Source: a virus. From it: a stretch of DNA of 64,000 bases. A program made the translations under genes and the position numbers. Below are positions 1 to 64,000 of this stretch, one piece after another; positions within the stretch are counted from its first letter, which is position 1; every line of letters begins with the position of its first letter. The stretch is taken from the UHGV virus genome UHGV-0242533, one strand, 5' to 3'. The notes beneath the pieces were generated by a model. That model did not search any database. It saw only the letters and a list, made by a program, of their open reading frames with translations, and was not told the DNA's origin.

Positions 1-1024
1 CCCCAGTACCACCTTTGGTAATAGGTACGATAGATTCAGTGGAAACCAAACCTAAACCGAGGTTAGTACGTGCTGCACTAGGTGTAATTGCTCCAGTTCC
101 TCCCTTAACTAGAGGGACAACATTCTCTACAGACACAGACCCCAGTCCAAGATTAGTTCGAGAGTTTTCAGGCGTTGTAGCTCCAGTACCCCCTTGTGAA
201 ACAGAGAGTGCTGTAGTGAGACCAGAAAGAGATGTAATGTCCGAGTTAGCACCACTCTTAGCTGCTCCTGTAATTTGGCCCACTTCGTAATCACCGGTCT
301 GTGCTACAATATCACCTGTACGATTGTTGAAACTGGATACAGAATTAAAAAATACATCCCCGGTCTGCTCTTCCCCTCCATTGATACTTATAGATCGGAT
401 AGAAGGGACTAAATTAGCAATGTCAGACATAGAAGCTCGGTACAAACCACCATTATCCTTATCCACATAGAAACCATAATCATCAGAAACTGGAACACCA
501 ACTGCCACACTTCCAATATCTGAAATCGTACCATCTGTTCCATCCCGGCCCGGCTGGCCTTCTGGGATACCAAAAGCAAAAACACCAGTAGAATTGTCAT
601 AAGACCCTGTTGCCATACTTCCCGGAGGGAGTAATGTAGTTTGTACTGTCATATTAGAAATTATATCTAACTGAGCAAGTACGTCTTGTGTAGCTTCTTT
701 GGACAGCTCTGTAGCAGCATTGGTGTTGTCAATTGCAGTGTTTGTGGATTGAATTAATCCTAACAGAACTTGTTCCTGTGCTTCAAAGTCTTCTTTAAGC
801 TGTTTAATATCCTCTTCAAGGAGATAACCTTGAGCATATAGACGCTCTACCTCAGCAAGGATATCCTCTACGGAGTTGTATTTAGTTTGGGATAGAAGTG
901 CCCAATACTTAGCGTCAGCTGCGTATTCAGCTGCTTGTTTGTAAGCTCCAATAGAACCTTCTGTTGCACCAAATTGACCTACATTGTTAACATTATTAGG
1001 TGCTTGGTTATTATAAACGATCAT
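1..1024 (-). CDS. Tail fibre-like protein, N-terminal part (start codon at 1022-1024; gene runs off the window start)
   Basis: Minus-strand frame is open from ATG at 1024 to position 1 with an AAGGAG SD upstream. Translation begins MIVYNNQAPNNVNNVGQFGATEGS and contains GQPGRDGTDG and repeated GGTG/NLGLG motifs typical of phage fibre proteins. Confidence 0.7.
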   Translation of the reverse strand, partial: MIVYNNQAPNNVNNVGQFGATEGSIGAYKQAAEYAADAKYWALLSQTKYNSVEDILAEVERLYAQGYLLEEDIKQLKEDFEAQEQVLLGLIQSTNTAIDNTNAATELSKEATQDVLAQLDIISNMTVQTTLLPPGSMATGSYDNSTGVFAFGIPEGQPGRDGTDGTISDIGSVAVGVPVSDDYGFYVDKDNGGLYRASMSDIANLVPSIRSISINGGEEQTGDVFFNSVSSFNNRTGDIVAQTGDYEVGQITGAAKSGANSDITSLSGLTTALSVSQGGTGATTPENSRTNLGLGSVSVENVVPLVKGGTGAITPSAARTNLGLGLVSTESIVPITKGGTG

Positions 1025-1033
1025 ATTATCTCC

Positions 1034-1786
1034 TTATACACGAGAAGTACGAATACCATAAATATCAGGCAAGCTGCTCTGAAGTCTAGTCATATTATTC
1101 GGAATTGCGATAGGTGAACCTGAGTACTCTTGTTTCTTATTCTGCTCTACCATTTCATCAAGGATAGCTTTTCCTAATGCTGACCATTTCTGAACTCCAT
1201 TATCATCTTGAACAAACAAGCAAGCGTGACGCAGAGTAAAATACAGAAGAAGTTCTGGTGCGATAGTAAGGATAGCACTGGTATCTGTATCTTCGTGGAA
1301 TTCCGGTGGGTCTGCATAATAACTAAGAATCACTGAGTTTTCTGCTGGGATCAGAGGGCTTCCATCATCAGGGTAGTGCGGAGTATCTGCTTCGATACTA
1401 GGATAGAAGATAAAACGACTCCCGAAACGAGCAAAGTTAACAGGTTGATTATTCCAGTGAGATGGGTTAATTGTTCCATGCTGCCTACGATAGCTAATCT
1501 CTTCAGGAGATGTTACTTGGAAGATTGTACCATCTTTGGCTCTCATCATCCATTGAGCTTCTAAGTAATCAGGGGGAATATAAGCCACTCCATCTTTGAT
1601 ATCTAAATAGACTTCTTTTTCCAGAGGAGGAATACGTAAGTTACGATAAATTTCTTTCTCTGCAAAGTTAATAAAGTTTGGAATTTGATTAACAAATTCA
1701 TCATCGTCCCTATCTGCCCAGAGGGCCACGGCCTTCTTTAGCCACCCATAGGTATTGATGGGGTATTGAACATCTGGCATTGCCAT
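1034..1786 (-). CDS. Hypothetical virion-associated protein (250 aa)
   Basis: ORF track; lies between capsid module and fibre gene; no recognisable motif. Confidence 0.55.
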   Translation of the reverse strand: MAMPDVQYPINTYGWLKKAVALWADRDDDEFVNQIPNFINFAEKEIYRNLRIPPLEKEVYLDIKDGVAYIPPDYLEAQWMMRAKDGTIFQVTSPEEISYRRQHGTINPSHWNNQPVNFARFGSRFIFYPSIEADTPHYPDDGSPLIPAENSVILSYYADPPEFHEDTDTSAILTIAPELLLYFTLRHACLFVQDDNGVQKWSALGKAILDEMVEQNKKQEYSGSPIAIPNNMTRLQSSLPDIYGIRTSRV

Positions 1787-1819
1787 AGGTTGTCCTCCTT
1801 GTTATATGTAGACAAAGAA

Positions 1820-1828
1820 TATACATTA
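1820..1828 (-). promoter_or_regulatory. TAATGTATA promoter-like element (minus strand), about 35 nt upstream of the 1786 start
   Basis: Exact 9-mer on minus strand; the same 9-mer recurs upstream of other genes (see findings). Confidence 0.4.
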
Positions 1829-1850
1829 CACACTGGCTTGTATAGGTCTT

Positions 1851-1880
1851 AAAACGAAAAAACCCCGCCCGAAGGCAGGG
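1851..1880 (-). terminator. Intrinsic terminator after capsid genes (minus strand)
   Basis: Minus-strand RNA hairpin CCCUGCC-UUC-GGGCGGGG followed by a U-run; pairing is good only on the minus strand (U-G wobble). Confidence 0.6.
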
Positions 1881-1887
1881 TCTAATT

Positions 1888-2430
1888 TTAAGCAGGTGTT
1901 ACACCAGTAAAAGTGCATGTTGCATTGATGGACGGGTCAGCTGTCAAACTAGCTTGAACAGTAACTTCGCCACTTGCAGCAGCATCTAATTTTAACGAAT
2001 TATTAGCGCTTATTGTACCAGCTTCTACGGGAGTTACAACAAGTGTGTAATCATCAGCAACAGAATTGGTTACAGTAAACATGGTGTTGAAGTTAGTGGT
2101 AGTACCACCTACTTTACCTGTAATTGGCCCACGACTCACAATAGTAGGAGCAGGAGCAACAATTTCAGAAATGGTTGCTGTACCAGAAACACCTTCTAAA
2201 GTTGCAGTAATGGATACATCAGTGGATTGAGACGCACTCGGAGCAGTATACAAACCAGACTGAGTGATAGAACCACCTCCTGTCACTGACCAAGTAAAGC
2301 CAGTTGTTTCGGTAGAACCATCACTTTTCTCCGCGCTTGCAGTGAACTGCCGAGTAGCCCCTGTCTCTAGACTTGCTAAAGACGCAGGGCTAACAGTCAC
2401 ACTGTCTACTGTTACGCCGCCACCTTTCCC
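1888..2430 (-). CDS. Capsid C-terminal extension with Ig-like domains, predicted to be expressed by -1 frameshift from the major capsid gene
   Basis: The ORF-track start at 2400 is GTG without SD; the frame stays open upstream into the capsid gene in the -1 frame. Product is Thr/Ser/Gly-rich with beta-sandwich-like repeats. Confidence 0.55.
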   Translation of the reverse strand, partial: GKGGGVTVDSVTVSPASLASLETGATRQFTASAEKSDGSTETTGFTWSVTGGGSITQSGLYTAPSASQSTDVSITATLEGVSGTATISEIVAPAPTIVSRGPITGKVGGTTTNFNTMFTVTNSVADDYTLVVTPVEAGTISANNSLKLDAAASGEVTVQASLTADPSINATCTFTGVTPA

Positions 2431-3470
2431 GCAGCAGTGAACAGAACGCCGGAAGCATACGGGTTGCGGTGACGCAGACCAACTTCCATTTCAATCATCC
2501 ACTTCTCGTAAGAACCGTCTTTAGCCAGTTCAGTACGTTTCGGAGCACGCAGAACCATCTGAGTCCAGTCAGCGCTACGGAAGAAGTAAACTGCATCGGT
2601 AGGCATCCAACGGTTAACGATGATTTTGTAGCTCTGGCCCAGCGGGTCAGTGATGCTGTTAACTTCGTAGATGAACTGCTTGGTGTTCTCAAAGATACGC
2701 TTACGTGAACCCTGAGTATTTTCTTGCAGGCCAGCGAAGATCTTAGCATGAGCCGGGTTAATCATGATGATATCAGCTTCAGAACCAGCGGTATACAGTT
2801 GCAGAGTCATATCAAAGATATCAGCTTCGTCGAAACCAATGTTAGTGGTCGGGTTAGAAGCATTCTGTGCAACTTTAACAGTTACTGCACCAGTATCCGG
2901 GTCAGCAGGACCATTCTTAGTCTTGTCAACAACGCCACCAGCCAGACCACCGTGAGCACACAGGAACTGGAATGCACCAGTCTTACGAGCTGCATGGGTG
3001 TCGTTCAGACCAACAACAGTAGGATCAGTTGCAGAGTTAGTCAGGTACTGGTCAGCCAGAACGTCGGTACGAGCCTGACCGGACAGAAGGATTTTCTCGA
3101 GGTCACGCTTGATCTCTTTACCTTTCTTCTCCAGCTGATACATCAGTTCACGACCACGACCGTAGTTAGCGGTGGTGTTAGCAGTATCAGAAACACGAAC
3201 AACCTTACGCAGAATCTGAGTAACGTTAGATTTGATAACAGTCGGTTTCATTTCGCCGTCTTCAGCACGAGAGCCTTCGACGTGTGCGTTATTAGCGTCA
3301 ACGCTTGCCAATGCATCGGTCTGCCAGCTAAAGATAGTCTGGTTGATAGACTCTTTGCCGGTCATGGATACGAACGGGGTATCCTGAGGGGACAGAACAG
3401 AAATCCAGTTAGCAAAAGAAAGTTTTTTACCATTCTGGTCATACGATACAAATAAAGTTGGATTAGCCAT
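2412..3470 (-). CDS. Major capsid protein (352 aa)
   Basis: Position after scaffold and portal, size, and downstream frameshift extension, as in T7 gene 10A/10B. Confidence 0.75.
   Translation of the reverse strand: MANPTLFVSYDQNGKKLSFANWISVLSPQDTPFVSMTGKESINQTIFSWQTDALASVDANNAHVEGSRAEDGEMKPTVIKSNVTQILRKVVRVSDTANTTANYGRGRELMYQLEKKGKEIKRDLEKILLSGQARTDVLADQYLTNSATDPTVVGLNDTHAARKTGAFQFLCAHGGLAGGVVDKTKNGPADPDTGAVTVKVAQNASNPTTNIGFDEADIFDMTLQLYTAGSEADIIMINPAHAKIFAGLQENTQGSRKRIFENTKQFIYEVNSITDPLGQSYKIIVNRWMPTDAVYFFRSADWTQMVLRAPKRTELAKDGSYEKWMIEMEVGLRHRNPYASGVLFTAAGKVAA
2424..2430 (-). other. Candidate -1 ribosomal frameshift heptamer G GGA AAG
   Basis: Plus-strand ctttccc, i.e. GGGAAAG on the coding strand, 4 codons before the capsid stop codon; canonical X XXY YYZ slippery site. 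Confidence 0.55.
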
Positions 3471-3510
3471 GTTATGTTAGCTCCTATACTATTAATAATT
3501 AATTTGTCGA

Positions 3511-4596
3511 TTAATCTACGAGGAATTTGAATGCGTCTTCGTGACTAACGCGACCCTCTGCGAATGCCTTGGCAACCTTAGCGTTGTCGGGCTTATTGGA
3601 AGTACGAGACTTTGCAGCATCAGACTTCACAACCTTGCGTGGAGCACCGGGACGTTTAATCTTAGCCATCACCTGTTGTTTACCTTTATCAAATTGGTAT
3701 GCTTTATGGAGAGCTAGGAAAATAGACGGACGGTTTTCCTTCAATACTTCTTCTTCAGTAGCACCTAAGTCAATTGCGTATTGCATTAAGTTTTGATATA
3801 AGTTTTCATCCCAATTTGGAATCTCACGTTTCAGAATATTAACACATTCAATGCTCTTGGCTTGGAAAGCTTCCTGCTCTTTAGCTGCTGCTTCCTGCTT
3901 AATACGGATTTGAGCCTGTTCAAGCTGTTGACGGCGAGCTGTGTACTTCTCTAGGAAACGTTTGTTTTCAACATACGCTTGAGGATCTTCTACTGCAAGC
4001 TTGTCCCAATCAAAACCGTTGTAATCTTCAATTACTCGATCTGCTTCTAAAGACGCTAATTCTAATACATCCTTCAAACCTACTACACGTTCCTCAAATG
4101 CTTCCATATGACGCTGAAGAGTTGATTCTCGTTCTGTCATATCAGCACCAGTAAGATAGCCATTAGAAAGTTCTTCAATAGTCATCTCACGTCCATCAGG
4201 AAGGGTGATAACGGTTTCGTAGTCTACATCAAAGACTTCACCTTCACCGTCAGCAGAATCATCTTCATATCCTGCATCGCTTGAGTCTTCCTCATCTGCT
4301 TCAGAGCTTTCGTCTGATTCATCAAATTCTTCCTCATCTTGTTCGACTTCGCCTTCCTCAGTATGATCTTCCCAACCATCTTCATCTTCGAACTTAAGCT
4401 CATTGCTTTCACCGAGAAGGTCGGTATCAAAGTCGAAATCGTCACCGTCTTTTTCCGGGAACTCATCGTCAATGTCCACTTCTGGTTCTTGTTCAGATTC
4501 TAATCGACCGAGTTCTTCTTTGAAAGAACCTTTCAGGTCATCTAGTTGGAGGAAAGATTTAAAATCGTTCGGGTCAATATAATTATCTTGTGGCAT
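3511..4596 (-). CDS. Scaffolding protein (361 aa)
   Basis: Highly acidic central region (D/E runs) with coiled-coil-like C-terminal half; located between portal and capsid genes. Confidence 0.6.
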   Translation of the reverse strand: MPQDNYIDPNDFKSFLQLDDLKGSFKEELGRLESEQEPEVDIDDEFPEKDGDDFDFDTDLLGESNELKFEDEDGWEDHTEEGEVEQDEEEFDESDESSEADEEDSSDAGYEDDSADGEGEVFDVDYETVITLPDGREMTIEELSNGYLTGADMTERESTLQRHMEAFEERVVGLKDVLELASLEADRVIEDYNGFDWDKLAVEDPQAYVENKRFLEKYTARRQQLEQAQIRIKQEAAAKEQEAFQAKSIECVNILKREIPNWDENLYQNLMQYAIDLGATEEEVLKENRPSIFLALHKAYQFDKGKQQVMAKIKRPGAPRKVVKSDAAKSRTSNKPDNAKVAKAFAEGRVSHEDAFKFLVD

Positions 4597-4832
4597 TATG
4601 AAACATCTCCTGCACTATTGATAGCAGCTTTTATGACCTCTTTTAAGCTACCAACCATTTTATACTTTTGATAACAATCTTCGCGTTTCTTATTCTCATG
4701 AGGTTCGGTTTGAACTATCTCGGTCATGAGTCTTTCTTTCAATGCCTCTAATGCTGCGTCAAGACTGCCGTTAAGATTGAGAGCCGCCAAAGCGGCGGCG
4801 TGCTCTTTATTGAATTGTTGTCTAATGTTCAT
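4596..4832 (-). CDS. Hypothetical protein (78 aa)
   Basis: ORF track; start overlaps upstream gene in operon context. Confidence 0.45.
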   Translation of the reverse strand: MNIRQQFNKEHAAALAALNLNGSLDAALEALKERLMTEIVQTEPHENKKREDCYQKYKMVGSLKEVIKAAINSAGDVS

Positions 4833-4841
4833 TCGACGTCC

Positions 4842-7085
4842 TTACTTTTTACTTCCAAGACGTTTGCCTGGAATCCGTGAATCTTTGAGAGAAGCTTGTT
4901 GCTCTTTCTTAGTTACATTAGCCTCTTTCTTTTGGAGTTCCAAAGTTTTATCCTGAACACGAGTTTGCTGAACAATCTTCTCTTGATCTACCTGATGAGA
5001 CATAACCATCTGCAATTCTTTCAGTACAGATTCATACTGACGGACCTGCTGTTGCATAAGAGCTAACTTGTGCTTAGCTTGTTCCAGAGTAGCATTGTTA
5101 TCTTCTTTACGGTTTTCCAGAGTCATTGCATCTGCTGCATTTTCTTGCTTGAACTGCAACTCTTCCTGACGCAGACTTAGTTCATCCGCAGCTTTTTGCT
5201 GTTCAAATGTAGTACGCTCACGTTGGTCGAATGCATCAGCAATCATCTTCTGAGAAGAAGCCTGTACGTTCTCAACCTGTGCTTTAGTCATCTCAAGCTG
5301 GAGGATTTCCATCGGAGAAGGTTCTGGCGGCTGATACTGTTCCAGAGGCAGAAGGTACTTGTGAGTGTCCTTAATACCCATCAACTCAAAGATCTGTGCA
5401 GTCATGTAACGGTCTTGCTCCAAACCAAAGAGAGGTGCTAACTGTGCATCTGCTGCAATAAGCTGTTTCAAGCTAATCAGTTTCTGTGCACGTTCTGCTT
5501 TCTCATTAGGAGAGATAGCTACAACAACTTGAAGATTGTGACGAGCTGGTAATTGTTTCGGATTTACCTGAATCATACCACGAGGGGTCTGTACCTCAAT
5601 AGGAACTTCACCATTCTCTCTGATAAGACTGTAAATACCACGCATCAATTCAACCATACCATTGTGAGCAATGTTACGACAGACCATACGGAGACGGTTC
5701 TGTGCAGCATTCATCATCAAGCCTACGGTTGCATAAGCGTTATCATTCTTAAACACATCAGGGTTGATACCCATGCCAAGTTTAGTTACACCTGTACGTG
5801 TCTCTTTAAGCTCCTCAGACATGCCTAGGAGGCCATCAATACCTTGAGGTAGGTTATGGTATGGGAACAGGTCAATAGCGTCTTGACGTTCCATTTCAAC
5901 CACTCCACCGGGACGGTTATCAAGCAGAGAGCGACGGTCGTATGCACCAACAAGAGCTTTGTATCGACCATAGTTAGCATTGTTGACGTTATCAATATAA
6001 CCACGAACTAACGCGGTACGTAAATCTTGAATATCTTTCGTAATGTCATAGACCGATTGACCATAGAAGGAACCCGGAATCGGATACGGGCAGAAGGTTA
6101 CAAACGGAATGTGAGTTACTTCTTCAGTGTGAAGGATATGCTCACCAGCTTGGATAACCTGATAGAGTTTAGACTCTTTATTCTTATCTAGAACACCAGT
6201 ACGAATGTAGTGCTCATAAACCCAAACCATAGAAGCAATATCTTCGGTATCTGTACCAATATCAGCATCAATATCCTGACGCCAGTCAGTACGAGACCAA
6301 GCAACTGTAGATTGAGTGGTATCCATCGTGTCTGTCCAGTCGTTGAATGCTTCAATCTCATCTTTAGGGAAACCCATAGCAACCAGATCTTCTTTAGAAC
6401 GACGTACACGATGACAAAAATATTGTGCATCTGCAAAAGAGGTAGCATGTTCATCAACAAAGATTTGCTCTGAAGGAACATATTCAACTTTCACACGTTT
6501 AACAGTTTGTTCGTAAGTAACTTTAACATCTACTGTACCGTCTTCATTTTCTTCAGTGAAGATTTCCAGATTCTTAAGTCCACCAGCTTCCAATCCCTGA
6601 ACGTATGCAGCCAATGCTTCCGGTGGTACACCTTCAGCTTCTTCAGTTTGAGTAGAAGTGTGCTCATCCCAATAATATTTGATAAAAGAGTTACGAGTAA
6701 CCAGACACTCTTGTGCAGCAGAAGAGATAATATTGTATCCCGGATTATCACGCAGAAGAATTTGGTTAACTAATTTAGTTGCTACATCAGCAGCATCAGA
6801 ATCCTGTTGGTTGTCAGCTACGAAAGTAACTGCTTCGTCACCAGAACAGAATACGTTAATAATATCTTGCAATGTACCGTTAACAGATTCCCAAACAGTA
6901 CGATCTACCCAACTAGAGCTGCCAGCAGTTACTGGTGCAGGTAAGTTACCATAGAAATATTCCCAAGCTTCACGAGCATAGCCCTTAACAGCTGTGTCTA
7001 CGTAACCTTGAGCGTAATTAAAACGACGTTGAAGGTCAACACGTAACTCGTCCAACACCTCTTCACTATATTTTTGCTTAGCCAT
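4842..7085 (-). CDS. Portal protein (747 aa)
   Basis: Large protein immediately downstream of terminase large subunit and upstream of scaffold and capsid; C-terminal coiled-coil tail. Call is positional. Confidence 0.65.
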   Translation of the reverse strand: MAKQKYSEEVLDELRVDLQRRFNYAQGYVDTAVKGYAREAWEYFYGNLPAPVTAGSSSWVDRTVWESVNGTLQDIINVFCSGDEAVTFVADNQQDSDAADVATKLVNQILLRDNPGYNIISSAAQECLVTRNSFIKYYWDEHTSTQTEEAEGVPPEALAAYVQGLEAGGLKNLEIFTEENEDGTVDVKVTYEQTVKRVKVEYVPSEQIFVDEHATSFADAQYFCHRVRRSKEDLVAMGFPKDEIEAFNDWTDTMDTTQSTVAWSRTDWRQDIDADIGTDTEDIASMVWVYEHYIRTGVLDKNKESKLYQVIQAGEHILHTEEVTHIPFVTFCPYPIPGSFYGQSVYDITKDIQDLRTALVRGYIDNVNNANYGRYKALVGAYDRRSLLDNRPGGVVEMERQDAIDLFPYHNLPQGIDGLLGMSEELKETRTGVTKLGMGINPDVFKNDNAYATVGLMMNAAQNRLRMVCRNIAHNGMVELMRGIYSLIRENGEVPIEVQTPRGMIQVNPKQLPARHNLQVVVAISPNEKAERAQKLISLKQLIAADAQLAPLFGLEQDRYMTAQIFELMGIKDTHKYLLPLEQYQPPEPSPMEILQLEMTKAQVENVQASSQKMIADAFDQRERTTFEQQKAADELSLRQEELQFKQENAADAMTLENRKEDNNATLEQAKHKLALMQQQVRQYESVLKELQMVMSHQVDQEKIVQQTRVQDKTLELQKKEANVTKKEQQASLKDSRIPGKRLGSKK

Positions 7086-7145
7086 CTATTCTCTCCCTCG
7101 GTTGATAGCTTAAATAAAAGAAGGGAGGACAAACCTCCCCTTACT

Positions 7146-8687
7146 TTAGTAACTCTGATTCCATCTGCTTACGTTTGCCTCATACAAAGAAGCACTTCCG
7201 TAGCTAACGTCATGTTTAGAGCGACCACGATGTGTAACAGAGCACGCTGAATAGCGCATTGCGTCCATTAAGTCATCATGTTCTTTAATAATCTTACCAA
7301 CCTTACGGTGATACCTAGCTTTCTCTTCGAATAGCTTAGCGTTAGCGGCTGTGTTAAAGACCTTAAAGCGTCCACTCATCATTCTTTCTCGGATATCTGT
7401 GATTCCCGGTTCTACAAAGAAGTTCTTTTTACCATCCATTCCAATTTTGTTGTAGAAGGTCTCACTCTGTACATTAACTCCTGCATTCTTATAGAATTGA
7501 GCAACAGATGAGCCACTACCTTTCTCAATATTGTCCGCATCGTGCGGCAGGATGACAGGAATCCACTGACCACGACCATTAATAGCTGGAGCATGATACA
7601 CTGGAGTAAAGCCACCTTCTTTATATGAGTCGTAAACATAGATAGTATCCGTGTTTGCATCGTAAGCTGTCCAAACAGCAGCAGTTGGGTGATCAATACC
7701 AATATCAATTGCACAGACACGTTTCCACGTATCAGGAATTTCGAATGGTTCACATTTAATTGTGTCATCCGATACATCATAAATCAAACCACTTCCTAAC
7801 AATGGCATACCTTTTGAACGCATTTCTAATTGCCACGCTGGAATACCTTCAGTCATATCTTTTATATCTTGGTCAGTGATATGTCCACCTAGGTCTGCAT
7901 GAGCATCCCACCAAGAAGCATTCTGGAAATATAGAGAACCTGTGTTCTCATCCCCTTCACCTTTCATAAATTTATCTACCAGTTCAGTTAAACCGTTCTC
8001 TGGTGTAGCCGTAATTGTAACTAGACCTTTAGTTGTGAGTGTACGTGTGACACACTGTGCGAATATAGCCATAGACTCGTATGGATCTTCTTCGTCTAAC
8101 CAAATGTAGTCAACTGTTGCACCCATCAATGTGTGTTCACCCTGTTGGGTTGAACGGAATTCTAATGTACTTAAACCGTCAAACTCTCCTCTTTCATTTT
8201 GATGTTTGATTTGTACGATTTGAAGTTTGTTACCATCTCGTTCTATCGTGTCAATGACGATAGCATCACGAGGAATGACACCTGTCCCTAATAAATTTGT
8301 ATCCTTTCCGATAGGTGTACCAAACAATTCCTTTTGCAATACTTTCCTTGTGGAATCCCCTGTAATACCAACTGCCCATGCTAAGATAGGTCTTTTAAAT
8401 TTATATCCTGTCCACCAAGTTGGGTAGCGACCTGTGACATGACAAGCAAACTCGTATGCCTCGCTATAAGATTTACCAACACGGTTCGCTGCACACAAGA
8501 ATCTAAAGCGATGCTTCAATCCTGCTGCATAAAATTTCTTTTGGAAGTCATACGCCTTGAAAGACAAAATCCTATTATACTTCCTCCATTGGTCACGCTC
8601 TTTCAACATATTCAATAGTGCTTTCTTTTCATCTACACTAAGGTTGTTACCAGTTAGAGCTTCATAAATTTGTTTATCTAATGACAT
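7146..8687 (-). CDS. Terminase large subunit (513 aa)
   Basis: N-terminal P-loop-like segment (AANRVGKS) and C-terminal acidic nuclease-like segment; size and position. Confidence 0.75.
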   Translation of the reverse strand: MSLDKQIYEALTGNNLSVDEKKALLNMLKERDQWRKYNRILSFKAYDFQKKFYAAGLKHRFRFLCAANRVGKSYSEAYEFACHVTGRYPTWWTGYKFKRPILAWAVGITGDSTRKVLQKELFGTPIGKDTNLLGTGVIPRDAIVIDTIERDGNKLQIVQIKHQNERGEFDGLSTLEFRSTQQGEHTLMGATVDYIWLDEEDPYESMAIFAQCVTRTLTTKGLVTITATPENGLTELVDKFMKGEGDENTGSLYFQNASWWDAHADLGGHITDQDIKDMTEGIPAWQLEMRSKGMPLLGSGLIYDVSDDTIKCEPFEIPDTWKRVCAIDIGIDHPTAAVWTAYDANTDTIYVYDSYKEGGFTPVYHAPAINGRGQWIPVILPHDADNIEKGSGSSVAQFYKNAGVNVQSETFYNKIGMDGKKNFFVEPGITDIRERMMSGRFKVFNTAANAKLFEEKARYHRKVGKIIKEHDDLMDAMRYSACSVTHRGRSKHDVSYGSASLYEANVSRWNQSY

Positions 8688-8756
8688 ACTTCCTCCAGTT
8701 TAAAAATAGAAAAGGGAAAGTCCCTTCGTCAAAGAACCTCCCCTTCTTTCCTTTAC

Positions 8757-9230
8757 TTAACTCTCGTCCGCTTCCTCCCCCTTTTCAGCGTCCTCAGAGT
8801 TGTCTTCTTCTGGAGGCATAACGTCAACACCAAGTGCTCCAGTCAAGAAGTCCTTGATTTGTGCATTCAATGATTCTTCGTTGATTACATTCTCTTCCTC
8901 AATCTTAACTTCAACAGAGGCCGCCTTAGGATATACCAGATCTGCAACTTTTGATGCAGCCTTGAATCTAAGATCAGGTGGAATATTAGGATCTTCGTAA
9001 ATTTGAATTAACACTTCATCAGGAGACAAATGACTTGCAGCAACACGGTCCAACATTAATTGTGTCAGTTTACCTCTACTACCTTTGGGTCGTCCGAATT
9101 TATTTCCCTTTTGAAACTTCCCATTGCTTGGGTTCATACCACGGCTTTCAAGTTCTTCCGTTACTCCGGGTAATCTTCCTGTAACCTCAGCTACCTGTGC
9201 AGGCGTGAGTTCTCCGTTTTCTCCAAACAT
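8757..9230 (-). CDS. Putative terminase small subunit (157 aa)
   Basis: Small basic/acidic protein directly upstream of the large terminase gene. Confidence 0.45.
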   Translation of the reverse strand: MFGENGELTPAQVAEVTGRLPGVTEELESRGMNPSNGKFQKGNKFGRPKGSRGKLTQLMLDRVAASHLSPDEVLIQIYEDPNIPPDLRFKAASKVADLVYPKAASVEVKIEEENVINEESLNAQIKDFLTGALGVDVMPPEEDNSEDAEKGEEADES

Positions 9231-9286
9231 TTTATACTCCTTCTACATTATCAACAACACAAAAAGCCTCCCAACGGAGGCAAATA

Positions 9287-9982
9287 TTACTTACAATCAC
9301 CAACGGACAGGTTAAACATCTTACCTAGAGCAATCGTCTCACCTTCCCACGGAAGTTCTGCACCCTTCTCTTCCTCTAAAAGAATAGAGCCGTCGACCAA
9401 AAATTTTTCGTAGTCTCGCAGTGCGTCGTCTACTAACTCACTCTTGTGAATCCACGTAATTGTTTCTGTACCATCCTCTTCGATTCGAACATCACGATGC
9501 CATTCATCTTTGGAGGTAATGTAATCATGGAGCATTTCATATTCAGCTTCTTCAATCATCTCAATCATTGCACGAGCATAGTCAGGGAGGTGATCATGTT
9601 TAGTAGATTCGTATTCAACTACTTCCAGAGTAGAAGGCTTAGCCCGTGCAACTTCTTCAAGTACTTTTGATCGATCTTTGTAGTAGTTCTCATATTTATC
9701 ACCAATAGTACCGACTTGAAGTCCACGGTATTGTTCTACTAAACTCATCATATCTTTCTTCTCCGTAATAGTTGGTTTAAGAATACTTCCACTATATAAA
9801 TCTTGTACAGCCAGTCCTGAAACATTTCCCATAGTTTCTAAATGTTGCAAGCTACAACCAGAACGACACAGCTGTGAATTGTAGTCAACCATGTCCATTG
9901 CTTTGATGTGGAAAGGAGAACCAGAAGGGAAACTACCTCCATAAACACCTTCCATGTTAACTGCGATTATTTTATTATTCAT
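9287..9982 (-). CDS. Hypothetical protein (231 aa)
   Basis: ORF track; operon context. Confidence 0.5.
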   Translation of the reverse strand: MNNKIIAVNMEGVYGGSFPSGSPFHIKAMDMVDYNSQLCRSGCSLQHLETMGNVSGLAVQDLYSGSILKPTITEKKDMMSLVEQYRGLQVGTIGDKYENYYKDRSKVLEEVARAKPSTLEVVEYESTKHDHLPDYARAMIEMIEEAEYEMLHDYITSKDEWHRDVRIEEDGTETITWIHKSELVDDALRDYEKFLVDGSILLEEEKGAELPWEGETIALGKMFNLSVGDCK

Positions 9983-10229
9983 TTGTATCTCCCTTGCTGT
10001 AATCTTTGTATGTTTCTACTTTGTAAGTGCGGAATGCTCTGAAGAAGAGCCAACCTAAGCTACTCACATCAATTGTGATATCGAAATCTGTATCATCATC
10101 TAAATCAACAAGACGACCTAAGCATGTAGCTTCCATCCCTTCTTCAGAGTCACTGTTGACTACGAAAGCGTATGTCTCAGTTCTGAACCGAGGCACCAAC
10201 TCTGATAAAAAGTCTAATACTAAATTCAT
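9975..10229 (-). CDS. Hypothetical protein (84 aa)
   Basis: ORF track; first gene of the minus-strand operon. Confidence 0.4.
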   Translation of the reverse strand: MNLVLDFLSELVPRFRTETYAFVVNSDSEEGMEATCLGRLVDLDDDTDFDITIDVSSLGWLFFRAFRTYKVETYKDYSKGDTNE

Positions 10230-10248
10230 AATTCTTCTCCTCTGAATA

Positions 10249-10392
10249 AAAGTATAAAGGGCACATCATAAGATCAACCCGTAAAGGCCACGTCATACCA
10301 ACAACCCGTGTACGCTGAAGTAAAGGGCATGTCATAAAGGGGACTTCATGTTAAGGCACCCTCACATTAAGGCCATGTCATTAGTCATACTT
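10249..10392. repeat. Array of about six degenerate direct repeats (AAAGGSCAYRTCAT-like)
   Basis: Read directly from the sequence: aaagggcacatcat, aaaggccacgtcat, aaagggcatgtcat, gggacttcatgt, aaggcaccctcacatt, aaggccatgtcat. Confidence 0.5.
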
Positions 10393-10769
10393 GATACACC
10401 TTGCTATAGAGAAGCAGATGAATAAACAGAAGACTATTACTAACCAGAATATCCATTCCATTAAGGTCTGTCCATCCATGTGCTGTGTTTAAGCTTACCA
10501 CATTTACTACATCTCCAAGTGGACTTATAAAGGGTGTGAACTCTTTCATCCCCGTAAGCTTTGTGTATCCGATAGTACTCATGATCACATTTGAATTGCT
10601 TAATGATTAACTTAATTTTCCACATAAATTCTCTTTCAACCTTATATATAAGAGTTTAAAATTCTGATTTGACCGAATGGGGCTAGCCGCTCGCCGCGCG
10701 TTTCCTAAAAAGGGGGAGTCCTCATTTAAAAAAGGGTTATTGGCAATGCCTTTACCTTCCCTTTACATG

Positions 10770-11340
10770 TTCCACCTTTCCCCGTGCCTACTCCCCGTAG
10801 TTATTCCCCCGTGTATCCACACCACATAAATGGTGGGGCATACTTTTATGCCTCTGTATACTACCCAATACATTACCTACCCGTTTATTTAGTTCCCCTT
10901 TAAAGAGTGGATGAGAGGCCAGCACTGTATAAAGGTCTGTATAATGATTAGATTAAGGCACTATGAATAAGCTAATAACACCCCCTAGTTACTACCCCAT
11001 TCCCCCCATAGTTTGATTGTAAATAGTTTCAATAGTTGTTATTATGAGTGCAATATATGATGGGTGCATGGAATGCACAGCTACGAAGTAGCGTTGTATG
11101 TATGTATTAATTAAGTGGAAAGATTGATACTTTCTTTTATGTTCTTTCTTTTTCAGCGTACCTGAGCGTAAGCGAAGGGTGAGTACGTAGTACGAACGGT
11201 CTTTGATGTTTGAGTAGATGATTTTGGTTAAGTGGTATATTACTACCGCACTATCTGGCTATCCTTCCCCGTGGTCTGTTCTGCGGTTGTGTGTTCCCCG
11301 TCCTATATAGATAGTAGAATTAATTCACCCGTGGTCTTGC
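10770..11340. repeat. ORF-poor region with recurring C-rich motif TTCCCCGTG(G)
   Basis: About six copies (tttccccgtgcc, actccccgtag, ttcccccgtg, ccttccccgtggtc, gttccccgtcc, tcacccgtggtc) between the divergent late and early blocks. Confidence 0.4.
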
Positions 11341-11559
11341 TTTCCTTATTAGGTAGTGGTAAATTGAATCTATCGATTGAGTGGTTGGAGTAGTAGAAAT
11401 GATTATCTTAGTAATGTTGGTGCTGGCTGTAGCGTTTCCTTTGCTTGCTCTGATTGTTTGTGAAGTGGTTGAGTTATTCACTGATAAAGGGTTAGAAGTT
11501 GTTGATAAACCAAGCAAATTTGATGGCGTGAAATTTAGTAAAAAAGTTGAAATTAGTTG

Positions 11560-11588
11560 TTGACATGTTAGGTAATAAGAAGTATAGT
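11560..11588 (+). promoter_or_regulatory. Sigma70-like early promoter
   Basis: TTGACA, 17 nt spacer, TATAGT. Confidence 0.5.
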
Positions 11589-11629
11589 TATCTCATTGAA
11601 ACGAAGTATACTAACTAAAGGGGTCAATC

Positions 11630-12106
11630 ATGAATAAGGCAAACTTTGTAATCGGTGCTCTGGTATTAACCTTCGGTAGTATGGCTATCGCTGACAAGAT
11701 TGCTAGCGCTCCAGTTGCTCAAGCTGCTGTAGTTATGACTGATGCTGCTGATACATTCGTTAGCAACGCTCCTAAAGGTTGGATGGTTTGTAAAGGATTG
11801 GATTCAGATAACGTCACTACGTTGATGAAAGTTAAATTATCTAACGTAACCAATCGTGGTATGATTTTGTCTACTCGTACACTTGACAATCAGAACAATG
11901 AGGATATTCTTCTTTCCCGTAAAGACAATGACCCTGAGTTGATTACCTTTGGCGATGTGCAGACTATCAAAGGTTCTAAAGTTGTGACTAATCTTGTAAC
12001 GTATGGTACAATGCAAGAAACCATGTTAGCCACTTCCGTTTATGCTGCTGATAACAGTATTTGGACGTTCCGCTTTCAGATGGGTGATTGTGTTAAAGCA
12101 AAATAG
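11630..12106 (+). CDS. Secreted protein with signal peptide (158 aa)
   Basis: N-terminal MNKANFVIGALVLTFGSMAIA signal-like segment; RBS aaagggg. Confidence 0.55.
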   Translation: MNKANFVIGALVLTFGSMAIADKIASAPVAQAAVVMTDAADTFVSNAPKGWMVCKGLDSDNVTTLMKVKLSNVTNRGMILSTRTLDNQNNEDILLSRKDNDPELITFGDVQTIKGSKVVTNLVTYGTMQETMLATSVYAADNSIWTFRFQMGDCVKAK

Positions 12107-12109
12107 TTG

Positions 12110-12138
12110 TTGACACGGTTATAGATTGGCAGTATTAT
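12110..12138 (+). promoter_or_regulatory. Sigma70-like early promoter
   Basis: TTGACA, 17 nt spacer, TATTAT. Confidence 0.5.
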
Positions 12139-12173
12139 TACTTCATCAAGACAACATTAAAGGAATCAAGACA

Positions 12174-12503
12174 ATGAAAACCCTAATCGCATCTGCTCTT
12201 TTATCTGTAGCTGTTCTTTCAACTGTTGGATGTTCTTCTTCTCCGCGTCCTAACGGTTGGTGTGCTCTGGAAGTTGAAGGCACTTGTGTGATGCGTTGGA
12301 AAGATGGCGTTAAGGTTCCTGCTGGTGAGATTGACATGAAGTACGAAGGTGCTAGCTGTTCTAATGGTGGGTCTGTTGATGAAAAAGCCTATCGTGAGCG
12401 TGATATGAAAACACAAGCCGATTGGAAGAAGTCAGATTTTATCTCCCGAGCAACTCATTGCGGTGGCAATACTTCCGTTAAGGGTAAAGAATGGGACATT
12501 TAA
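12174..12503 (+). CDS. Lipoprotein (start at internal ATG 12174 preferred over ORF-track 12126)
   Basis: MKTLIASALLSVAVLSTVGC lipobox-type signal; RBS aagga; paralog of the 21091 gene. Confidence 0.55.
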   Translation: MKTLIASALLSVAVLSTVGCSSSPRPNGWCALEVEGTCVMRWKDGVKVPAGEIDMKYEGASCSNGGSVDEKAYRERDMKTQADWKKSDFISRATHCGGNTSVKGKEWDI

Positions 12504-12607
12504 AAAGATTAGTTTGCAATACTAGTTCTAACGTACTATCTTTGATTTTCACCGTGATTGCTACTGCAATTGCTTACTATGTTCTTGTTGTTTTGGGAGT
12601 GTGACTT

Positions 12608-12871
12608 ATGACTAAAGAGTACAGCTACACTATTCCCACCCGTAACTATGGCGATATTGACTTTTCTTACACTGACACATCTGACAAGTGTTTAATCTTG
12701 TTCGTTAGTGGTGATAATATTAATGCGGTGGAGTTTCCTGCTGTTGCTCTAATCATGGATGACGTTAAAGCTGGTCATTATCTAGCGCAACGTGGGGTTC
12801 TTCTGTCACTGGAAGAAATTAAATTGCTTAGAGTATCACTCTTTGAAGGTAAAGGCAACGATGAAGAATGA
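12608..12871 (+). CDS. Hypothetical protein (87 aa)
   Basis: ORF track; RBS gggag. Confidence 0.45.
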   Translation: MTKEYSYTIPTRNYGDIDFSYTDTSDKCLILFVSGDNINAVEFPAVALIMDDVKAGHYLAQRGVLLSLEEIKLLRVSLFEGKGNDEE

Positions 12872-13442
12872 TTATTTTTGGCGGTGCTTGTTCATTGCTA
12901 CAGTGGTGCTATTCGTCGCTGATATGCTTTACTCTTACGTTCTTTAAGGCCTGAGTGTGCTGTTTTTGTTTGTGTTTGTCGTGGGCTTCATTTCTTTAAA
13001 TTATTTACTGATTGTTGCCGCTCTGGATATTCTTAATCTCAATACTAAAGGTTGATTGCTATGTGGTTTATTAAATTCTTAGGCTTAATCTTTCTTCTTT
13101 ATTGTGCCGTAGTCATGCCTATGGTCATAATTTATCTGATTCTATAATCCTTCCTGTAAGCCTCCTAGTGAGGCTTTTCTCGTTTCTAAGGTGATTGTAT
13201 GCCTTCCTCCCTTTTAGCTCGTTGTGATGCTTCTGAGAGCGTCAAATAGTGCTTTACAAGCCTGTTTTAGTGTGTTATTCGCGTGCGCGTTCCTTTATAC
13301 CTCCCTTCCCTGAAAAAATAATCGAAATAGGTGTTGCTTTCCTCTATCACTTCCACTATCATCTATTCATCGGTTAAGCAGTACCAAGTAGACAACCTGA
13401 TAAGTCGTACGAAAAACAGGTAATCGATAAGAAATAAAAAGA

Positions 13443-13470
13443 TTGACAAGGTATCCAAACGTAGTAAGAT
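13443..13470 (+). promoter_or_regulatory. Strong sigma70-like promoter P1
   Basis: A-rich UP-like tract, TTGACA, 16 nt spacer, TAAGAT. Confidence 0.6.
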
Positions 13471-13590
13471 GGGTATCAGAAACAAAGCAAGGAAACTTGC
13501 AAATGCTCTTTAAAAACTTATCATCTTGCCCTTTCGCAAAGATTCACGCGAGATAAGGGAAAGGAATTCAAAGAAGATGATAAAAAAGAG

Positions 13591-13618
13591 TTGACAAGGT
13601 AATCCAGTGAGTTATAAT
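13591..13618 (+). promoter_or_regulatory. Strong sigma70-like promoter P2
   Basis: A-rich tract, TTGACA, 16 nt spacer, TATAAT. Confidence 0.65.
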
Positions 13619-13766
13619 GGTTGCCAGTTAGCAGATACACAGCTAACATGTTCTTTAAAAATATGACCTGATTCACTAGCCTAGCCGCTTAGTAATCCTC
13701 AATCAAATATAGCTGATTGATATATCCTCCCAATAAAGGGAACGACGAAAAAGATTAAAAAGATGG

Positions 13767-13795
13767 TTGACAGGCACTGAGAGTTAGGGCATAAT
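13767..13795 (+). promoter_or_regulatory. Strong sigma70-like promoter P3
   Basis: A-rich tract, TTGACA, 17 nt spacer, CATAAT. Confidence 0.6.
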
Positions 13796-14716
13796 GAGCA
13801 CATTAGCTAAGGGAAACATTCCGAAGCGAAGCGAGACAACGGCTAACAGTTGCATAGCGTGAGCAAACACGCTGATAGATTTACCGCTCTTTAACAATAT
13901 AAACGTTCTTCTATATCGGTTGAATATGCTTGATGATAATAACCATCGGAAAGCATACCAGATAAAACGGTGTAAGACTCTCTAGACTATCAGAGGAAAC
14001 AGTCTTGCAATCCCTTACTGGAAACGTCACCACTGATAAATGGATTCACTGAGTGCACGCAAAGACTTAAGCTAATCGCCCACGGTTAAGGGTAGCGGCG
14101 GTCATCGCTAACAAGGCGCTACAGTGAAAGAAGTTAATCAGGGTAGACAAGTCCGACAAATTAACGCCCAATTGAGGGCGGCGGGGAGCGGTTAAAAAGT
14201 GGCAAATTGCTATTTAACAATAAGGTTTAGTGTGAACGTTTACGATGTGAACGGCTTGAGATTCGTCTTACGATGAAAGTACATAGTCGGTTTATGTAGT
14301 AAACTCGCTGAAAGATATCAAACGTCGGAATACTAGACGGTTAATGACTCTTTCGCAATAGTCTCCCGTAGTGGGCGATGGCTAGCGATTGAGAGTTAAT
14401 ACAAAAGGATAGGCGAGAGCGAAAGCAAAGTAGACGATATTGCCGACGGTTACAATAACGTAACTAATTAGAGTCGGACACACTGCCTTATTGTGATGAT
14501 TGATCATCGCTATCAGGTCGGCTTTGTTTATAGCGACTAATTAAAGATACCAGATGAAACATCACGGATAAGGAGGCGGCAAGGTTAACTCCTGATAAGA
14601 CCGCCTCACTTACCTGTAACTGCTCAATAATGAGTGGTTAGAGTTAAGTTAATAGTGACTTAAACAAGCTCATAGAGAGCGGGGCATAGTGCCCTAAACA
14701 TTAAAAGGTAAATATC

Positions 14717-15616
14717 ATGGCTAAGATCTTCACTCTGGTTAACGAATCTGGTTTTAACGCTCTGGCTAACAACATCCGCAGCAACAACGCAGCGATTAAG
14801 CAAGACGTTTCTAACTTCCTGTTAGGGCACTTGCAGCACTTCCGTAGCAACGGTAAAAAGCTGGACGTATTACAAGCGGCGGTTGACTTCCTGTTAACTG
14901 AACGCTTCCGCGATATGGATGTTATTGCTACCGCAATCACTTTCTTAACCCCTATCAAGTTTAACACTGATGCGGCGAATGGTCGTAAAAAGTGGATTAA
15001 TCTGGAAGGCGAAGCGAAAGCGAAAGAAGATGCGAAAGAAGCGCAAATTAAAACCAAAATGGAACAAAACCGTGCCCGCTGGTCAAACGCTTTCGAAAAC
15101 TTCGCGTTAGGTCGTGAAATTGAAGTTGATAACCCTAACTTCTACAAAGGTTGCAATGACAACGTAGCGGCACACCTGCAAATCCCGGCGAAAAACAAGG
15201 AAGACTTTAACCAAGATATTTACGCTTTGGTTGAACGCTTGAATGCAATCCGTATTGAAGCCAAATTACTGGCTGATGAGCGCAACGGCGCAACTAGCGA
15301 TAACACTATCGCCCTGAGTGAAGAAGTTGGGAAGGTTAAAAAGTCCTTTGATTCACTCATCAAGAAAGTCACGGCCTCAACGGTAGCGATCTCGGATGAT
15401 TATCTGATGAACGCATCAAGCAAGGAATTAGAATCACTCGATTCATACGCTGATGAAATGGAAAAGACTGTTGCAGCTATGCAGGAGAAGTTAGAAAGTC
15501 TGCGCGGTCGTATCTCTTCAACGGTTGCTACCCGTACCGAACAAGCGGCGAAAGCAGAAGAGGAAGAAGTATTGCGTAAAGCGGCTGAAATTATGGCGGC
15601 ACGTCAGGCGGCATAA
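14717..15616 (+). CDS. Early protein of unknown function (299 aa)
   Basis: First sizeable gene downstream of three tandem strong promoters and a roughly 0.9 kb leader; followed by a strong terminator. Confidence 0.6.
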   Translation: MAKIFTLVNESGFNALANNIRSNNAAIKQDVSNFLLGHLQHFRSNGKKLDVLQAAVDFLLTERFRDMDVIATAITFLTPIKFNTDAANGRKKWINLEGEAKAKEDAKEAQIKTKMEQNRARWSNAFENFALGREIEVDNPNFYKGCNDNVAAHLQIPAKNKEDFNQDIYALVERLNAIRIEAKLLADERNGATSDNTIALSEEVGKVKKSFDSLIKKVTASTVAISDDYLMNASSKELESLDSYADEMEKTVAAMQEKLESLRGRISSTVATRTEQAAKAEEEEVLRKAAEIMAARQAA

Positions 15617-15638
15617 GTAAGACAATTTGAATAAACAT

Positions 15639-15675
15639 AAGGCGCTATCTTAACGGGTAGCGCCTTTTCTTTTAT
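15639..15675 (+). terminator. Intrinsic terminator
   Basis: Hairpin aaggcgcta...tagcgcctt followed by a T-run. Confidence 0.7.
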
Positions 15676-15718
15676 CAGTGCATTGATTCAGTGCATTAAT
15701 CAAAGAATCTAATCAAAG

Positions 15719-15946
15719 GTGACGATCATGTTAATTACACATACCACGATTTATAGGAATCTTGTCAATGGTCAACATTACCGCCTATCTAAAAAGTATG
15801 GCGTTGAATGTAAATGTGTTATTACCGGTGAATGGTATCCGTCGCCAATGAAGATTGAAACGCTGGAACGTGAAGCGATCAGTTATATTATCACGCAAGA
15901 AACAACGTTAGGCCGTATCTTAAGAAAGCTGGGATTGAGAAAATGA
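15719..15946 (+). CDS. Hypothetical small protein (start GTG 15719 or ATG 15728)
   Basis: ORF track; RBS aaaggtga. Confidence 0.45.
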   Translation: MTIMLITHTTIYRNLVNGQHYRLSKKYGVECKCVITGEWYPSPMKIETLEREAISYIITQETTLGRILRKLGLRK

Positions 15947-16167
15947 TATTCAGTAGTAATTTTGGCAAGTGTCCTATTTGTGAGAAACATCGCAGCACGG
16001 GAAACCATCGCAAATGTAGTAAGATATTACAGCGCCAACGTGATAACAAACATTGGGATACTGTACACACTAACCAGCGTAAAGAAGAAGTTAGGAAAAT
16101 GGCTGTTAAAGCGTCATTTGCTCAATCAACCCGTATTGAACACATTCAAAGGTATCAAGCATCATGA
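15943..16167 (+). CDS. Small basic Cys/His-containing protein (74 aa)
   Basis: ATGA start/stop overlaps at both ends (translational coupling); CPICEKH...H motif. Confidence 0.5.
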   Translation: MIFSSNFGKCPICEKHRSTGNHRKCSKILQRQRDNKHWDTVHTNQRKEEVRKMAVKASFAQSTRIEHIQRYQAS

Positions 16168-16373
16168 TCACTAACATTTCAGAGTTTAAGAAAGCTCCCT
16201 CTCGTCTGTTAGGCCGTCGTGTAGTGTATCTTTATAGCAATAAAGGTAAATGTACAACCGGACGAATTACAACGGTGAGTAGTGCCAATAAGAAACTACT
16301 AAAATTATGTGTAACTATGGATGACGGTACAATCCTTCTACGTAGTTGGAAATCGTTTAGTTTACTTGATTAA
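16164..16373 (+). CDS. Hypothetical small protein (69 aa)
   Basis: ORF track; ATGA overlap with upstream gene. Confidence 0.45.
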   Translation: MITNISEFKKAPSRLLGRRVVYLYSNKGKCTTGRITTVSSANKKLLKLCVTMDDGTILLRSWKSFSLLD

Positions 16374-16442
16374 GTTATTTGTTCAAGCCTATCGCCTTGA
16401 TGGGCTTGCCCGATATAACTTATCACTGAAAGGAATAAGATT

Positions 16443-16886
16443 GTGGCTAAATCTAAAATCAGCATGAAGGGCGGGCGTTGTTTTGCTATCTCTGAACTAG
16501 AGAAAGAGAAACCGAAGGCAACTAATCACGTTAGTAAGCGTAGTTTAAAACGTCGTGCTGCAAAGGCTGAGGCTGAATCCCATGTTCCTTCCAGTGTGGC
16601 AAAGCGTGTAGGCCATCGTGTCCATCGGGCTGATGCGTTGTTGTTGGCTGATCATAAACGTTCTTTGTTAAAGAGCGGGGGAGCTAAAACAGAAGAGGAG
16701 AAGAAGTTAGAAATCTTCTGTAATGGTCGCACCCGTGGTAAACAGAAGTTTAAAGGTAGCACGAAAGACCCGCAGGCTTTCCCTAAGACAAGCCAGTGTG
16801 CACCTGATGTTTTCTACGCAGATAGTAAACACAAGTGGGGCGTTGAAAAATACATTGACCCCATCAAAGAGGCAAGGGTTAAGTAG
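16443..16886 (+). CDS. Highly basic protein (147 aa)
   Basis: Lys/Arg-rich; RBS aaaggaataag before GTG/ATG. Confidence 0.45.
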   Translation: MAKSKISMKGGRCFAISELEKEKPKATNHVSKRSLKRRAAKAEAESHVPSSVAKRVGHRVHRADALLLADHKRSLLKSGGAKTEEEKKLEIFCNGRTRGKQKFKGSTKDPQAFPKTSQCAPDVFYADSKHKWGVEKYIDPIKEARVK

Positions 16887-16900
16887 TAGGAATATAGCCC

Positions 16901-16921
16901 CCTCTTTTAGTACTATGACGC
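16901..16921 (+). promoter_or_regulatory. Conserved motif CCTCTTTTAGTACTATGACGC (copy 1)
   Basis: 17-mer core identical to a second copy at 23736-23756; partial third copy near 13206. Confidence 0.4.
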
Positions 16922-16966
16922 TCTTTCTGTAGCGTCGTGCCCTCTCCCCATTTGAAGCTTCCGCAT

Positions 16967-17020
16967 AGCCGCCTTTGAGCGGCTTTTTGCGTTACCGCCT
17001 CCTTAATTGGAGGCTTTTTT
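16967..17020 (+). terminator. Two tandem intrinsic terminators
   Basis: agccgc-loop-gcggct+TTTTT and gcctcc-loop-ggaggc+TTTTTT. Confidence 0.65.
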
Positions 17021-17046
17021 GTATCTATTATATAGGAAACCATGAA

Positions 17047-17769
17047 ATGAAAGCATTTGCATTGTCAGCTATTCTAGTTTTATCTGCCATTAGTGCCCCA
17101 TCCTTTGCTCATTCTGACAAATGCTCACACTCTAAACAGTGTGAAGTCCAGCAGGGGCCGAAAGGTGATAAAGGAGAACAGGGTATTCAAGGCGAACAAG
17201 GTCCGAAAGGTGACAAGGGTGATCGCGGAGAGCAGGGCTTAAAAGGTGATACTGGATCGGCTGGCATCAATGGTACTAATGGCATTGATGGTAAAGATGG
17301 CATTGATGGTAAAGATGGCGCTCAAGGTGAAAAAGGTGATTCTGGTGCAGATGGTAAGAAAGGCGAAACTGGCCTAACTGGTGCAGCAGGTTTGAATGGC
17401 GTTGACGGATTAAATGGCAAAAATGGTAAAGATGCAGATATGTCTGCCGTTAATGCTAACGCCAAATCTATCAAAGCTCTGGAACAATCCACCAACAAAC
17501 GTTTTGCTTCTTTGCAAAAACAAGTAGACCGTAACCGTGATCATGCCTCTGCTGGTATTTCTGGCGTGGCTGCAATGGCTAACATCCCGCAAGTAAGTCA
17601 AGGATCTGCTTTCTCTGTTGGTGCTGGGGTAGGTGCTTACGATGGTGAATCTGCTCTTGCTATTGGTGTTAGTGCTCGTTTCAATGAAAACGTAGTAACT
17701 AAAGCATCAGTGGCAATGACTTCAGAGAGTGACGCTGTTCTGGGCGCTGGTGTAAGTTACGAGTGGTAA
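17047..17769 (+). CDS. Collagen-like protein with signal peptide and YadA-like C-terminal anchor
   Basis: Start taken at internal ATG with RBS. Signal MKAFALSAILVLSAISAPSFA; long GXX collagen-like repeat run; C-terminus SAGISGVAAMANIPQV...SALAIGVS...VTKASVAMT...GAGVSYEW resembles the trimeric-autotransporter anchor. Confidence 0.6.
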   Translation: MKAFALSAILVLSAISAPSFAHSDKCSHSKQCEVQQGPKGDKGEQGIQGEQGPKGDKGDRGEQGLKGDTGSAGINGTNGIDGKDGIDGKDGAQGEKGDSGADGKKGETGLTGAAGLNGVDGLNGKNGKDADMSAVNANAKSIKALEQSTNKRFASLQKQVDRNRDHASAGISGVAAMANIPQVSQGSAFSVGAGVGAYDGESALAIGVSARFNENVVTKASVAMTSESDAVLGAGVSYEW

Positions 17770-17879
17770 GATAGTGCCTCTCCCGAAAGGGAGGGGTGTT
17801 TCTATAAGCATCTTTTCGAGGGTGTTTATTGAAACAACAAAACAGGAGGTAGCAAGTTCTGATAACAACGGCACAGCTA

Positions 17880-18269
17880 ATGTTGACATTGACTATTTAT
17901 TATGAGGCAGGGAATCAGCCAACCGCATGTAAGGCTTTAGTTGCGGATACCGTGATAAATAGAATGGCCCAACGAAAACTGACCGCTGAACAGGTGATAA
18001 GACAAAAGAACCAGTTTGAGTGGATTCCGGTACTATTAAAACAGGAGAAACCTTATAAACGTTATGTAAAGCTGATTCGTGATAAAAATCCGATGACTAA
18101 GCAAGCCATTGGAGAAAGCGAGCGGCTAGCTAAACGTGCCCTTAAGAAGAATTATGTTCCTCTGTACAGTGGGACTTACTTTCAGAGTAAGAGCGAAGGG
18201 GTGCCAAAATGGTATGCCAATCCTATGTATTGTGGTGATTTAGTGTTCGATAATAGCTCTAGGGAATAA
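17880..18269 (+). CDS. Putative SleB-like cell-wall hydrolase domain protein (129 aa)
   Basis: YYEAG...ALVADTVINR...QFEW resembles the SleB/Hydrolase_2 family; no good SD. Confidence 0.35.
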   Translation: MLTLTIYYEAGNQPTACKALVADTVINRMAQRKLTAEQVIRQKNQFEWIPVLLKQEKPYKRYVKLIRDKNPMTKQAIGESERLAKRALKKNYVPLYSGTYFQSKSEGVPKWYANPMYCGDLVFDNSSRE

Positions 18270-18468
18270 TCACTAGTGCCAGATTTGACAAACTAAATTC
18301 CTTTATAAACCAACCACTTAGTAAATTTATTGAAAAAGATGGTAGTATTCTGGGACTATGGGTAATGCTCTGTATATAGACCTTTGAAAATTTCTTAGAA
18401 AATAAGTTTACTAAATATAACTTACTTAAATAATATTACTTTTAATCTCTGATAAAGGGTAAAATGAT

Positions 18469-18765
18469 ATGACTTTAGAAGTATATAAATTCCTTTTTGT
18501 AAGCTGTTTAACTATCAGCGTTATAGGATTTATTGTTCTCAGAAACAAAGCAGCAAGCTGGGAGAGAATGTATAAATCTCTAGTACGAGTAGATGAGATG
18601 TATAATGAGAAGGTTAAAGCAACTCTTAACGATCTTATCATGCAAGTTGAAGACAGAAACAAGCGTCTTCAGAATCTCAACCATGAAGTATTACGCCTTG
18701 CTCGTGCTAATGAAGACTTGCGAGTGGCTATTGCTAAGCAGCAGGAGGTTAATAGTGAAGCATGA
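18469..18765 (+). CDS. Membrane/coiled-coil small protein (98 aa)
   Basis: N-terminal hydrophobic helix; RBS aaagggt. Confidence 0.5.
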   Translation: MTLEVYKFLFVSCLTISVIGFIVLRNKAASWERMYKSLVRVDEMYNEKVKATLNDLIMQVEDRNKRLQNLNHEVLRLARANEDLRVAIAKQQEVNSEA

Positions 18766-19012
18766 TATCAATACAGCACCTGTGGTTAAGCAGCTTAAAG
18801 ACCTAAGAGTGGGGGATGTTTTTGAAACTGTACCACATAAGAATAAGTTGTATCTTGTAGTAAAACTTGATTCTTCAACTGTTTATCAAGCCCAATGGAA
18901 ACCTGATAAAAAGGTAGTAGTAGATCTTACTTCAGATAAAGTAACAATGTTGGGAAAAGATACTGTTGTTCAGATAGTTGATAATGTTCGTCTTACTAAT
19001 AAGGTGGATTAA
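18755..19012 (+). CDS. Small protein of GDVF-motif family (GTG start with AGGAGG SD)
   Basis: Strong SD gcaggagg 6 nt before GTG; motif LRVGDVFETV...LYLVVKLD. Confidence 0.5.
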   Translation: MKHDINTAPVVKQLKDLRVGDVFETVPHKNKLYLVVKLDSSTVYQAQWKPDKKVVVDLTSDKVTMLGKDTVVQIVDNVRLTNKVD

Positions 19013-19014
19013 CA

Positions 19015-19248
19015 GTGAAAGTCAATATTAAGCATGATCATACAACGATTCGCTTAACTAACATGAAGCCTGGAGTTTTGTTTTCTTTCCGAGGCATTCT
19101 TTATATCAGAACAGATTCCACATCTGACTATCATGTTAAATGTGTTAATGTGGTATCCGGAACACTGACCGGTATCAACCGAGATGAAATCTGCCAAGTA
19201 CGCAGCGATCTCCACATAACTAACATAGAGACTAAAGATGAAGATTGA
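19015..19248 (+). CDS. Small protein, GDVF-family-like (77 aa)
   Basis: ORF track; motif PGVLFSF...YIRTD. Confidence 0.45.
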   Translation: MKVNIKHDHTTIRLTNMKPGVLFSFRGILYIRTDSTSDYHVKCVNVVSGTLTGINRDEICQVRSDLHITNIETKDED

Positions 19249-19489
19249 TCTTGAGTTTAAGAATCCAGAGCTGAAAGTGGGTGATTTGAAACTTGGAGAT
19301 GTATTCCAAGTGAAGGCAACATGTATTGACCATTACATGATTGTCCAGCTATACACACCACATGTGTCAGAGACTGATCTTCGGGAGGGTTGTGTGGTTC
19401 TTAGTTTACGTACTAATCAAGTGATGAAACTAGACTCAAACTTACCTGTTTCGGTTATCCATAATGTAGTAATTACCAATAAAGGTTAA
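19238..19489 (+). CDS. Small protein, GDVF family (83 aa)
   Basis: Motif LKLGDVFQVK. Confidence 0.45.
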   Translation: MKIDLEFKNPELKVGDLKLGDVFQVKATCIDHYMIVQLYTPHVSETDLREGCVVLSLRTNQVMKLDSNLPVSVIHNVVITNKG

Positions 19490-19491
19490 TT

Positions 19492-19812
19492 ATGTCAGTG
19501 TCCACTCGAATAACCTGTAAGCCTAAAGTGAGTATTCGTGCACAGCTTCAAAACTGTACAGGGGTAGTTCACTTGGAGTTTGAACACAGTGGAAGTCGGT
19601 ATAACGAAGGATTCACCGTAACCATCACCTCTGCATGGTTTAATTTGGTTCTCCTTCCTGATGAGGTATGCGCTGCAATTGGTGGTGTTAAGAAGGGTAG
19701 TTTAAACCTTATGTCAACCCCTGTAGGAAATGAATTGCTTTCTCTGGTTCAGAAAGGCGTATATAAAATGAACCTTATGTTAGATGCAATTACTGAAGAG
19801 AGTAAGGAGTGA
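19492..19812 (+). CDS. Hypothetical protein (106 aa)
   Basis: ORF track. Confidence 0.45.
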   Translation: MSVSTRITCKPKVSIRAQLQNCTGVVHLEFEHSGSRYNEGFTVTITSAWFNLVLLPDEVCAAIGGVKKGSLNLMSTPVGNELLSLVQKGVYKMNLMLDAITEESKE

Positions 19813-19816
19813 TTAA

Positions 19817-20035
19817 GTGGAAATTAAAGTAGTTGATTATCCTAAATATGCAAATGCAGAAGACGTTAAAGGTGGTGATGTTTTCTCTTACGATAGACGT
19901 TTCTGGCTGATGTTAGAAGATAAAACTCCTGATGGTTTGTGTAAGGCCGCCGATCTGAACAGTGGTTCTGTTGAAGTCTTTGGTCTATCAACAACTGTTA
20001 TGCCACGTCCTGATCTGTGTTTATCCCAAAAGTAA
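19817..20035 (+). CDS. Small protein, GDVF family (72 aa)
   Basis: Motif VKGGDVFSYDRRFWLMLED. Confidence 0.45.
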   Translation: MEIKVVDYPKYANAEDVKGGDVFSYDRRFWLMLEDKTPDGLCKAADLNSGSVEVFGLSTTVMPRPDLCLSQK

Positions 20036-20042
20036 CACCGAC

Positions 20043-20148
20043 TTATAGCCCTTGTGTTTATCAGAGGGCTATGTGAGGGTGTTCCTCATTAACTTATTAA
20101 TTCAGGCATATGCCACACCGCTAGGGAGAGCTTGCTCGAACATCCGGT
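20043..20148 (+). ncRNA. Conserved structured non-coding element, copy A (hairpin plus GCTAGGGAGAG...CTCGAACATCCG)
   Basis: Hairpin tagccct...agggcta then tgtgag; downstream ccgctagggagagcttgctcgaacatccggtg. A homologous element lies at 24293-24407. Confidence 0.35.
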
Positions 20149-20388
20149 GTTAGACTAAAACCTGTTAATTTTCGAAAGACTTTCTGATATGTAGGGGTAC
20201 GTATCGGTTTGGGATTCAGGAGACTTCCTAGGGGTAGGGAGTCTTCACCAGTTGGAATAAAAGGTAGCTCTAGAACCTGAACTCTTAGGCAGAGAAGGTC
20301 GGCAATGAATAGGCTACCAAGAAATTGGTGGCCTTTGTTGTTTTAATTAAGGGACAGCTCTTACTTAAACTAACAAGAGGAAGCTCAA

Positions 20389-20565
20389 ATGTCTAAGCAA
20401 ACAATCAAGAATACACAAGCTGGTTACTCTTATGTTAACTCTCCTTGCTGTGGTGCTCGTGTTAATCTGGTTAAGGAAGAGGTTCGTATCGTTCAGCGTG
20501 GCGCTACTGTTGTTCGTTCATGCTGTGTCTGTGGTAATGATATTTTTATCAAAGGTAAAGTATGA
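20389..20565 (+). CDS. Small zinc-ribbon protein (58 aa; below ORF-track cutoff)
   Basis: RBS aagagg; translation contains CC...CC...C clusters. Confidence 0.4.
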   Translation: MSKQTIKNTQAGYSYVNSPCCGARVNLVKEEVRIVQRGATVVRSCCVCGNDIFIKGKV

Positions 20566-20813
20566 AAAACTTTCAAGCTGCACCAATAACTAAAGTGATC
20601 GAAGTTGATGGTGTGATGATGACTGTTCCTCTGAACACTCGTTACATCGCAATTGACAAGATGGGTTATGTATGGGCTTGGAAGATTAAGCCTAGCTATA
20701 ACGCATTGTTTGATGAGTTTGTTTGTACTGGTACTTACAGTCCTACATTCTTAGGTTTGTTTGGAGAGTTTGATGGTAAGTATAAAATCATCACACTCCC
20801 TGCTTGTGCTTGA
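20562..20813 (+). CDS. Hypothetical protein (83 aa)
   Basis: ORF track; ATGA overlap with upstream ORF. Confidence 0.45.
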   Translation: MKNFQAAPITKVIEVDGVMMTVPLNTRYIAIDKMGYVWAWKIKPSYNALFDEFVCTGTYSPTFLGLFGEFDGKYKIITLPACA

Positions 20814-20820
20814 GGTTAGC

Positions 20821-20985
20821 ATGTTAAAGTGGTTTAAACGTCTATTCCATCTGCATGATTGGGAGACAATAAAAGAAATTCGTTTACACATATACAATGA
20901 GATCGGTCAAATAGAAGACACAGGTACTCGTTATATACTTCGATGTAAAACATGTGGTCATATCACCAAGAGAGATATGATCTAA
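20821..20985 (+). CDS. Small Cys/His protein (internal ATG of ORF 20761..20985)
   Basis: MLKWFKR...CKTCGH motif. Confidence 0.35.
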   Translation: MLKWFKRLFHLHDWETIKEIRLHIYNEIGQIEDTGTRYILRCKTCGHITKRDMI

Positions 20986-21090
20986 ATAGCTCTGCGCCGT
21001 TAGCTCAATTGTATAGAGCAGTTTCCTTCTAAGAAATTGGTTGGAGGTTAGAATCCTCCACGGTGCGCCAAATTGAATGAGAGGTGTGTT

Positions 21091-21390
21091 ATGTCATGGG
21101 GTGGTGTAATATCCTTAATCTGTATCTTCCTTGTCTGCATAGCCCTTACAGGCTGCGTACATAGCCGTCCTGATGGATGGTGTGCAGTAGCAGTGGAAGG
21201 TGTTTGTGTTTCTCGCTGGCATAAAGGTGAGAAGGTTCCTTCTGGTGAAATAGATATGCGCTGGAATGAAGCAACCTGTTCTAATGCTAACCCCTCTGTC
21301 AACGAAGAGAAATCTACACCGGATAATGTTGTGATTGATACAGCGTTGTGGTGTGGTGGCTCTGTAACAACAACCGGTAAGGAGTGGTGA
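21091..21390 (+). CDS. Lipoprotein, paralog of 12174..12503
   Basis: Signal plus lipobox ...CIALTGC; shared RPxGWCA-EG-CV-RW--G-KVP-GEIDM----A-CSN motif with the 12174 protein. Confidence 0.55.
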   Translation: MSWGGVISLICIFLVCIALTGCVHSRPDGWCAVAVEGVCVSRWHKGEKVPSGEIDMRWNEATCSNANPSVNEEKSTPDNVVIDTALWCGGSVTTTGKEW

Positions 21391-21391
21391 T

Positions 21392-21589
21392 ATGAATTAC
21401 ACATCTACAAAGGTGCTAATTGATTCGATTAATAGCTCCTCAGAAGCTGTACAGGAGCGTTTAATACAAGATGTTAGCAATGACATTAAGTTCTTTGTTA
21501 AGAGCCGACTGTTAGGTTCTAAGGCTTATTACAGAGCTAAAGCAGAGCTTACAAAGAGGGTGTTTCTTTTACATGGTTTGGTATATTAA
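21392..21589 (+). CDS. Hypothetical protein (65 aa)
   Basis: ORF track. Confidence 0.4.
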   Translation: MNYTSTKVLIDSINSSSEAVQERLIQDVSNDIKFFVKSRLLGSKAYYRAKAELTKRVFLLHGLVY

Positions 21590-21598
21590 GGAACTTAT

Positions 21599-21820
21599 AT
21601 GAAACTAGACTCTAAGCAGTCACTTAAAACCGTTGAGCTGTCCACGCTGCCAAACGGAAGTATTTTTGGTCATGATAAACACTTCTGGATTAAAACAGAC
21701 ATCATAGACGATGGATATATCACCTGTGTCAATCTTTGGAACGGCTCAGTGGATGGCTATCGCCCTAGCACAAAGGTGGTACCTCAGCCCGATGCAAAGG
21801 CTATAGGTTTAGTTTACTAA
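21599..21820 (+). CDS. Small protein, GDVF-like family (73 aa)
   Basis: Motif LPNGSIFGHDKHFWIKTD. Confidence 0.45.
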   Translation: MKLDSKQSLKTVELSTLPNGSIFGHDKHFWIKTDIIDDGYITCVNLWNGSVDGYRPSTKVVPQPDAKAIGLVY

Positions 21821-21829
21821 GGAGCCTGT

Positions 21830-22003
21830 ATGAGTTGTTTTGGTGGCGGTGAAATAGACGACGATTATGACATGGAATCTAACGGCACATGTCCTGACTG
21901 TGGGTGCGAAACATTTGATGGAGTGTCAGTATATCCTACCTGTAGTTATTCACCAGTGATCTGTAAAACATGTGGAGATCAACCTTGTGATGAGTCTTGT
22001 TAG
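21830..22003 (+). CDS. Small Cys-rich protein (57 aa; below ORF-track cutoff)
   Basis: RBS aaggag; CPDCGC...C...CKTCGDQPCDESC. Confidence 0.4.
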   Translation: MSCFGGGEIDDDYDMESNGTCPDCGCETFDGVSVYPTCSYSPVICKTCGDQPCDESC

Positions 22004-22232
22004 TGTGTTAATAGCCTATCTGATAGGATCAGTAGTATCAGGTGTTCTGATTAAGATTATAGATGTTAAAGGAAATCAGTGTTTCCGAGGTTGGGATGGT
22101 GAGCCAGACCTTGGAAAGATAGCAGCTATGGTTTTCTTGTGGCCTATTATTGCTGTACTATTTATAGCACTCGTAGCATGGGCTGCTCTTTGGGATTTCA
22201 TCCTTCCTAACAAAAAGTATGAGGACTCATGA
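21972..22232 (+). CDS. Small membrane protein (likely start at internal ATG 21990)
   Basis: Two hydrophobic helices. Confidence 0.45.
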   Translation: MEINLVMSLVSVLIAYLIGSVVSGVLIKIIDVKGNQCFRGWDGEPDLGKIAAMVFLWPIIAVLFIALVAWAALWDFILPNKKYEDS

Positions 22233-22650
22233 CTAAAGAATTTTTAGAGTGGTTTGGTGATACCTTCAAAGAGTATCTATTCTCTCCAGAAGACTTTGAA
22301 GAACTGAAAACCTACACTTGGTTGGCTTGGAGAGATAGCCGACGAGAGATGAATAAGTAATATCGTGAAGGATTCTTACGAGAGTCCTTTGAGATAGGAC
22401 TTCAGATCTCCTATCAAACTAACATTCATGTAACTAGCCCATAAGGGCGTTACCCTTTAATAACCCAGCCCACTAAGGGGGCGGGAGTTTAGTGCTGGAT
22501 TAGCATAACGCTTATTCCTACAAAGGCAACCGATTGTTAGATCTTACATGCAATATTAATTAATAGGATAAGGGAGGATTCGTCCCCTCCCCCTATTTTA
22601 TTGAATCTTTATCTAAGCAAGTCTTATATAAATGTTTAATTGGAGGATGT

Positions 22651-22962
22651 ATGAAAGCACGAAGAACTATATGGACTCCGATGCAGATTGAAAATCTTCG
22701 GAGACTAATCAAAGAGTACTCGGTTCAAGAGGTTGCTCAGATTATGAATGTAACGGAGAATGCAGTTAACACAGCTTGCACTAAATTCGGGATATCAAGA
22801 GCTTCAATCCGAGTTAAATGGTCTGAAGAAGAAGACCAGTTCCTTATCCGTAATGCTGGGTTCATGTCTATTCAGAGAATGGCTGACATGCTCGGTAGAA
22901 GTTATGCTGCTGTACAGAACAGGGCATGTATGCACCTTAATATTAGCCTGAAACTTAAATAG
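22651..22962 (+). CDS. Putative DNA-binding protein with two tandem HTH-like repeats
   Basis: Internal duplication: W-T-P-MQIENL...VQEVAQIM and W-S-EEEDQFL...IQRMADML. Confidence 0.4.
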   Translation: MKARRTIWTPMQIENLRRLIKEYSVQEVAQIMNVTENAVNTACTKFGISRASIRVKWSEEEDQFLIRNAGFMSIQRMADMLGRSYAAVQNRACMHLNISLKLK

Positions 22963-22970
22963 GAATCAAG

Positions 22971-23201
22971 ATGAATTTTGAGCTAGTACCAAAAAGCAAA
23001 ACACCCTCCAAGACTTTTTCTGACTTGGAGAATGGAGATGTTTTTCGTTTTACTGGTGACAATGTGGTCCCTAAATTCTGGATAAAAACAGGGGAACATT
23101 CTGCAATGTGTGTTCGGAACTCTAAAGATATTTTCTTTCCGGTCCCTCTGTCCAATACTGTTGATCTGTTCGAATCTAAACTTATTATTCAGGGTAAATA
23201 G
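22971..23201 (+). CDS. Small protein, GDVF family (76 aa)
   Basis: Motif LENGDVFRF...FWIKTGEH. Confidence 0.45.
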   Translation: MNFELVPKSKTPSKTFSDLENGDVFRFTGDNVVPKFWIKTGEHSAMCVRNSKDIFFPVPLSNTVDLFESKLIIQGK

Positions 23202-23202
23202 T

Positions 23203-23598
23203 ATGAAGATTACTCACAAGAAAGAAGAAGTGACTACGGTTGATCTCAACTCACTTCCCAGCGGAACTGTGTTTAAGTTTCCTGACAATGCAACCCTGTA
23301 TGTCAAAGGGTCTGTGTCTGCAAGCCCAAACGTTACCATCAACTCTGACAGAAGCACCATTAATATTAAAGTTAAGCATAAGAAAGAGAACATCCTCAGG
23401 GTTATGGATTTATTCAGAGCCGACGTCTTTACTTTAAAACAGTGTCCAACTTCCCATACCTACATGCTAACGAACCCGAGCAATGGTCTTAAGCCCGCTG
23501 GGGCGGTTAATCTGGGAACTGGAGAACTTCGGACAATTGCTGGTGATATGGTTGTTGATGAGAAGTTTAGTAAAGTCGAAATGATCTTAACTCCTTAG
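23203..23598 (+). CDS. Protein with N-terminal GDVF-like module (start at internal ATG 23203)
   Basis: Motif LPSGTVFKFPDNATLYVKGS; start 2 nt after upstream stop. Confidence 0.45.
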   Translation: MKITHKKEEVTTVDLNSLPSGTVFKFPDNATLYVKGSVSASPNVTINSDRSTINIKVKHKKENILRVMDLFRADVFTLKQCPTSHTYMLTNPSNGLKPAGAVNLGTGELRTIAGDMVVDEKFSKVEMILTP

Positions 23599-23735
23599 GA
23601 AAACAAATGAGACTTAAAGCATATTCTTATGACGATATGATTAACCAAAAAGGCTTCGGTCAACGACAGCCTGACGGTTCAATTATCTGGTTCGTAAACG
23701 GACAGAAAAAGGTAGCTAAATAAGCCCTCTTCTCT

Positions 23736-23756
23736 CCTCCTTTTAGTACTATGACG
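23736..23756 (+). promoter_or_regulatory. Conserved motif CTCCTTTTAGTACTATGACGC (copy 2)
   Basis: Shares the identical 17-mer with 16901-16921. Confidence 0.4.
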
Positions 23757-23830
23757 CCTCTCTGTGGGCAGCCCAATTTGCGTAGGGAATTCCCTCTACG
23801 CAGCCATGACTTTTTTAAGGAATTTCCCCT

Positions 23831-24064
23831 ATGTCTAAAGTAAGTGCAATTGATGCAATCCGTCAACCGTTCCAGTTCCAATCCAAATCAACCCAAACCT
23901 TCAGCGAACCTAAGCAAATTCGCTTGGGTGGAACAGAGAAAACTGTGTTCGATCTGGCTAAAAACAAGAGCGTTACCGTAGTTGATGGTGGCACTCTGGT
24001 TAACGTTTCTCATCGCATCCGCACTGGCAAAACTTCCAAAGATCGTGCTAAGAAAGGCGAGTAA
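23831..24064 (+). CDS. Hypothetical protein (77 aa)
   Basis: ORF track; downstream of conserved motif. Confidence 0.5.
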   Translation: MSKVSAIDAIRQPFQFQSKSTQTFSEPKQIRLGGTEKTVFDLAKNKSVTVVDGGTLVNVSHRIRTGKTSKDRAKKGE

Positions 24065-24279
24065 TGATAACGCTTGTGTCGATCGTTCACAGAATACACT
24101 ATCGTCTAGACAAAGGTAAAACCTATAAGTGCAAGAGTAAGACAGGCAATAGATGCTCTGTAGAAAACAACTCTGGTCAATGGGTGGATGTACCTTGTTG
24201 TTGGTTCAGGAAAGATTTGACTAACAAAGAAATTGACGAAATCCTTAGTGATGGTTTTGTAAAATCAAGTGATTTTTAG
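24064..24279 (+). CDS. Hypothetical protein (71 aa)
   Basis: ORF track; overlapping start/stop. Confidence 0.45.
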   Translation: MITLVSIVHRIHYRLDKGKTYKCKSKTGNRCSVENNSGQWVDVPCCWFRKDLTNKEIDEILSDGFVKSSDF

Positions 24280-24292
24280 TTGTAGTAACGCC

Positions 24293-24407
24293 TATAGCCT
24301 TCTTCGGAGGGCTATGTGAGTTATTCTGACTCAACTAACCTAATCTTAATATATTTCCCGTATGGGGCCGATGCTAGGGAGAGGAACATTCCTCGAACAT
24401 CCGTCGG
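24293..24407 (+). ncRNA. Conserved structured non-coding element, copy B
   Basis: Hairpin tagccttc-ttcg-gagggcta then tgtgag; downstream gatgctagggagaggaacattcctcgaacatccgtcgg. Confidence 0.35.
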
Positions 24408-24669
24408 ATAGATATTTTAAGAGCAGGTTATCCACAGATATTGGGTAATATCTTTTTGTATTTAAAGCTTGACTCTTTTCGGAGAGTCCTTTTTTAAATT
24501 CAACGAGAGGAAATATGTCTAAATTAGATTTAAAACTGCTAGCAGCAGCGATAGTGATTTGTGCACTAGCACTGGTAACGCAGAGAACATCTGGATTTAT
24601 TCAGTGTTTCTTTTCTGGGCAATCCACTTATCAGTGGGTTATTGACGAGTGTAAACAACAGGAGTAAGT

Positions 24670-25032
24670 ATGAATACACGTCCCATCAAGGGCAACGTTA
24701 ATATTGAAACTCTGAACAAGGTTGCATCAAACCTCGGTGGAATGTCCAACGATGAGCTTGAGCAAGAACTTGCTTGGATTGCAAATGGTATCAAAGTTGC
24801 TAAAGGTAAGATTGCTCGTGAGCAAAGCAACATGAAAGCTCACAAGTATGTCATCCGTCATGCAAACATGTTACCAGAACGGGTTGTACATCTTGCCCGT
24901 AAAAGCTACGCAGATGCAAAGAAAGCTCTGGAAGAAGCTACTTTCCAGAAGCATCAATTTATGAACAACTATCGAAACTTCCGAGATATTCTCTATATCC
25001 GTAAATCGATTGAGTTAATTAAAAACCAATAG
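24670..25032 (+). CDS. Hypothetical protein (120 aa), first gene of enzyme cluster
   Basis: ORF track. Confidence 0.5.
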   Translation: MNTRPIKGNVNIETLNKVASNLGGMSNDELEQELAWIANGIKVAKGKIAREQSNMKAHKYVIRHANMLPERVVHLARKSYADAKKALEEATFQKHQFMNNYRNFRDILYIRKSIELIKNQ

Positions 25033-25043
25033 AGGCTGGTATA

Positions 25044-26240
25044 ATGTTTCCAGTAACATTAGAAGATACTGAAGGTAATGTTTTAACGGTCAACCCTCCT
25101 TGTTATGGGTTCCTTCAACTTCGCAACTATAATGGTGGCGTTGATGAAGACGACGAAGATGATGACTACTTCGACCCTAACATGTATGAGGCAACTCATG
25201 GATGGAATATGCACGTTCGAGTGTGGCATGAAGAAGCTAACGTTCGTAGTGCTGATGGGGAAGAGTTCCTGTTAAGCCGAGAGATGGATATGTGTAAAAT
25301 CAAGCATATCTGGAACTCTGGAACTCATATGAAGATGTTAGGTTTTAGACGTTGGCGTGATGAAAAGCATGTAGCTGAAGCTTTAAGTTGGTGTTCGTAT
25401 GAAGATGAAGACACGCCCCCTAAGAATAACATTGAACGTTGGAACGACAAAAATCCTGAACATCAAACCACACCTCGTGCTGTACTGGAAGCTATGGAAG
25501 CATTTGTGGACAAAGATCGTCCCTCCTGTTTACGCTGGCACGATAAAGGTTTTATGGGGGTAGCAACTGAAAATGTTCCTGCTGATCGTTGTCTATTCTA
25601 TTTGATGTTAGATCGAACCTTCTATTGTGAAGATGAAGAGAGTCAAGTTGAAACCTTCCTCCACAAATGGTTGGTTGAAGGCTGGACAATCCTTCAGGCT
25701 TATGTTTACTCACGAATGGTTAGCACTTACACTAACCTCTTAGGGGAAACGAAAGCAACTCTGGTTGGTAATGATTGGGATGCTTGTATCTTCCCAGCGT
25801 CGCTGTTTACAGTCGGCATGGCTGATAAATACGCTGAAGCATTTCAAGTGCCTTGGCGTCAACAGTCATACAGAGATGGATGCGGTCACTTTCGTGATGA
25901 AGACTTTAAGTGGATTCATTATGAGAACGACGAAACAGCAGAATTGCGAGTTAACAACTCAATGTTCTTGCCAGTGATGCACCCCGATCTAGTAAAAGAT
26001 GGGTCAGAGATACTTAAAGGTGATAATCTTTTGGTTAACTTTACCCGTCGCGTGTCTAAAAATGAGAGAACAGCTAACAGGTTAATCTACGGCATTCGTG
26101 CCGAGGCTAAAGACCTGTTCAACATCTACAACATTGTTCAGCGATTTAGTAGTGGAACTCTGGACCAAAGTTCGGAGTATTCAGTGATTCCGTCCTCTGA
26201 GTGGGATGGTATTATGAGCGGATTATATTTAGGAAAATAA
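25044..26240 (+). CDS. Hypothetical protein (398 aa) in amidoligase cluster
   Basis: ORF track; acidic N-terminal stretch; no recognised motif. Confidence 0.55.
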   Translation: MFPVTLEDTEGNVLTVNPPCYGFLQLRNYNGGVDEDDEDDDYFDPNMYEATHGWNMHVRVWHEEANVRSADGEEFLLSREMDMCKIKHIWNSGTHMKMLGFRRWRDEKHVAEALSWCSYEDEDTPPKNNIERWNDKNPEHQTTPRAVLEAMEAFVDKDRPSCLRWHDKGFMGVATENVPADRCLFYLMLDRTFYCEDEESQVETFLHKWLVEGWTILQAYVYSRMVSTYTNLLGETKATLVGNDWDACIFPASLFTVGMADKYAEAFQVPWRQQSYRDGCGHFRDEDFKWIHYENDETAELRVNNSMFLPVMHPDLVKDGSEILKGDNLLVNFTRRVSKNERTANRLIYGIRAEAKDLFNIYNIVQRFSSGTLDQSSEYSVIPSSEWDGIMSGLYLGK

Positions 26241-26250
26241 AAGGTTAGTT

Positions 26251-27222
26251 ATGTCAATCTCCACAACGATCGTACCTCTTAATCTTCAACAAGATTTAGG
26301 GGAACAGAAGTTCTTAGGTCGTGGGTGCTTCGGTATCCACAACTACATGCAAGGCCAGTGTGTAAATGACATTAATGGTGAAGTTATCACGGAAGAAGGG
26401 CGCTATCGTCGCTTCAACCGCGATATCAACTTGCAACTGGAGATGTTGAATTACTGGACTCACTCTTTTCATGGTCATGTTACATCTGATATTGAAAAGA
26501 ATTTGGTTGAAACAGCAGACATTATGAACTCCATGTCTTGCTATCGTGACGTATTTACGATCACTTCAGCGAATAGTGTTGCTGTCAACCTTCGTGAGCA
26601 TCCAGCAGATCAGATCTTCACAGGACTTATGCTTTTCCGTAGCATTCTGGAAGGGCAGTATCGTGGAATGGATTTCCTATCAGAAGGAATTGAAGACAGG
26701 GAAGAGTGGCTGAAGCGTAAACGCATCGGCATCGCTCTAGTGTTAGCTGGGTTGGGTCGTGACTTCTTCGGTGGATGGTCTCAACGAGGAAGAGCCAATG
26801 GGAGTAGCGAGAGCACCTCTATTGTTATTAACAACAATATGTCAGCAGCAGCATTCCTTCCTTTGGTTGTAGACTCTGATGAATACACGAAGCAAGTATG
26901 GGTTCAAAACCCCTTCGGTGTTGGCGACAACGAGAATGGTTATGTTCGTAACCATAACCAAGATGCCTTACGAAGATTTGCTCGTGCTAAAGATCAAGAC
27001 CCGGACGAGTATGAAACAATGTCAGAGTGGTTAAGACTCTGGTCCAACTGTTATGGTCACAAACGTGAAGCAATAGACGACAAGTTGGGAAACATTACAG
27101 TACAAAACTTTACAGCCCGACTGATTCAAAGAACTGGAGCAGATTCCGGTCTTACTCTTGAAGAAGTTGGTAACACAATCTCATCTCTCTTTTCTGAACT
27201 AGTGGAGTATTACAATGACTAA
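26251..27222 (+). CDS. Hypothetical protein (323 aa) in amidoligase cluster
   Basis: ORF track. Confidence 0.55.
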   Translation: MSISTTIVPLNLQQDLGEQKFLGRGCFGIHNYMQGQCVNDINGEVITEEGRYRRFNRDINLQLEMLNYWTHSFHGHVTSDIEKNLVETADIMNSMSCYRDVFTITSANSVAVNLREHPADQIFTGLMLFRSILEGQYRGMDFLSEGIEDREEWLKRKRIGIALVLAGLGRDFFGGWSQRGRANGSSESTSIVINNNMSAAAFLPLVVDSDEYTKQVWVQNPFGVGDNENGYVRNHNQDALRRFARAKDQDPDEYETMSEWLRLWSNCYGHKREAIDDKLGNITVQNFTARLIQRTGADSGLTLEEVGNTISSLFSELVEYYND

Positions 27223-28021
27223 GCGCAAATTCCTTATCGGCTCTGACCCTGAAATGTTTGTTCGTACTAGCAATGGTATCATCACTTCTGTAGCCGGTTT
27301 ATTAGGCTGCTCTAAGGACGATAAGATCGCTCTGGCTAAGGATGTTCGTCTCCAAGAGGACAACGTACTGGCTGAGTTTGATATTGACCCACAGAGCGGT
27401 TTTGAAGCGTTTAACGATAACATGCAACGTGGTATTGATCTCACCAATAATGTCCTGAACAAACTGGACATGGAAACAGCTCCGGGTGTTAGCTCTCACA
27501 TCTTCACTGAAGAAGAGATGAAGACCTTTAATGAATCAGCGTTCATCTTCGGGTGCACTCCTGATTTCAACGCCTTCACTGGTCAGAAAAACCCATCCCC
27601 GACTTCTCAGAATAAGGGACTTCGTACTGCCGGTGGTCACGTACATCTTGGCGTAGTTGGTGCTTTGGATATCACTCTGCAAACTCAGATGATGCTGGGT
27701 GTGTTGTGTGACTACTTCCTGTCTCTCCCAGCAGTAATTATGGACAAAGATACTCGCCGTAAAGAACTCTACGGTAAAGCATCTGCAATCCGTTATAAAG
27801 ACTATGGTATTGAATACCGTTCTCTGTCTAACTTCTGGATTAGTGATCGTGAAAACCGTAAGTTTGTTTACGATCAGGTTGACAAGGTTGTTCAGCAGTG
27901 TGATATGTCCACCCTGATGGCATTGCACTCTCGCCTTCCGATTGAGAAGCTTCATGAAATCATTAACGGGAACAACGTTAAAGAAGCTGACCAGCAGATC
28001 AAACTCCTTCAGGTAGCATAA
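27215..28021 (+). CDS. Putative carboxylate-amine ligase (GCS2/amidoligase-like), 268 aa
   Basis: N-terminal GSDPEMFV acidic motif and GGHVHLG motif, reminiscent of the glutamine-synthetase-like carboxylate-amine ligase fold; weak. Confidence 0.35.
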   Translation: MTKRKFLIGSDPEMFVRTSNGIITSVAGLLGCSKDDKIALAKDVRLQEDNVLAEFDIDPQSGFEAFNDNMQRGIDLTNNVLNKLDMETAPGVSSHIFTEEEMKTFNESAFIFGCTPDFNAFTGQKNPSPTSQNKGLRTAGGHVHLGVVGALDITLQTQMMLGVLCDYFLSLPAVIMDKDTRRKELYGKASAIRYKDYGIEYRSLSNFWISDRENRKFVYDQVDKVVQQCDMSTLMALHSRLPIEKLHEIINGNNVKEADQQIKLLQVA

Positions 28022-28030
28022 GAGGTTATC

Positions 28031-28648
28031 GTGAGCTTAGTAGCTGATTTTTCTCATTACTATAATGGTACATGGATTGCTAAACGAGCAGGCAATATCA
28101 ACCTTCCGTGTTTTGTGATTGGTGTTGAGCAGAGCGGTAACTTCCGCAGCGATGACTTCTCGCATGAAGCAGAACAGGCTCTGTATTTTGTTGTAGAGCA
28201 GTGGTACAAGAACGAGCATGGGAATCTCCGAAACACTACGATGAATATTCCAGTGTTCGACCCAACCTTGATTCTCGAATCACCTGATGTTGGTTATCTG
28301 TTCCATAACGGTAACACTGTAAGCTGGACTCATATCAATCCTGTTCGTCAGAGAGCGAAGGGTTTGATGGGTAACAAGATTCGAAACGCTCCGGGGATTG
28401 GTCGTTCGATCTCTGGTGAAATGGTTTACAGTCTGTTCAATCCTGAATTTGATGGATTGGTTACTCGTTATATTTACATCAATCCTACAGATGGTAAAGT
28501 GCATTATAAAGGTGCACTGGTAGGTCAGGTAGATCTGGAAGCGCCTCGTGACTCTTACGGTCAACAACCGATGCGACTTCTGGAACATTTTCATCACATC
28601 TCTGAAAACCTTAGCAATTATAATATTACGTTGGTGGATTCGTTATGA
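28031..28648 (+). CDS. Hypothetical protein (205 aa)
   Basis: GTG start with RBS agaggt. Confidence 0.45.
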   Translation: MSLVADFSHYYNGTWIAKRAGNINLPCFVIGVEQSGNFRSDDFSHEAEQALYFVVEQWYKNEHGNLRNTTMNIPVFDPTLILESPDVGYLFHNGNTVSWTHINPVRQRAKGLMGNKIRNAPGIGRSISGEMVYSLFNPEFDGLVTRYIYINPTDGKVHYKGALVGQVDLEAPRDSYGQQPMRLLEHFHHISENLSNYNITLVDSL

Positions 28649-29748
28649 CAACTGTAGCGCAAACTTTTGGATATCGAGAAGGTCGTTTAACTGAGGCGCA
28701 TAGTTCAATTGCACTTCAGTGCGGTGTCGGTATTGAACTTGAACTCGAAGGTTCTGAACATATCGAAGCAGATATGTGGGATTGCACAGAGGATGGTTCC
28801 CTGCGTAACGGTTGTGAAATGGTATGTTCACGACCTTACAACGGACAGGAGTTGTTAGACGCTATCAACAACCTGAGTGAAGCAGTAGCTGAATCGCACG
28901 CCGAGGGGACTTGGCGTTGCTCTACTCACGTTCATATGGATATGAGGGATGCTGATAGTAATATCCTCAAGAAGACCATCCTTGCTTGGACCTTCTATGA
29001 AAAGATGCTGTTCAAGTGTTCAGGCTACCATCGTTACCGTAGCAATTTCTGCCCTGCGTTTGCAGTGGTACAAGCACAGGTAATGAATGCCTCTGACGCA
29101 TTTAACTACGATGGTGAAGAATTCTTCAACCGTCTGGTTCGTTCATGGGATAAATATACATCTCTGAACCTTCTGCCACTTGCCCAATACGGTTCAATTG
29201 AGTTCCGTATCAGTGAGCCTAAGTGGAAACGTGGTCAACTTCTCAATCTGGTTAACCGCTTCTTGATGTTGAAGAAGCTGGCTTTAGATAACGCAGATAT
29301 GAGCAATGATCAGTTTATTGAGCACTTAAATACTGTACGATTTGCCCCAATGCTTCCCTACCTTCCTCTGGATTACAATCTGGATGAATCTGATTTGCAT
29401 TCAGGATATTGTATGGCCCGTGATGTTTTGTATTGCCGTTCTCATGAAGTAGAACAGTCTGGTCGTATTCGTTTACGTAGAACTAACTCCAACGGAGATG
29501 TTCTTGTTGACTTACGTCATATGTCAGACTTCTACGGATTCCTTGGATATGTCCGAGGGAACGCTAACAATTTGTACCAAGAGATTCTGGTTATGCTTCG
29601 TACAGCAGACCTATCTCAAGTAAGACACGCTCCAGAACAGCGTATCCGTGCTATTTTTGACTTACTGCGTGAGTCAGGTCACAGTGATAGCAATATCACA
29701 GGGTACATTCCAGACCATCTGGAAAATCAGTTAGAGCAAGCGCTGTAA
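28645..29748 (+). CDS. Putative amidoligase / carboxylate-amine ligase, 367 aa
   Basis: GIELELEG and STHVHMDM motifs, parallel to the upstream ligase-like protein; weak. Confidence 0.35.
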   Translation: MTTVAQTFGYREGRLTEAHSSIALQCGVGIELELEGSEHIEADMWDCTEDGSLRNGCEMVCSRPYNGQELLDAINNLSEAVAESHAEGTWRCSTHVHMDMRDADSNILKKTILAWTFYEKMLFKCSGYHRYRSNFCPAFAVVQAQVMNASDAFNYDGEEFFNRLVRSWDKYTSLNLLPLAQYGSIEFRISEPKWKRGQLLNLVNRFLMLKKLALDNADMSNDQFIEHLNTVRFAPMLPYLPLDYNLDESDLHSGYCMARDVLYCRSHEVEQSGRIRLRRTNSNGDVLVDLRHMSDFYGFLGYVRGNANNLYQEILVMLRTADLSQVRHAPEQRIRAIFDLLRESGHSDSNITGYIPDHLENQLEQAL

Positions 29749-29827
29749 TCAATGGGTGCCTCTGACAAAGGGGCACAATTTAAAGGTTAATTAGATGAAA
29801 GGGTTTACCCTTCAGGTGGATTAGAAA

Positions 29828-31858
29828 ATTTGTGGCATCGTATTAGCTGGCGGTAATCTGTCAAGCACTGATTTAGACGTATTCAACCAACTCTTTTATG
29901 CTGGAGTATTCCGAGGACAACATTCCTCCGGCATCTTTGGTCAGCGTAAAAGCACTAAGGAAGTCTTCACTTATAAAGAAGCTCTTCCTTCTTTCGCATT
30001 CATCCTACAAGATGAGTACAAGAAGCATACCACTGGTGAAACAGCTTACACTGTAGCACCTTCATGGATTGTTGGTCACAGTCGTCATGCAACGAAAGGT
30101 GCAGTTAACGCCAAGAACGCCCATCCTTTCCAACATGGTAACATCACTCTGGTTCATAATGGAACCTTGATGGACCAAGACCTGTTACCTGACAGTAAAA
30201 ACTTCGAGGTAGACAGTGAGAACATCTGCCACTCTATTAACACTATTGGTGCAGCAGAGACTATTCAAAAGCTGGATGGTGCTTTCACCTTAATCTGGCA
30301 TGATGCTTCTGATAACCGTCTTCATATCATCCGTAACGAAGAGCGTCCATTCCATCTCGCACGTTGTAACAGAGATTGGTTTGGTGCTTCTGAAGAAGAC
30401 ATGTTGATGTGGATTCTGAAGCGTTCTAGATCTCACAAGAACCGTATTGATGAGCATTTTGAATGTAAAGTTGGTACAGAATATATCTTTGATATGTCAA
30501 ACAACAGCATGACTCTGGTTGAAGAGGTCGCCCACGAGCTTCCGGTTTTTACGGTAATCAATCGTTGGGGCAATTACTACTCGAACAACTACAGCCAAAG
30601 CAACTATCAAAGTTCCTCAAAAAGCAATACAAGCAATCCTTACGACACGAAGCCGGGAGTGACAGCGGCAGACGTTCGTCGAAGAAACGCAGTGGTAAGT
30701 CAAAACAAAATCGCAAGCGATCGAAACATTGATATTCGCCGTGATATGACTGTGGAAATCACACCACATGAGTTTGTTCCTTATGCAGCTGCTGGTGCTG
30801 TTCCTTCTCGTGGTAAGATGATCGGTTATATCTACGATGAGAAGTCTCAAGAGTATATCGAAGGTGATGTTCATAATGTAGACATTAAGGCTTATCAGGA
30901 TGCACTGAAAGACCCTAAAATTGTTTACCGTGGAACAGTATCCTGCATCTCCGAAGTTAATGCTATGGTTCGTTTAGTGATCACAGCAGGTCGTTTTGTT
31001 GACCCATCTCTGGAGAAAAAGGAGCCTGAGTCTACTACTGCTGACTTTGATGATGATATCCCTTTTGACATGAATGATAGTTTCGTCAACAAGAATGGCG
31101 TTACTATCACTCGTAAATTCTGGGAAGCACACTCTCATGGTGACTGTGGTGGTTGTGACAAACACATTGATTGGAAGGACGCACCTAAAGCAGTCTTCGC
31201 ATATCAGTGCTACTGGCATCCTGAATGTCTGGAAGGTTTGACTAAACCTAAAGAGGAAGAAGAGGAGGAAACTCCTATTGGTGTTTGTGAAATCTGCGGT
31301 GAAGTTAAAACAGAGAATGAGTTCGATGATGAACTTAGTCGTCTTCGTGGTGAAGATATCTGTAAAGTCTGCGCTGTAGAAGTAAAGAAGAAAGTATCTA
31401 ATGCTACGATCAAAGATGGTTATGTATGGATTAAAGCAACAGATACAACAAACGCCCGTCGTCCTGAATTTGCTTTACGTGTAACTGAAGATATGATTGG
31501 TCGTATGACTGTATTACCTTCCTCAGCGAAACAGACAGGCATCACTCTGGAGGATGTTGTTGATGCTTATGTTGAGAAACGTAGCAACAGTATTTTTGCA
31601 ATCTCAACTAAGCCAAAAAAGGAGGAACCTGCTGAGAAAGCAGGTGTGTTTCCTGAATCACGAACAGCTCTCCGAAAAACTGTTGTCAGCTTCGACGGAA
31701 ACCGAAGCACTGACTTCACCAAAGCCATGTGGTCAACCCTCGGATACTGCTCAGAGTGTTTTAAGCAGATTCCGTGGCGCGATGCTGAAAGTTGTACGCT
31801 TGGTTCTATGAATCAAGTTTATTGTAATTCTCCTAAATGTTCATTGAATAGAGGTTAA
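29828..31858 (+). CDS. Class-II (Ntn) glutamine amidotransferase domain fused to C-terminal multi-zinc-ribbon domain; probable AUU start
   Basis: Translation from 29828: (I/M)CGIVLAGG...FRGQHSSGIFG...VGHSRHATKGAVNAKNAHPF...ITLVHNGTL, matching PurF/GlmS-type motifs. An in-frame TAG at 29822 leaves ATT as the only start that exposes the Cys; SD AGGTGGA is 7 nt upstream. C-terminal half has several CxxC pairs. Confidence 0.7.
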   Translation: MCGIVLAGGNLSSTDLDVFNQLFYAGVFRGQHSSGIFGQRKSTKEVFTYKEALPSFAFILQDEYKKHTTGETAYTVAPSWIVGHSRHATKGAVNAKNAHPFQHGNITLVHNGTLMDQDLLPDSKNFEVDSENICHSINTIGAAETIQKLDGAFTLIWHDASDNRLHIIRNEERPFHLARCNRDWFGASEEDMLMWILKRSRSHKNRIDEHFECKVGTEYIFDMSNNSMTLVEEVAHELPVFTVINRWGNYYSNNYSQSNYQSSSKSNTSNPYDTKPGVTAADVRRRNAVVSQNKIASDRNIDIRRDMTVEITPHEFVPYAAAGAVPSRGKMIGYIYDEKSQEYIEGDVHNVDIKAYQDALKDPKIVYRGTVSCISEVNAMVRLVITAGRFVDPSLEKKEPESTTADFDDDIPFDMNDSFVNKNGVTITRKFWEAHSHGDCGGCDKHIDWKDAPKAVFAYQCYWHPECLEGLTKPKEEEEEETPIGVCEICGEVKTENEFDDELSRLRGEDICKVCAVEVKKKVSNATIKDGYVWIKATDTTNARRPEFALRVTEDMIGRMTVLPSSAKQTGITLEDVVDAYVEKRSNSIFAISTKPKKEEPAEKAGVFPESRTALRKTVVSFDGNRSTDFTKAMWSTLGYCSECFKQIPWRDAESCTLGSMNQVYCNSPKCSLNRG

Positions 31859-31860
31859 GT

Positions 31861-32094
31861 ATGGAAATTCGTAAGATGATGCTGGATAATGTTGTAACTA
31901 CTCGACGTATCCCGATGACGAGCACAGGATGTGACAACCTTCGTGCAATCCAGAAGTGGATGCAAGCTGGTATTGGTCAAGTACTTGAAACACAGGTTGA
32001 GGTTCCTTTCCCAACGGTGATCAACAACGTGCTTGCTGATTATGTAAAAATCAAAGGCATTAAGGTAGAACCTCATGTCAAATCTGGTTCCTAA
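31861..32094 (+). CDS. Hypothetical protein (77 aa)
   Basis: ORF track. Confidence 0.45.
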   Translation: MEIRKMMLDNVVTTRRIPMTSTGCDNLRAIQKWMQAGIGQVLETQVEVPFPTVINNVLADYVKIKGIKVEPHVKSGS

Positions 32095-32299
32095 GAAACC
32101 AAAGATCACTCTCCTACAGTATTACATGGGAGTTCATATCGAATTAGTAACGGAGCAGCGAAAGCTGTATCCGTTCGCTTTCGGTCTGATTGATGCACCA
32201 TCCGATGAAGTAGAGAACGATGCGTTCAACGACTACTTCGAAATTGAAGCTCAGATTCAAAAAACTCGTAACGAAATTCTTAAACTTAAAGGTATCTAA
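32075..32299 (+). CDS. Hypothetical protein (74 aa)
   Basis: ORF track. Confidence 0.4.
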   Translation: MSNLVPKKPKITLLQYYMGVHIELVTEQRKLYPFAFGLIDAPSDEVENDAFNDYFEIEAQIQKTRNEILKLKGI

Positions 32300-32301
32300 C
32301 A

Positions 32302-33495
32302 ATGACTACTCGTATCCGTGTTCTTCCTTATGGTCCTTCTGATTCAGTTCGTGAACTTACTTCTGCAATTAACACTAAGATTCAGGAACTTCGCTTAAAC
32401 GCTAACGTAATGTCTCTGGTATCAGAAGGCTCTCGTTATCGTTCTCGAGTTGGTGATATTGTTGTCAACTATGGAAACCGTCGATACAATGATTCTTTCT
32501 TTGGTGGGGCAACTGTATTGAACTCTGTGGTTGCCTTGAACCGAGCAGCTAATAAGATTGCAGCATTTAACGCATTGCGTTTAGCTGAAGTTAAAACTGT
32601 TGAATACACCACTGATCGTGAATTAGCTCTGAACTGGAACCAGAACGAAATTGTTTACGAACGTGCAACATTAACTGGTCACTCTGGTGAAGGTATCACT
32701 GTTCGTCTTCCGACAGAAGGTGTTGCAGATGCCCCTCTATACACCAAAGGTATTCAAGGCCCACGTCGTGAATGGCGTGTTCATGTATTTGAAGGTGTTA
32801 TCACTTACGTTCAGAAGAAGATTCGTCGTAATGGATACCGTGATCTGTCAACCTATCGTGAAGACATTCGCAATCACCATACTGGTTGGGTTTATTCCTC
32901 AAACTTCCAAGATGCACCACCTCCTCAAGTATTGATTCAAGCTCACAAAGCTGTAGAAGCTCTTGGATTGAACTTTGGTGCTGTTGATCTAATAAGCAAA
33001 GTTTCTAACGCTTGGGTTCTGGAAGTAAATACTGCTCCTGGGCTGACTGGTACAACTCTGGAAACTTACACTCATAATATTGTTGAGTTTGTTAAGAGCT
33101 TCTCTGGAGTTGATCCTGATTATCGTGTTGCTTACGAACTGCCTGTTGAAGAAGTGGAAGAGTTTGCTGAATCAGCAGATGACGAGAACTTTGCATTGAC
33201 AGCTGAACCAGTTGTTGAAGAGTCTTCGGAGCCTGTTCCTGAAACAATGCAAGTGGAAGAACAAGGGTTAGAGATCAACCCTGTCACCCGTCGTACTTTA
33301 CGTCGTGGTTATTACATCGCTAATATCAAGCACCCTGAGAATGGTTCAACTGTAGCAAGTAATGTGATCTTGTTCTTCTGTGGTCGTAACTTCTACCGCT
33401 CTGGGTGGAACGCACCGATTAGTGATCGCCAGCTTGGTCGTGTGTTGCAGATTAACAGTCTTACTCTGAATGATGGCACTGTTGTAAACTACTAA
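32302..33495 (+). CDS. ATP-grasp family ligase (397 aa)
   Basis: C-terminal motif AWVLEVNTAPGLTG (ATP-grasp E-x-N signature) plus RimK-like core. Confidence 0.6.
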   Translation: MTTRIRVLPYGPSDSVRELTSAINTKIQELRLNANVMSLVSEGSRYRSRVGDIVVNYGNRRYNDSFFGGATVLNSVVALNRAANKIAAFNALRLAEVKTVEYTTDRELALNWNQNEIVYERATLTGHSGEGITVRLPTEGVADAPLYTKGIQGPRREWRVHVFEGVITYVQKKIRRNGYRDLSTYREDIRNHHTGWVYSSNFQDAPPPQVLIQAHKAVEALGLNFGAVDLISKVSNAWVLEVNTAPGLTGTTLETYTHNIVEFVKSFSGVDPDYRVAYELPVEEVEEFAESADDENFALTAEPVVEESSEPVPETMQVEEQGLEINPVTRRTLRRGYYIANIKHPENGSTVASNVILFFCGRNFYRSGWNAPISDRQLGRVLQINSLTLNDGTVVNY

Positions 33496-33501
33496 GGATA
33501 T

Positions 33502-33750
33502 ATGGATATGTTTTCATTGGAAGATCTAGTACAAAATGGAATGATGGAACAAAAAGAGCCTCTTATTGTAGGCTCTCGTAAAGAGTTGCGTAAATTGTGC
33601 GAGGAGTGGGGTATTACTAATCAGCGAATGGTTGGTAATCAATTCTCTGCAATTGTAACTTTCCTAAAACGTGGTGATAAATACTCTATGGAATGTGTAG
33701 AACGTATCATCACTGAAGCACAACAAGACAAAGGAGTAACATATCTATGA
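33502..33750 (+). CDS. Hypothetical protein (82 aa)
   Basis: ORF track. Confidence 0.45.
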   Translation: MDMFSLEDLVQNGMMEQKEPLIVGSRKELRKLCEEWGITNQRMVGNQFSAIVTFLKRGDKYSMECVERIITEAQQDKGVTYL

Positions 33751-33932
33751 ATAAGTATAAAGTTCTGTTTAAAGATACCAATGCCGCTGGTGAAATGCGA
33801 GCTATGGACCTAGATGCTGACATGTTTAACTTCTCTGATGGCAAAGTGGCCTTCTTTCAAGGAAGTGAAGCCGTTGCAGTGTTTGAGAGTGCAGCAATCT
33901 GTGGTGTAATCAAAATCTTTATTACAGAGTAA
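33747..33932 (+). CDS. Hypothetical protein (61 aa)
   Basis: ORF track; overlapping start/stop. Confidence 0.4.
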   Translation: MNKYKVLFKDTNAAGEMRAMDLDADMFNFSDGKVAFFQGSEAVAVFESAAICGVIKIFITE

Positions 33933-33986
33933 TCTGCTTTAGCCTCTTCGAAAGAGGGGGCTAGTTTGGATAAACTGGAGAATATA

Positions 33987-34166
33987 TGAAACTTTTTGAT
34001 GAAAAACACAAAAAGCAAATGGAAGACAACTCTAAGAAGTTGGAATCCAATCTTCGTAAACGTGTAGCCCAAGGCTCGGATGGTTCTCTGTTCGGAAATA
34101 TCGGATACTCTTTTGCCAAGAATCTTTTACATAGTATGGAAACCAGAAAAGTGATAAAGAAATAAA
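33987..34166 (+). CDS. Small hypothetical protein (59 aa; below cutoff)
   Basis: ATG with upstream purine-rich region; own translation. Confidence 0.3.
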
Positions 34167-34224
34167 ACAGTTTTCTTTATCTACAACTCATGAACAAATT
34201 ATTTAACATAGAAAGGTATTTAAA

Positions 34225-34644
34225 ATGTCAGAAGTAATTTACGTAGCAACTTATGGTTCTCTTCGTCGTGGTCAAGCTAACTATTTAGTTAATGATCGAG
34301 CTGGTGCTAAGTCTATTGGCGAGGGTTGGACTGAAGATAACTTCGATCTGTTCCGTTACGGTGGTTCCTACTTCCCGAGCATCTCTCTCGCACACAGCAA
34401 TAGCAATAAGCCTGTTCGTGTAGAAGTGTTTGCTACTGACAAAGCAGGTCTGGAAGGTCCATATGACCGACTGGAAGGTTACAACAAACGTAGCCCTGAA
34501 GACAGCTTCTATCAGCGTACTCAGATTGCTGTTAAGATGGACTCAGGTGAAACTGTTATCGCTTGGATTTATCACATTGACGAAGAACAAGATGTTCTGG
34601 TCGAATCTGGCGACTGGTCAGAGTATCTGAAAAGTGAATCTTGA
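34225..34644 (+). CDS. Gamma-glutamyl cyclotransferase-like (AIG2/GGCT fold) protein
   Basis: N-terminal YVATYGSLRRG motif and size of about 140 aa. Confidence 0.55.
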   Translation: MSEVIYVATYGSLRRGQANYLVNDRAGAKSIGEGWTEDNFDLFRYGGSYFPSISLAHSNSNKPVRVEVFATDKAGLEGPYDRLEGYNKRSPEDSFYQRTQIAVKMDSGETVIAWIYHIDEEQDVLVESGDWSEYLKSES

Positions 34645-34837
34645 GAAAAGACAGGCTCTTCGGAGACTTGAAGCCAAGTATTTAATGCTACGGTGCAAAA
34701 TCAACCGACATGAACGTTTCGTTGAAGCTGCACAATCTAAAAACTTTGAATCATCAGTGGAGATGTTCAAGACCCAACTTTCTTTTTATAGGAAAGAACA
34801 GGAACAAGTGTGGGATGAAATTCGTTCGTTCTACTAA
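34634..34837 (+). CDS. Hypothetical protein (67 aa)
   Basis: ORF track. Confidence 0.4.
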   Translation: MNLEKRQALRRLEAKYLMLRCKINRHERFVEAAQSKNFESSVEMFKTQLSFYRKEQEQVWDEIRSFY

Positions 34838-34863
34838 GCTCAAGGATTCCAAGGAGGAAGAGC

Positions 34864-36354
34864 ATGTCAAAGATCATTTTGGGAGACACAGGTTGTAAGG
34901 AATGTATCTCTCATGGTCGTGATAAAACCCACAACCACATGATTCTCTTCCGTAACGAAGAGACAGGTGAGGAGTGGGGGAGTTGTAACCGTTGTGGGAA
35001 TTACGAAGTGTTCGAAAAGGGCACTACACCTACTCCAAACGAGAAGAAAGAGCTATCCCCTGAAGAGTTAAGAGAAGTCTTAGACGATTGCTTAGAGCTT
35101 CCTCAGGGTGAACTTACTCGACGTTTAATCCCTAAAGCCGTATCAGAGCGTTTTGAGTGTCGAATTGGTCTAAGTCAGACTGATGGTCAGACTCCAGACA
35201 GCTACTTCTTTCCTCGTGAACGTGATGGAAACATTGTCGGTTATGAGGTTAAGCTGCTTGACAGTAAGAAGTTCTATTACGTTGGCAGTGTGAAAGAAGC
35301 AGATTTATTTGGTATGGCACAGGCTCAGCGTGGAGATGTGTACAACAAGAAGCTGTTCATTTTTGAAGACCCGCTATCCTGTATGTCAGGTTTCCATGTC
35401 CTTACAGCTTTTACAAATGCAACAAACATTAAACCAGCATGTGTTTCTTTACCGTTCGGTGCAGGTTCAATCTCTTCTGTGTTGTCTCGTAATCGAGACT
35501 TCGTAAATGGTTTTGAGGAGGTTGTGCTCTGCATGGACAATGACGATGCAGGTGAGATAGCTTTAACAAAAGGTCGTTCTTTATTCCCTCATGTCAAGTT
35601 TGCTCGTATTCCTAAAGGAACCTTCCCATACAACGGTGTGGAGAAAGAGATTAAGGATGCGAATGACATGCTTCTGTCTGGTCGTGGTCAGGAGTTATTC
35701 AACATTCTCAAGTATTCAGCAAAGCGAGAATCTCCTGCTGGCGCTGTAACAATCTTTGATTGCCTTGATGATGCTCTGAAGAAAGCGGAGTGGGGTATTC
35801 CATATCCGTGGAAGACTCTGAATGAGATGACCTTTGGTATTCGATGGGGAGAGGTGGTAGCAATCGGTGGTGGTGTAGGTAGTGGTAAGACACTAATTGC
35901 TCACGAGCTGGTTGCTCATCTGTGCTTAGAGCATGGTTTTAATGGGGGTGGCTTCTTCTTGGAAGAGAAGGTAGGCATGTCTGTTAAGAACATCGCTGGT
36001 AAGTCAGCATCAATTCCTTTCCACCGACCTGATGTTGAATATGATGAGGAGGATTTGCGTAATGAAGCACTTCGTTATGCAGACAAATTCTTCTTGTATG
36101 ACAACTTCGGACAGAATGAATGGGAAGACATTAAACAGTGTATCCGTTTCTGGGTAGTTGAAAACCAGTGTAAGTTCATCATCCTTGATAACATTACCGC
36201 TCTGGTATCTCATTTAACACCTTCAGAGATTAACACTGAAATCAGTAAGATTGCTTCAGAGCTTGCTGGTATGTGTAAAGAGTTAGACTTTACCGCTTTC
36301 GTTCTATCTCACCTTAATGCTCCGGCAGGTGGTGCTCCTCATGAAGAGGGTAAG
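34864..36354 (+). CDS. T7 gp4-like primase-helicase, exon 1
   Basis: Zn-ribbon CKEC...CNRC, Toprim-like VVLCMDNDDAGE, Walker A GGGVGSGKT; ends at SHLNAPAGGAPHEEGK then stop, matching the T7 gp4 H3 region. Confidence 0.75.
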
Positions 36355-37147
36355 TAACAAGCCCTCTATAAATTCTGTGAACTCAGGGGAACTCTAGAAC
36401 AGACAATCCTGAGCTAAGCCTAGTAATAACCCTCCTATAAGGAGGTAATATGAAACAGTATCTTGGAAAATATACGGTTCATAAAGATGGACGAATAATC
36501 AGTCACTATAACGGGAAGCCTTTAACCATCTCTCTTTACAAACCAAATAAACAGGGTAAGAAGATTGTTTATCCTAGAGTTAGGCTCTGTATTGACGGGA
36601 AAGGTAAATGGTTTGCACTACACAGGATTATAGCTGAATGCTATATCCCAAATCCAGAAAATCTTCCACATATAAACCATAAAGATGGAAACAGATTGAA
36701 TAACTCTGTTGAAAATCTTGAATGGTGCAGTCATCTACAGAATATACGGCATGCCCAAGAACACAACCTCAACCCTAAAGGAGAGAGGCAAGGTATTGCA
36801 GTTGCAACTGAAGAGATTGTAAGGAGAATTAGAAGTTTAAGAAGGGGTGGTATGTCTTATAAAGATATCGCTGAGCTTGTTAAACTTAAGAGAAGAACAG
36901 TCGAAGCTATTGGTTCTTATCAAAACTGGAAACACATAGAGTGAGTGGTTATTACTAGGAAAGTGCAACGACTAGGGTGGGCGTAAGCCCGAAGTACAGC
37001 CAAGCGGTGTCATTAACATTGACTTAAATGGAAGCGCAGAACCTTCAAATTGAAGTGAAGATATAGTCTGGTCTACATGGGGACATGTAGCAGTTCAGAG
37101 ATAGAACCTGAACGGGGTGTGATTAGCGATCACATCTGAACACAACG
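36352..37147 (+). mobile_element. Putative group I intron carrying an HNH endonuclease ORF (boundaries approximate, +/- 3 nt)
   Basis: Helicase frame interrupted by a stop; the downstream in-frame segment continues the gp4 homology; U at the 5' junction and G at the 3' end fit group I splice-site rules. Confidence 0.55.
36450..36944 (+). CDS. HNH homing endonuclease (164 aa), intron-encoded
   Basis: HINHKDGNRLNNSVENLEWCSHLQN motif; strong SD taaggaggt. Confidence 0.75.
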   Translation: MKQYLGKYTVHKDGRIISHYNGKPLTISLYKPNKQGKKIVYPRVRLCIDGKGKWFALHRIIAECYIPNPENLPHINHKDGNRLNNSVENLEWCSHLQNIRHAQEHNLNPKGERQGIAVATEEIVRRIRSLRRGGMSYKDIAELVKLKRRTVEAIGSYQNWKHIE

Positions 37148-37450
37148 GGACAGGTACGTGAAGTACAGTTCACTGGCTCTCGTTCTCTTATGCGTTGGTG
37201 TCAGTGTATCATTGGCTTTGAGCGTGACAAGCAAGCTGACGGCTTAGCTAAGAACCTCTCAGTCATTCGATTACTGAAAGAACGTAACTACGGTCAGACA
37301 GGTGTTTGTTATACTAAGTATATCAGTGAAACCGGTAGACTTGTAGAAAGGGAAGACTTTGAAGTTGATGAAGATAATCCATTCGTTTTAACTAACGGAG
37401 AGGATGCAGCTTCTCTCGTCAACCAAGCAGATGGAGCTTCACCGTGGTAA
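37148..37450 (+). CDS. Primase-helicase exon 2 (C-terminal helicase segment and acidic tail)
   Basis: In-frame translation from about 37148: [29 protein letters not shown]...[15 protein letters not shown]...YISETGRL..., colinear with the T7 gp4 C-terminus. Confidence 0.6.
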
Positions 37451-38001
37451 AGAAAAAGAAGAAAGTGTTTGCATTCGATATCGAGAGTAATGCACTGTAC
37501 GATGACATAACTAAAGTATGGTGTATTTATATCTTTGATGTTGAAACTGGTGAAAGGTGGGGCTATCGGCCTCACCAAATTGAAGATGGGATTCATAAAC
37601 TTACAGAAGCAGATGTGCTCGTGGGTCACAATATTATTGACTTCGACCTTTGTGCTCTGAAGAAAATGTATCCCAATCTAATTGAATATCGTTTTAACGT
37701 CTTTGACACTTTATGTCTTAGTCGATATCTTAAACCTGACCGTATTGGTGACAGTCCTGAGTATCCGAAAGGCGACCCTAGACATGGCCCAAGAGGTCAT
37801 GGCTTGAAGCAATGGGGTGAGTTCTTAGGGGAACTTAAAGGTGATTACGGTGAGCAAGAGGAAGCATGGGATGCTTTCACTGAAGATATGTTTACTTATT
37901 GTGAACAGGACGTTAACTTAACTGTTAAGGTTTATCTTTTCTTGTGTGAACTCACGGGATTTGACCCTTACGACCCACCTTCATTATATTGGAAAATGTA
38001 A
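37444..38001 (+). CDS. DnaQ-like 3'-5' exonuclease domain protein, separate from the polymerase gene
   Basis: Exo motifs FAFDIES, HNIIDFD, YCEQDV. Confidence 0.6.
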
Positions 38002-38002
38002 A

Positions 38003-39373
38003 ATGATTGTTATCCCGATTAACCGAATTGAAGATAAGGTTGCTCAACAACCTGATATTGCTGTTGGTCGTCACTTCATTGAACAGTTGATTAACAACAA
38101 CTTGGTTCCAGACGGTATCTGTCCCATCATTACTGGTGGGGCTGTTCGAGATGCTGTGCTTAATAACACAGCTCCACATGACATTGATATCTTTATTGTC
38201 AGAGGACAAACACCAAGAACTCAAAACACATTCATCCCAACTGATCGTTGGCAAGCTCTTGGAAGAGAGATTGAAAGTAATGTGAAGGAATGGCTAGAGT
38301 CACAAGATATCGAATATGCATCCCTTCTTGCTGAAGCTACAAACGAATCCTATGCTGGGGGTTCTCAATTAACATTCACTGATATTATTGAGTTTCAGTG
38401 GAATGGAACCCGCATTCAATTCATGTTTAATTATCCTACTTCTATTGAAGAGGTATTGGATAATTTTCCTATGATGTGCCGTGGTGCGATAACTCTTGAC
38501 AGCTTATTCATGACCCCTCATGGATATTTAGCTATGACCGCTCCTTGCCCTGTGGTTGTTTCTAGTCGTGAAATCAGATACGTTCACAAGAAGTGGCCTA
38601 ATTCACAGGTATTAAGATTCTCCGCTCCATCTGTTGCATATCAATATATGGCACAAACTCGATACCTTCCTACACCTCAACCAGTTAGTCATCTGGTCAA
38701 CGAACGAGGTCAGGTTGCTCCTGTTGAGGATACAACAAGTGCTCAATATTGTGTTAACCGAGACATGAGTCGATTCTTTGGAATCCCTTACGAAGAAATT
38801 CAGTTAATGTCAAGTGTTCATGGCTCTGGTCAGATTCGTGCGTATTGGTCTGAAGGGTTGACGAATTTAACAACTAATACAGGAGGGGATCTCCTTGGTC
38901 GAGAAGAGGAACCTAACCGACACAATGCAATTGAAGGGGTGTTTGTAGCCCCTGCAATGCGTCGAGCACAAGAGTCACGAAGAGTAAGCCCTACTCGTAG
39001 AACATCTTTTGAAGAGGCTCTTGGTGTTACTAGCGATTCATTTGAGCAGTGGTTGTCTAGACGTTCTAATGGTCTGTCAAATGGTTTGACTGCTAGCCGT
39101 CACCAGTTCTCTGGTCAGGGTTTTGCTGTTGGTGATATTGACCAAGCTGCTCGTGTTATATGGACTGATGAAGCATCTGCTCAAGATGTGGTTAATAATC
39201 TCGCCGATCTTGATATTCCTTCTCATGGCGAGCTAGCTGAGACTGTCAGTCGTAGTCTCGCTGATCGCTTTGTTGCTGATAACCCTGAAGTATTAGAGCC
39301 TCAAACCAATACAATTAGTGTTGCTGACGTAGTTGGTGATGGATTCTCTTTTTACGCACGAACAAATAACTAA
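38003..39373 (+). CDS. Nucleotidyltransferase of the CCA-adding / poly(A) polymerase family (456 aa); internal ATG chosen
   Basis: N-terminal GGAVRDAVL...HDIDIFIV matches the GGxVRD...DxD head-domain signature. Confidence 0.5.
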   Translation: MIVIPINRIEDKVAQQPDIAVGRHFIEQLINNNLVPDGICPIITGGAVRDAVLNNTAPHDIDIFIVRGQTPRTQNTFIPTDRWQALGREIESNVKEWLESQDIEYASLLAEATNESYAGGSQLTFTDIIEFQWNGTRIQFMFNYPTSIEEVLDNFPMMCRGAITLDSLFMTPHGYLAMTAPCPVVVSSREIRYVHKKWPNSQVLRFSAPSVAYQYMAQTRYLPTPQPVSHLVNERGQVAPVEDTTSAQYCVNRDMSRFFGIPYEEIQLMSSVHGSGQIRAYWSEGLTNLTTNTGGDLLGREEEPNRHNAIEGVFVAPAMRRAQESRRVSPTRRTSFEEALGVTSDSFEQWLSRRSNGLSNGLTASRHQFSGQGFAVGDIDQAARVIWTDEASAQDVVNNLADLDIPSHGELAETVSRSLADRFVADNPEVLEPQTNTISVADVVGDGFSFYARTNN

Positions 39374-39382
39374 GGAATAAGA

Positions 39383-39916
39383 ATGAGTTTACTAGGAAGT
39401 GTTGAACTGCATGATGTAATTGACAATGGCTATCTGGATGCGGAGCATAAGTATGTTAACGCTGCTAGTGTGGATATCCGTATTGGTGATACTATCCTTG
39501 TTGAAGAACAGGCTGATGGCATCGTTGATATTGATGCGAAAGAGAATCTTCAGTGGAAGGAAGTAAAGATTCCTGAAGAGGGTTTGGTTATCACTCCGGG
39601 TCAGTTCTTCTTGGCTCACTCTATGGAAGAGTTTAATCTTCCAGATAACATCTCAAGTCTGTTTGTCCTGCGTTCGTCTATGGCTCGTTGTGGTTTGAAC
39701 CACCTTCACGCCGGTTGGGCAGATGCAGGATTTAATAGCAGTAAGCTGACATTTGAATTCCATAACGTAACCAAGCACCACAGTTTACGAGTTCGTGCTG
39801 GTATGCGTGTAGGTCAGATGGTAATGTTTGAGCACTCTCATGCAGGGGAACACTCCTATGCAGTGAAGGGTCGTTATAATAACTCTGAAGGTGTAGTTGC
39901 ATCTAAAGGTGTGTAA
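39383..39916 (+). CDS. dCTP deaminase / dUTPase superfamily protein
   Basis: ASVDIRIG and GWADAGFN motifs; 177 aa. Confidence 0.65.
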   Translation: MSLLGSVELHDVIDNGYLDAEHKYVNAASVDIRIGDTILVEEQADGIVDIDAKENLQWKEVKIPEEGLVITPGQFFLAHSMEEFNLPDNISSLFVLRSSMARCGLNHLHAGWADAGFNSSKLTFEFHNVTKHHSLRVRAGMRVGQMVMFEHSHAGEHSYAVKGRYNNSEGVVASKGV

Positions 39917-40114
39917 ATGAAAAAATGGATTGTTCGTGTACATGATAACACGACTGGAGAGTTAGTAGCTGTAGATTTTGTTAAGACTCGAGAGCACGCA
40001 CGTAGAGTCAAAAATCAATACAAGTCTACTTTTAGACTTAACAAGGTTACATTAGGAAGGGCTATTGTGAATAGCGAAGGTGCTTTTATTGCCAACAGTA
40101 AGGTTTATTATTAA
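39917..40114 (+). CDS. Small basic protein, paralog 1 of 3
   Basis: 65 aa; shares TREHAR/TRQQAR/TRKEAR and C-terminal KV-YY with the next two ORFs. Confidence 0.5.
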   Translation: MKKWIVRVHDNTTGELVAVDFVKTREHARRVKNQYKSTFRLNKVTLGRAIVNSEGAFIANSKVYY

Positions 40115-40323
40115 TGAGACCGATCACTATGAGACAATTTTGGTTAGCAAAGATCAAGTGGGCATCAGGTGGCATGACTATGACTGCACTACCCACTCGC
40201 CAACAAGCTCGAGATTTTAAAAAGACTATGCTTACTGGTGACGTGGTCAATAGTATCAGTATCCATAAGGCCAAGGAGTATTCTTCTGGTCGTATTTATA
40301 TCAGCGGAAAGGTGCATTACTAA
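40114..40323 (+). CDS. Small basic protein, paralog 2 of 3
   Basis: 69 aa; tandem paralog. Confidence 0.5.
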   Translation: MRPITMRQFWLAKIKWASGGMTMTALPTRQQARDFKKTMLTGDVVNSISIHKAKEYSSGRIYISGKVHY

Positions 40324-40532
40324 TGAAAAAGATGTGGGCTATTCGTGTTGTCTGGGAACAGAAACAACACTTAGGTAAAGATAATATCAAACTGTTTAAC
40401 ACTCGCAAAGAGGCTCGTGTCGCTAAAAAGAATATGAAAGCTCTAATAGGAACTGTTAAAAGTGCTGACATTCATCGCTGGTATGAAGACCCTAGCTCGG
40501 GTTCTTTTATGTCTAAAGTAATTTATTACTGA
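40323..40532 (+). CDS. Small basic protein, paralog 3 of 3
   Basis: 69 aa; tandem paralog. Confidence 0.5.
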   Translation: MKKMWAIRVVWEQKQHLGKDNIKLFNTRKEARVAKKNMKALIGTVKSADIHRWYEDPSSGSFMSKVIYY

Positions 40533-40558
40533 TTGGTAGTAGATATGGTAACTCTCAA

Positions 40559-40567
40559 ATGTATATA
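40559..40567 (+). promoter_or_regulatory. Near-match to TAATGTATA element (AAATGTATA)
   Basis: About 40 nt upstream of the 40605 start. Confidence 0.3.
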
Positions 40568-40604
40568 GAGTACAATAAGAATTTGTATTTTACAGGAGAG
40601 AGTT

Positions 40605-40934
40605 ATGTTAGATTTGAGTAAAGTGGCCCCGCCCACTGAAGAGATTACAAAATCCAAGGTGATGCAACAGTTTTATCATCGTGATATGCTTGGTCGCTTT
40701 ATCAAGAATCGTGATGTTGTTGCTTGGTCTATTGGTAATCAGGGATATCTGTTGAAGGTTCTTCAGGTTACAGGTTCAACTGCTAAGCGAGTTAAGGTGT
40801 ATGACCCTGAAATGGGGCGTTCTAAGTCAGTAGACCCACAGAACTGCATCGTAATTACCCAGCAGGTAATGGATAATATTGCACGTAACGTTGCTAACTC
40901 AGTTGAACTTGATGGAGAAAACCCAAATGCATAA
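40605..40934 (+). CDS. Hypothetical protein (109 aa)
   Basis: ORF track; RBS ggagagag. Confidence 0.5.
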   Translation: MLDLSKVAPPTEEITKSKVMQQFYHRDMLGRFIKNRDVVAWSIGNQGYLLKVLQVTGSTAKRVKVYDPEMGRSKSVDPQNCIVITQQVMDNIARNVANSVELDGENPNA

Positions 40935-41490
40935 GAATGTTTTTGATTTACCTGATATTGGTCGTTCAGAATATAACATGTTAGACCGGTCTGAGCTTTC
41001 AATCTCTCGCCTTGAAACAATGCAGGGTATGATTAGTGGAAACAGCCTAGAACACATCCTGAGCTGCTTGCAAGCTAACATGGAACTCTTGCATATCAAA
41101 GCTAAAAACTACCACTGGAACGTCTCTGGTGCAGGATTTCAGGGTGTTCATGGTATGTTTGACGAGCTGGAAGATTACGCACGACAGGTAGGAGATCGTA
41201 TTGCTGAACGTATGCGTTACCACTGTGTTAAAGTGGACGCTACAGCAGCTAACTACCTCTCTCATGCTTGGTTCTCAGAGGGTAACGCTGATCTAGACAT
41301 GGACGGTATGCTCTCTGATATGTGCATGACCTTGATGTGTATTATTGAGAAGATGGATGAGTTTGATGGCGATTTAGCCACTTACCCTGTCGATCAGAGT
41401 ATGCTTCAAGAAATTAATGAAGGTCTTGGCAAGTATTGCTACTTCGTCAAGAGCAACATGTCCCATTCAAGTGGTGACGTGTCTTACTAA
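40927..41490 (+). CDS. Dps / ferritin-like protein (187 aa; internal ATG chosen)
   Basis: LQANMELLHIKAKNYHWNVSGAGFQGVHGMFDELEDYARQVGDRIAERM parallels the Dps helix A/B signature (YHWNV.G..F..LH..F.E.Y...D.IAER). Confidence 0.55.
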   Translation: MHKNVFDLPDIGRSEYNMLDRSELSISRLETMQGMISGNSLEHILSCLQANMELLHIKAKNYHWNVSGAGFQGVHGMFDELEDYARQVGDRIAERMRYHCVKVDATAANYLSHAWFSEGNADLDMDGMLSDMCMTLMCIIEKMDEFDGDLATYPVDQSMLQEINEGLGKYCYFVKSNMSHSSGDVSY

Positions 41491-41550
41491 AACCTCCGCC
41501 CTGTCTCCTAACCCGAGGTGGGGCGAACTTATTTATAAGGATATAGATAT

Positions 41551-41730
41551 ATGTTATCAGCAATCGTATGGGGTATTTGGGCTATCTTTATCGGTGGTGG
41601 TATTTATTGGGCTTCTGGTAAGCTTATTGAAGAAACTCCTGATAAGAAAGGTGAGATTCAAACAGCATCAACCATCATGGTTATCGTAGCTGTTGTTATC
41701 CCGTTCCTGCTTCACCTCCTGACTGCATAA
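41551..41730 (+). CDS. Small membrane protein (59 aa; below cutoff)
   Basis: Two hydrophobic helices; ATG with RBS region. Confidence 0.35.
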   Translation: MLSAIVWGIWAIFIGGGIYWASGKLIEETPDKKGEIQTASTIMVIVAVVIPFLLHLLTA

Positions 41731-41738
41731 GGATTTAC

Positions 41739-42014
41739 ATGTCTAAAGTAATTAAGTTTTATAGTGATCAGTGTGCTCCATGTAAAGCAATGGCTCCTAC
41801 CTTTGAGAAGGTTGTTAAGGAGTTTGATGTAGAAGTGGAAGAGATTAACATCCTTGAAGGTGATGGTCGTGAACAAGCTGTTAAGTATGGTGTACGAAGC
41901 ATCCCTGCTTTCGTTGTGCCTGACCGTAACAGTGGTGCACACTACAGCCTCTCTGGTATGCAGACTGAAGCAAACCTGAAAGCATTTTTGGACACAGCCC
42001 TGAGCAATAAGTAA
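41739..42014 (+). CDS. Thioredoxin/glutaredoxin-fold protein (CxxC)
   Basis: CAPC active-site-like motif near N-terminus, SIPAFV cis-Pro-loop-like motif; 91 aa. Confidence 0.55.
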   Translation: MSKVIKFYSDQCAPCKAMAPTFEKVVKEFDVEVEEINILEGDGREQAVKYGVRSIPAFVVPDRNSGAHYSLSGMQTEANLKAFLDTALSNK

Positions 42015-42029
42015 TAAGGATATTCACGG

Positions 42030-42686
42030 ATGAATGAACAACTACAAGCAACATTAATCGAAGCTATGGGAAGCGATCGTAGCGTAGTAAACGCAGCTCG
42101 AGTTTCCTTTGGCGTAACCCGTGAAGGTGATTTAAATGAACGTGATGAACGTCTCATCAACTTCCTCGCAAGAGAGAAGCATGTTACCCCATTCCGACAT
42201 CCGCAAGTCAGTTTCCGATGCAAAGCACCTATCGCAATTGCGAGACAGTTGGGCAAGCATCAGGTTGGATTCTCGTGGAACGAAATGTCCCGGCGGTATA
42301 AAGATGGAGAAGTTGAAGTCTTCATCCCTAAAGAGATTTTTGCGAGACCTTCGGACCTCCATGCAGGTTCAGGGACACAGCTCATCGACGGAGAACGAGC
42401 TGAAGCATTAATGTTGATTAACGATGCATATGAAGCTTCTCTAGCAGCATATGACAAGTTGATTGAGTTTATTGCACCAGAGCAAGCTCGATTTGTTCTT
42501 CCTCAGGGAATGATTACTGAGTGGGTGTGGACTGGTTCTTTGTATGGATGGTTTGAGTTGTGCCGTCAACGACTCTCCTCTCATGCTCAGTATGAAGTTC
42601 GAGTGTTTGCTAAATCCTTAGATGAAGAAATGGCTAAACTCTACCCAATCTCATGGGCAGCTCTGAAGAAAACCTTGGAGAATTAA
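42030..42686 (+). CDS. thyX: ThyX-family flavin-dependent thymidylate synthase-like protein with variant motif
   Basis: F-RHPQVSF...KHQVGFSWNEMSRRY aligns with the ThyX RHR...S.SQ.S.RY region; the canonical RHR is KHQ here. Confidence 0.6.
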   Translation: MNEQLQATLIEAMGSDRSVVNAARVSFGVTREGDLNERDERLINFLAREKHVTPFRHPQVSFRCKAPIAIARQLGKHQVGFSWNEMSRRYKDGEVEVFIPKEIFARPSDLHAGSGTQLIDGERAEALMLINDAYEASLAAYDKLIEFIAPEQARFVLPQGMITEWVWTGSLYGWFELCRQRLSSHAQYEVRVFAKSLDEEMAKLYPISWAALKKTLEN

Positions 42687-42831
42687 TATTGGAAGAAGAT
42701 GATGATGTGTTCTGCACTAAATGTGGGATGACAGTTGAGGATGCATATGACCCAAGTGTAGAAATTTGTCCATGTTGCGGAGTATGTGAATATTGCTGTT
42801 CCAACAACTCAGAGGATTAGCAGGAGAAAGA

Positions 42832-43017
42832 ATGGATAAGAAAGTGTGCAGCTTCTGTAAGAAAGAGAAGCCTATCGCCAACTTTAAGTTTAATCCTGTA
42901 ACCGGTTTGACTCATGTCATGTGTCACTCTTGCAGGATATACCTTGAAACAAAGCACACCATTAACAGGTTGCACTATTATCACCCAACAACATTCAAAT
43001 TTAAGGTTGTGAAATGA
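42832..43017 (+). CDS. Small zinc-ribbon protein (internal ATG with AGGAG SD)
   Basis: CSFC...CHSC. Confidence 0.4.
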   Translation: MDKKVCSFCKKEKPIANFKFNPVTGLTHVMCHSCRIYLETKHTINRLHYYHPTTFKFKVVK

Positions 43018-43343
43018 TTGACAGTAATACATTTAGGACTTCAAATGGAAGTGAGATAAGTCCCGCTGAAGTAATTAATCGGCACAGAAGGCAATTGATC
43101 ATCCATTCCTATTTGTATTACTGGTTGGATGACCCTATCTGGTCTGACGATAAATGGCAACAAGTTGCTAATGACCTAGTGGAGCTGCAAGCCCTGTATC
43201 CAGAGCCTACTGGAGTCTTTGACAATGAATTCAAAGATTGGGATGGTTCTACAGGGATGCACTTCCCACACAATGAGGCTGTTGCTTGTATGGCGACAGC
43301 TGTTTACAGGATTCATAAAGATATGAACCATGAAGTGCTCTAG
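43014..43343 (+). CDS. Hypothetical protein (109 aa)
   Basis: ORF track. Confidence 0.45.
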   Translation: MIDSNTFRTSNGSEISPAEVINRHRRQLIIHSYLYYWLDDPIWSDDKWQQVANDLVELQALYPEPTGVFDNEFKDWDGSTGMHFPHNEAVACMATAVYRIHKDMNHEVL

Positions 43344-43515
43344 ATGTGAAGGAACAAACCTTCATTTAAGTAACAAGGTTATCAGAGAGCTTGCCAAAGG
43401 CTCTCCAACCAAAGGGAAGAACAAACGATTTACTAACGTCAGGGTTTATACAGCAATCTGTAAAGACTGCTTAACCACTGAGTGTCATTACGAAGAAATT
43501 GGAGAGCGTAAATGA
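43330..43515 (+). CDS. Small zinc-ribbon protein (61 aa)
   Basis: CSRC...CKDC. Confidence 0.4.
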   Translation: MKCSRCEGTNLHLSNKVIRELAKGSPTKGKNKRFTNVRVYTAICKDCLTTECHYEEIGERK

Positions 43516-44249
43516 GTCGTCGTCAATCACGGAAAGAATCACGGAAAGACCTTCGTCGGGAAGCACTTGTTACTCGTAAGGGTAAGCGAGAGTATGAAGA
43601 GGTGGTTTTAGCAAAGCCTGTAGTCCCTCAGAACCAGTTTCAGTCTGAGCTACTCAATGCTATTAAGACTAAACAAGTTGTGTTCACAGACGCTCCTGCG
43701 GGCTGTGGTAAGACCTTTGTAATCACTTCCACGGTTATCGATGCACTGAAGAGTGGTAAGATTCAGAAGATCATCCTGAGTCGACCTTCAGTTGGCATGG
43801 GTAACTCTCTTGGGTTACTTCCGGGAGGAATGCGTGAGAAGTTTGAACCATACCTGATGCCTATCATTGATGTTATTACTCAGCGATACGGTAAGGGATT
43901 CTATGAATGCCAAATCGGAAATGGTAACATTGAATTTGTACCTCTGGAATATCTCCGTGGTCGCTCTTTCAATGATGCCATTGTTATCGTAGATGAGTTC
44001 CAGAACACAACTAAGGATGAAGCCTTCTCCATCATGACTCGATTGGGAGAAACCTCTCAATTGTTCTGTATGGGTGATACAAACCAGCATGATATGCGTG
44101 GTCGCGAGAGTGGTCTAACTTGGGCTACTAACTTTATTGATGAACACGATCTGTATGAGTTTGCTGAGATTGTAGATGGTGAATCAGATGATATTGTTCG
44201 TTCTGGTTTCTGTAAGGCGATTGTTAAAGCAATGGAAAAGAAAGCTTAA
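43512..44249 (+). CDS. phoH: PhoH-like ATPase
   Basis: Walker A APAGCGKT, then ILSRP..., Walker B IVIVDEFQN. Confidence 0.75.
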   Translation: MSRRQSRKESRKDLRREALVTRKGKREYEEVVLAKPVVPQNQFQSELLNAIKTKQVVFTDAPAGCGKTFVITSTVIDALKSGKIQKIILSRPSVGMGNSLGLLPGGMREKFEPYLMPIIDVITQRYGKGFYECQIGNGNIEFVPLEYLRGRSFNDAIVIVDEFQNTTKDEAFSIMTRLGETSQLFCMGDTNQHDMRGRESGLTWATNFIDEHDLYEFAEIVDGESDDIVRSGFCKAIVKAMEKKA

Positions 44250-44260
44250 ACAGTAACTTA

Positions 44261-44269
44261 TAATGTATA
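44261..44269 (+). promoter_or_regulatory. TAATGTATA promoter-like element
   Basis: Exact 9-mer about 37 nt upstream of the 44306 start. Confidence 0.4.
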
Positions 44270-44305
44270 CTCCTTAGTGTACACTGATATATTAAGGAGT
44301 TCTAA

Positions 44306-44623
44306 ATGGCAGACCATGTAGGAAAGAGAGATTATGCACAAGAAAGACGTACCGCAATTGCCCGTGGTGAAACAGGCGTTGGGAGCAAGAGCGGAGATGC
44401 TCAGCGCCACCGTGCACGTCGCATCGTTGAAAAGCGCGATGGAAAAGCTGCTGTCAGAGGTAAAGACGTTGGACACAAACGAGCTGTCAAGTCTGGAGGC
44501 TCTAATGCGTCAAGCAACTTACGTGTTGAATCAGTCAGCTCAAACCGTTCAAACGGCGGCAAAAGTGGTGATCGAGCTGGAAAAGCAGCTGGAGCACGCA
44601 AAGGGGCTTTAAGCTCATCGTAA
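44306..44623 (+). CDS. Basic Arg/Gly/Lys-rich protein (105 aa)
   Basis: Strong SD aaggag 7 nt upstream; chosen over the overlapping ORF 44334..44612. Confidence 0.45.
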   Translation: MADHVGKRDYAQERRTAIARGETGVGSKSGDAQRHRARRIVEKRDGKAAVRGKDVGHKRAVKSGGSNASSNLRVESVSSNRSNGGKSGDRAGKAAGARKGALSSS

Positions 44624-44627
44624 TATG

Positions 44628-44660
44628 AGGCTACCCAAATGGGTGGCCTTTTCTTTTATA
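44628..44660 (+). terminator. Intrinsic terminator
   Basis: aggctaccc-aaat-gggtggcct followed by TTTTCTTTT. Confidence 0.65.
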
Positions 44661-44691
44661 TAAACCAAAATAAACTTCTTAGGTAATAAAT

Positions 44692-44946
44692 ATGTCTATT
44701 GTAAAAATCGTAAATATTTTTGATGTAACCAGAGATGGCAAGATTGTTAAGTGGACTTTCACTAACCACCACAACAAATCAAACAAGATCATCGAACGGA
44801 TGATTGAGATTAACCCAAAAACAGCTCGCACTAACGTACTCCTTCGCGGAGCTGATGGAAAATTTATCTCTTATAAGAATAAGAACGTAGAAAAATCTTT
44901 CCGTGTTGCAGTAGAAAATCTCATCCCATTCCCTAAAGGAGTTTAA
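44692..44946 (+). CDS. Small protein, tandem paralog A (84 aa)
   Basis: Shares KTARTNV(L/M)LR...GKFISY...PFP(K/R)G with the next ORF. Confidence 0.5.
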   Translation: MSIVKIVNIFDVTRDGKIVKWTFTNHHNKSNKIIERMIEINPKTARTNVLLRGADGKFISYKNKNVEKSFRVAVENLIPFPKGV

Positions 44947-44947
44947 T

Positions 44948-45232
44948 ATGAATAAGTTAGCTATGGTTCAAATTCGGGACACATACACTAACCGCCCGGA
45001 GCAGAAACCGCGTACTTGGTCTTATCTGTTGGCTGAAAGTAAGACTATTGACAAATACGCTGTAGGGATTGATACTATTCCAACTAGTGTCACATTACTC
45101 CCTCACAAAACAGCCAGAACTAATGTGATGTTACGTGATAGCAAAGGTAAGTTTATCTCTTATCGTGATTCAAGAATCAATAATGAAATTAAATCTGCTG
45201 TGGAATTTTTGATGCCATTCCCAAGAGGTTGA
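44948..45232 (+). CDS. Small protein, tandem paralog B (94 aa)
   Basis: As above. Confidence 0.5.
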   Translation: MNKLAMVQIRDTYTNRPEQKPRTWSYLLAESKTIDKYAVGIDTIPTSVTLLPHKTARTNVMLRDSKGKFISYRDSRINNEIKSAVEFLMPFPRG

Positions 45233-45235
45233 GTT

Positions 45236-45649
45236 ATGCCATTACCAGCTAGACACCAAAACCGTTTCCTAGTTCTAAAGTGGGATGATATTGAAATGAA
45301 TCTCACTGAGCACGAACTAGATTTGTTCCATGAATTATTATCAGAGATTCGCTCTGGTATTCCTGAACGTCAGTATGTTGTTATCAGTGATAAACACCCT
45401 CAAGAGTTTGAAGAAGCTTGGGGCATGAAGCTGGCCTACATTCAGAGAGCTATTAGAGAAAGAGAAGAAGTTGCTAATCAGAGGGTTGTGGCCCATCTGG
45501 TACGAGAGCAGCCTCGTGGGGTTAGGTCTTCTTATTCTCCATCTACTTGGGCACAAACAAATGCAGCAATGAGATCATATGCTGTTGATTCCACATCATT
45601 GGATGTAGTAGAAGATAACCAAGCATTTACAGATTTACTTTACCAATAA
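45236..45649 (+). CDS. Hypothetical protein (137 aa)
   Basis: ORF track. Confidence 0.5.
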   Translation: MPLPARHQNRFLVLKWDDIEMNLTEHELDLFHELLSEIRSGIPERQYVVISDKHPQEFEEAWGMKLAYIQRAIREREEVANQRVVAHLVREQPRGVRSSYSPSTWAQTNAAMRSYAVDSTSLDVVEDNQAFTDLLYQ

Positions 45650-45665
45650 TTTAAAGGAGTATAAA

Positions 45666-47510
45666 GTGAGCAACCCGGACGCTCTTCCATTTTTGACAGA
45701 GATGACTGTCGCTGATATAATCTCTAAGCAAGCAAAGCACGGAGTGAGTTTCAACCGAAGAAATGCTCGGTGGTATGTTCACCTCCTTAAAGAGATTATT
45801 GTTAATATTGACAGAGAGTTGATTCCTCTCTTACCTAAGATGAGATTAGATGGCTCTACTTACATGAAGCCGTTTAAGAAGTCTGGAGCTTTACAGAAGT
45901 GGCCTCAAGCCTATTGTGATAGGGTTGGGCTGAAGAGAGAAGATATTGGTGGAGCTTTCACCTGTGTCGAATACGTAGACTTTGACCCATCGAAAGATGC
46001 ACGAGTTAAAGAAGCTCTTATGGATGAGGGCTTTCTTCCTCCAGAGTTTAACGTATCTAAGAAGCCTTGGAATACTTTCGAAATTAAGAAAGATATGAGA
46101 AAGTATGGAACATACCAAGCATGGTATACTGCTTGGATGCGAGGTAATGCTAAGCAAAAACAGACAGCCGAGATGGTTGACGCTGATATTAAGAAGTTCT
46201 TAGAAAAGCATTTCAGGTTTAAGACTAAGAATTACATGAAGGCTTACGTATTTGGTTTGGGGTTGAACCCTAATCGCCGTAATCCTGTAACGTTTGATGA
46301 GATTAAGAAAGCACTAGCCACATCAAACAAGTGGCCTACAGCTCCTACAAACCTCGAGGAGACTCTTGAAGAAGGGTTAGGGGGTGAGCTAGGGAGTGTC
46401 GGAAGTTTGCTTAAGAAACGCGTTGTAGCGGCTCACAGGCTAGGTCTTATCAGTGGACTCATAGCAAAGGAGCGCGAAGATGGTAAACTTTCGGCAGAAG
46501 CTAACAGCTGCGCTACGCCGACTTTTCGATTCAAACATCGTATCGTGGTTAATATTCCCTCCCGTGGTCTGTTTGGTCACGAGTGTCGCAGTTTGTTTGA
46601 GTCTGACTATAACTCAGACAGTGATCACTCTCGTCCTTTCGTTATTACTAACGTTGTTCCTGATGGTTGTTATATACGAAAGGGTACTAACGTAATTTAC
46701 GAGAAAGGTAAGCCGGGGAAGAAAGACAAACCTGTAGGTGCTTACAAATATTACATACCCGCTGGTAAAGAAGTATTCTTAGGGTATGATGGTTCTGGAC
46801 TTGAACTTCGTATGCTCGCTCACTACCTCATCAAAGAGTGTAGAGATATGCTTGCTGAAGCAATCGAAGAGAACAATCCAGCTAAGAAAGCTCTGGCAGA
46901 ACGCGGTCTAGCTTCTGCTATTATGTATCGTGATATTCTCCTTGAAGGTGATATCCACTCCCACAACCAGAAACTTGCTGGTCTTCCTACTCGTGACAAT
47001 GCTAAGACATTTATCTATGCATTCAACTACGGTGCTGGTGATGCTAAGCTTGGTTCAATTGTAGGTGGTGGGGCTGACGAAGGTTCAGTGATGCGAGCAC
47101 GTTTCTTAGCAGAGAACCCATGTATTGCAATCCTCATTGATCGCATGACAGAGAAAGCTGCTCAAGGATACTTGATTGGTGTTGATGGTCGTAAGATTAC
47201 AATGAGACGAGATGCCACTGGTAAAGTTATGGTTCATAAAGCCCTTAATACACTCCTGCAATGTGCTGGTGCTGTTGTTATGAAATATGCTATGATGTTC
47301 CTTAACAAGTGGATTGAGAAGGATGGGGTTCGTTGTGCTAAGGTAATTGATATGCACGATGAAGGCCAGTTCTCAGTGAATCGTAATGATGTACAGAAAC
47401 TCAAAGAGCACACTGAGCTTTGTGTTAAGAAGGCTGGTGAGTACTTGAACATGGAATGTCCTCTGGCTTCTGATTGTCAGATTGGATTAAATTGGATGCA
47501 TACGCACTAA
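45666..47510 (+). CDS. Family A (T7-like) DNA polymerase, polymerase domain only (614 aa)
   Basis: Motif A GYDGSGLELRMLAHY, motif B-like RDNAKTFIYAFNYGAG, motif C VIDMHDEGQF; no exonuclease motifs in this ORF. Confidence 0.8.
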   Translation: MSNPDALPFLTEMTVADIISKQAKHGVSFNRRNARWYVHLLKEIIVNIDRELIPLLPKMRLDGSTYMKPFKKSGALQKWPQAYCDRVGLKREDIGGAFTCVEYVDFDPSKDARVKEALMDEGFLPPEFNVSKKPWNTFEIKKDMRKYGTYQAWYTAWMRGNAKQKQTAEMVDADIKKFLEKHFRFKTKNYMKAYVFGLGLNPNRRNPVTFDEIKKALATSNKWPTAPTNLEETLEEGLGGELGSVGSLLKKRVVAAHRLGLISGLIAKEREDGKLSAEANSCATPTFRFKHRIVVNIPSRGLFGHECRSLFESDYNSDSDHSRPFVITNVVPDGCYIRKGTNVIYEKGKPGKKDKPVGAYKYYIPAGKEVFLGYDGSGLELRMLAHYLIKECRDMLAEAIEENNPAKKALAERGLASAIMYRDILLEGDIHSHNQKLAGLPTRDNAKTFIYAFNYGAGDAKLGSIVGGGADEGSVMRARFLAENPCIAILIDRMTEKAAQGYLIGVDGRKITMRRDATGKVMVHKALNTLLQCAGAVVMKYAMMFLNKWIEKDGVRCAKVIDMHDEGQFSVNRNDVQKLKEHTELCVKKAGEYLNMECPLASDCQIGLNWMHTH

Positions 47511-47887
47511 ATTCAGAACTGAAAGACCGGAACACAAATGAACTAGTCTTATTGAGTAGTTCATCATAAGGAGATTGAAGTGGAAGAGATGCCATCGGAT
47601 TGGTGTTATCGTCAAAGCGCCATCTGTAGTGAACAAGGACGTGCTGATGAAGCACAATACTATTTAGAATTAGCTGAATTATGGAAAGAGAGAGAGGAAA
47701 AGAATGACTGCAACTGAACTAAAAGAAACCCTATCAACTGAAGAAGGTAAAGCTTTCTTCTTATCTCAAGTACACTCTATGGGTAAAGATGCCCTTCGCC
47801 AAGCAGTCGTTGAGTTAACTGGTGTAGTGATTGATTTGAGTATTGAAAATGAGACACTTGAAGCTAAAGTGAATAATTAAATAAGAA

Positions 47888-47912
47888 GCTGCCTTAGGGC
47901 GGCTTTTCTTGT
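47888..47912 (+). terminator. Intrinsic terminator (moderate)
   Basis: gctgcc-ttag-ggcggc followed by TTTTCTT. Confidence 0.45.
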
Positions 47913-47926
47913 CTAAAGGATTTGAC

Positions 47927-48319
47927 ATGAATATTGGTTTAGATTATGATGACACTTACACAGCAGATAGACGTCTGTGGAGAGATGTGATAGGCTTGAT
48001 GAAAGAGTACGGACATGATGTAAGATTCGTGACTTTCCGTTTCTCAGAGCCTAATGGTTATGATAATGTAGATATCCTCTACGATGCAGAAACCCTGCAA
48101 ATTCCTGTCATCTTTTGTAATGGTGTGCAGAAGGATGAGGTATGTCGACAGTTAGGTTTCTTTGTAGATATCTGGATTGACGACTTCCCTGTTGGAATCC
48201 CCAAAAAGGACCACCTAGATGGGATGCTGAAGGGAGTAAGACTTAACGACCTTAGGGCAGCACCTCCTGTAGAAATACCCGCCCCTGTGTACTCTGAAGA
48301 GCCGTTGGTGATACGTTAA
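47927..48319 (+). CDS. HAD-superfamily phosphatase-like protein (candidate nucleotidase)
   Basis: N-terminal IGLDYDDT (DxDxT motif I) and DIWIDD; RBS aaagga 6 nt before ATG. Confidence 0.45.
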   Translation: MNIGLDYDDTYTADRRLWRDVIGLMKEYGHDVRFVTFRFSEPNGYDNVDILYDAETLQIPVIFCNGVQKDEVCRQLGFFVDIWIDDFPVGIPKKDHLDGMLKGVRLNDLRAAPPVEIPAPVYSEEPLVIR

Positions 48320-48468
48320 TAAGGAAGAAGAATGATTTGGGTTCACACATATAAGATTGGAAAGAAAGAGATGACCGTTGTACATCACTCCGAAGAAAGC
48401 GCTAATGCTTCCAAGGTAATCCTTAAGGGAGAAGTTAAAGTATACGCTGAAGTAAAAGGAACAGAAAA

Positions 48469-48657
48469 ATGATCAATAAAATTAAAGATAATGAATACAT
48501 ACTTAATTCTTCTATTTTAGATAATGGAAATATTATTGATTTCATTACTCTTTCAGAGCTAAAAGAGTTAGTAGATTCTTTATACTCAGAGGAACAAAAT
48601 CGCTTGTTACAAGAGTCTCTCAGTGGGGACTATGTTTGTGATGGTTGTTTAATTTAA
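48469..48657 (+). CDS. Hypothetical protein (62 aa)
   Basis: ORF track. Confidence 0.4.
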   Translation: MINKIKDNEYILNSSILDNGNIIDFITLSELKELVDSLYSEEQNRLLQESLSGDYVCDGCLI

Positions 48658-48945
48658 CTTTCTTTATATTAGGTAATAAGTAATGAGTATTTATAAGAAG
48701 TTTCTTATCTTTGTTTCAGTCTGTTTAGTGTTAGATATAATAATTATTTATTCTTTTAAATAGAGAATCAAAGTCCCTAGGAGTCCCTACAACCTAAATC
48801 AAGGATTCCTTAATTCTCTATTTTTATCTCGCAGGTGGCTCCTGCCCTTCCGGTAGTCTCTCAATTTCTTACAAACTTATGAGAGGTTGTCGTCTGCGCC
48901 TTATCGTCGTCAGTCCCGTGCAATAACTTTATCAGCTATACAATA

Positions 48946-48954
48946 TATACATTA
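48946..48954 (-). promoter_or_regulatory. TAATGTATA element on minus strand within AT-rich intergenic region
   Basis: Plus strand reads tatacatta. Confidence 0.3.
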
Positions 48955-49017
48955 CTAGTGTGTTATATCTACTACCAAAGATACTTATATTATATAGTAC
49001 TCTTATCGGTATAAGCA

Positions 49018-49026
49018 TAATGTATA
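49018..49026 (+). promoter_or_regulatory. TAATGTATA promoter-like element
   Basis: Exact 9-mer about 60 nt upstream of the 49085 start, in an AT-rich region with inverted repeat at about 48760-48830. Confidence 0.4.
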
Positions 49027-49084
49027 CTATACATAACCGCTCAAAGAGAGCAACAATCTTTCAAATTAAATAAGGAAATTAGTA

Positions 49085-49831
49085 ATGAGCATGATTCCAA
49101 CTATCGCAACTTCTTCCCGTAAGTCCAACTACGATGTAATCCCTGATGGTGAGTACGAAGCACGTATTGTTCGTGTAGTAGGTTTGGGTGTTCACAATCG
49201 TGACCCTTGGATTGACCCGAAGACCAAAGCAGTAACTCCTAAGAATCCAGCTTTCCGTATGGATTTAGCTTTCGAGCTGATTGGTGTTGATGCTACTGGT
49301 AAAGATTCCGATGGTAAGGCATTAGAACCACGTCCGGCTTGCCAGTTCAAGAGCTATGATGTAAACCCACGAGCTAAGAACTCTGGTATTCTTGATCTTT
49401 GCAAGATGATTGACCCAAGTATTCAAGCACTGAAAGGTGATCTGTCTTGGTTCAAGGATGTTCTGTTAGGACAGCCTGTTAACATTCTGGTTAACTCTTA
49501 CACTAACAAAGCTGGTGAAGTTAAAAACTCCATCAAAACCATTTCTCCAATCCCAACCAAATATCGTGCAGCAGTTGGTGAAGCTCGTAGTCCTCTGGTA
49601 TTCTTCGAACCGTATGCTGAAACCGATGAGAACGTAGCATCCTATCAACTGATGTTCCCGTTCCAGCGCAACCTGCTTACCCAAGCTAATGACGCTAAGA
49701 ACATGCCTCTGGCTGGTCGTGAAATTACTCGTGCTTCTGAGACAGAACAGAAAGAAGCTACTCCTTCAATCCCTACGATTGATAAAGAGCCTGCTTCTAC
49801 TTATGAAGACGACAACGATTCGCCTTTTTGA
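49085..49831 (+). CDS. Putative single-stranded DNA-binding protein (acidic C-terminal tail)
   Basis: C-terminus ...STYEDDNDSPF resembles the SSB acidic tail (DDDIPF type); call rests on the tail motif only. Confidence 0.4.
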   Translation: MSMIPTIATSSRKSNYDVIPDGEYEARIVRVVGLGVHNRDPWIDPKTKAVTPKNPAFRMDLAFELIGVDATGKDSDGKALEPRPACQFKSYDVNPRAKNSGILDLCKMIDPSIQALKGDLSWFKDVLLGQPVNILVNSYTNKAGEVKNSIKTISPIPTKYRAAVGEARSPLVFFEPYAETDENVASYQLMFPFQRNLLTQANDAKNMPLAGREITRASETEQKEATPSIPTIDKEPASTYEDDNDSPF

Positions 49832-49840
49832 GGATAAATA

Positions 49841-50254
49841 ATGGAAGAAATCTGGAAAGATCACCCCCATCACGATTTCCTTTCCGTATCATCTTTTGGT
49901 AGAGTTAAGATTAAGCCTTTCACAGCCATAACAAATAATGGTGGAGTCAGGCTTTTCGTAGGAAAACCATACAGCGGATACAGAGAGAAAGATGGAAGGA
50001 TGGTATTTATAAACAGGAAAAGGAAGTTTAGGAAAAGGGTTCATATCTTAGTGTGTGAAACTTTTCATGGTGAGAAACCTTTCCCTAGAGCTGTTGTGAT
50101 GCATCTGGATGATAATCCGAGCAACAATAGAGCAGATAATCTTCAGTGGGGTTCCCAAAAAGATAACCTCAATACTGAATCTTTTATCGCCTACTGCAAA
50201 TCGAGAGTTGGTGATGATAACCCTCGTATCAAAGGTATGCAGAAATTCATATAA
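49841..50254 (+). CDS. HNH endonuclease (137 aa)
   Basis: HLDDNPSNNRADNLQW motif. Confidence 0.7.
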   Translation: MEEIWKDHPHHDFLSVSSFGRVKIKPFTAITNNGGVRLFVGKPYSGYREKDGRMVFINRKRKFRKRVHILVCETFHGEKPFPRAVVMHLDDNPSNNRADNLQWGSQKDNLNTESFIAYCKSRVGDDNPRIKGMQKFI

Positions 50255-50276
50255 ATAACTCTCCTTGTTATAACTT

Positions 50277-50299
50277 AGCCACCTCCGGGTGGCTTTTTT
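50277..50299 (+). terminator. Intrinsic terminator
   Basis: agccacc-tccg-ggtggct followed by TTTTTT. Confidence 0.7.
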
Positions 50300-50547
50300 C
50301 GTTGGAGACAACATGCAAAACACATTAAGTGATAACTTAGGGTTTATCATTTTCTCAGCTCTTGTATTCTTTGGTGGTATGAAGTTTAACGAATATCAAA
50401 CAGACAGCAGTAATCTGGACAAAGAGAAGCACCAGCAAGAGTTAGAGATTGAAAGAAATAGAGCAGCTGATGAAGTTGCTCAGAGGGTTCTTACTGGTTT
50501 ATCTAACTGGAAGAAGAACACGGAAACTGTTTATAAAGAGATGCACT

Positions 50548-51452
<905 letters not shown>

Positions 51453-51522
51453 GAAGTCAGAATAAACCAGCAATACTCCTTACTAAGAAAGTAGATAAAG
51501 CAGATATGGAAATCACTGGAGA

Positions 51523-52137
51523 GTGAAAATGATTAGTGAGTCTAAACCTTTAGTAGTAATTCTCAATGGACCTCCGGGTTGTGGTAAAGATACGATAGCC
51601 GAAGAATGGTTACTAAAATCCCACATTGCATCTTATTCTCGTTATGTTAAATCCTTTAAAGAACCTATGTACAAAGTAGCCTCCGCAGCATTAGGTTTGC
51701 AGTTGGAGGATTTTCTGGAATTATATAAAGACCGAGACTGGAAAGAAAAGGCTAGACCTGAATGGGGAGGTAGATCTGTTAGGGATTTAATGATTTCCAC
51801 AAGTGAGGATTACTTAAAACCTATGTTTGGTGAGAACTACATGGGAACCCAAGCAGTAAATAGTATCAAGTCAGAAGGAAGGAATCACAATGATGTTATC
51901 CTGTTTACAGATGGTGGGTTTGAAGCAGAGATAAGAGAATTAGAGAAGTCTTTCAATGTAGTAGTAGTTCAAGTCAGTAGAGATGGATGTGATTTTTCTG
52001 GAGATTCTAGGAATTATATAGAAGGAAATCAGTTAGAAACTTGCAGATTGTCAAATAACCGGACTATTTCGGAAGCTCGATATTACTTGGATTGGATTAT
52101 TGCTCAAGTTAGGGATGATATTTATGGAAGAAGTTAA
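51523..52137 (+). CDS. P-loop kinase (dNMP-kinase-like)
   Basis: Walker A GPPGCGKDT at N-terminus; 204 aa. Confidence 0.5.
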   Translation: MKMISESKPLVVILNGPPGCGKDTIAEEWLLKSHIASYSRYVKSFKEPMYKVASAALGLQLEDFLELYKDRDWKEKARPEWGGRSVRDLMISTSEDYLKPMFGENYMGTQAVNSIKSEGRNHNDVILFTDGGFEAEIRELEKSFNVVVVQVSRDGCDFSGDSRNYIEGNQLETCRLSNNRTISEARYYLDWIIAQVRDDIYGRS

Positions 52138-52942
52138 GCTCCCTGAAGTTGCTCTAGTGGATGCTGACGTTCTTCGATACGAGGTAGGTGCTCTTACTCA
52201 GGAGCATCCCTTCCTTGACACAGGACGTGTTCCAGTTGATTATAATTTCATGATTGAACGACTTCAGTATAAGATTGATACAATCATAGCTCGCTCAGGT
52301 TGTAGTAATGTTGTGTTCTACTTCAGCGAAGGTGGTAACTTCCGTTTCGATATTGCTAAGCAACAAGATTATAAAGGTAATCGGGCGATATATGAGAAAC
52401 CCTTCCACTGGAAAGCGGTCGGAGATTACATCAAAGAGCACTATGAGTATGTTGACGTCTTTGGTAGAGAAGCGGATGACGCTCTAGCTGAGAGGCAGCG
52501 TAGAGACAAGAACACTATCATTTGTACTAGAGACAAAGATTTATTAATAACCCCCGGATGGCACTATCGCTGGGCTTGTGGAGAAAGGCAGAAAGAGGTT
52601 CCCCCTCACTATGTATCTGATTTAGTCTCATGGCAAAACTTCTTCTATCAAATGTTGATTGGAGATGGTACGGATAATATCCCCGGATGTGGGGAACGTA
52701 AAGAAGTTATGTGGGGCGGTAAGCTTCAGCTTCGACGTCAAGGCATAGGGAAGAAGGCAGCAGCTAAGTTACTGGCTGATGTTACAGATAAGTGGACCAT
52801 GTATCATATAGTACGAATGGAATATTATAAGAAGTTCGATACTGAAGATGAAGAGAAAATGCTTGAGAATGCTCGGCTGCTCTTTGTTGGTCAGACTCCT
52901 GAAGACCTGTTCGACTGGACATGGTTAGATAAATCTTGGTAA
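52124..52942 (+). CDS. 5'-3' exonuclease / flap endonuclease
   Basis: YKGNR and GDGTDNIPG motifs typical of T5 D15 / T7 gp6-type FEN. Confidence 0.75.
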   Translation: MEEVKLPEVALVDADVLRYEVGALTQEHPFLDTGRVPVDYNFMIERLQYKIDTIIARSGCSNVVFYFSEGGNFRFDIAKQQDYKGNRAIYEKPFHWKAVGDYIKEHYEYVDVFGREADDALAERQRRDKNTIICTRDKDLLITPGWHYRWACGERQKEVPPHYVSDLVSWQNFFYQMLIGDGTDNIPGCGERKEVMWGGKLQLRRQGIGKKAAAKLLADVTDKWTMYHIVRMEYYKKFDTEDEEKMLENARLLFVGQTPEDLFDWTWLDKSW

Positions 52943-53121
52943 TAAGGATATTATAATGGGTAAATTTGATTATCGTTCATATGATGAAAACTCCTCCAAT
53001 CGTGAATCTCGTAAAGACCAAAAGATCAAACATCAACTGTTTGATCAGCGGACTGGTCGTATTCCTCGTGAGGGAAAAGTGAGCCATCGTGTAAACAAAC
53101 GAGTTTGGGAAGAAGCTGATT

Positions 53122-53523
53122 ATGGCGAAGTCTGAGAAGACACGCTGTAGTGGAACGTGGACTGAAGCTCGTTATAACTCTTTCATCAAGTCAGGGATTC
53201 GTTCTCTGACTAGAAAGTGGAAGCCCATGTTCGATGCACTAGCAGACGCCAAGACAGAGCAGAAGATTAATCCAAAGACAGGTAGACTGGCAATGCACTT
53301 TAAGTGTGCCATGTGTGGTTCTGACCACCCTGTAAAGGACATGGCTATCGACCATATAAATCCTATCGTACCTCTTGACCATGAAGCAACTTGGGATGAA
53401 ATAATCTCTCGTGCTCTGTGTGAGAAAGAGGGTTTTCAGGTTCTGTGTAAAGACCCTTGTCATAAACTAAAAACTAAGACGGAAAATGATGCAAGAAAAC
53501 AATTCAAAAAAGGAAAAGAGTGA
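53122..53523 (+). CDS. HNH-motif nuclease (133 aa)
   Basis: CAMCGSDHPVKDMAIDHINPI ... CHKLKT (C-x2-C ... H ... C-H). Confidence 0.5.
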   Translation: MAKSEKTRCSGTWTEARYNSFIKSGIRSLTRKWKPMFDALADAKTEQKINPKTGRLAMHFKCAMCGSDHPVKDMAIDHINPIVPLDHEATWDEIISRALCEKEGFQVLCKDPCHKLKTKTENDARKQFKKGKE

Positions 53524-53743
53524 TGATCAAAAATATACGCAACAAGTGCTTCGCTTTCGCTATCGTAATTGGAGAGGCGAGGTTGCTGACCGGTCCGTTA
53601 TTCCACTCCGAACCTCCGTTGCTAGCTCCCGTTTTCATAACGGTGGCAAACCTTGTTGGATTATGACAGCGATTGATGTAGATAAAGATGAGATTCGAGA
53701 GTTCAAGCTCTCAGATATTATTCAATACTACGATTTGATTTAG
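53486..53743 (+). CDS. Hypothetical protein (85 aa); start uncertain
   Basis: ORF track. Confidence 0.35.
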   Translation: MMQENNSKKEKSDDQKYTQQVLRFRYRNWRGEVADRSVIPLRTSVASSRFHNGGKPCWIMTAIDVDKDEIREFKLSDIIQYYDLI

Positions 53744-54005
53744 GAGGAAATATGATCTATAATCAAGATATTCTAGACGAATTGCTTAAAATGGCAAATC
53801 GCCTTACAGCTATTATTGAAGAAATAAAAGCCAGAGAAGAGTCTTACTTGGCAGCCGAGGAAAATTGGGATGTATGAGGATGAATTTGATGGATTTTGAA
53901 AAGATAAAACAGAGCAAAATTGATATGATGAAAAAGTTCAAAGCGGCTTATGATAAAGCTGTTAAAGAAGGAACTATCACTTACAAGAAAATCTAGAAAT
54001 AAATA

Positions 54006-54040
54006 AAGCCCTCTTGGATTGCTCCTTGAGGGCTTTTTCT
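54006..54040. terminator. Bidirectional intrinsic terminator between convergent blocks
   Basis: aagccctc-loop-gagggctt flanked by T-runs on both strands. Confidence 0.65.
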
Positions 54041-54044
54041 TTTA

Positions 54045-57000
54045 TCACTCCTTAGGTCGAACTCTTACACGGAGTCTTGATTGACGCTTACTGCGTTCAA
54101 GCTTCTCTGACAATGAGCCACGTTTAATCTTCGGCTTCCCTTCGTCATTAAACTTCTCCAAGAACTGCAAGTACTCAGTACGATTCGTTGTCTTGTAAGA
54201 AGGAATCTTAATATCAGGGTTCTCTTCAATCACACGTCTCATCTTCGCTACATCATCCCTACCAAGCAACTTACTCTTAGCCTGTTCAGCTGTAGAACCA
54301 AAGATCTTCTCCAGTGCTCTGGATTTGTTACCACCTGCGGAAGAAGCACCAAGTTTAGCAATGGCAGAATAATCATCAGCACTAAACCAAGCTACTGGAT
54401 TATCACCATACTTCTTCTTGTTTTCAGCAGCAGTCTGCAATGCACGTACAAAGCGACGGTTGTTACCAGCCTTATCTGCACCATGAACTCTGTCTAAAAC
54501 TTCAGCCACACTGACTAACTCATCCAAGCTTTTCCCACTCAAGAAAGCTTTCTCTACTTTATCAGCAAAGACCTCTTCCTGTTGTTTAATGCTTTCCAAG
54601 ATATCAGAACTTGCTTGAGATCTTTCATCATCAGGCAGAGCAGAACGAATCTTCTCCATCTCCAATTCTTCCTCTTGCAGTTTCTTAATATCAGAGTCAA
54701 CCTTCTGAGCTTCCTCAATAGCCTTCCTAGTATCCGCATCCAAGTTATCAAGCCTGCCTTCAGTATCTCCAGTAACTTTAACAATCTCTTTCTCGATAGG
54801 AGTCATTGATTCATACTTCTTAGCGAATTTCTCAACATCAGCTTCGATACGAGAGCGAGCATTCTGATGTTCAGTCGGAGTCATAGGCTTCTCAAGAAGT
54901 GCATAACGGTTATCCATATAGGAACCAGCAAATGCTTCAGCATCCTCTCTAGATATGCCCTTATCTTCCATAGTACGCATCAGGCGGCGATGAATGTCAT
55001 CACGTTGACGTTGTACTGCCATAAGGTCATTCTCACGCTCTTGGGCTGCTTTAAGCTCTTCACTGCGCTTAACTCTCTTGTCCACATCAAACTTACGATT
55101 CATCTCTTCCGCTTGCTCATACATCTTGTTCCACTTAGCCTGACGAGCATCTTCCTCTGCATCAGTTAAACGACGCTGACGATCAAGGTAATCTGACTCG
55201 GCGTTATGGATACGTTCAATGTAACTACGGAACTTCTCTGGAGGAACTGGAGAGTTCTTATCATGGTGAGCAGCCAACTGTTTCAATGTACGAGATTCCT
55301 GAGCCTCACGAACAGGTTTAGGTAAACCTTCCATCATCTTCTCAATCTCACTCTTCTGAGCTGCAATAGCCTCGAGAGTTTTACGTTCATTCTCAACAGC
55401 AGCCTTAGCATCTGAACGAGCCTGAGCTTTATTTTTCAGAGTAGCAAGACGTTCTTCACGAGCCTGTATGTGTTTAGCAAAAGCTTCGTACTGAGAATTC
55501 TTGTTAGCTCTGTTGAAGGCATTCACTTCTCTGTTATAGGTATTAATAAACCCATCCCAAATATCCTTCATCTGACCAACTTCCAAAGCCTCTTCCCTAC
55601 CAGCCTTCTCTGAAGATTTAAACTTCCCATCTACAAAGTCATTCATCAGCTTACGCATAGCATCTTTCTGAGCAGGACGTAAAGGTTCTGAATCAATCAA
55701 AGCATCAATCTCAGACTGAAGTTCTTTCTTCTGGTCAACCAGTTTAGGAGCATCTTTCTTATCAAAAGCTTTGTTCTCTTCTAGAGCTTGTTGATACAGC
55801 CTATCAAACTCATCCTCACGCTGCTTCTGATACAACCTTTCTGCACGACGTTTCAGACTATCCAAGTTAGTTACGTTCCCACCTAAACCTTTCTCTTCAG
55901 CACGTAATGCCTTAGTAGCAATGTCTTCTGGTAGGCCACGTGCCTTAACCCATTCAGCAAAATTAGTTCGTACAGTATTATTCTTAGCAGTAGCAATGCC
56001 TTGCTGAGAAGCTAGCTGATTACGAGCCATTTCTTCATGACGTTCAGTGTTGATAGCATTGTCTTCCTGACGAATACGACGCATCAATTCCTTAGGGTCA
56101 CCTTTATAAGCCAAGAAGTTTTCAGCAGTAGCTTTAGCCTTAGCAGCCTTAGAGTACAGAGAACGAGCAAAGCGTTCTGCACGATCTTTAGTAGCCTGAC
56201 GAGCAGCACTAGACATAGCAGCTAAACGTTCTACACCACTTGCCGGTTTAACGTCCTGTACAGCTTCCTTAGGAGCTTTAGGAGCACGGGCAGGTAATGG
56301 CTCAGCTTTGATTGTTGGTTCCTCTACGGTCGATTCTGGAGCTTGTGCGGCCTCTTCTTGAGCACGACGCTGTTCCACCTGTTTAACTGCACGTCTTTGA
56401 GCAACTAAATCACGAGCCGTAAGAGGGGCTTCTTGAGGAGCAGAAGAAGGAAGATTTTCTTCCGTCACAGTACTAGAAGAAGGCTCCCGAACCGGTTCGG
56501 TTTCTACGTCATTTTGCGTCTTAAATTTAATGTCATCAACAACTGGTTCTTCTTCCATCTTAGCACGAGCTTCATCAGCAGCAGATTTAGCACGAGCAAC
56601 TTCCAAATCACCACGAGCAAGAGAGCGGATAGCTTCACTGTTAGATTCTTGTTGCTTAACACGTTGGGAACGAGCACGCTGGGAAGAGAAGCGATTCAGA
56701 GCATATTTAGCAGCACCCAGTGTGTTCATGACCAGACTAGGTGAAGAAGCCTCACGGAAGCCATCATCAGTCAGGGAAGTCCAGCCACGATCTTGGTTGC
56801 TCATGAACTTAGCTGTATTGTTCAGAGTGTAAGCATCTTGGATAGGATTAAAACCTTCAGGCATACCTTTCAGTTTCTTCAACCCACCGATAGCTTTCTT
56901 CATCTCTGGAGAAACATTATCAGCCATCTTCTGTAGTTCAGCAGCTTTCTCTACAAAGTTATTAAAGTCTTCACCATCACGAGCTTTGAATCGATTTGCT

Positions 57001-58352
57001 TCATTGTAGAAAGTCTTGTAGGCATCAATGAAGTCACGGTCAGCTTGTGTACGATTCTTAATATCGATCGGACTACCAGTAAAATCACCAGAAGCTCGGA
57101 GAGAAGTTAATTCACGATCTAGGTTATCCAGAACATCTGTAAGAGCTTTCGTGTTGTCTTTGGTGTAGTCAGCCATTGCATCCTTCATAGCAACAGCCTG
57201 CTTCTGGTTGTGCTCATTATCAGCGAAGGCTTTACCACGAGTCTTAGCCGGAGAAGCTAAAGGGTTAAGGCCCGGAATGTTGGAATGTTCTTTCTGAACA
57301 GAAGCAGCTTTCTCAGCACGAGCTTGGTCAGTATTAAGAATACGCTGAGCAGCAGGAGAATCTACAGCAACAGCATCTGTGATACGGAATCCGTTCTCGT
57401 CGAGAAGGTTCAGAGCAGAAGCAGCATTAGCAGTTTCAGCTTTAGAGTAAGCCTCTTTCAATTCATCAATATTTTTAGCACTACGAATCAGTTCGTCATC
57501 AGCAGCAATATCAGTCTTCGCATACTCTGGAGTGTTCTTGAAGACAGCAGAATTCGGACGGCTAATCAAACCATGAACACCACCAACTGCACCACCAAAT
57601 GCAGCACCCATAGCCCCTTCTTCGATAACACCTTCCAATGTCTTAGCTAGATCATTGTCATCACCATACTTGTTCTGAACTTCAGCAGCACCAACAAGAG
57701 CACCGCCTTTAGCACCAGCAACTGCGTTACTAGCAACGTTCTGACCAATACGACCAAGAGCTGATTCAGCTGTCCCAACAGCACCCGGAAGGATTCTTTG
57801 AGCTGCATAGTTAGCACCACCAACTAAGGCTGCATCTAGAACAGACTTACCTTCTCCCTCTTCAGGGGTTTGGTCTGCATACGCACGACCGGTCTCACGA
57901 CCTGCGATGATAGCAGCGGCAGCTAATGGGTTAGCAACTGTCAGACCAATGTCGGCAACCACCCCAGCATACTGACCAGCAGATTTACCAATCCCATCCT
58001 CAATCTTATCCATACGTTCTTTCAAGAGATTTTGAGCGTTCTCTTGCATACGCTTCCCGTAACCGGTTTGTGCTCCAGTTAGATCTTCACCAATCTCAAC
58101 TAAGCCTCCAATACCCCTAGCAAGATTAGCAGAGATGTTAGCACTGCCGGACTGAAGAGCATTTGACACACCTTGAGCAAACTCACCTATAGCACCACGT
58201 TCTTCTTGTTGTGGTTGTGCTACTGGCTGTTCCTCAGGAATAGAGCCACCTGCTGCCTTATATTGTTCTCTCATTCGAGCTTGTTGCTCCGGAGAGGCAT
58301 TCAGATACGCAGGAGCTTTGGAAGCTTCTTCCCACGGTTTAATGTTAGCCAT
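54045..58352 (-). CDS. Very large virion internal / tape-measure-like protein (about 1435 aa; start at internal ATG with AAGGAG SD)
   Basis: Gly/Ala-rich N-terminal region then about 1000 aa of charged coiled-coil-like sequence; minus-strand TAATGTATA element at 58391-58399. Confidence 0.6.
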   Translation of the reverse strand: MANIKPWEEASKAPAYLNASPEQQARMREQYKAAGGSIPEEQPVAQPQQEERGAIGEFAQGVSNALQSGSANISANLARGIGGLVEIGEDLTGAQTGYGKRMQENAQNLLKERMDKIEDGIGKSAGQYAGVVADIGLTVANPLAAAAIIAGRETGRAYADQTPEEGEGKSVLDAALVGGANYAAQRILPGAVGTAESALGRIGQNVASNAVAGAKGGALVGAAEVQNKYGDDNDLAKTLEGVIEEGAMGAAFGGAVGGVHGLISRPNSAVFKNTPEYAKTDIAADDELIRSAKNIDELKEAYSKAETANAASALNLLDENGFRITDAVAVDSPAAQRILNTDQARAEKAASVQKEHSNIPGLNPLASPAKTRGKAFADNEHNQKQAVAMKDAMADYTKDNTKALTDVLDNLDRELTSLRASGDFTGSPIDIKNRTQADRDFIDAYKTFYNEANRFKARDGEDFNNFVEKAAELQKMADNVSPEMKKAIGGLKKLKGMPEGFNPIQDAYTLNNTAKFMSNQDRGWTSLTDDGFREASSPSLVMNTLGAAKYALNRFSSQRARSQRVKQQESNSEAIRSLARGDLEVARAKSAADEARAKMEEEPVVDDIKFKTQNDVETEPVREPSSSTVTEENLPSSAPQEAPLTARDLVAQRRAVKQVEQRRAQEEAAQAPESTVEEPTIKAEPLPARAPKAPKEAVQDVKPASGVERLAAMSSAARQATKDRAERFARSLYSKAAKAKATAENFLAYKGDPKELMRRIRQEDNAINTERHEEMARNQLASQQGIATAKNNTVRTNFAEWVKARGLPEDIATKALRAEEKGLGGNVTNLDSLKRRAERLYQKQREDEFDRLYQQALEENKAFDKKDAPKLVDQKKELQSEIDALIDSEPLRPAQKDAMRKLMNDFVDGKFKSSEKAGREEALEVGQMKDIWDGFINTYNREVNAFNRANKNSQYEAFAKHIQAREERLATLKNKAQARSDAKAAVENERKTLEAIAAQKSEIEKMMEGLPKPVREAQESRTLKQLAAHHDKNSPVPPEKFRSYIERIHNAESDYLDRQRRLTDAEEDARQAKWNKMYEQAEEMNRKFDVDKRVKRSEELKAAQERENDLMAVQRQRDDIHRRLMRTMEDKGISREDAEAFAGSYMDNRYALLEKPMTPTEHQNARSRIEADVEKFAKKYESMTPIEKEIVKVTGDTEGRLDNLDADTRKAIEEAQKVDSDIKKLQEEELEMEKIRSALPDDERSQASSDILESIKQQEEVFADKVEKAFLSGKSLDELVSVAEVLDRVHGADKAGNNRRFVRALQTAAENKKKYGDNPVAWFSADDYSAIAKLGASSAGGNKSRALEKIFGSTAEQAKSKLLGRDDVAKMRRVIEENPDIKIPSYKTTNRTEYLQFLEKFNDEGKPKIKRGSLSEKLERSKRQSRLRVRVRPKE

Positions 58353-58390
58353 AACGTCTCCTTTTATAAATAAAAATGTCCTACCCCCTA

Positions 58391-58399
58391 TATACATTA
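58391..58399 (-). promoter_or_regulatory. TAATGTATA promoter-like element (minus strand)
   Basis: Plus strand tatacatta, about 40 nt upstream of the 58352 start. Confidence 0.4.
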
Positions 58400-58419
58400 T
58401 AGAAGGCAGGACTTAGGTC

Positions 58420-60075
58420 TTATTGAGTGAACCAGCTAGTGTCTTCGACAGCCGATAAAGCACCATTAAGCTTAGGATTGGTTGCTGCACCACCAACAGA
58501 TTCTTCTGCTTGTTCAGAGAAAACACCGAGTGGGTCATAGAAACCGCCAGAAGGGATTGCACGGTTGACCAATGCAGTAGCCCTCTTCTTATCCATACCA
58601 GAACCGATGTACGCTTCGATAGTAGCTTTCTTAGCATCAGCAACACCTTTCATTGCAGAGGTGTGACCAACGTTAGCCTGCTTACGAGCATAAGAAAGAG
58701 CAGCATCAGTAGGACGCCATCCTGACTTCAGCGCAAACTTGTTACCAACACGAACAAAGATTGATGGGTCTTCTGCAAAATGTCCCAAGTCTTCTTCAGT
58801 AAGAGAACGAGTAGCACCGATTTCAGCCCTTGCGGAGTTCATGATAGCCTGCATGTAAGCAGAGCGAGCTGTCTGATAGTCTTTCTCTTTAACTGCTTTG
58901 TCAGCCAAATCCAAGTCTTTGTTGGACTGGTTAAACAGACCACCTTTCTCTGCCCACTGCTTAGCAACTGTGCCTTCAGCTGTGTTCTGAGCAAGACGAA
59001 CTTCTTTCGGGTTAAAGTTAAAACTCTGAGCAGCTTGTTCAGCACGTTCAGCCTTAACCTTATCACGATAACTAATCAACTCTTTCTGACGTTCAAAGTT
59101 CATGTCAGCCCTCTTTTCAGCGGCACGACGAGTTTCATCAGCACGCTCACGCATAGTTTGCTCTTGAATCTGTTGACGTCTATCCCATTCAGCATTTTGT
59201 CGTTCTTCACGAGCAGCATACAGCGCTTCTTTCTGAGCAGGGTCTACAGCTCTCATCTTCAGTAGAGATGGGTCTCCGTTAGCAATAGCAGCTGCAATTG
59301 AGTCTTGAGAGAAGCCTTGTTCAATCAAAGCATCACGGTTAGCTTCCAGTTGCTTCTTAGTCTCATCTTGATTAGCCATTCCCTGACCGATCTGGAAAGC
59401 TTCGATAGGAGACTTACCTGACATGATTGAAAGACCTACACCCATCAAACCTGTATAGAAGCTAGAGTTCTGATAGAAAGGCTCTTTCTGTAGTTTATTC
59501 CAAGCTTCTGAAGGGTCTTTAGCTTTCGCAACTTGCAAGATATCGTTGTTAACACGTTCCTGATCTTTAGCACGAGTAGCAGCAGCCATCCCATCACCAG
59601 TGTCTTGTCCTTGAGCAAGAGTGTTAATCACACCCTGTGCCTGTTCCACCTGAGAAGGAGTAAACTCCATAGGACCAGCTTCTAACGGTTTAGTAGGAGG
59701 TGTTACCGGAAGAGGGTCACTAGGCATAAGCCCAGCATCCTGTAAACCTTGATCAGTGGATAGGTTAGGGTTAGACGCTACAGGGGCCGGTGCTCCAATA
59801 TCAATACCCTGAAGACTGGTAGAAGTTCCTTGATTCTGCTGTTCCATAAGACGTTGCTGAAATCCCGGATTAACCATAGCATTCTGATCTTCTTCTGCCT
59901 GAGAGACAAGACCCGCAAGAGATGAAGGTACAGCAGGACGTTGATACATAGAAATATCTGCTGTCTGAGTTGGTCTAGCCATATAAGGAGAGGCCGAAGC
60001 CGCTCCCGGATTAACACCATAGAAAGTATTTCTCGGGTCACGACTTCTGACCTGAGCGTAAGTTGTCTGTTGCAT
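58420..60075 (-). CDS. Virion protein (551 aa), probable internal/ejection protein
   Basis: ORF track; operon position. Confidence 0.5.
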   Translation of the reverse strand: MQQTTYAQVRSRDPRNTFYGVNPGAASASPYMARPTQTADISMYQRPAVPSSLAGLVSQAEEDQNAMVNPGFQQRLMEQQNQGTSTSLQGIDIGAPAPVASNPNLSTDQGLQDAGLMPSDPLPVTPPTKPLEAGPMEFTPSQVEQAQGVINTLAQGQDTGDGMAAATRAKDQERVNNDILQVAKAKDPSEAWNKLQKEPFYQNSSFYTGLMGVGLSIMSGKSPIEAFQIGQGMANQDETKKQLEANRDALIEQGFSQDSIAAAIANGDPSLLKMRAVDPAQKEALYAAREERQNAEWDRRQQIQEQTMRERADETRRAAEKRADMNFERQKELISYRDKVKAERAEQAAQSFNFNPKEVRLAQNTAEGTVAKQWAEKGGLFNQSNKDLDLADKAVKEKDYQTARSAYMQAIMNSARAEIGATRSLTEEDLGHFAEDPSIFVRVGNKFALKSGWRPTDAALSYARKQANVGHTSAMKGVADAKKATIEAYIGSGMDKKRATALVNRAIPSGGFYDPLGVFSEQAEESVGGAATNPKLNGALSAVEDTSWFTQ

Positions 60076-60088
60076 ATTTATCTCCTAA

Positions 60089-61057
60089 TTAAGTACTAGC
60101 CAACCCACCGATTACACCCCCAGCTAATGCACCCCAAGGCCCAAAGGAAGAGCCAGCTGCTGCACCACTCATAGCTCCACCAAGGAAACCACCTTTGCCA
60201 CCAGATGTTTTAGTAGTTGTAGTTTGTCCGAGAGCACCATTAAGTACACCTGCTGCACCGAGTTGGTTATTGATATCTTGCCATCCCCAGTTAGCTGCGT
60301 TCTGAGCATTCTGGTAGGCATTATCATATTCATTCTGTTGTTGCTGTTGTTGCTGCAACCCTGCATTCCATTGATTCATCATTTGTTGTTGAGACAAATT
60401 AGCACCCTGCTGACCTAGGTTAGAAAGGTTAGAACCAATATTGGAAAGACCAGAGAGAGCAGCTGCCTGATTCTGTCTATTACCAGAGAGAATGCTTTCA
60501 GCTTGGCTGATAGCCGAGTTGTAGGCACTGTTGGTAATGTCTGTTGCTTGACCTTGCATCTGATTCAGAGCATCACCTTGGGCAAAAGACTTAGCCATAC
60601 GAGCACCTGAGCCTTGTTGACCAGCAAACTGTTGAGCTAATTGAGGAAGAGCATTACGTGCCAAGTTCTGTTGAACCTGCTCGTTATTAGCTGTAATAGC
60701 TGCTTGCACAGCGTCATCATCATACAGCTGACCAGCGAGAGCACCAATTTGTTCTCCAGTAATCCCACCTTGTCCAGAGAGGCTCTGATAGCCTTTATAG
60801 GCATTATCTAGATAACCCAAGCCTTGACCTGCTGCATCCATATATTGCTGTGAGAGAGTACCTAGGGCGCCAGATTGTGCTAAGTTGCTAAGTGCCTCTG
60901 TCTGGTTGTTATTAAACCCTACATTATCTCGATAAACATAATCCCCTGAACTGGTATTACCAATCTGCTTATTGAGTTGGTCAATATACTGTTGAATGTA
61001 TTCAGGGCGAATCATTTGGGAAGTAGTTTTACTTCCGCCTCCACCAAAAAGTGACAT
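60089..61057 (-). CDS. Gln/Asn/Gly-rich low-complexity virion protein (322 aa), paralog of next gene
   Basis: N-terminus MSLFGGGGSKTT...; poly-Q tracts. Confidence 0.5.
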   Translation of the reverse strand: MSLFGGGGSKTTSQMIRPEYIQQYIDQLNKQIGNTSSGDYVYRDNVGFNNNQTEALSNLAQSGALGTLSQQYMDAAGQGLGYLDNAYKGYQSLSGQGGITGEQIGALAGQLYDDDAVQAAITANNEQVQQNLARNALPQLAQQFAGQQGSGARMAKSFAQGDALNQMQGQATDITNSAYNSAISQAESILSGNRQNQAAALSGLSNIGSNLSNLGQQGANLSQQQMMNQWNAGLQQQQQQQNEYDNAYQNAQNAANWGWQDINNQLGAAGVLNGALGQTTTTKTSGGKGGFLGGAMSGAAAGSSFGPWGALAGGVIGGLAST

Positions 61058-61069
61058 AGATATTCTCCT

Positions 61070-62122
61070 TTAGTTTGCTCCAAATGCCCCTAAGACACCA
61101 CCTAAGATATTACTACCTGCTGTGGATAACCAGTTAGACTGACCTCTCTGTTGAGAAAGATTAGAACCTCCAATCATAGGACCAGCCATGCCAGATTGCC
61201 CACCTGAGTTGTTATAGGAACTCCAAGCATTCTGAGTCTGTTGGTTAGGAGAGAAAGCGCCCATACGACCTGCAATACCTAAACCAGTGATACCAGCACC
61301 TAGGAGCTGTTGTCCTACGTTAACGCCCGGAGCGGCATTCTTAATTGTATATCCAGCCATTGGACTTACACTATTTAATACATTAAGTTGGTTGTTAAGC
61401 TGATTCCATCCATACTGCTGAGAGCCAATAGCGTTCTGCCAATTGATATCAGCTTGTGCTTGAGCCTGTTGCTGTTGTAGATTGCCAGCCATAAGTTGAT
61501 TCTGAATAGCTTGTTGAGTTGCCTGAACACCTTGAGCACCAAGATTGAGATTCTGTCCAGCTAGACCAGACTGAGCACCAAGCAAACCTCTCTGGAAGTT
61601 CTGGTCTTGTTGCAGGGCACTGATTCCCATATTCTTGCCACTGATAGTACGAGCTAAGTTTGTATTAGCACCGTTCAGAGCAGCACCTTGAGCAGCAGCC
61701 CTACGGAGAGAACCTGAGTCAGAACCATTTCCGAGAGATACATTAGAAGCTGCTTTACTAGTTGCTTGAGCAAGAGCAGAATTATTTAACCCTTTACTGA
61801 AGTTATTAACACCCTCGGCTGTCACTCCACCACCATTGACAATATTCTGATACTGCTGGGCAAGGGAATTCAGTTGGTCCAAACCTTGCTGCGTGCGAGG
61901 TGTGTACATGTCAGCCAATTGCTTTTGAGTTGTAGAAGAAGCTAGGTTATTCAGAGCACCCTGTTGGTTACTGTTAAACCCAGCCAGTTGTTGGGAAATA
62001 AATCCCTGATCATTGTTCTGCATCTTCTGAGCATTAGCAACAATCTGCTTCAGCAATGCATCAACCTGAGAGGAAGGAGCCACTGTGGTTTTGCTAGAAG
62101 CTGATTTTCCAAATAAAGACAT
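61070..62122 (-). CDS. Gln/Asn/Gly-rich low-complexity virion protein (350 aa)
   Basis: N-terminus MSLFGKSASSKTT...; same composition. Confidence 0.5.
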   Translation of the reverse strand: MSLFGKSASSKTTVAPSSQVDALLKQIVANAQKMQNNDQGFISQQLAGFNSNQQGALNNLASSTTQKQLADMYTPRTQQGLDQLNSLAQQYQNIVNGGGVTAEGVNNFSKGLNNSALAQATSKAASNVSLGNGSDSGSLRRAAAQGAALNGANTNLARTISGKNMGISALQQDQNFQRGLLGAQSGLAGQNLNLGAQGVQATQQAIQNQLMAGNLQQQQAQAQADINWQNAIGSQQYGWNQLNNQLNVLNSVSPMAGYTIKNAAPGVNVGQQLLGAGITGLGIAGRMGAFSPNQQTQNAWSSYNNSGGQSGMAGPMIGGSNLSQQRGQSNWLSTAGSNILGGVLGAFGAN

Positions 62123-62141
62123 AAGTCCTCCTTAAAGATTA

Positions 62142-62924
62142 TTACTTTACACCAATGCTAGCCAAACGTCTGAGCACTGCTTGTGTTTGTGGACTGTACT
62201 GAGAACCTGCTGCATGTGGTGCACTTGCCCTCTGAACTGTTTGAGAAGTAGGGGGCTTACCAGCAAGCATAGCAGCTACTCCTAATACTGCATTACCAAA
62301 GTTCTGTTGAGGCTTCTGGTCTTCTCCTTCCTGCACTTCATCAGAGTAGAACTCTACCGGATTACCTCCTAAAGCTCCCGTCTTAGAAGCAGTAATCTCC
62401 GCCTGAGTTGAAGCTTGTGCAGCTTTCTCTCTGTCTAGTAAGTCAGGACTAAACTGATTGACTGGTTGGACAGCTTGTAAAGCTCCAATAGGGTTAGCAA
62501 TCTGAGAAGCTGCATCACCATAGAAAGGAAGGAAGTGTTTGTTGTTCATAGAGTCAAGGGCCTGAGGAGTAAACCCCCTTTTACCAGCGAACATCTGCTT
62601 AGCTCCACCAATACCTTCTGAATAACCAACCATTGCTTTCTTAACATCACCATTAAAAGCTTTAAGGTTGTCTCTGATATAGCGAGCACCCATGTCGATA
62701 TTCTTGGCTGGGTCAAGCCTGTCTTCTAGTTTATAACCATAATCTTTAGCTAACCCTTTACTGATCTGCATCAAACCAACAGGACCAGTTCCGGAAGCCA
62801 CCTTAGGACGACCACTAGACTCTCTTTGAATTACAGCATGAATCAAAGCAGCTGGGATTCCATACTTCTTTGAAGCCTGTTGAACCATCGGGTCTAGTTC
62901 TTCTATACCCATTCTAATTGTCAT
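62142..62924 (-). CDS. Lytic transglycosylase (SLT domain) virion protein
   Basis: Motifs AVIQRESSGRP and GLMQI near the N-terminus. Confidence 0.75.
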   Translation of the reverse strand: MTIRMGIEELDPMVQQASKKYGIPAALIHAVIQRESSGRPKVASGTGPVGLMQISKGLAKDYGYKLEDRLDPAKNIDMGARYIRDNLKAFNGDVKKAMVGYSEGIGGAKQMFAGKRGFTPQALDSMNNKHFLPFYGDAASQIANPIGALQAVQPVNQFSPDLLDREKAAQASTQAEITASKTGALGGNPVEFYSDEVQEGEDQKPQQNFGNAVLGVAAMLAGKPPTSQTVQRASAPHAAGSQYSPQTQAVLRRLASIGVK

Positions 62925-62933
62925 AAGTTCTCC

Positions 62934-63968
62934 TTATTGTATGCTTCTAAAAATCTTCCTAGCATCTAGGACTGGAATTTGAAGGGAGATAGCCCCACCA
63001 CCACCCATATCGTAGTTCCTATCCCACTGGAACATATATCGACCATACCCTGTACTAAAAGAAGACCCATTCATTATATGAGACCTTGCGTGTTGGAAAT
63101 ACCAACTACCAGCTTGACCTCTAATTGAACCAGCCCCACTAGTCAGAGGAATCATGGGGTACGTAAGCGTGGTGTTTCCACCGCTCATAGGCATAAATCG
63201 GTCAACCATAAAAGGTGTTCTGTAAGTAGAGAATACACACTGAGACCCGTTAGGTGAGTAAATATTCAATCCACCATTGTGAGTAGGAACTCCAGCTCCA
63301 TTACAAAACACGGCAATCCTTACGTTATTGATTGTTCCTGTCTGGTTATTGTTTCCGTTATCATATGTTCTATTTTGGTAAACACTAATAGTACGACTTC
63401 CTGAGTCATATAGAAGTCCCTGACCTCCAGACCAGTTAGCAAACACAGAAGCTCTTGACATATCAAAACCACTGATTGCTGGAATTTGCATAGAACCATT
63501 AATGTTTCCTTCCCAAGCCCAAATACATTGACCAACAACTCCAGCATCTGATATAGAGAAGTAATCAGCTGTGTTTGAAAAGGTTATCCCGTAGTTCCTA
63601 TTAGCTCTAGGCCATATTTGATATACGTTGAAAGCTACATCAAACAGTGGATTACTTCCGGGATCCATGTTTATACTAACCCTGAAAGTGGTATTGTTCA
63701 CAACACTGATGTTACTTACAACATACACATCAGGGACAAGGTTAGGAGGGACTTCCCATTGCCAACACAAAGACCCGGTTGGGACTATAATGATTTGGCC
63801 TGAGCCATCCCATCCAGAAATAGGGAAATCTCTACTACCTCCATTAAAGTTATAATTGCCACTAACCCTGTTTTTAAATTGAGGGAAAGTAGAATCACTG
63901 TCAATAAAAAGCTCAGCCGGAGAAGCTGGTCCCGGTCCGACTGGCGTTGTCCATATTCCATATGCCAT
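62934..63968 (-). CDS. Hypothetical structural protein (344 aa)
   Basis: ORF track; Gly/Asn/Ser-rich, beta-rich composition. Confidence 0.5.
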   Translation of the reverse strand: MAYGIWTTPVGPGPASPAELFIDSDSTFPQFKNRVSGNYNFNGGSRDFPISGWDGSGQIIIVPTGSLCWQWEVPPNLVPDVYVVSNISVVNNTTFRVSINMDPGSNPLFDVAFNVYQIWPRANRNYGITFSNTADYFSISDAGVVGQCIWAWEGNINGSMQIPAISGFDMSRASVFANWSGGQGLLYDSGSRTISVYQNRTYDNGNNNQTGTINNVRIAVFCNGAGVPTHNGGLNIYSPNGSQCVFSTYRTPFMVDRFMPMSGGNTTLTYPMIPLTSGAGSIRGQAGSWYFQHARSHIMNGSSFSTGYGRYMFQWDRNYDMGGGGAISLQIPVLDARKIFRSIQ

Positions 63969-64000
63969 ATTACCAACTCCCTATTCTAATACGGAGTGTA

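Follow-up and report, generated by a model that had tools for sequence, protein, structure and literature searches.

A large structured RNA behind tandem promoters and predicted rrn-type boxA elements in the early region of phiEco32-like phages

Cells normally keep a fast, Rho-resistant transcription complex for long untranslated RNAs. In the rrn operons of E. coli, tandem P1 and P2 promoters with UP elements precede a leader of the order boxB-boxA-boxC, which is served by a Nus-factor/SuhB antitermination complex and in which the boxB-like hairpin is dispensable. The host boxA/Nus pathway of processive antitermination is also used by phages, as exemplified by the nut sites of lambda, composed of boxA followed by boxB and associated with the N protein. 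Non-coding RNAs that are both large and intricately folded are rare and mostly of no known function, and the hosts of the phage-tied GOLLD and ROOL RNAs are hard to work with. In the early region of T7 (sequence taken from PMC11863960), promoters A1, A2 and A3 are followed by a boxA, the RNase III site R0.3 and gene 0.3. Finally, long untranslated RNA is terminated by Rho, which boxA counteracts, and in boxA-protected CRISPR arrays, whose untranslated transcripts are unusually long, this element lies close to the 5′ end, presumably as a defence against Rho (Stringer et al. 2020, PMC7665894).

Here, we analysed a stretch of 64,000 nucleotides (the window) from a Kuravirus (phiEco32-like) coliphage, focusing on positions 12872-14716, the known "spacer" that separates phiEco32 genes 125 and 124. 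Three sigma70 promoters have already been placed in the 125/124 spacer by the SU10 genome paper, "like phiEco32". New are the assignment of the repeated element behind these promoters to boxA, the recognition of the leader as a large structured RNA, and the constant linkage of this RNA to homologues of the adjoining 299-aa gene. Full-text searches, which could miss Savalia 2008 and Pavlova 2012, returned no paper joining phiEco32 or Kuravirus to boxA or to a non-coding RNA, and in genome annotations of these phages the 1.9 kb are either empty or occupied by spurious small ORFs. CHD5UKE1 is among the records annotating many small ORFs in the region. The region itself is a few kb away from the end of the genome where the early genes are.

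Layout of the spacer and its promoters

The original prediction described 12872-14716 as devoid of ORFs of at least 60 aa, and indeed none is present on either strand; all the features that it listed were likewise found where it had placed them. As an ORF-free stretch, however, the spacer has to be redrawn at its beginning, because the first 300 bp hold three conserved mini-ORFs. Hydrophobic in character and located on the plus strand at 12861-12947 (28 aa), 12957-13055 (32 aa, GTG start) and 13061-13147 (28 aa), they are the last ORFs of the upstream early operon. An SD-like AAGG stands ahead of each of them, and their peptides are 70-93% conserved in many relatives (tblastn). The operon is closed by an intrinsic terminator identified by a terminator scan at 13158..13185 on the plus strand (AAGCCTCCTAGTGAGGCTT then TTCTCGTTT, with 13158-13176 followed by a T run), and the records of SU10 and SU7 carry an annotated terminator at the equivalent place.

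The three promoters, all on the plus strand, had been predicted to aim at the single 299-aa gene, and they are real, conserved and, for SU10/phiEco32, already published. P1 (13418..13470, −35 at 13443) reads TTGACA-16-TAAGAT (10/12) and is conserved in relatives, P2 (13566..13618, −35 at 13591) reads TTGACA-16-TATAAT (12/12), and P3 (13742..13795, −35 at 13767) reads TTGACA-17-CATAAT (11/12), with a predicted transcription start near 13802. The A-rich tract reported upstream of each one is borne out by counting, as 14-15 A per 25 nt precede the −35 hexamer at P1, P2 and P3. While promoter-like sites scored at a loose threshold occur at chance level (14 vs 14.7), matches of at least 11/12 number six in the 64 kb, all on the plus strand, compared to about 2.5 expected on both strands. 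The cluster is kept in every relative, and the position of P3 is fixed at −940 to −959 from the ATG in 24/24 close relatives. P1-P3 are presumably active promoters, a view backed by the published phiEco32/SU10 work.

The E. coli rrn control region likewise has near-consensus sigma70 promoters that stand in tandem behind A-rich tracts, and in T7 as well the first early gene is preceded by three strong host-type promoters in a row. At the DNA level, a 37-bp block on the plus strand at 13386..13422 is identical at 35/37 positions to the T7 sequence just upstream of A2 (pairwise blastn, E = 3.5e-10), and an identical CGCTCTTTAACAAT is found downstream of the last promoter. Apart from this block and the shared boxA 14-mer, the rest of the region is unrelated to T7. 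The T7 early region contains a single boxA, and its leader measures about 175 nt, whereas in our phage every promoter is followed by a separate boxA and the structured leader spans about 915 nt; moreover, the first gene of our phage encodes 299 aa and shows no sequence similarity to gene 0.3, the product of which has about 117 aa.

Predicted boxA modules downstream of the promoters

A related CTCTTTAA(A/C)AA element had been noticed behind each promoter, and it is present at 13504-13516, 13649-13661 and 13885-13897. Judged by its sequence, it is an rrn-type boxA and not a novel motif. The P3 copy (CGCTCTTTAACAA) agrees with GCTCTTTAACAA at 12/12 positions, followed by the P1 copy with 11/12 and the P2 copy with 10/12; both of the latter depart from the consensus by an A at position 10, and P2 additionally has T for C. 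The rrn boxA pattern UGCUCUUUAACAA occurs on the transcribed strand, with a core match of 12/12 at P3. The P3 copy also equals the boxA of E. coli rrnG (CACugcucuuuaacaauuua; PMC2724277) at 12/12, and its AGATTTACCGCTCTTTAA is invariant across 24 phages. When the NusA-binding spacer is included, the consensus of the relatives (GCTCTTTAACAATTTA) is identical to boxA plus spacer of rrnG (GCUCUUUAACAAUUUA) at 16/16 positions, and the window at 15/16.

Each boxA is situated about 30-85 nt past the predicted start of P1, P2 or P3, and 3-12 nt upstream of it lies a hairpin, so that the order is that of rrn. On the plus strand, the P1 module (13487..13516) consists of the hairpin GCAAG-GAAA-CTTGC (13487-13500) and boxA TGCTCTTTAAAAA (13504-13516), and the P2 module (13627..13661) of the hairpin GTTAGC...GCTAAC (13627-13647) and the boxA variant TGTTCTTTAAAAA (13649-13661). 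In the P3 module (13831..13897), two boxB-like hairpins (13837-13852 and 13856-13873) precede boxA (13885-13897), and both of these (helices 2 and 3) bear compensatory changes. About 830 nt of non-coding RNA follow downstream of boxA. A fourth, boxA-like site at 14208, GCTATTTAACAA, is enclosed in a plus-strand hairpin (14197..14215); distant clades keep only its base-pairing part, and it was rejected as a boxA and retained as a structural element. Unlike in lambda nut, where boxA comes first, has the form CGCUCUUA and is followed by boxB, here the hairpin precedes a full rrn-consensus boxA (CUUUA), and no N-like protein is implied. Binding of NusB/NusE and Rho resistance would be expected at these boxA copies. 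The difference from rrn is that we are dealing with a phage element comprising three to five promoter/boxA modules compared to one in rrn, that its RNA is fused to an mRNA, and that Nus involvement is a prediction from sequence.

Between two and five promoter-hairpin-boxA modules per genome were found in all of the approximately 40 related genomes, the last boxA being located 825-936 nt upstream of the ATG, and a perfect boxA lies 870-936 nt upstream of the ATG in 8/8 distant loci. The variable copy number of modules behind near-consensus promoters would also be compatible with a different role, namely that of a sink that titrates NusB/NusE (or RNA polymerase) away from host rrn operons and thereby shuts the host off; in lambda, a transcribed boxA reportedly competes for a host factor in a comparable manner. 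We regard such a sink as improbable as the main role of the modules, since the P3 boxA is fixed in place and the others come and go, which fits redundancy of promoters better than dosage, and since the conserved 850-nt structure downstream would be left unexplained. The related proposal of a promoter-dense decoy for RNA polymerase, put forward in the original prediction, found no evidence in its favour and likewise does not account for the strand-specific covariation of the RNA.

Fold and covariation of the leader RNA

In the 0.9-kb leader we recognize a genuine structured RNA of large size, about 850 nt (approximately 13831-14695), and the structured leader or non-coding RNA once suggested for this place is strongly borne out by covariation. 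According to RNAalifold and pair counts, and with all elements on the plus strand, it contains two multi-helix domains. Domain I (13898..14196, about 300 nt) is closed by a long-range helix, 13898-13911 / 14183-14196, and comprises the hairpins 13925-13957, 13972-14008 and 14166-14179 together with a long three-way arm at 14026-14148. Domain II (14217..14494, about 280 nt) is closed by 14217-14234 / 14479-14494 and 14237-14243 / 14430-14436, and includes a hairpin at 14252-14289, a multi-branch arm at 14304-14417, the GCGAAAGC tetraloop hairpin at 14419-14426, and an arm at 14443-14477. A series of 3′ hairpins (14495..14695) completes the fold, with its members at 14495-14508, 14516-14538, 14553-14563, 14573-14607, 14614-14643, 14645-14662, 14668-14680 and 14681-14695; helices 33 and 35 of this series have five compensatory pairs each.

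In the structure of 24 phages, 233 pairs are predicted and 99.2% of cells are paired. Compensatory changes affect 77 pairs (369 cells), compared to only 5-10 pairs (8-31 cells) in controls with slid partners, and the observed values were reached by none of 500 shuffles. The leader is 84-95% conserved, essentially without indels, which is on par with the DNA of the CDS. The unpaired columns are conserved too, with 249/446 of them invariant, and motifs such as UGUAGURAA and the GCGAAAGC tetraloop hairpin persist in clades with a protein identity of only 49%. Strong selection thus acts both on the pairing and on the single-stranded sequence, which argues for an RNA that is functional in its own right and not for a spacer.

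Could the region instead act as DNA, with the structure being incidental? It might, for example, be where replication starts, act as a signal for packaging or entry, or carry an array of protein-binding sites. Its location a few kb from the genome end with the early genes and the 37-bp block in common with the T7 early promoter region would be in line with this option, which we nonetheless consider very unlikely. The compensatory changes preserve base pairs rather than sequence, and G:U cells outnumber A:C cells by 553 to 17, which identifies the folded strand as plus-strand RNA and makes the pairing specific to the transcribed strand. Furthermore, the plus strand folds 34 kcal/mol better than the minus strand (z-scores of −8.7 and −4.3, respectively), and neither a direct-repeat array, sought by eye, nor an anomaly of composition was seen in the leader.

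Protein-coding capacity hidden in small proteins, a frameshifted ORF or recoding is still harder to credit, and we attach almost no weight to it. Many small ORFs are annotated in some records, an 89-aa ORF occurs in two relatives, and the window's boxA copies at P1 and P2 begin with ATG; in most relatives, however, boxA reads CGCTCTTTAA and has no ATG. The absence of sizeable ORFs downstream of P3 was correctly predicted, as the longest have 25 aa on the plus and 41 aa on the minus strand, and in relatives the longest plus-strand ORF of the leader ranges from 23 to 89 aa and is not conserved. Variable columns are spread evenly over the codon phases of the leader (116/120/118, p=0.97), in sharp contrast with the three-base periodicity of substitutions in the CDS (81/53/248, p=1e-38). 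The frameshifted long ORF that was to refute the original prediction is therefore excluded by ORF conservation and codon-phase periodicity.

The product of this region is thus a long, untranslated and highly structured RNA with long-range helices, as in the rrn operons, with no similarity to rRNA or its leader in either Rfam or E. coli genomes. It shares with boxA-protected CRISPR arrays the position of boxA near the 5′ end of such a transcript, but forms a single complex fold instead of a repeat array and belongs to a virulent phage. The leader is, however, C-poor (18.7% C vs 23.8% G) and highly paired, and might offer Rho little purchase whether or not a boxA is present, which speaks against a need for antitermination. 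A sponge for CsrA was dismissed as a possible role, because GGA occurs 11 times in 915 nt, compared to about 17 times expected from composition, and is hence not enriched.

Linkage to the 299-aa gene and possible roles of the RNA

As anticipated, the unit ends in a single 299-aa gene with a strong terminator. The gene (14717-15616, plus strand), headed by the SD AAAGG at 14704, is a homologue of phiEco32 gp124 and falls into phrog_13018, a PHROGs family without assigned function. Its intrinsic terminator on the same strand (15639..15675) consists of a 12-bp stem (15639-15666) and a T run, and the most distant relatives possess a terminator of other sequence at the same place after the gene. 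Searches with the protein yielded only sub-threshold coiled-coil noise in Pfam and nothing meaningful in PADLOC and PDB sequences, and its AlphaFold model (pLDDT 70) had no informative Foldseek matches in PDB or BFVD. The original prediction put it forward as the likely major early protein and a candidate host-takeover or anti-defence factor; codon optimality above the median (Fop 0.62, rank 5 of 46) is the sole pointer to high expression, and hints at it.

The RNA always adjoins homologues of this gene, down to 49% protein identity. An nhmmer profile also matches leaders whose adjoining homologue is 70% or 49% identical in protein sequence, and R1, a covariance model of domain II, has one match per genome in all three clades (E 7e-6 to 1e-73); in its alignment, 95.6% of cells are paired and 56/75 pairs are compensatory. 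In the most distant clade, the confirmation by covariance model concerns this domain, the inner arms of which are replaced there. In phage 7-11, the leader of which has about 1.15 kb, neither a sequence nor a covariance-model match was obtained, and its relatives were too few for covariation. Protein-based scans of IMG/VR and JGI metagenomes recovered close kuraviruses only, and of 32 stretches returned by an IMG/VR motif scan, just five contigs, all of known kuraviruses, passed the covariance model. Across the genomes and the IMG/VR and JGI metagenomes scanned, the leader RNA is found only in phiEco32-like phages. An origin from the host was discarded, as a search of 5,426 E. coli genomes came back empty. 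With cmscan of 12000-16000 on both strands, Rfam 15 gave no matches at E up to 1, its models of group I/II introns, RNase P, tmRNA, 6S, rRNA and riboswitches included, and tRNA/tmRNA searches of the region were negative. The RNA resembles the ornate RNAs (GOLLD, ROOL; also OLE, HEARO and raiA) in its length of hundreds of nt, its intricate covariation-supported fold and its phage context, yet it matches none of them and differs in that it opens an early operon governed by sigma70 promoters and boxA and has one particular protein gene as its constant neighbour.

Such constant adjacency also invites another explanation, in which the structured region has no function of its own and works purely in cis, as the 5′ untranslated leader of the 299-aa gene, to which it supplies RNase III/RNase E processing sites, protective hairpins and perhaps SD occlusion, similar to an enlarged form of the T7 site R0.3, which lies between A3 and gene 0.3. 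The RNA indeed lies directly upstream of the gene in every case, its last hairpins end about 10-20 nt before the SD, and the order of promoters, boxA, leader and first gene is identical in T7. In addition, the long irregular stem 14026-14056 / 14116-14148 is a possible RNase III substrate, and RNAalifold pairs the CUUU of boxA (13889-13892) with the AAAG of the SD (14704-14707), positions that are invariant and hence without covariation. Nevertheless, some 850 nt with two multi-helix domains go far beyond the needs of known stabilizing or processing leaders, and a purely structural leader would not call for more than half of the unpaired positions to be invariant, nor for the retention of UGUAGURAA and the tetraloop hairpin in the distant clades. 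We therefore view a purely cis-acting leader as possible but doubtful.

Our preferred reading is that the locus is the main early transcription unit and is organized like an rRNA operon, with host RNA polymerase made Rho-resistant to yield a structured RNA fused to early mRNA, and we consider this scenario probable. Each of the three tandem strong promoters with A-rich tracts would transcribe a short hairpin and then an rrn-type boxA, the RNA of which would recruit host NusB/NusE(S10) as well as NusA, NusG and SuhB. RNA polymerase would thereby become a fast, Rho-resistant complex that folds the RNA during its synthesis, giving rise to an abundant RNA that goes untranslated and, over about 850 nt, forms two domains of about 300 nt as well as the 3′ hairpins. 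Transcription would run straight on to give the mRNA of the 299-aa early gene, and would stop at the strong intrinsic terminator.

As for the function of the leader RNA, most likely it either serves the adjacent protein as its scaffold or partner or is a trans-acting takeover RNA. More specifically, and with some hesitation, we suggest that it may represent a new class of phage non-coding RNA, about 850 nt long, made in rRNA-like amounts by means of the host rrn antitermination/RNA-chaperone complex in the first minutes of infection, and acting itself in takeover or counter-defence, be it in a particle formed with the 299-aa protein or, as a machine or decoy, by RNA alone. Comparable in size to the known ornate RNAs and with unusually clean covariation support, it occurs in virulent coliphages that are well studied, easily grown, used in phage therapy and represented in the BASEL collection, and its promoters and antitermination signal are open to E. 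coli genetics through nusB, nusE, suhB and rho alleles. If the proposed scenario is true, a virulent phage would have copied the whole expression logic of an rRNA operon, from the tandem UP-element promoters through the boxB-like hairpin to boxA, for an untranslated RNA.

Promoter-boxA modules in an unannotated gap

The studied region corresponds to a ~1.95 kb unannotated gap between genes 125 and 124 of phiEco32 (121 and 120 in SU10). A megablast search with 12872-15700 gave matches to 98 phage records (76-94% identity), every one a phiEco32-like coliphage of Kuravirus or a sister genus in the subfamily Gordonclarkvirinae; the + strand of the window is the minus strand in most of them. The promoter cluster is already known from the SU10 genome paper. 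We found no comment on the rest of the gap in the genus-level papers surveyed. In CHD5UKE1 (L002 2647-4237), as many as 11 small 'hypothetical proteins', the majority on the wrong strand, are annotated across the leader, i.e. the non-coding stretch between the third promoter and the 299-aa gene, and the 121-aa upstream gene of SU10 (L001 2456-2821) is labelled 'terminase' in the public record; both are likely annotation artefacts.

The three originally predicted sigma70 promoters were recovered at 13443 (P1, 10/12), 13591 (P2, 12/12) and 13767 (P3, 11/12), each behind an A-rich tract (14-15 A per 25 nt). At a loose threshold, promoter-like sites occur at chance frequency (14 versus 14.7). A whole-window scan for matches of at least 11/12 returned six sites in 64 kb (11560, 12110, 13591, 13767, 45693 and 47922), all on the + strand, against ~2.5 expected on both strands; among these, a boxA follows only in the studied cluster, which is kept in all relatives. 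The region had also been described as free of ORFs of 60 aa or more. Indeed, 12872-14716 holds none, but three conserved hydrophobic mini-ORFs (28, 32 and 28 aa), each with an SD, lie at 12861-13147, their peptides being 70-93% conserved in relatives. Since these are followed by an intrinsic terminator (13158-13185), the truly non-coding part begins near 13190. In phiEco32, the 122-aa gene 125 occupies the place of the middle mini-ORF.

The related element noted behind each promoter is present at all three, and we can now identify it as an rrn-type boxA: TGCTCTTTAAAAA at 13504 downstream of P1, TGTTCTTTAAAAA at 13649 downstream of P2 and CGCTCTTTAACAA at 13885 downstream of P3. Compared with the E. 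coli rrnG antiterminator, CAC-UGCUCUUUAACAAUUUA (lambda boxA being CGCUCUUA; PMC2724277), the P3 copy matches at 12/12 positions, and in the relatives' consensus the rrnG match continues through the NusA-binding spacer, GCTCTTTAACAATTTA. A hairpin precedes each boxA, as in the boxB-boxA order of E. coli rrn, and both hairpins 5′ of the P3 boxA (helices 2 and 3) show compensatory changes. In rRNA operons and long untranslated CRISPR arrays, boxA RNA binds NusB/NusE to form a Rho-resistant elongation complex (PMC7665894), and the sequence match suggests that the copies in the window would do likewise; less probably, they may act as a sink for Nus factors.

Each of the 24 close relatives (L001-L024) has 3-5 copies of boxA, a promoter being detected ahead of most, with the last at a constant place, 825-836 nt 5′ of the ATG. 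Across these and further loci upstream of gene-124 homologues (L025-L043), the promoter-hairpin-boxA modules number two to five per relative, the last one positionally fixed. The same layout recurs in eight distant loci located via homologues of the 299-aa protein (70% and 49% identity); in 8/8, a boxA without mismatch lies 870-936 nt 5′ of the ATG.

Two other boxA-like sequences were considered. GCTATTTAACAA at 14208-14220, which has a C-to-A change equivalent to that of lambda boxA16, was rejected as a fourth boxA: distant clades retain only TTTAAYAAT, kept for its pairing with the 3′ strand of RNA domain II (14485-14494). It is a structural strand, and perhaps a relic of module duplication. 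A perfect 12/12 GCTCTTTAACAA at 16665-16676, on the − strand within the + strand ORF 16443-16886, probably occurs by chance, as it has no evident promoter context.

Phage T7 carries an identical CGCTCTTTAACAAT 3′ of its A1-A2-A3 promoters (T7 sequence from PMC11863960), and the DNA directly upstream of its early promoter A2 is 35/37 identical to a 37-bp block of the window (13386-13422). These sequence matches suggest that unrelated podophages either inherited such early-promoter DNA from a common ancestor or exchanged it. In Salmonella phage 7-11 (NC_015938; L045 4865-5917, L046 1-222), the two experimentally validated early promoters are separated from the first gene, gp151, by ~1.15 kb in which no ORF is annotated, giving an analogous long leader in the sister family. 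That leader is without boxA or similarity to the RNA of the window, and its three relatives in the phage collection are too few for covariation.

A conserved, folded leader RNA

The suggestion of a structured leader or non-coding RNA is strongly supported by covariation over 24 phages. Among them, 13870-14716 is 84-95% conserved and essentially indel-free, which equals the DNA conservation of the 299-aa coding sequence, whose protein is 80-99% identical in these relatives. RNAalifold predicted 233 pairs in 38 helices; in the MAFFT alignment of the 24 phages, standard pairs make up 99.2% of 5,583 cells (one pair in one sequence), with changes on both sides at 77 pairs (369 cells). Moving the 3′ partners by 1-3 columns (slid control) left such changes at merely 5-10 pairs (8-31 cells), and column shuffles gave 39.6 ± 3.3 pairs, the observed value being reached in 0/500. 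A DNA-level element is an unlikely alternative; the excess of G:U over A:C cells (553 versus 17) indicates that it is the + strand transcript that folds. Single-sequence folding gave −283.9 kcal/mol (z = −8.7), versus −249.4 kcal/mol (z = −4.3) for the opposite strand. Unpaired nucleotides, half of the leader, are as conserved as paired ones (249/446 invariant).

Hidden coding, a further alternative, was ruled out: codon periodicity is absent from the substitutions in the leader (116/120/118, p=0.97; CDS 81/53/248, p=1e-38), and no + strand ORF in the leader is conserved, the longest (23-89 aa) not being kept among relatives. The 89-aa open frame inside the leader of Bas88 and TH43 (L022 and L020), missing from the other 22 phages, is most likely fortuitous.

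The RNA starts with the boxB-like hairpins and boxA, followed by domain I (13898-14196; closing helix 13898-13911/14183-14196), a hairpin between the domains (14197-14215), domain II (14217-14494; closing helix 14217-14234/14479-14494) and eight 3′ hairpins ending at 14695, ahead of the SD (AAAGG) and the ATG (14717) of the 299-aa gene. A UGUAGURAA motif and a GCGAAAGC tetraloop hairpin are retained in all clades.

An nhmmer profile of the alignment matched the leader at every distant locus (E 1e-18 to 1e-116). When the structure was projected onto the sequence alignment, PAS59 (76% identical) retained 233/233 pairs, 49 of them compensatory, and L041, a distant locus (63% identical), retained 84%, with 64 compensatory versus 13-21 in slid controls. 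R1, a covariance model of domain II, found a single full-length copy in the window and one in each distant locus, among them two loci left out of model building (E = 5e-38 and 2e-27) and the four loci of 49% protein identity (E 7e-6 to 1.7e-19). In the R1 alignment, itself fitted to the model, pairing holds in 95.6% of cells and 56/75 pairs are compensatory, versus 11-20 in slid controls. Folded separately, the four most distant leaders again formed two long-range-closed domains and 3′ hairpins. The leader is present in 98/98 phage records (coverage at least 96%). In IMG/VR, scanning for motifs shared across clades and screening the hits with R1 left only the five kuravirus contigs. No homologue occurs in 5,426 E. 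coli genomes, and no Rfam family matches the region at E up to 1. Neither the RNA without a homologue of the 299-aa gene nor the gene without the RNA was ever found.

The transcription unit and its possible role

The 299-aa protein falls in a PHROG of unknown function, and searches of Pfam, PADLOC and PDB gave it no real relatives; its AlphaFold model (pLDDT 70) consists mostly of helices, among them a long C-terminal one, and fold matches were uninformative. The gene's codon optimality exceeds the window median (Fop 0.62 versus 0.49, rank 5/46). The strong intrinsic terminator predicted 3′ of it was recovered, and the most distant clade has one of other sequence in the same place. Because rrn-type antitermination acts on Rho-dependent terminators, not intrinsic ones, the stretch from promoters to terminator, with boxA, RNA and gene between them, looks like a self-contained unit. 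Elsewhere in the early region, an unusual 264-aa ORF (16975-17769) combines collagen-like G-X-Y repeats with a YadA-like C-terminus; gp119 of phiEco32 carries the annotation 'agglutinating adhesin', and the homologue from a distant relative matches Pfam Collagen and YadA_anchor.

The best-supported reading of the promoter-boxA-RNA-gene unit is an expression cassette resembling an rRNA operon, in which tandem UP-element promoters would load polymerases, boxA would turn these into Nus-modified complexes, and an untranslated, elaborately folded RNA would be made rapidly in front of a single early mRNA. Holding boxA at the polymerase probably helps far-apart rRNA strands to find each other, which would suit the long-range helix that starts directly after boxA. 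The RNA might alternatively be a pure cis leader; we favour an autonomous role, as a partner of gp124 (the phiEco32 homologue of the 299-aa protein) or a takeover RNA acting in trans, given how large it is, how it is organized in domains and how strictly its unpaired nucleotides are conserved. As far as we could determine, neither the assignment to boxA nor the structured RNA has been described in the literature surveyed, the two primary phiEco32 papers being outside that survey. The nearest known kinds are boxA-protected untranslated RNAs and the large ornate RNAs of phages.

What the first reader, a model, noticed from the sequence alone, without database searches (positions are those of the whole stretch)
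16901..23756. Near-identical 17-21 nt motif (CTYYTTTTAGTACTATGACGC) in two intergenic regions, with a partial third copy
Positions 16901-16921 and 23736-23756 share the identical core TTTTAGTACTATGACGC preceded by a CT-rich tract. A related cctcccttttag element lies at about 13206. Both full copies sit 70-150 nt upstream of genes (17047 and 23831) and are followed by hairpins. There is no sigma70-type -35 element, so this may be a promoter class for a modified or phage-directed polymerase, or a protein-binding or RNA-processing site.
Basis: seen in the sequence. Interest (0 to 1): 0.5.

Follow-up and report, generated by a model that had tools for sequence, protein, structure and literature searches.

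The report
Conserved early-mRNA box-and-hairpin element
A short sequence that occurs twice between early genes of this phiEco32-like E. coli phage is real and conserved across the whole phage subfamily, but it looks like a signal in the early messenger RNA (an invariant 11-base box joined to a small hairpin, placed ahead of terminators) and not like a promoter for the phage sigma factor.

Summary
The repeat is real. An exact 18-mer, CTTTTAGTACTATGACGC, lies at 16904-16921 and 23740-23757 on the + strand. The window is a phiEco32-like kuravirus, and both copies sit in the sigma70-transcribed early gene block.

In 27 loci from three genera (Kuravirus, Nieuwekanaalvirus, Suseptimavirus) the two syntenic sites keep an 11-mer, TACT(A/G)TGACGC. 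The flanks have been replaced. The GACGC end is the 5' arm of a 5-9 bp hairpin, supported by one co-varying pair and several G.U wobbles, so it acts in + strand RNA.

It is not the gp36 sigma promoter, whose published consensus is tAATGTAtA. It has no -35 element. Site 1 is followed by two to four intrinsic terminators before any gene.

My best reading, at about 0.3 confidence, is a factor-recognised RNA signal that controls read-through or termination at internal terminator clusters of the long early operon (nut-like). Rivals are a processing or stability site, a decayed terminator, a DNA-binding site, a promoter, and a mini-ORF start. No function is shown.

Side finding: each strong early promoter is followed by a hairpin and an rrn-type boxA. 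CGCTCTTTAACAA is in the window; in KBNP1711 the boxA-spacer matches the E. coli rrn one at 16 of 17 bases. This is conserved in all genera, and no searchable paper mentions it.

The parts
16898..16910 (+). Site 1: pyrimidine tract plus TTTTAG, directly 5' of the box. It starts 11 nt after the stop codon of the 147-aa gp120 homologue (ORF 16443-16886).
   Evidence: Three different upstream contexts in other genomes converge on this tract about 14 nt before the box.
16911..16921 (+). Site 1: invariant 11-mer box TACTATGACGC.
   Evidence: In the 25 distinct site sequences aligned, 9 of 11 positions are invariant. Position 5 is A or G. The last C is T only in the decayed KBNP1711/Bas89 copy.
16914..16939 (+). 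Site 1 hairpin: 5' arm TATGACGCT (16914-16922), loop CTTTCTGT (16923-16930), 3' arm AGCGTCGTG (16931-16939).
   Evidence: Fold (region z = -3.5). Hairpin table. Pair counts.
16967..16989 (+). Intrinsic terminator T1, AGCCGC-CTTTGA-GCGGCT followed by TTTTT. It is conserved after site 1 in all three genera.
16997..17020 (+). Intrinsic terminator T2, GCCTCC-TTAATT-GGAGGC followed by TTTTTT. It sits just upstream of the YadA-like moron gene (17047-17769).
   Evidence: Only this piece has matches in E. coli chromosomes.
23724..23746 (+). Site 2: pyrimidine tract GCCCTCTTCTCTCCTCC plus TTTTAG. It starts at the base after the stop codon of the 38-aa gp94 homologue (ORF 23607-23723).
23747..23757 (+). 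Site 2: invariant 11-mer box TACTATGACGC.
23753..23772 (+). Site 2 hairpin, weakened in this genome: GACGCCT (23753-23759), loop CTCTGT, GGGCAGC (23766-23772). Only 4-5 pairs remain here. Most kuraviruses have GGGCGGC, and WFI101126 has the fully paired GGGCGTC.
23779..23802 (+). Second hairpin, a near-perfect 24-bp palindrome TGCGTAGGGAATTCCCTCTACGCA, between site 2 and the gp93 homologue (start 23831). It is conserved in Kuravirus and Nieuwekanaalvirus.
13200..13245 (+). Site 3, a loosely related element: TGCCTTCCTCCCTTTTAG-CTCGTTGT-GATGCT-TCTGAG-AGCGTC. It lies just after terminator 13158-13176 and upstream of the early promoter cluster. The CT-tract plus TTTTAGCTCG is conserved in other genomes, but the TACTATGAC box is missing.

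Best explanation
The motif is the sequence-constrained half of a small cis-acting RNA element in the long sigma70-driven early transcript of Gordonclarkvirinae phages. The element has three parts: a C/U-rich tract, an invariant single-stranded or 5'-arm box UACU(A/G)UGACGC, and a 5-9 bp stem-loop with a pyrimidine-rich loop of variable length. It is transcribed as part of the polycistronic early mRNA at two fixed intercistronic junctions, after the gp120 and gp94 homologues.

I infer that a trans-acting factor, phage or host, reads the box. I also infer that the element sets the fate of elongating RNA polymerase or of the transcript at the internal terminator clusters just downstream. In other words it is a nut-like read-through or attenuation control point that lets early transcription pass from one block of early genes to the next.

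Shown here: the repeat, its conservation, its strand and position, the hairpin, the terminators, the absence of promoter features, and the boxA modules in the leader. Inferred: that it works as RNA, that a factor binds it, and that the output is read-through or termination.
For: (a) The repeat is not chance. It is found at the same two syntenic junctions in every genome examined from three genera, while the flanks differ.
(b) It is always on the coding strand of the early genes. It has no antisense partner and no detectable relatives outside this subfamily.
(c) The hairpin is supported. 77.6% of cells pair, against 21-57% when the partner is slid. One pair switches U:A to C:G between contexts. 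An extra C:G pair appears in Suseptimavirus. G.U wobbles in TH38 and Bas88 would be A.C mismatches on the other strand. Loop length varies from 5 to 10 nt, which fits an RNA stem better than a dimeric DNA site.
(d) The 5' arm and box are far more constrained than the 3' arm, so the box is read as sequence and is not only a pairing partner.
(e) Site 1 sits at the head of a terminator cluster: T1 and T2 in the window, and three or four hairpin-plus-U runs within 300 nt in LAMP and ECBP2.
(f) The only strong sigma70 early promoters predicted, here and in the SU10 analysis, are one upstream of the left operon and three in the spacer. About 40 kb of + strand genes therefore depend largely on read-through, apart from the gp36 middle promoters from about 40.5 kb onwards.
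(g) The early leader carries rrn-type boxA modules, so this phage demonstrably invests in antitermination signals. rrn-type boxA acts on Rho-dependent terminators and not on intrinsic ones (PMC2724277). That leaves the intrinsic clusters needing another device.
Against: There are no transcript data for any kuravirus in the searchable literature.

Covariation rests on few independent events. Two of the five shuffle measures were no better than shuffled, and the genomes are closely related: gp120 is 97-98% identical across genera.

The hairpin is not strictly kept. It is reduced to 4-5 pairs at site 2 of this very window, and both box and hairpin have decayed at site 1 of KBNP1711 and Bas89.

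The loop is not conserved, unlike protein-binding boxB hairpins.

Site 1 lies downstream of the strong terminator at 15639-15666, so it cannot explain read-through there.

Site 2 in Kuravirus has no canonical terminator until 24471.

No candidate binding protein was identified. Pfam finds nothing in gp120, and its AlphaFold model was too poor to use (pLDDT 53).
Confidence: 0.3

Rival explanations
1. RNA processing or stability site. The box is cut by, or recruits, an endoribonuclease: RNase E next to a hairpin, or a phage-encoded enzyme. Alternatively the hairpin protects the 3' end of the upstream cistron, dividing the polycistronic early mRNA into segments with different lifetimes, as the RNase III sites do in T7 early mRNA.
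For: It is intercistronic, strand-specific and transcribed. It has an A/U-containing single-stranded segment (UUUUAGUACUAU) next to a G+C hairpin. It lies directly after stop codons at most sites. Only two sites per genome would fit segmenting the operon.
Against: The stems are 5-9 bp, far too short for RNase III. As far as I recall the reported RNase E preference (R-N-cut-W-U-U), I could not fit it to the box. RNase E and 3'-protective hairpins do not need an invariant 11-mer. No nuclease gene is associated with the sites.
Confidence: 0.2
2. A weak or decaying intrinsic terminator. The hairpin plus a U-run was the ancestral terminator at both junctions. In Kuravirus the U-run was lost or displaced by insertion of the better terminator T1, and the box is conserved simply as part of the stem and its approach.
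For: In Nieuwekanaalvirus site 2 (AGCGTC-GTTTTTGCG) and in Suseptimavirus sites 1 and 2 (GAGCGTC-TTTGTGT; GGCGCTG-TTTTGG) the hairpin is followed directly by a U-run. The SU7 GenBank record annotates the site 1 hairpin as a terminator. The tail TTTTTGCGT(AG) is shared between T1 at site 1 and the hairpin tail at Nieuwekanaalvirus site 2.
Against: In the window and in most kuraviruses neither hairpin has a U-run; the tails are GTGCCCTCTCCCC and CCAATTTGCG. Yet the box is still invariant. A terminator does not explain six conserved bases 5' of the stem, nor the stronger constraint on the 5' arm than on the 3' arm.
Confidence: 0.17
3. A double-stranded DNA site for a phage or host protein, such as a regulator, roadblock, replication or nicking factor. 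One candidate is the early sigma-region-4-like HTH protein encoded at 22651-22962.
For: An invariant, non-palindromic 11-mer with fixed orientation. An early HTH protein is encoded between the two sites (Sigma70_r4_2, E = 1.7e-7). In Kuravirus TAGTACTA is an 8-bp palindrome (direct reading).
Against: The palindrome is not kept in the other genera (CAACTACTA, TAGCTACTA). The complementary arm with G.U wobbles and a variable spacer points to RNA. Nothing ties the HTH protein to the site.
Confidence: 0.1
4. A promoter without a -35 element. TACTAT would be the -10, used by sigma70 holoenzyme once gp79 has displaced sigma region 4, or with an unknown phage activator.
For: TACTAT keeps T-12, A-11 and T-7. 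gp79 displaces sigma region 4 and inhibition is incomplete (PMC12276001). No strong sigma70 promoter is predicted for the genes downstream of the terminator cluster.
Against: There is no -35, no TG extension and no conserved upstream block at -35 spacing; the hexamers there are AGGAAT and GCCCTC (direct reading). Site 1 is followed by 2-4 terminators. The predicted start is a pyrimidine inside the hairpin loop. There is no hairpin-boxA module, unlike all the real early promoters. It is not the gp36 consensus.
Confidence: 0.08
5. A translation start of a mini-ORF or leader peptide. The A/G-variable position is the first base of an ATG or GTG inside the box. The ORF reads MTLFL-stop at site 1. 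At site 2 it reads MTPLF... for 20-30 codons and ends at the ribosome-binding site or start codon of the next gene.
For: The only variable base inside the box keeps a start codon. The site 2 ORFs end within about 15 nt of the gp93 start in all three frames seen. The start codon sits at the base of the hairpin.
Against: No Shine-Dalgarno sequence. The frame and peptide are not conserved beyond 5-8 codons (indels in T-runs shift the frame). Spacing to the upstream stop codon is not fixed: it is 22-26 nt, or 0 nt where a 57-60 aa ORF ends in the TAG of TTTTAG. An A-to-G change is also neutral for the stem (A-U to G.U).
Confidence: 0.05

Closest known systems
Lambda nutR / tR1 region (boxA, spacer, boxB ahead of terminators)
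   Same: A conserved linear box next to a short hairpin. Two near-identical copies per genome. Transcribed, co-oriented with the early genes, placed just after the stop codon of an early gene and ahead of terminators. The surrounding RNA is C-rich and G-poor.
   Different: The box is not boxA. Against YGCUCUUUA the sites score 8/9 at Kuravirus site 1 and 5-7/9 elsewhere, and the match starts inside the stem. The loop is variable and pyrimidine-rich, not a conserved GNRA-like loop. Site 1 lies 3 kb from the promoters and after one strong terminator. No N-like protein is known.
E. coli rrn antiterminator (boxB hairpin, boxA UGCUCUUUA, spacer ACAAUUUA)
   Same: The phage's own leader modules copy this almost exactly. 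rrn operons also carry a second, internal antiterminator, which is a precedent for internal sites in a long operon (from my own knowledge).
   Different: The motif under study shares at most CGCUCUUU with boxA, at site 1 only, and lacks the A-rich 3' half and the spacer.
RNase III processing sites between T7 early genes
   Same: Conserved intercistronic RNA structures in an early operon driven by three strong host-type promoters.
   Different: T7 sites are two-turn double-stranded hairpins with internal loops. Here the stems are 5-9 bp.
Intrinsic (Rho-independent) terminators
   Same: A G+C hairpin after a stop codon. In two genera it is followed by a U-run, and the SU7 record annotates it as a terminator.
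   Different: No U-run in the window or in most kuraviruses. An invariant sequence 5' of the stem is not a terminator feature.
PeSL (promoter-early stem-loop) elements of T4-type phages
   Same: A short conserved intergenic element with a -10-like hexamer and a stem-loop, sitting at the borders of variable early gene cassettes. Homology between genomes breaks next to the motif.
   Different: PeSLs contain a complete sigma70 early promoter. Here there is no -35, and the stem-loop overlaps the would-be start site. The EcoN5 rearrangements have their junctions outside the motif.

Membership tests
gp36 (phiEco32 sigma) middle/late promoter | Single consensus element tAATGTAtA, 6-8 bp upstream of the start site | tested here: not met
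   Consensus from PMC8948821, PMC4281155 and PMC12276001. The motif reads TAGTACTATGA. Exact TAATGTATA matches lie elsewhere in the window.
gp36 (phiEco32 sigma) middle/late promoter | Located upstream of middle or late genes (phiEco32 genes 6, 13, 26, 40, 58, 68) | tested here: not met
   The sites correspond to the phiEco32 gp120/gp119 and gp94/gp93 junctions, inside the early class of genes 69-128.
Sigma70 promoter | -35 hexamer resembling TTGACA, 16-18 bp upstream of the -10 | tested here: not met
   The scan finds no site there. The hexamers at that spacing are AGGAAT and GCCCTC (direct reading).
Sigma70 promoter | -10 hexamer resembling TATAAT, or an extended TGn-10 | tested here: inconclusive
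   TACTAT matches 4 of 6 positions, including T-12, A-11 and T-7. There is no TG at -15/-14: the bases are TA in one flavour and AA in the other.
Sigma70 promoter | A primary transcript start 6-8 nt downstream of the -10 | not testable with these tools
   No transcript data were found.
nut-type antitermination site (lambda/rrn) | boxA, YGCUCUU(U)A | tested here: inconclusive
   Consensus from PMC2724277. Kuravirus site 1 is CGCUCUUUC (8/9), Suseptimavirus site 1 is CGCUCUUCU (7/9), Nieuwekanaalvirus site 2 scores 6/9, and Kuravirus site 2 scores 5/9 without an indel. The boxA-like part is not the invariant part.
nut-type antitermination site (lambda/rrn) | boxB hairpin with a conserved loop bound by an N-type protein | tested here: not met
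   A hairpin is present, but the loops differ in length (5-10 nt) and in sequence.
nut-type antitermination site (lambda/rrn) | Lies in the transcript between the promoter and the terminators it overrides | tested here: inconclusive
   Met for T1/T2 at site 1. Not met for the terminator at 15639-15666, which lies upstream of site 1.
Intrinsic terminator | G+C-rich stem followed at once by a U-run | tested here: not met
   The window tails are GTGCCCTC and CCAATTTG, and the terminator scan does not list these hairpins. The feature is met in the Nieuwekanaalvirus and Suseptimavirus variants.
RNase III site (T7 type) | About two turns of double-stranded RNA | tested here: not met
   The stems have 5-9 pairs.
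Rfam families | A match to any curated covariance model | tested here: not met
   Only tRNA-Arg is found in 13000-24700, even at E up to 5.

The most novel reading that the evidence does not exclude
The box-hairpin is the recognition RNA of a so far unidentified antitermination or termination-control factor made early in infection. Together with the rrn-type boxA modules behind every early promoter, it would give this virulent podophage a lambda-like, two-tier control of its early transcription. In that scheme Nus-factor modification suppresses Rho, and a separate phage-specific signal opens the intrinsic terminator clusters that split the early operon into immediate and delayed blocks.
Probability: 0.18. 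Interest if true: 0.65.

Novelty: new variant of a known kind. Interest (0 to 1): 0.42.

Why it matters
The published picture of phiEco32 transcription has sigma70 early promoters, gp79 shut-off and gp36 middle/late promoters. It does not explain how polymerase starting at one promoter cluster crosses many intrinsic terminators to express about 60 early genes.

A conserved RNA signal at the head of the terminator clusters gives concrete, mutable sequences for testing whether antitermination or attenuation is part of the programme. So do the boxA modules found in passing. The authors of the 7-11 study raised that question for the related phage 7-11 (PMC8948821).

If the element turns out to be only a decayed terminator or a processing site, it is an ordinary piece of phage operon punctuation.

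Tried and rejected
- **Other motif families checked by eye:** RpoS, RpoE, RpoH, sigma54, LexA, IHF, the RfaH ops element (GGCGGTAGCGTG), integron attC R-boxes, IS200/IS605 ends, the phiX174 origin, and a tRNA-like minihelix with CCA. Each gave at best partial matches at one site or in one genus, so all were rejected. These comparisons rest on my memory of the consensus sequences.
- **7-11 late-promoter motif** GTAAtg-N16-aCTA: not present at either site.
- **Recombination or module-boundary idea.** Homology between genomes does break near the motif. But the EcoN5 tandem duplication and the relocation of its left operon have junctions outside the motif.
- **Fixed spacing to the upstream stop codon.** Rejected, because 57-60 aa ORFs end in the TAG of TTTTAG in five genomes.
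- **Attenuator-type alternative pairing with T1.** The 3' arm of the motif hairpin is not complementary to the 5' arm of T1 (direct reading).
- **Rho-loading (rut) character.** Both sites are among the more C-over-G-rich 78-nt windows (z = 3.2 and 2.7) but are not unique.
- **Concerted variation of the flank at both sites of a genome**, as a sign of a phage-specific factor. Weakened by mixed genomes (EP335, Bas89).
- **Wider searches.** IMG/VR scans by DNA pattern and by gp120 returned only known kuravirus-like contigs. E. coli genomes matched only T2.
- **gp120.** Pfam finds nothing in gp120, PDB matches are weak, and the AlphaFold model without an alignment is too poor to use (pLDDT 53).
- **Literature access.** The two primary phiEco32 papers (PMC2587145, PMC3275717) are not held. 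I cannot exclude that they mention the motif or the boxA elements.

Full report
**What the window is**

Megablast of 16400-24400 finds 110 phage records, nearly all Escherichia phages of the phiEco32 group; EcP-vB is 96.5% identical and phiEco32 95%. The window runs in reverse-complement orientation relative to NC_010324. The two motif copies map to the phiEco32 gp120/gp119 and gp94/gp93 junctions. These junctions lie in the block of small + strand genes that the literature assigns to the early class. That class is transcribed by host sigma70 holoenzyme from one promoter upstream of the left operon and three promoters in a long spacer (PMC4281155 text and Table S2; PMC8948821).

**The observation**

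- TTTTAGTACTATGACGC is exact at 16905-16921 and 23741-23757. At up to 3 mismatches, 0.12 matches are expected by chance.
- Read directly, the identity is 18 nt, at 16904-16921 and 23740-23757.
- The partial copy at 13206-13217 exists.
- The distances to the next genes and the following hairpins are as described.

**Comparative anatomy**

I fetched the early regions of 20 annotated phage records from all three genera of Gordonclarkvirinae, plus IMG/VR contigs.

- Every genome has the element at the same two junctions.
- Across 25 distinct site sequences, nine positions of TACT(A/G)TGACGC never change. Position 5 is A or G. The last base changes only in one decayed copy.
- The flanks are not conserved as a whole. 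Upstream there are two 'flavours': a CT-tract ending TTTTAG, or CTGTACC...TCAAC. Three different upstream genes are found at site 1. Downstream the loops and tails differ. The 11-mer is therefore the only block shared by four otherwise different contexts.
- The element was not found outside the subfamily: not in IMG/VR, not in 50,697 phage records beyond Gordonclarkvirinae, not in E. coli genomes, and not in Rfam.
- No searchable paper contains the sequence.

**The hairpin**

GACGC, with one or two more bases, pairs with a downstream GCGTC-type arm across a pyrimidine-rich loop of 5-10 nt.

- On a register-preserving alignment, 77.6% of cells form standard pairs, against 21-57% when the partner is slid.
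- The covariation score exceeds all 500 shuffles.
- Only two of the ten pairs show any cell changed on both sides. One of them switches clearly between U:A and C:G, and that switch mostly separates site 1 from site 2.
- Two of the five shuffle measures are no better than shuffled. Support is therefore real but thin.
- G.U wobbles in TH38 (AGTGTC) and Bas88 (GGGCGTC), and the A-U to G.U change at the variable box position, fit + strand RNA and not duplex DNA.
- The 3' arm tolerates damage. Kuravirus site 2 usually has an A x G mismatch. The window's own site 2 has a second one (GGGCAGC). KBNP1711 and Bas89 have lost the site 1 hairpin altogether.
- The box is thus more constrained than the pairing, which suggests the box is read as sequence.

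**Context**

- In most genomes the box starts 22-26 nt after the stop codon of the upstream gene. In five genomes a 57-60 aa ORF ends in the TAG of TTTTAG, so the spacing is not a requirement.
- Site 1 is always followed by a conserved intrinsic terminator, T1 (GCCGCC-TTTGAG-CGGC then TTTTT). The window adds T2 and a moron encoding a YadA-like, collagen-repeat adhesin. LAMP and ECBP2 have three or four hairpin-plus-U runs within 300 nt.
- In Nieuwekanaalvirus and Suseptimavirus the motif hairpin itself carries a U-run, and the SU7 record calls it a terminator. In Kuravirus it does not.
- No strong sigma70 promoter is predicted downstream of the cluster.

**Why it is not a promoter**

- The gp36 consensus is tAATGTAtA, and its matches in the window lie elsewhere.
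- There is no -35 element, no TG extension and no shared sequence at -35 spacing.
- The predicted start falls in the hairpin loop.
- Terminators follow site 1.
- The hairpin-boxA module that follows every genuine early promoter is absent.

**Side finding that bears on the mechanism**

I was checking whether CGCTCTTT, which is part of site 1, resembles boxA. This showed that each strong early promoter in the spacer is followed by a short hairpin and an rrn-type boxA:

| Position | Sequence |
|---|---|
| 13504 | TGCTCTTTAAAAA |
| 13649 | TGTTCTTTAAAAA |
| 13885 | CGCTCTTTAACAA |
| 14208 | TGCTATTTAACAA |

- Five matches with at most one mismatch occur in 64 kb, and four of them lie here on the + strand. 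My estimate of the chance expectation is about 0.08.
- The modules number four to six per genome in the ten other loci examined from the three genera. Their hairpin stems co-vary, and two of the hairpin types have GNRA-type loops.
- In KBNP1711 the sequence CGCTCTTTAACAATTTA matches the E. coli rrn boxA-spacer ugcucuuuaacaauuua at 16 of 17 positions (PMC2724277).
- According to that paper, rrn-type signals suppress Rho-dependent terminators but not intrinsic ones. No paper in the library pairs 'phiEco32' with 'boxA'.
- So the phage uses Nus-factor antitermination on its early operon, and the intrinsic terminator clusters still need explaining.
- The motif itself is not a boxA. The boxA-like part scores 8/9 at only one type of site and is not the invariant part.

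**Interpretation**

The element is best described as a transcribed, strand-specific box-plus-hairpin at two internal junctions of the early operon. The box is probably read by a factor.

Its position at the head of the terminator clusters, in a phage that invests heavily in antitermination signals and has no internal early promoters, makes control of read-through or termination the most economical function. I put this at about 0.3. The rivals are:

| Rival | Confidence |
|---|---|
| Processing or stability site | 0.2 |
| Weak or decaying terminator | 0.17 |
| DNA-binding site | 0.1 |
| -35-less promoter | 0.08 |
| Start of a mini-ORF (MTLFL-stop at site 1; 20-30 codons ending at the gp93 start at site 2) | 0.05 |

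None of these can be settled without transcript-end mapping. The remaining probability covers functions I have not thought of, or no function at all.

**Limits**

- The genomes are closely related; gp120 is 97-98% identical between genera. Conservation alone is therefore weak evidence. The argument rests on the contrast between the box and its replaced flanks, and on the paralogous comparison of the two sites.
- I sampled 20 of about 110 available phage records.
- The two primary phiEco32 papers could not be read.

Noticed in passing
window 13443-14220 (+); also L001 2830-3819, L009 2271-3406, L010 1483-2617, L011 2512-3623 and other loci: Each strong sigma70 early promoter in the 1.9-kb spacer is followed by a short hairpin and an rrn/lambda-type boxA. 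The hairpins include GCAAG-GAAA-CTTGC (13487-13500) and AGCGTG-AGCAAA-CACGCT (13856-13873). The boxA elements are TGCTCTTTAAAAA (13504), TGTTCTTTAAAAA (13649), CGCTCTTTAACAA (13885) and TGCTATTTAACAA (14208). There are 4-6 modules per genome in all three genera. KBNP1711 has CGCTCTTTAACAATTTA, which matches the E. coli rrn boxA-spacer at 16 of 17 positions. This suggests Nus-factor antitermination of the early operon. No held paper pairs phiEco32 with boxA.
   Followed up: partly
window 20046-20155 and 24291-24413 (+): Two long non-coding intergenic regions of the early block share about 110 nt of homologous sequence. Each has a hairpin TAGCC(C)-loop-GGGCTA followed by TGTGAG, then GCTAGGGAGAG...CTCGAACATCCG, which has a T-arm-like TCGAA. 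This may be a repeated small RNA or a degenerate tRNA-like gene. ARAGORN and Rfam find only the tRNA-Arg(TCT) at 20994-21070.
   Followed up: partly
window 23779-23802 (+): A near-perfect 24-bp palindrome, TGCGTAGGGAATTCCCTCTACGCA with core GGGAATTCCC, lies between site 2 and the gp93 homologue. It is conserved in Kuravirus and Nieuwekanaalvirus. It could be an operator for a dimeric protein or a stable RNA hairpin. RNA folding predicts that the upstream CU tract pairs with the AAGGA ribosome-binding site of gp93.
   Followed up: partly
window 17047-17769 (+): The gene after site 1 encodes a 240-aa protein with collagen triple-helix repeats and a YadA-like membrane anchor. The protein's N-terminus (MKAFALSAILVLSAISAPSFA, read) looks like a signal peptide; no predictor was run. 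The gene is bracketed by terminators (16997-17014 and 17777-17794) and absent from several relatives. It looks like a moron picked up from a bacterial adhesin gene. Terminator T2 is the only part of the region with matches in E. coli chromosomes.
   Followed up: partly
window 22651-22962 (+): The early 103-aa protein annotated elsewhere as a 'D5-like transcriptional regulator' carries a sigma70 region-4-type HTH (Pfam Sigma70_r4_2, E = 1.7e-7, above the curated cut-off). This is curious in a phage whose gp79 displaces sigma region 4 from RNA polymerase (PMC12276001).
   Followed up: no
L009 about 2215-2225 (KBNP1711); the same in L010, L015 and L012: In several genomes a gp36-type promoter consensus (TAATGTATA) sits about 45 nt upstream of the first hairpin-boxA module of the spacer. 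The phage sigma factor may therefore also drive transcription into the early leader. The window lacks this copy.
   Followed up: no
L008 (EcoN5) 4575-6700 and 13122-14646: EcoN5 has the 'left operon' (homologues of phiEco32 gp128 to gp125) relocated to just after terminator T1 of site 1. It also has a 1.5-kb tandem duplication of the gp93-gp89 block, giving a third copy of the motif. Neither junction lies in the motif.
   Followed up: partly
window 56462-56478 (-): A 14-of-17 match to the motif (TTCTAGTACTGTGACGG) lies inside the 1450-aa late ORF, in the sense orientation. It is preceded by a CT-rich stretch and followed by a GGAAG-AAAAT-CTTCC hairpin. It is probably chance: 0.12 matches are expected at up to 3 mismatches.
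   Followed up: no
window 13800-14716 (+): About 900 nt of non-coding leader lie between the last early promoter and the first early gene (the gp124 homologue, starting at 14717). It contains several G+C hairpins and two of the boxA elements. This is unusually long for a phage early leader.
   Followed up: no

Follow-up and report, generated by a model that had tools for sequence, protein, structure and literature searches.

What does a virulent phage gain from an early-region gene whose product combines a signal peptide, a collagen-like run and a YadA-type membrane anchor, and is that product a part of the virion or a protein of the infected cell surface? The window analysed here, by which is meant the whole stretch of 64,000 nucleotides from the virus genome UHGV-0242533, belongs to a Kuravirus, a virulent phiEco32-like podophage. 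An open reading frame at 17047-17769 on the plus strand, encoding 240 amino acids plus a stop codon, is present in it as previously described, and the original observation is confirmed. The gene itself is not new, having been annotated in phiEco32 (2008) and in EcP-vB. Its homologues include gp119 of phiEco32 (phi32_119), labelled 'agglutinating adhesin' and, in RefSeq, 'tail protein', and the 'YadA-like protein' of EcP-vB and EcM-vB1; the yadA homologue of phiEco32 was discussed already in 2013 (PMC3728262). No experimental study of gp119 or YadA-like proteins was found in the searchable literature, and a literature search for functional work on phage YadA-like proteins yielded brief genomic comments only.

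Architecture of the encoded protein

The features of the locus are listed below using window coordinates.

16967-16984, plus strand: terminator T1, 6-bp GC-rich stem, with a T run to 16989
16997-17020, plus strand: terminator T2', GCCTCC...GGAGGC followed by T6, stem at 16997-17014
17034-17037, plus strand: Shine-Dalgarno sequence AGGA, 9 nt before the ATG at 17047, read directly
17042-17050, plus strand: two-codon mini-ORF ATGAAATGA, its stop overlapping the real start (ATGA)
17047-17769, plus strand: coding sequence of the predicted collagen-stalk trimeric autotransporter, homologue of phiEco32 gp119, 240 aa plus stop
17047-17109, plus strand: Sec-type signal peptide, aa 1-21, predicted cleavage after SFA (heuristic)
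17110-17154, plus strand: mature N-terminal tip, aa 22-36, 15 residues with a C-x5-C pair
17155-17433, plus strand: collagen-like stalk, aa 37-129, 31 uninterrupted Gly-X-Y triplets (Pfam, own script)
17262-17319, plus strand: tandem repeat of an 18-bp unit, GGCATTGATGGTAAAGAT, encoding GIDGKD, 3.2 copies
17434-17586, plus strand: helical neck/coiled coil and lumen helix, aa 130-180, containing the invariant motif AGI[SA]GVAAMANIPQV
17587-17766, plus strand: beta-barrel anchor of YadA-like type, aa 181-240, with four strands predicted, ending ...VSYEW (Pfam, structure-sequence matches)
17776-17797, plus strand: downstream hairpin, 9-bp stem and GAAA loop, followed by GUGUUUCUAU, a weak T tract

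A longer reading from TTG 16975 was rejected as not credible because its frame runs through the terminator hairpins. The mini-ORF is found in both yadA-like alleles. Four parts were distinguished in the 240-residue protein: the signal peptide, the tip, the Gly-X-Y run, and the helical neck with its YadA_anchor domain. The signal peptide was called by a heuristic and not by a dedicated predictor; MKAFALSAILVLSAISAPSFA, followed by HS, has a lysine at position 2, a hydrophobic core with a mean Kyte-Doolittle value of 2.75 and small residues at positions -3 and -1 (own script), and the same type of N-terminus was found in 10/10 aligned phage homologues. The tip, HSDKCSHSKQCEVQQ, contains Cys26 and Cys32 (own script). 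A head domain is absent, in that the Pfam matches comprise Collagen and YadA_anchor only and the mature tip is 15 residues long.

The stalk matched Collagen (PF01391) with an E-value of 2.5e-17, above the Pfam cut-off, and an unbroken run of 31 Gly-X-Y triplets cannot be produced by chance. It contains 2 prolines, approximately 48% of its X and Y positions are charged and, if triple-helical, its length would be about 27 nm. The copy number of the 18-bp unit differs among Kuraviruses, with 0 to about 8 GIDGKD repeats per allele, and sister phages present a natural stalk series of 12 to 37 triplets. The Kuravirus alleles carry two unrelated tips, each with a Cys pair, the phiEco32-type allele having the other one. 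Collagen forms only as a trimer, and the neck and anchor would act as the nucleating module for the stalk.

Helix was predicted at aa 132-178 (low confidence), spanning the invariant neck motif. The anchor matched the YadA_anchor profile (PF03895) at aa 181-240 over its full length (all of profile positions 1-60 covered, with an E-value of 1.7e-19 and a score of 70 bits, the cut-off being 22.7), and phmmer matched solved anchors, namely YadA 2LME (E 2.3e-8, aa 151-240) and Hia 2GR7/2GR8/3EMO. Matches in NCBIfam were local and sub-threshold, the best being the YadA/BimA anchors and the Scl1/Scl2 and Lcl collagen adhesins, with a score far under the YadA and BimA equivalog cut-offs. The protein ends in ...GAGVSYEW; the C-terminal tryptophan is nearly invariant in the homologue alignment, and W240, the end of ...YEW, provides the C-terminal aromatic residue that serves as the BAM insertion signal. 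The sequence thus presents the features of a putative type Vc protein: a full-length anchor, a signal peptide, the C-terminal aromatic residue, and a trimeric fibre module with a barrel helix. Over the C-terminal 147 codons the changes among Kuravirus alleles are mostly synonymous, with a pN/pS of about 0.1 from small counts. An AlphaFold2 single-chain model of the whole protein had a mean pLDDT of 47, with confidence in the neck helix only; the trimer and the barrel are predictions from family membership only. The three elements named in the preliminary description (signal peptide, run of GXX triplets and YadA anchor) were therefore all matched, and the profile search that it proposed, in which a missing anchor would have counted against it, returned both PF03895 and PF01391.

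The early-arm slot and its expression signals

The gene's surroundings in the early arm are small genes whose functions are unknown; it stands between the homologues of gp120 and gp117, and the late genes lie on the opposite strand. It is an optional accessory cassette in a variable slot of this arm, which some relatives have and others lack although they are otherwise collinear: SU10 has nothing in the slot, and SGF2 and 172-1 have an HTH gene there plus a leftover of a yadA-like 3' end. The gene is carried by 15/100 related records, and most Kuraviruses are without it. At least 13 distinct phages have an intact reading frame, which comes in at least three alleles. A lysis role through the neighbouring Hydrolase_2 gene was considered and rejected, Hydrolase_2 being a backbone gene that is present where the slot is empty.

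T1 is conserved downstream of the gp120 homologue in all Kuraviruses examined. T2', specific to the allele of the window and EcP-vB, follows T1 with no 70-bp spacer in between; in phiEco32, SU10 and others, T2 has a different stem sequence and stands 70 bp further from T1. Folded together, T1 and T2' gave -28 kcal/mol (z -5.6), and the downstream hairpin gave -18.7 kcal/mol (z -3.9); the latter may be a weak terminator or a 3' stabiliser. The gene had been described as bracketed by terminators, and both the tandem terminators upstream and the hairpin downstream were found. However, only the hairpin belongs to the cassette, as it is missing from the SU10 empty slot, whereas a T1-T2 pair is kept there. 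The tandem terminators therefore belong to the backbone, where early transcription has to read through them, and are not brackets of the cassette's own; moreover, early genes past the same terminators must be expressed, therefore read-through occurs.

No sigma-70-type promoter was matched between T2' and the ATG, and the phage-sigma consensus TAATGTATA had no match in the vicinity of the gene when up to one mismatch was allowed. Of the phage-sigma element tAATGTAtA, 7/9 positions agree upstream of the gene (TATTATATA) and 8/9 in phiEco32. A conserved motif preceding the ATG, CTAYTRTATAGGAA, occurs once in the window and is therefore not a repeated regulatory cassette. Four strong sigma-70 promoter matches were located at 11560-13795, the gene lying approximately 3.3 kb past the last of them, and transcription of phiEco32's early genes is driven by four sigma-70 promoters at the beginning of the cluster (PMC8948821). 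Judged from these sequence signals, transcription of the gene probably occurs early, reading through from the four early sigma-70 promoters.

Cellular location and possible roles

Most likely, infected host cells produce the protein as a fibre of their outer membrane. It is not read as a virion part because of its early-arm location, the SU10 empty slot, its distribution over 15/100 records and the virion data for a homologue, gp84 of Shigella phage B2 (59% identical), which is not listed in the published table of proteins from CsCl-purified B2 virions (PMC11654681). On balance, the sequence features favour a small trimeric autotransporter (type Vc) that the infected E. coli cell would build into its own outer membrane. 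The proposed assembly follows what is established for YadA-family proteins: the precursor would pass through the inner membrane via Sec, BAM would assemble three anchors into one 12-stranded barrel, and the passenger would be threaded out with its C-terminal end first, towards the N-terminal end. The neck would then nucleate the trimer and the collagen helix would zip from C to N, which is the known direction of collagen folding, to give a rod of approximately 27 nm that lacks a head domain and carries only a very small tip, looped by a disulfide.

The likeliest role of such a fibre, though less probable than not, would be that of a surface coat or of a tip-specific binder that alters access to the infected cell surface. 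This would block superinfecting phages, or keep progeny off infected cells and debris, and the variable stalk length and swappable tip would be the specificity determinants. No PADLOC family was matched at E <= 0.01, and no likeness to known exclusion proteins was found. A wider proposal, which we regard as unlikely, is that several unrelated virulent enterobacterial phage families share a headless collagen-stalk autotransporter, installed early in the outer membrane of the dying host either as a picket fence of tunable length or as a tip-specific decoy, to exclude competitors or to keep progeny from adsorbing to infected cells and debris; stalk length, set by the 18-bp repeats, and exchangeable Cys-loop tips would be the evolving determinants of specificity. 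If true, phage-encoded exclusion systems would gain a new class, and a collagen triple helix exported via a type Vc barrel would for the first time have an assigned function.

Published comments instead take such phage genes as adhesin or virulence genes (PMC3728262, PMC10654107). As a 'virulence-type auxiliary gene', it may encode an adhesin or a factor for aggregation, making infected cells cling to one another, to neighbouring cells that are uninfected, or to mucus or host tissue, so that the burst stays close to new hosts or bacterial adhesiveness is raised incidentally; we consider this somewhat doubtful. Members of the YadA family and collagen-like proteins of bacteria typically act as adhesins or auto-agglutinins, the best of the NCBIfam local matches point the same way, and the tip swaps and changes in repeat number resemble adhesin variation. 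However, the 15-residue tip offers no head, to which aggregation is usually credited (PMC7568254), no binding motif was found in the protein, and a virulent phage leaves the cell one latent period in which to benefit.

It is quite improbable that the gene is a mere passenger of little or no function, derived from an enterobacterial autotransporter, barely expressed and being lost. The strong tandem terminators directly upstream, the lack of a recognisable promoter, the empty slot of SU10 and the yadA-like remnants of SGF2 and 172-1 would fit such a history, as would the presence of anchors 55-69% identical in many Enterobacteriaceae chromosomes. Against it stand the intact reading frame in its several alleles, the mostly synonymous changes in the anchor half, the retention of the architecture in four other virulent phage groups and the expression required of early genes beyond the same terminators, hence read-through. 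In addition, host origin was examined by blastn ('distant' mode) against 5,426 complete E. coli genomes, which returned no match, arguing that the gene is not a recent host capture; plasmid matches were of 54% identity or less.

The RefSeq and PHROG annotations, by which the product would be a tail protein or a fibre of the virion, are highly improbable: phage tail fibres commonly have collagen repeats, PHROG 26246 ('tail protein') is matched with an E-value of 3.5e-86 and many collagen-containing tail-fibre PHROGs match too, but the latter matches are limited to the collagen repeats, virion assembly in the cytoplasm cannot be reconciled with a Sec signal peptide and a beta-barrel anchor for the outer membrane, and the gene lies far from the structural genes, on the opposite strand. 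The 'tail' label of PHROG 26246 looks like an annotation transferred via collagen similarity. Sequence, genomic context and comparison support the suggestion that the protein forms a trimer in the outer membrane of the host and is not a virion component. The proposed check for a virion fibre was approached through relatives, namely the B2 virion table and SU10, whose virions are complete without the gene and whose virion proteome is published; overall, the interpretation given in the preliminary description is partly supported, the roles it suggested (superinfection exclusion, receptor masking or cell-surface remodelling) being conjectural.

Should infected cells display the protein, it would show that strictly lytic phages employ the host's BAM pathway to alter the cell surface in the space of a single latent period. 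With its short stalk and the natural series of 12-37 triplets, it would also be a compact system from nature in which to study how collagen folding is coupled to autotransport. There is also a practical side, as Kuraviruses and N4-like phages are therapy and biocontrol candidates: the pipeline label 'adhesin/virulence factor' can disqualify a phage on safety screens, and 'tail protein' misleads host-range engineering. Knowing the gene as an optional, non-virion, host-membrane protein would settle its treatment, and natural SU10-type variants without it exist.

Comparison with related and known systems

The closest relatives are those of phiEco32 and EcP-vB, which belong to the same family at the same locus and have identical C-terminal 147 residues. 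The EcP-vB protein differs from that of the window only by 18 extra stalk residues; the phiEco32 allele differs by another signal peptide, the tip KSGNNGNGNGGCGVGQSTNGCGIGDWF, another T2 and a stalk of only 22 triplets. A word-indexed protein search returned 16 relatives, and an exhaustive HMMER search was used instead. The same three-part design of signal peptide, collagen stalk and anchor was found in four virulent groups, namely Ithacavirus (FSL SP-058/076, Shigella B2 gp84, TR2), Citrobacter Tr1, Yersinia P778 and Erwinia RF1, where the neighbouring genes are replication, nucleotide-metabolism or unknown genes and the gene is always outside the structural modules. These proteins are 45-59% identical to the window protein and share with it the collagen-to-neck junction GKDADM..VNAN and the lumen-helix motif AGIAGVAAMANIPQV; they differ in their longer stalks (17-46 triplets) and larger N-terminal parts, either a 55-residue beta-rich tip with C-x4-6-C or an extra coiled coil. 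The anchor was also matched on 22 IMG/VR viral contigs. The signal-peptide heuristic was passed by 16 of their open reading frames; among the remaining six, a visibly similar N-terminus is present in two, and two more are cut by the start of the locus.

Among bacterial proteins, YadA, Hia and BimA resemble the window protein in signal peptide, helical neck, four-strand anchor and C-terminal aromatic residue. The window protein differs from them in having no head, in a collagen stalk that replaces the long coiled coil, in its length of only 240 aa and in being encoded by a virulent phage. Scl1/Scl2, Legionella Lcl and Bacillus BclA offer a likeness in their Pro-poor, charge-rich Gly-X-Y stalk, repeat-number polymorphism and surface display, the last being predicted here; however, they are anchored by LPXTG/sortase or other routes and are trimerised by a globular head, not by a beta-barrel anchor. 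Llp of T5 and Cor of phi80/N15-type phages are small exported lipoproteins that bind the specific receptor FhuA and alter outer-membrane access; they bear no known sequence or structural relation to the window protein, and the analogy drawn with them is a functional one by inference only.

The Eib proteins of E. coli (EibA/C/D/E/F/G) are reportedly prophage-encoded outer-membrane fibres of the YadA family. Their genes are said to lie in temperate prophages and to be active in lysogens, conferring serum resistance, Ig binding and chain-like adhesion, and the proteins reportedly have heads and coiled-coil stalks and no collagen. The window gene differs from them in belonging to a virulent phage, in encoding a headless protein with a collagen stalk and in having no DNA match in E. 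coli genomes; the likeness to Eib is that of a phage-borne YadA-family fibre which, as predicted here, would be made by the host cell.

The reading frame and its product

The open reading frame at 17047-17769 (+) is real, its ATG preceded by AGGA 9 nt upstream, and all elements named in the preliminary description (signal peptide, collagen-like run, YadA-type anchor, tandem upstream terminators and downstream hairpin) are present. Both proposed domains were matched in Pfam, the YadA_anchor at full length (aa 181-240, E 1.7e-19; 70 bits, cut-off 22.7) and Collagen at E 2.5e-17, and a sequence search related the C-terminus to anchors of known structure, those of YadA (2LME, E 2.3e-8) and Hia; NCBIfam gave sub-threshold local matches to YadA/BimA anchors and to Scl1, Scl2 and Lcl, which are collagen adhesins. 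Script analysis delineated a Sec-type N-terminus (MKAFALSAILVLSAISAPSFA/HS; heuristic), a mature tip of 15 residues with Cys26 and Cys32, and 31 Gly-X-Y triplets without a break (aa 37-129). Together, domains, solved-anchor matches and anatomy support the structural interpretation first put forward. The stalk contains 2 prolines, has 48% charged X/Y positions and measures ~27 nm, calculated at 0.286 nm per residue; the last residues are VSYEW. AlphaFold modelling of a single chain gave a poor result (pLDDT 47), with helix 132-178 and three anchor strands placed.

The early arm and the variable slot

Based on 99% identity over 16800-18300 to Escherichia phages EcP-vB, EcM-vB1, EcK-vB and phiEco32 (megablast, GenBank phages), the window is assigned by sequence to Kuravirus (Gordonclarkvirinae) and represents a virulent podophage infecting E. 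coli. Large late genes occupy the minus strand at both window ends, and a long plus-strand arm begins near 11 kb.

Features of the early arm
11560, 12110, 13591 and 13767 (+): four strong sigma-70-type promoters by motif match (cluster 11560-13795), 13591-13618 being a perfect TTGACA-16-TATAAT
15639-15666: further strong terminator, 12-bp stem
16967-16984 and 16997-17014: canonical terminators T1 and T2 (joint fold -28 kcal/mol, z -5.6)
17042-17050: two-codon mini-ORF ATGAAATGA, its stop overlapping the true start (ATGA)
17047-17769 (+): yadA-like gene
17774-17905: GTG-started 43-aa ORF, annotated phi32_118 in phiEco32
17776-17797: hairpin, 9-bp stem, GAAA loop (-18.7 kcal/mol, z -3.9), then a weak T tract
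17880-18269: 129-aa Hydrolase_2 gene (SleB-type cell-wall hydrolase; Pfam E 1.7e-7)
18566-18574: GAATGTATA, agreeing with the phage-sigma (gp36) promoter element tAATGTAtA at every strongly conserved position

The four promoters agree by motif with the four sigma-70 promoters at the early-cluster start from which phiEco32 early genes are transcribed (PMC8948821). The yadA-like gene lies ~3.3 kb beyond them on the same arm and, since searches near the gene for sigma-70-type and phage-sigma elements recognised no promoter of its own, would be expressed early, by transcription reading through from the sigma-70 promoters. The empty slot of SU10 retains the tandem pair, with the ribosome-binding site of the following gene immediately after it; the upstream terminators are therefore backbone signals, and they must be read through if the many early genes further along are to be expressed. 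Window and SU10 have an identical T1, whereas the T2 stems differ and the window T2 adjoins T1 with no 70-bp spacer.

Occupancy of the slot flanked by the gp120 and gp117 homologues
Window, EcP-vB: yadA-like allele, tip HSDKCSHSKQC
phiEco32, SkaterBoy, KM01: second allele, its signal peptide and tip (KSGNNGNGNGGCGVGQSTNGCGIGDWF) unrelated to those of the first, two cysteines being close together here as well
One metagenomic sequence: a third allele of shorter length
SGF2, 172-1: helix-turn-helix gene, with the last ~20 nt of the yadA-like gene and the hairpin remaining
SU10: empty

The remnant beside the helix-turn-helix gene indicates replacement and, with the protein present in only 15 of 100 related records, the gene is by sequence comparison an optional cassette, and the slot a variable one. 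Sister phages differ in the copy number of an 18-bp repeat (window 17262-17319, coding for GIDGKD), which alters stalk length (triplets: KM01 12, phiEco32 22, window 31, SkaterBoy 34, EcP-vB 37). Over the C-terminal 147 codons there is almost no variation, and the differences are mainly synonymous (pN/pS ~0.1, from small counts). A blastn search of 5,426 complete E. coli genomes gave no match to the gene.

Several smaller features were also recorded. The replacement hot spot spans 16887-17879 in the window, 4150-4392 in SU10 (L113), 1588-2233 in SGF2 (L003) and 1585-2316 in 172-1 (L004); the inserted gene is XRE-type, the leftover 3' end reads GGTGTAAGTTACAAATAG, and 172-1 additionally carries a 40-aa membrane-like ORF. 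In KM01 (L005) the 3' hairpin has an inverted loop (TTTC versus GAAA) on a retained stem. The mini-ORF ATGAAATGA is kept in both yadA-like alleles and is missing ahead of the helix-turn-helix gene, which could reflect translational coupling or mere shared ancestry. The 43-aa ORF overlaps the downstream hairpin and the hydrolase gene start, gave no match in a family search and is probably not a gene. The hydrolase gene, often labelled 'hypothetical', is conserved across all Kuraviruses examined, and its product showed no obvious signal peptide on inspection. The GAATGTATA site, a possible middle promoter, falls within the ORF of the gp116 homologue.

Related proteins and existing annotation

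Signal peptide, collagen stalk and anchor were found together by tblastn in four other, unrelated groups of virulent phages.

Phage groups sharing the design
Ithacavirus, N4-like: FSL SP-058/076, TR2, Shigella B2
Citrobacter Tr1 (Stephanstirmvirinae)
Yersinia P778 (90 kb)
Erwinia RF1

Pfam confirmed collagen and anchor in every representative submitted (FSL SP-058, Tr1, P778, RF1), and the neighbouring genes in all four groups are of replication, nucleotide metabolism or unknown function, none being structural. The aligned phage homologues share the junction between collagen and neck, GKDADM..VNAN, and in the lumen helix the motif AGI[AS]GVAAMANIPQV is invariant. Related anchors occur on 22 IMG/VR viral contigs (15-260 kb); 16 of these ORFs passed the signal-peptide heuristic and, among the remaining 6, 2 have a visibly similar N-terminus and 2 are cut by the locus start. 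At E <= 1e-3, an exhaustive HMMER search returned 2,402 cluster representatives, with at least 6 Gly-X-Y triplets in 16 of the 147 closest new ones. Anchors with 55-69% identity in GTDB genomes come from ordinary autotransporters (311-590 aa) of many Enterobacteriaceae, a few with collagen runs. On these results, the architecture is a minority within the family yet recurrent, and not exclusive to phages.

Four IMG/VR contigs (L025/L026/L027/L030, 31-152 kb) encode at 2234-5149 a 694-aa autotransporter and, immediately after it, a 254-aa protein that starts with an apparent lipoprotein signal (...LVAAC), a pairing that brings to mind Salmonella SadA-SadB. Many phage and metagenome collagen-stalk autotransporters (proteins P0018, P0022, P0079, P0146; loci L013-L017) share a tip motif missing from the window allele, GSVQ[IV]SQCAS...NC, which appears to be an undescribed small domain.

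The gene is homologous to phiEco32 phi32_119 ('agglutinating adhesin' in GenBank, 'tail protein' in RefSeq) and to the EcP-vB 'YadA-like protein'. A yadA homologue was listed in 2013 for phiEco32 and Salmonella phages FSL SP-058 and SP-076, in the latter two not near tail genes (PMC3728262), and a 2023 survey counted the anchor in 19 N4-like genomes as a virulence-type auxiliary gene (PMC10654107). Novelty is therefore low. Literature searches found no experimental work on these phage proteins. The phiEco32 (L001 4189-4986) and SkaterBoy (L006 1591-2508) records set the start at an upstream TTG, so that the first ~40 residues are translated from terminator hairpins; this and the 'tail protein' label, used in RefSeq and PHROG, look like annotation errors, the label having most likely been passed on because the collagen part is similar to genuine tail fibres.

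Assembly, role and comparison with known adhesins

YadA-family proteins are exported by Sec, three anchors are assembled by BAM into one 12-stranded barrel, and the passenger leaves as a hairpin, C to N, which is also the natural direction of collagen folding. The phage precursor would likewise pass through Sec and BAM to form a 12-stranded barrel from three anchors and export its passenger as a C-to-N hairpin; the neck would nucleate the trimer and the collagen helix zipper C-to-N, giving a headless rod of ~27 nm. The two tip cysteines lie 5-8 residues apart in every allele, a spacing that would fit the short disulfide loops to which, according to Leyton et al. 2011, passage through classical autotransporter barrels is reportedly limited.

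A shield or decoy limiting superinfection or progeny loss is tentatively favoured as the role, a possibility suggested by the presumed early production and surface coating, the lack of a head, and the variable tip and length over a conserved base. Adhesion or aggregation, ranked second, is rather unlikely, and a nearly silent passenger, ranked third, is improbable. That the protein is a virion part is very improbable, since a signal peptide and outer-membrane barrel are at odds with cytoplasmic virion assembly, the gene is located in the early arm, SU10 virions form with the slot empty and no such protein in the published proteome, and the table of CsCl-purified Shigella phage B2 virions (gp30, 34, 36, 39, 45, 48, 49, 50) lacks gp84, the 59%-identical homologue.

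A collagen-stalked autotransporter is retained in several families of enterobacterial phages that are strictly lytic. The predicted ~27-nm rod would have a reach comparable to that of YadA, and the varying 18-bp repeat of the Kuraviruses is reminiscent of the way repeat number varies in collagen-like adhesins of bacteria.
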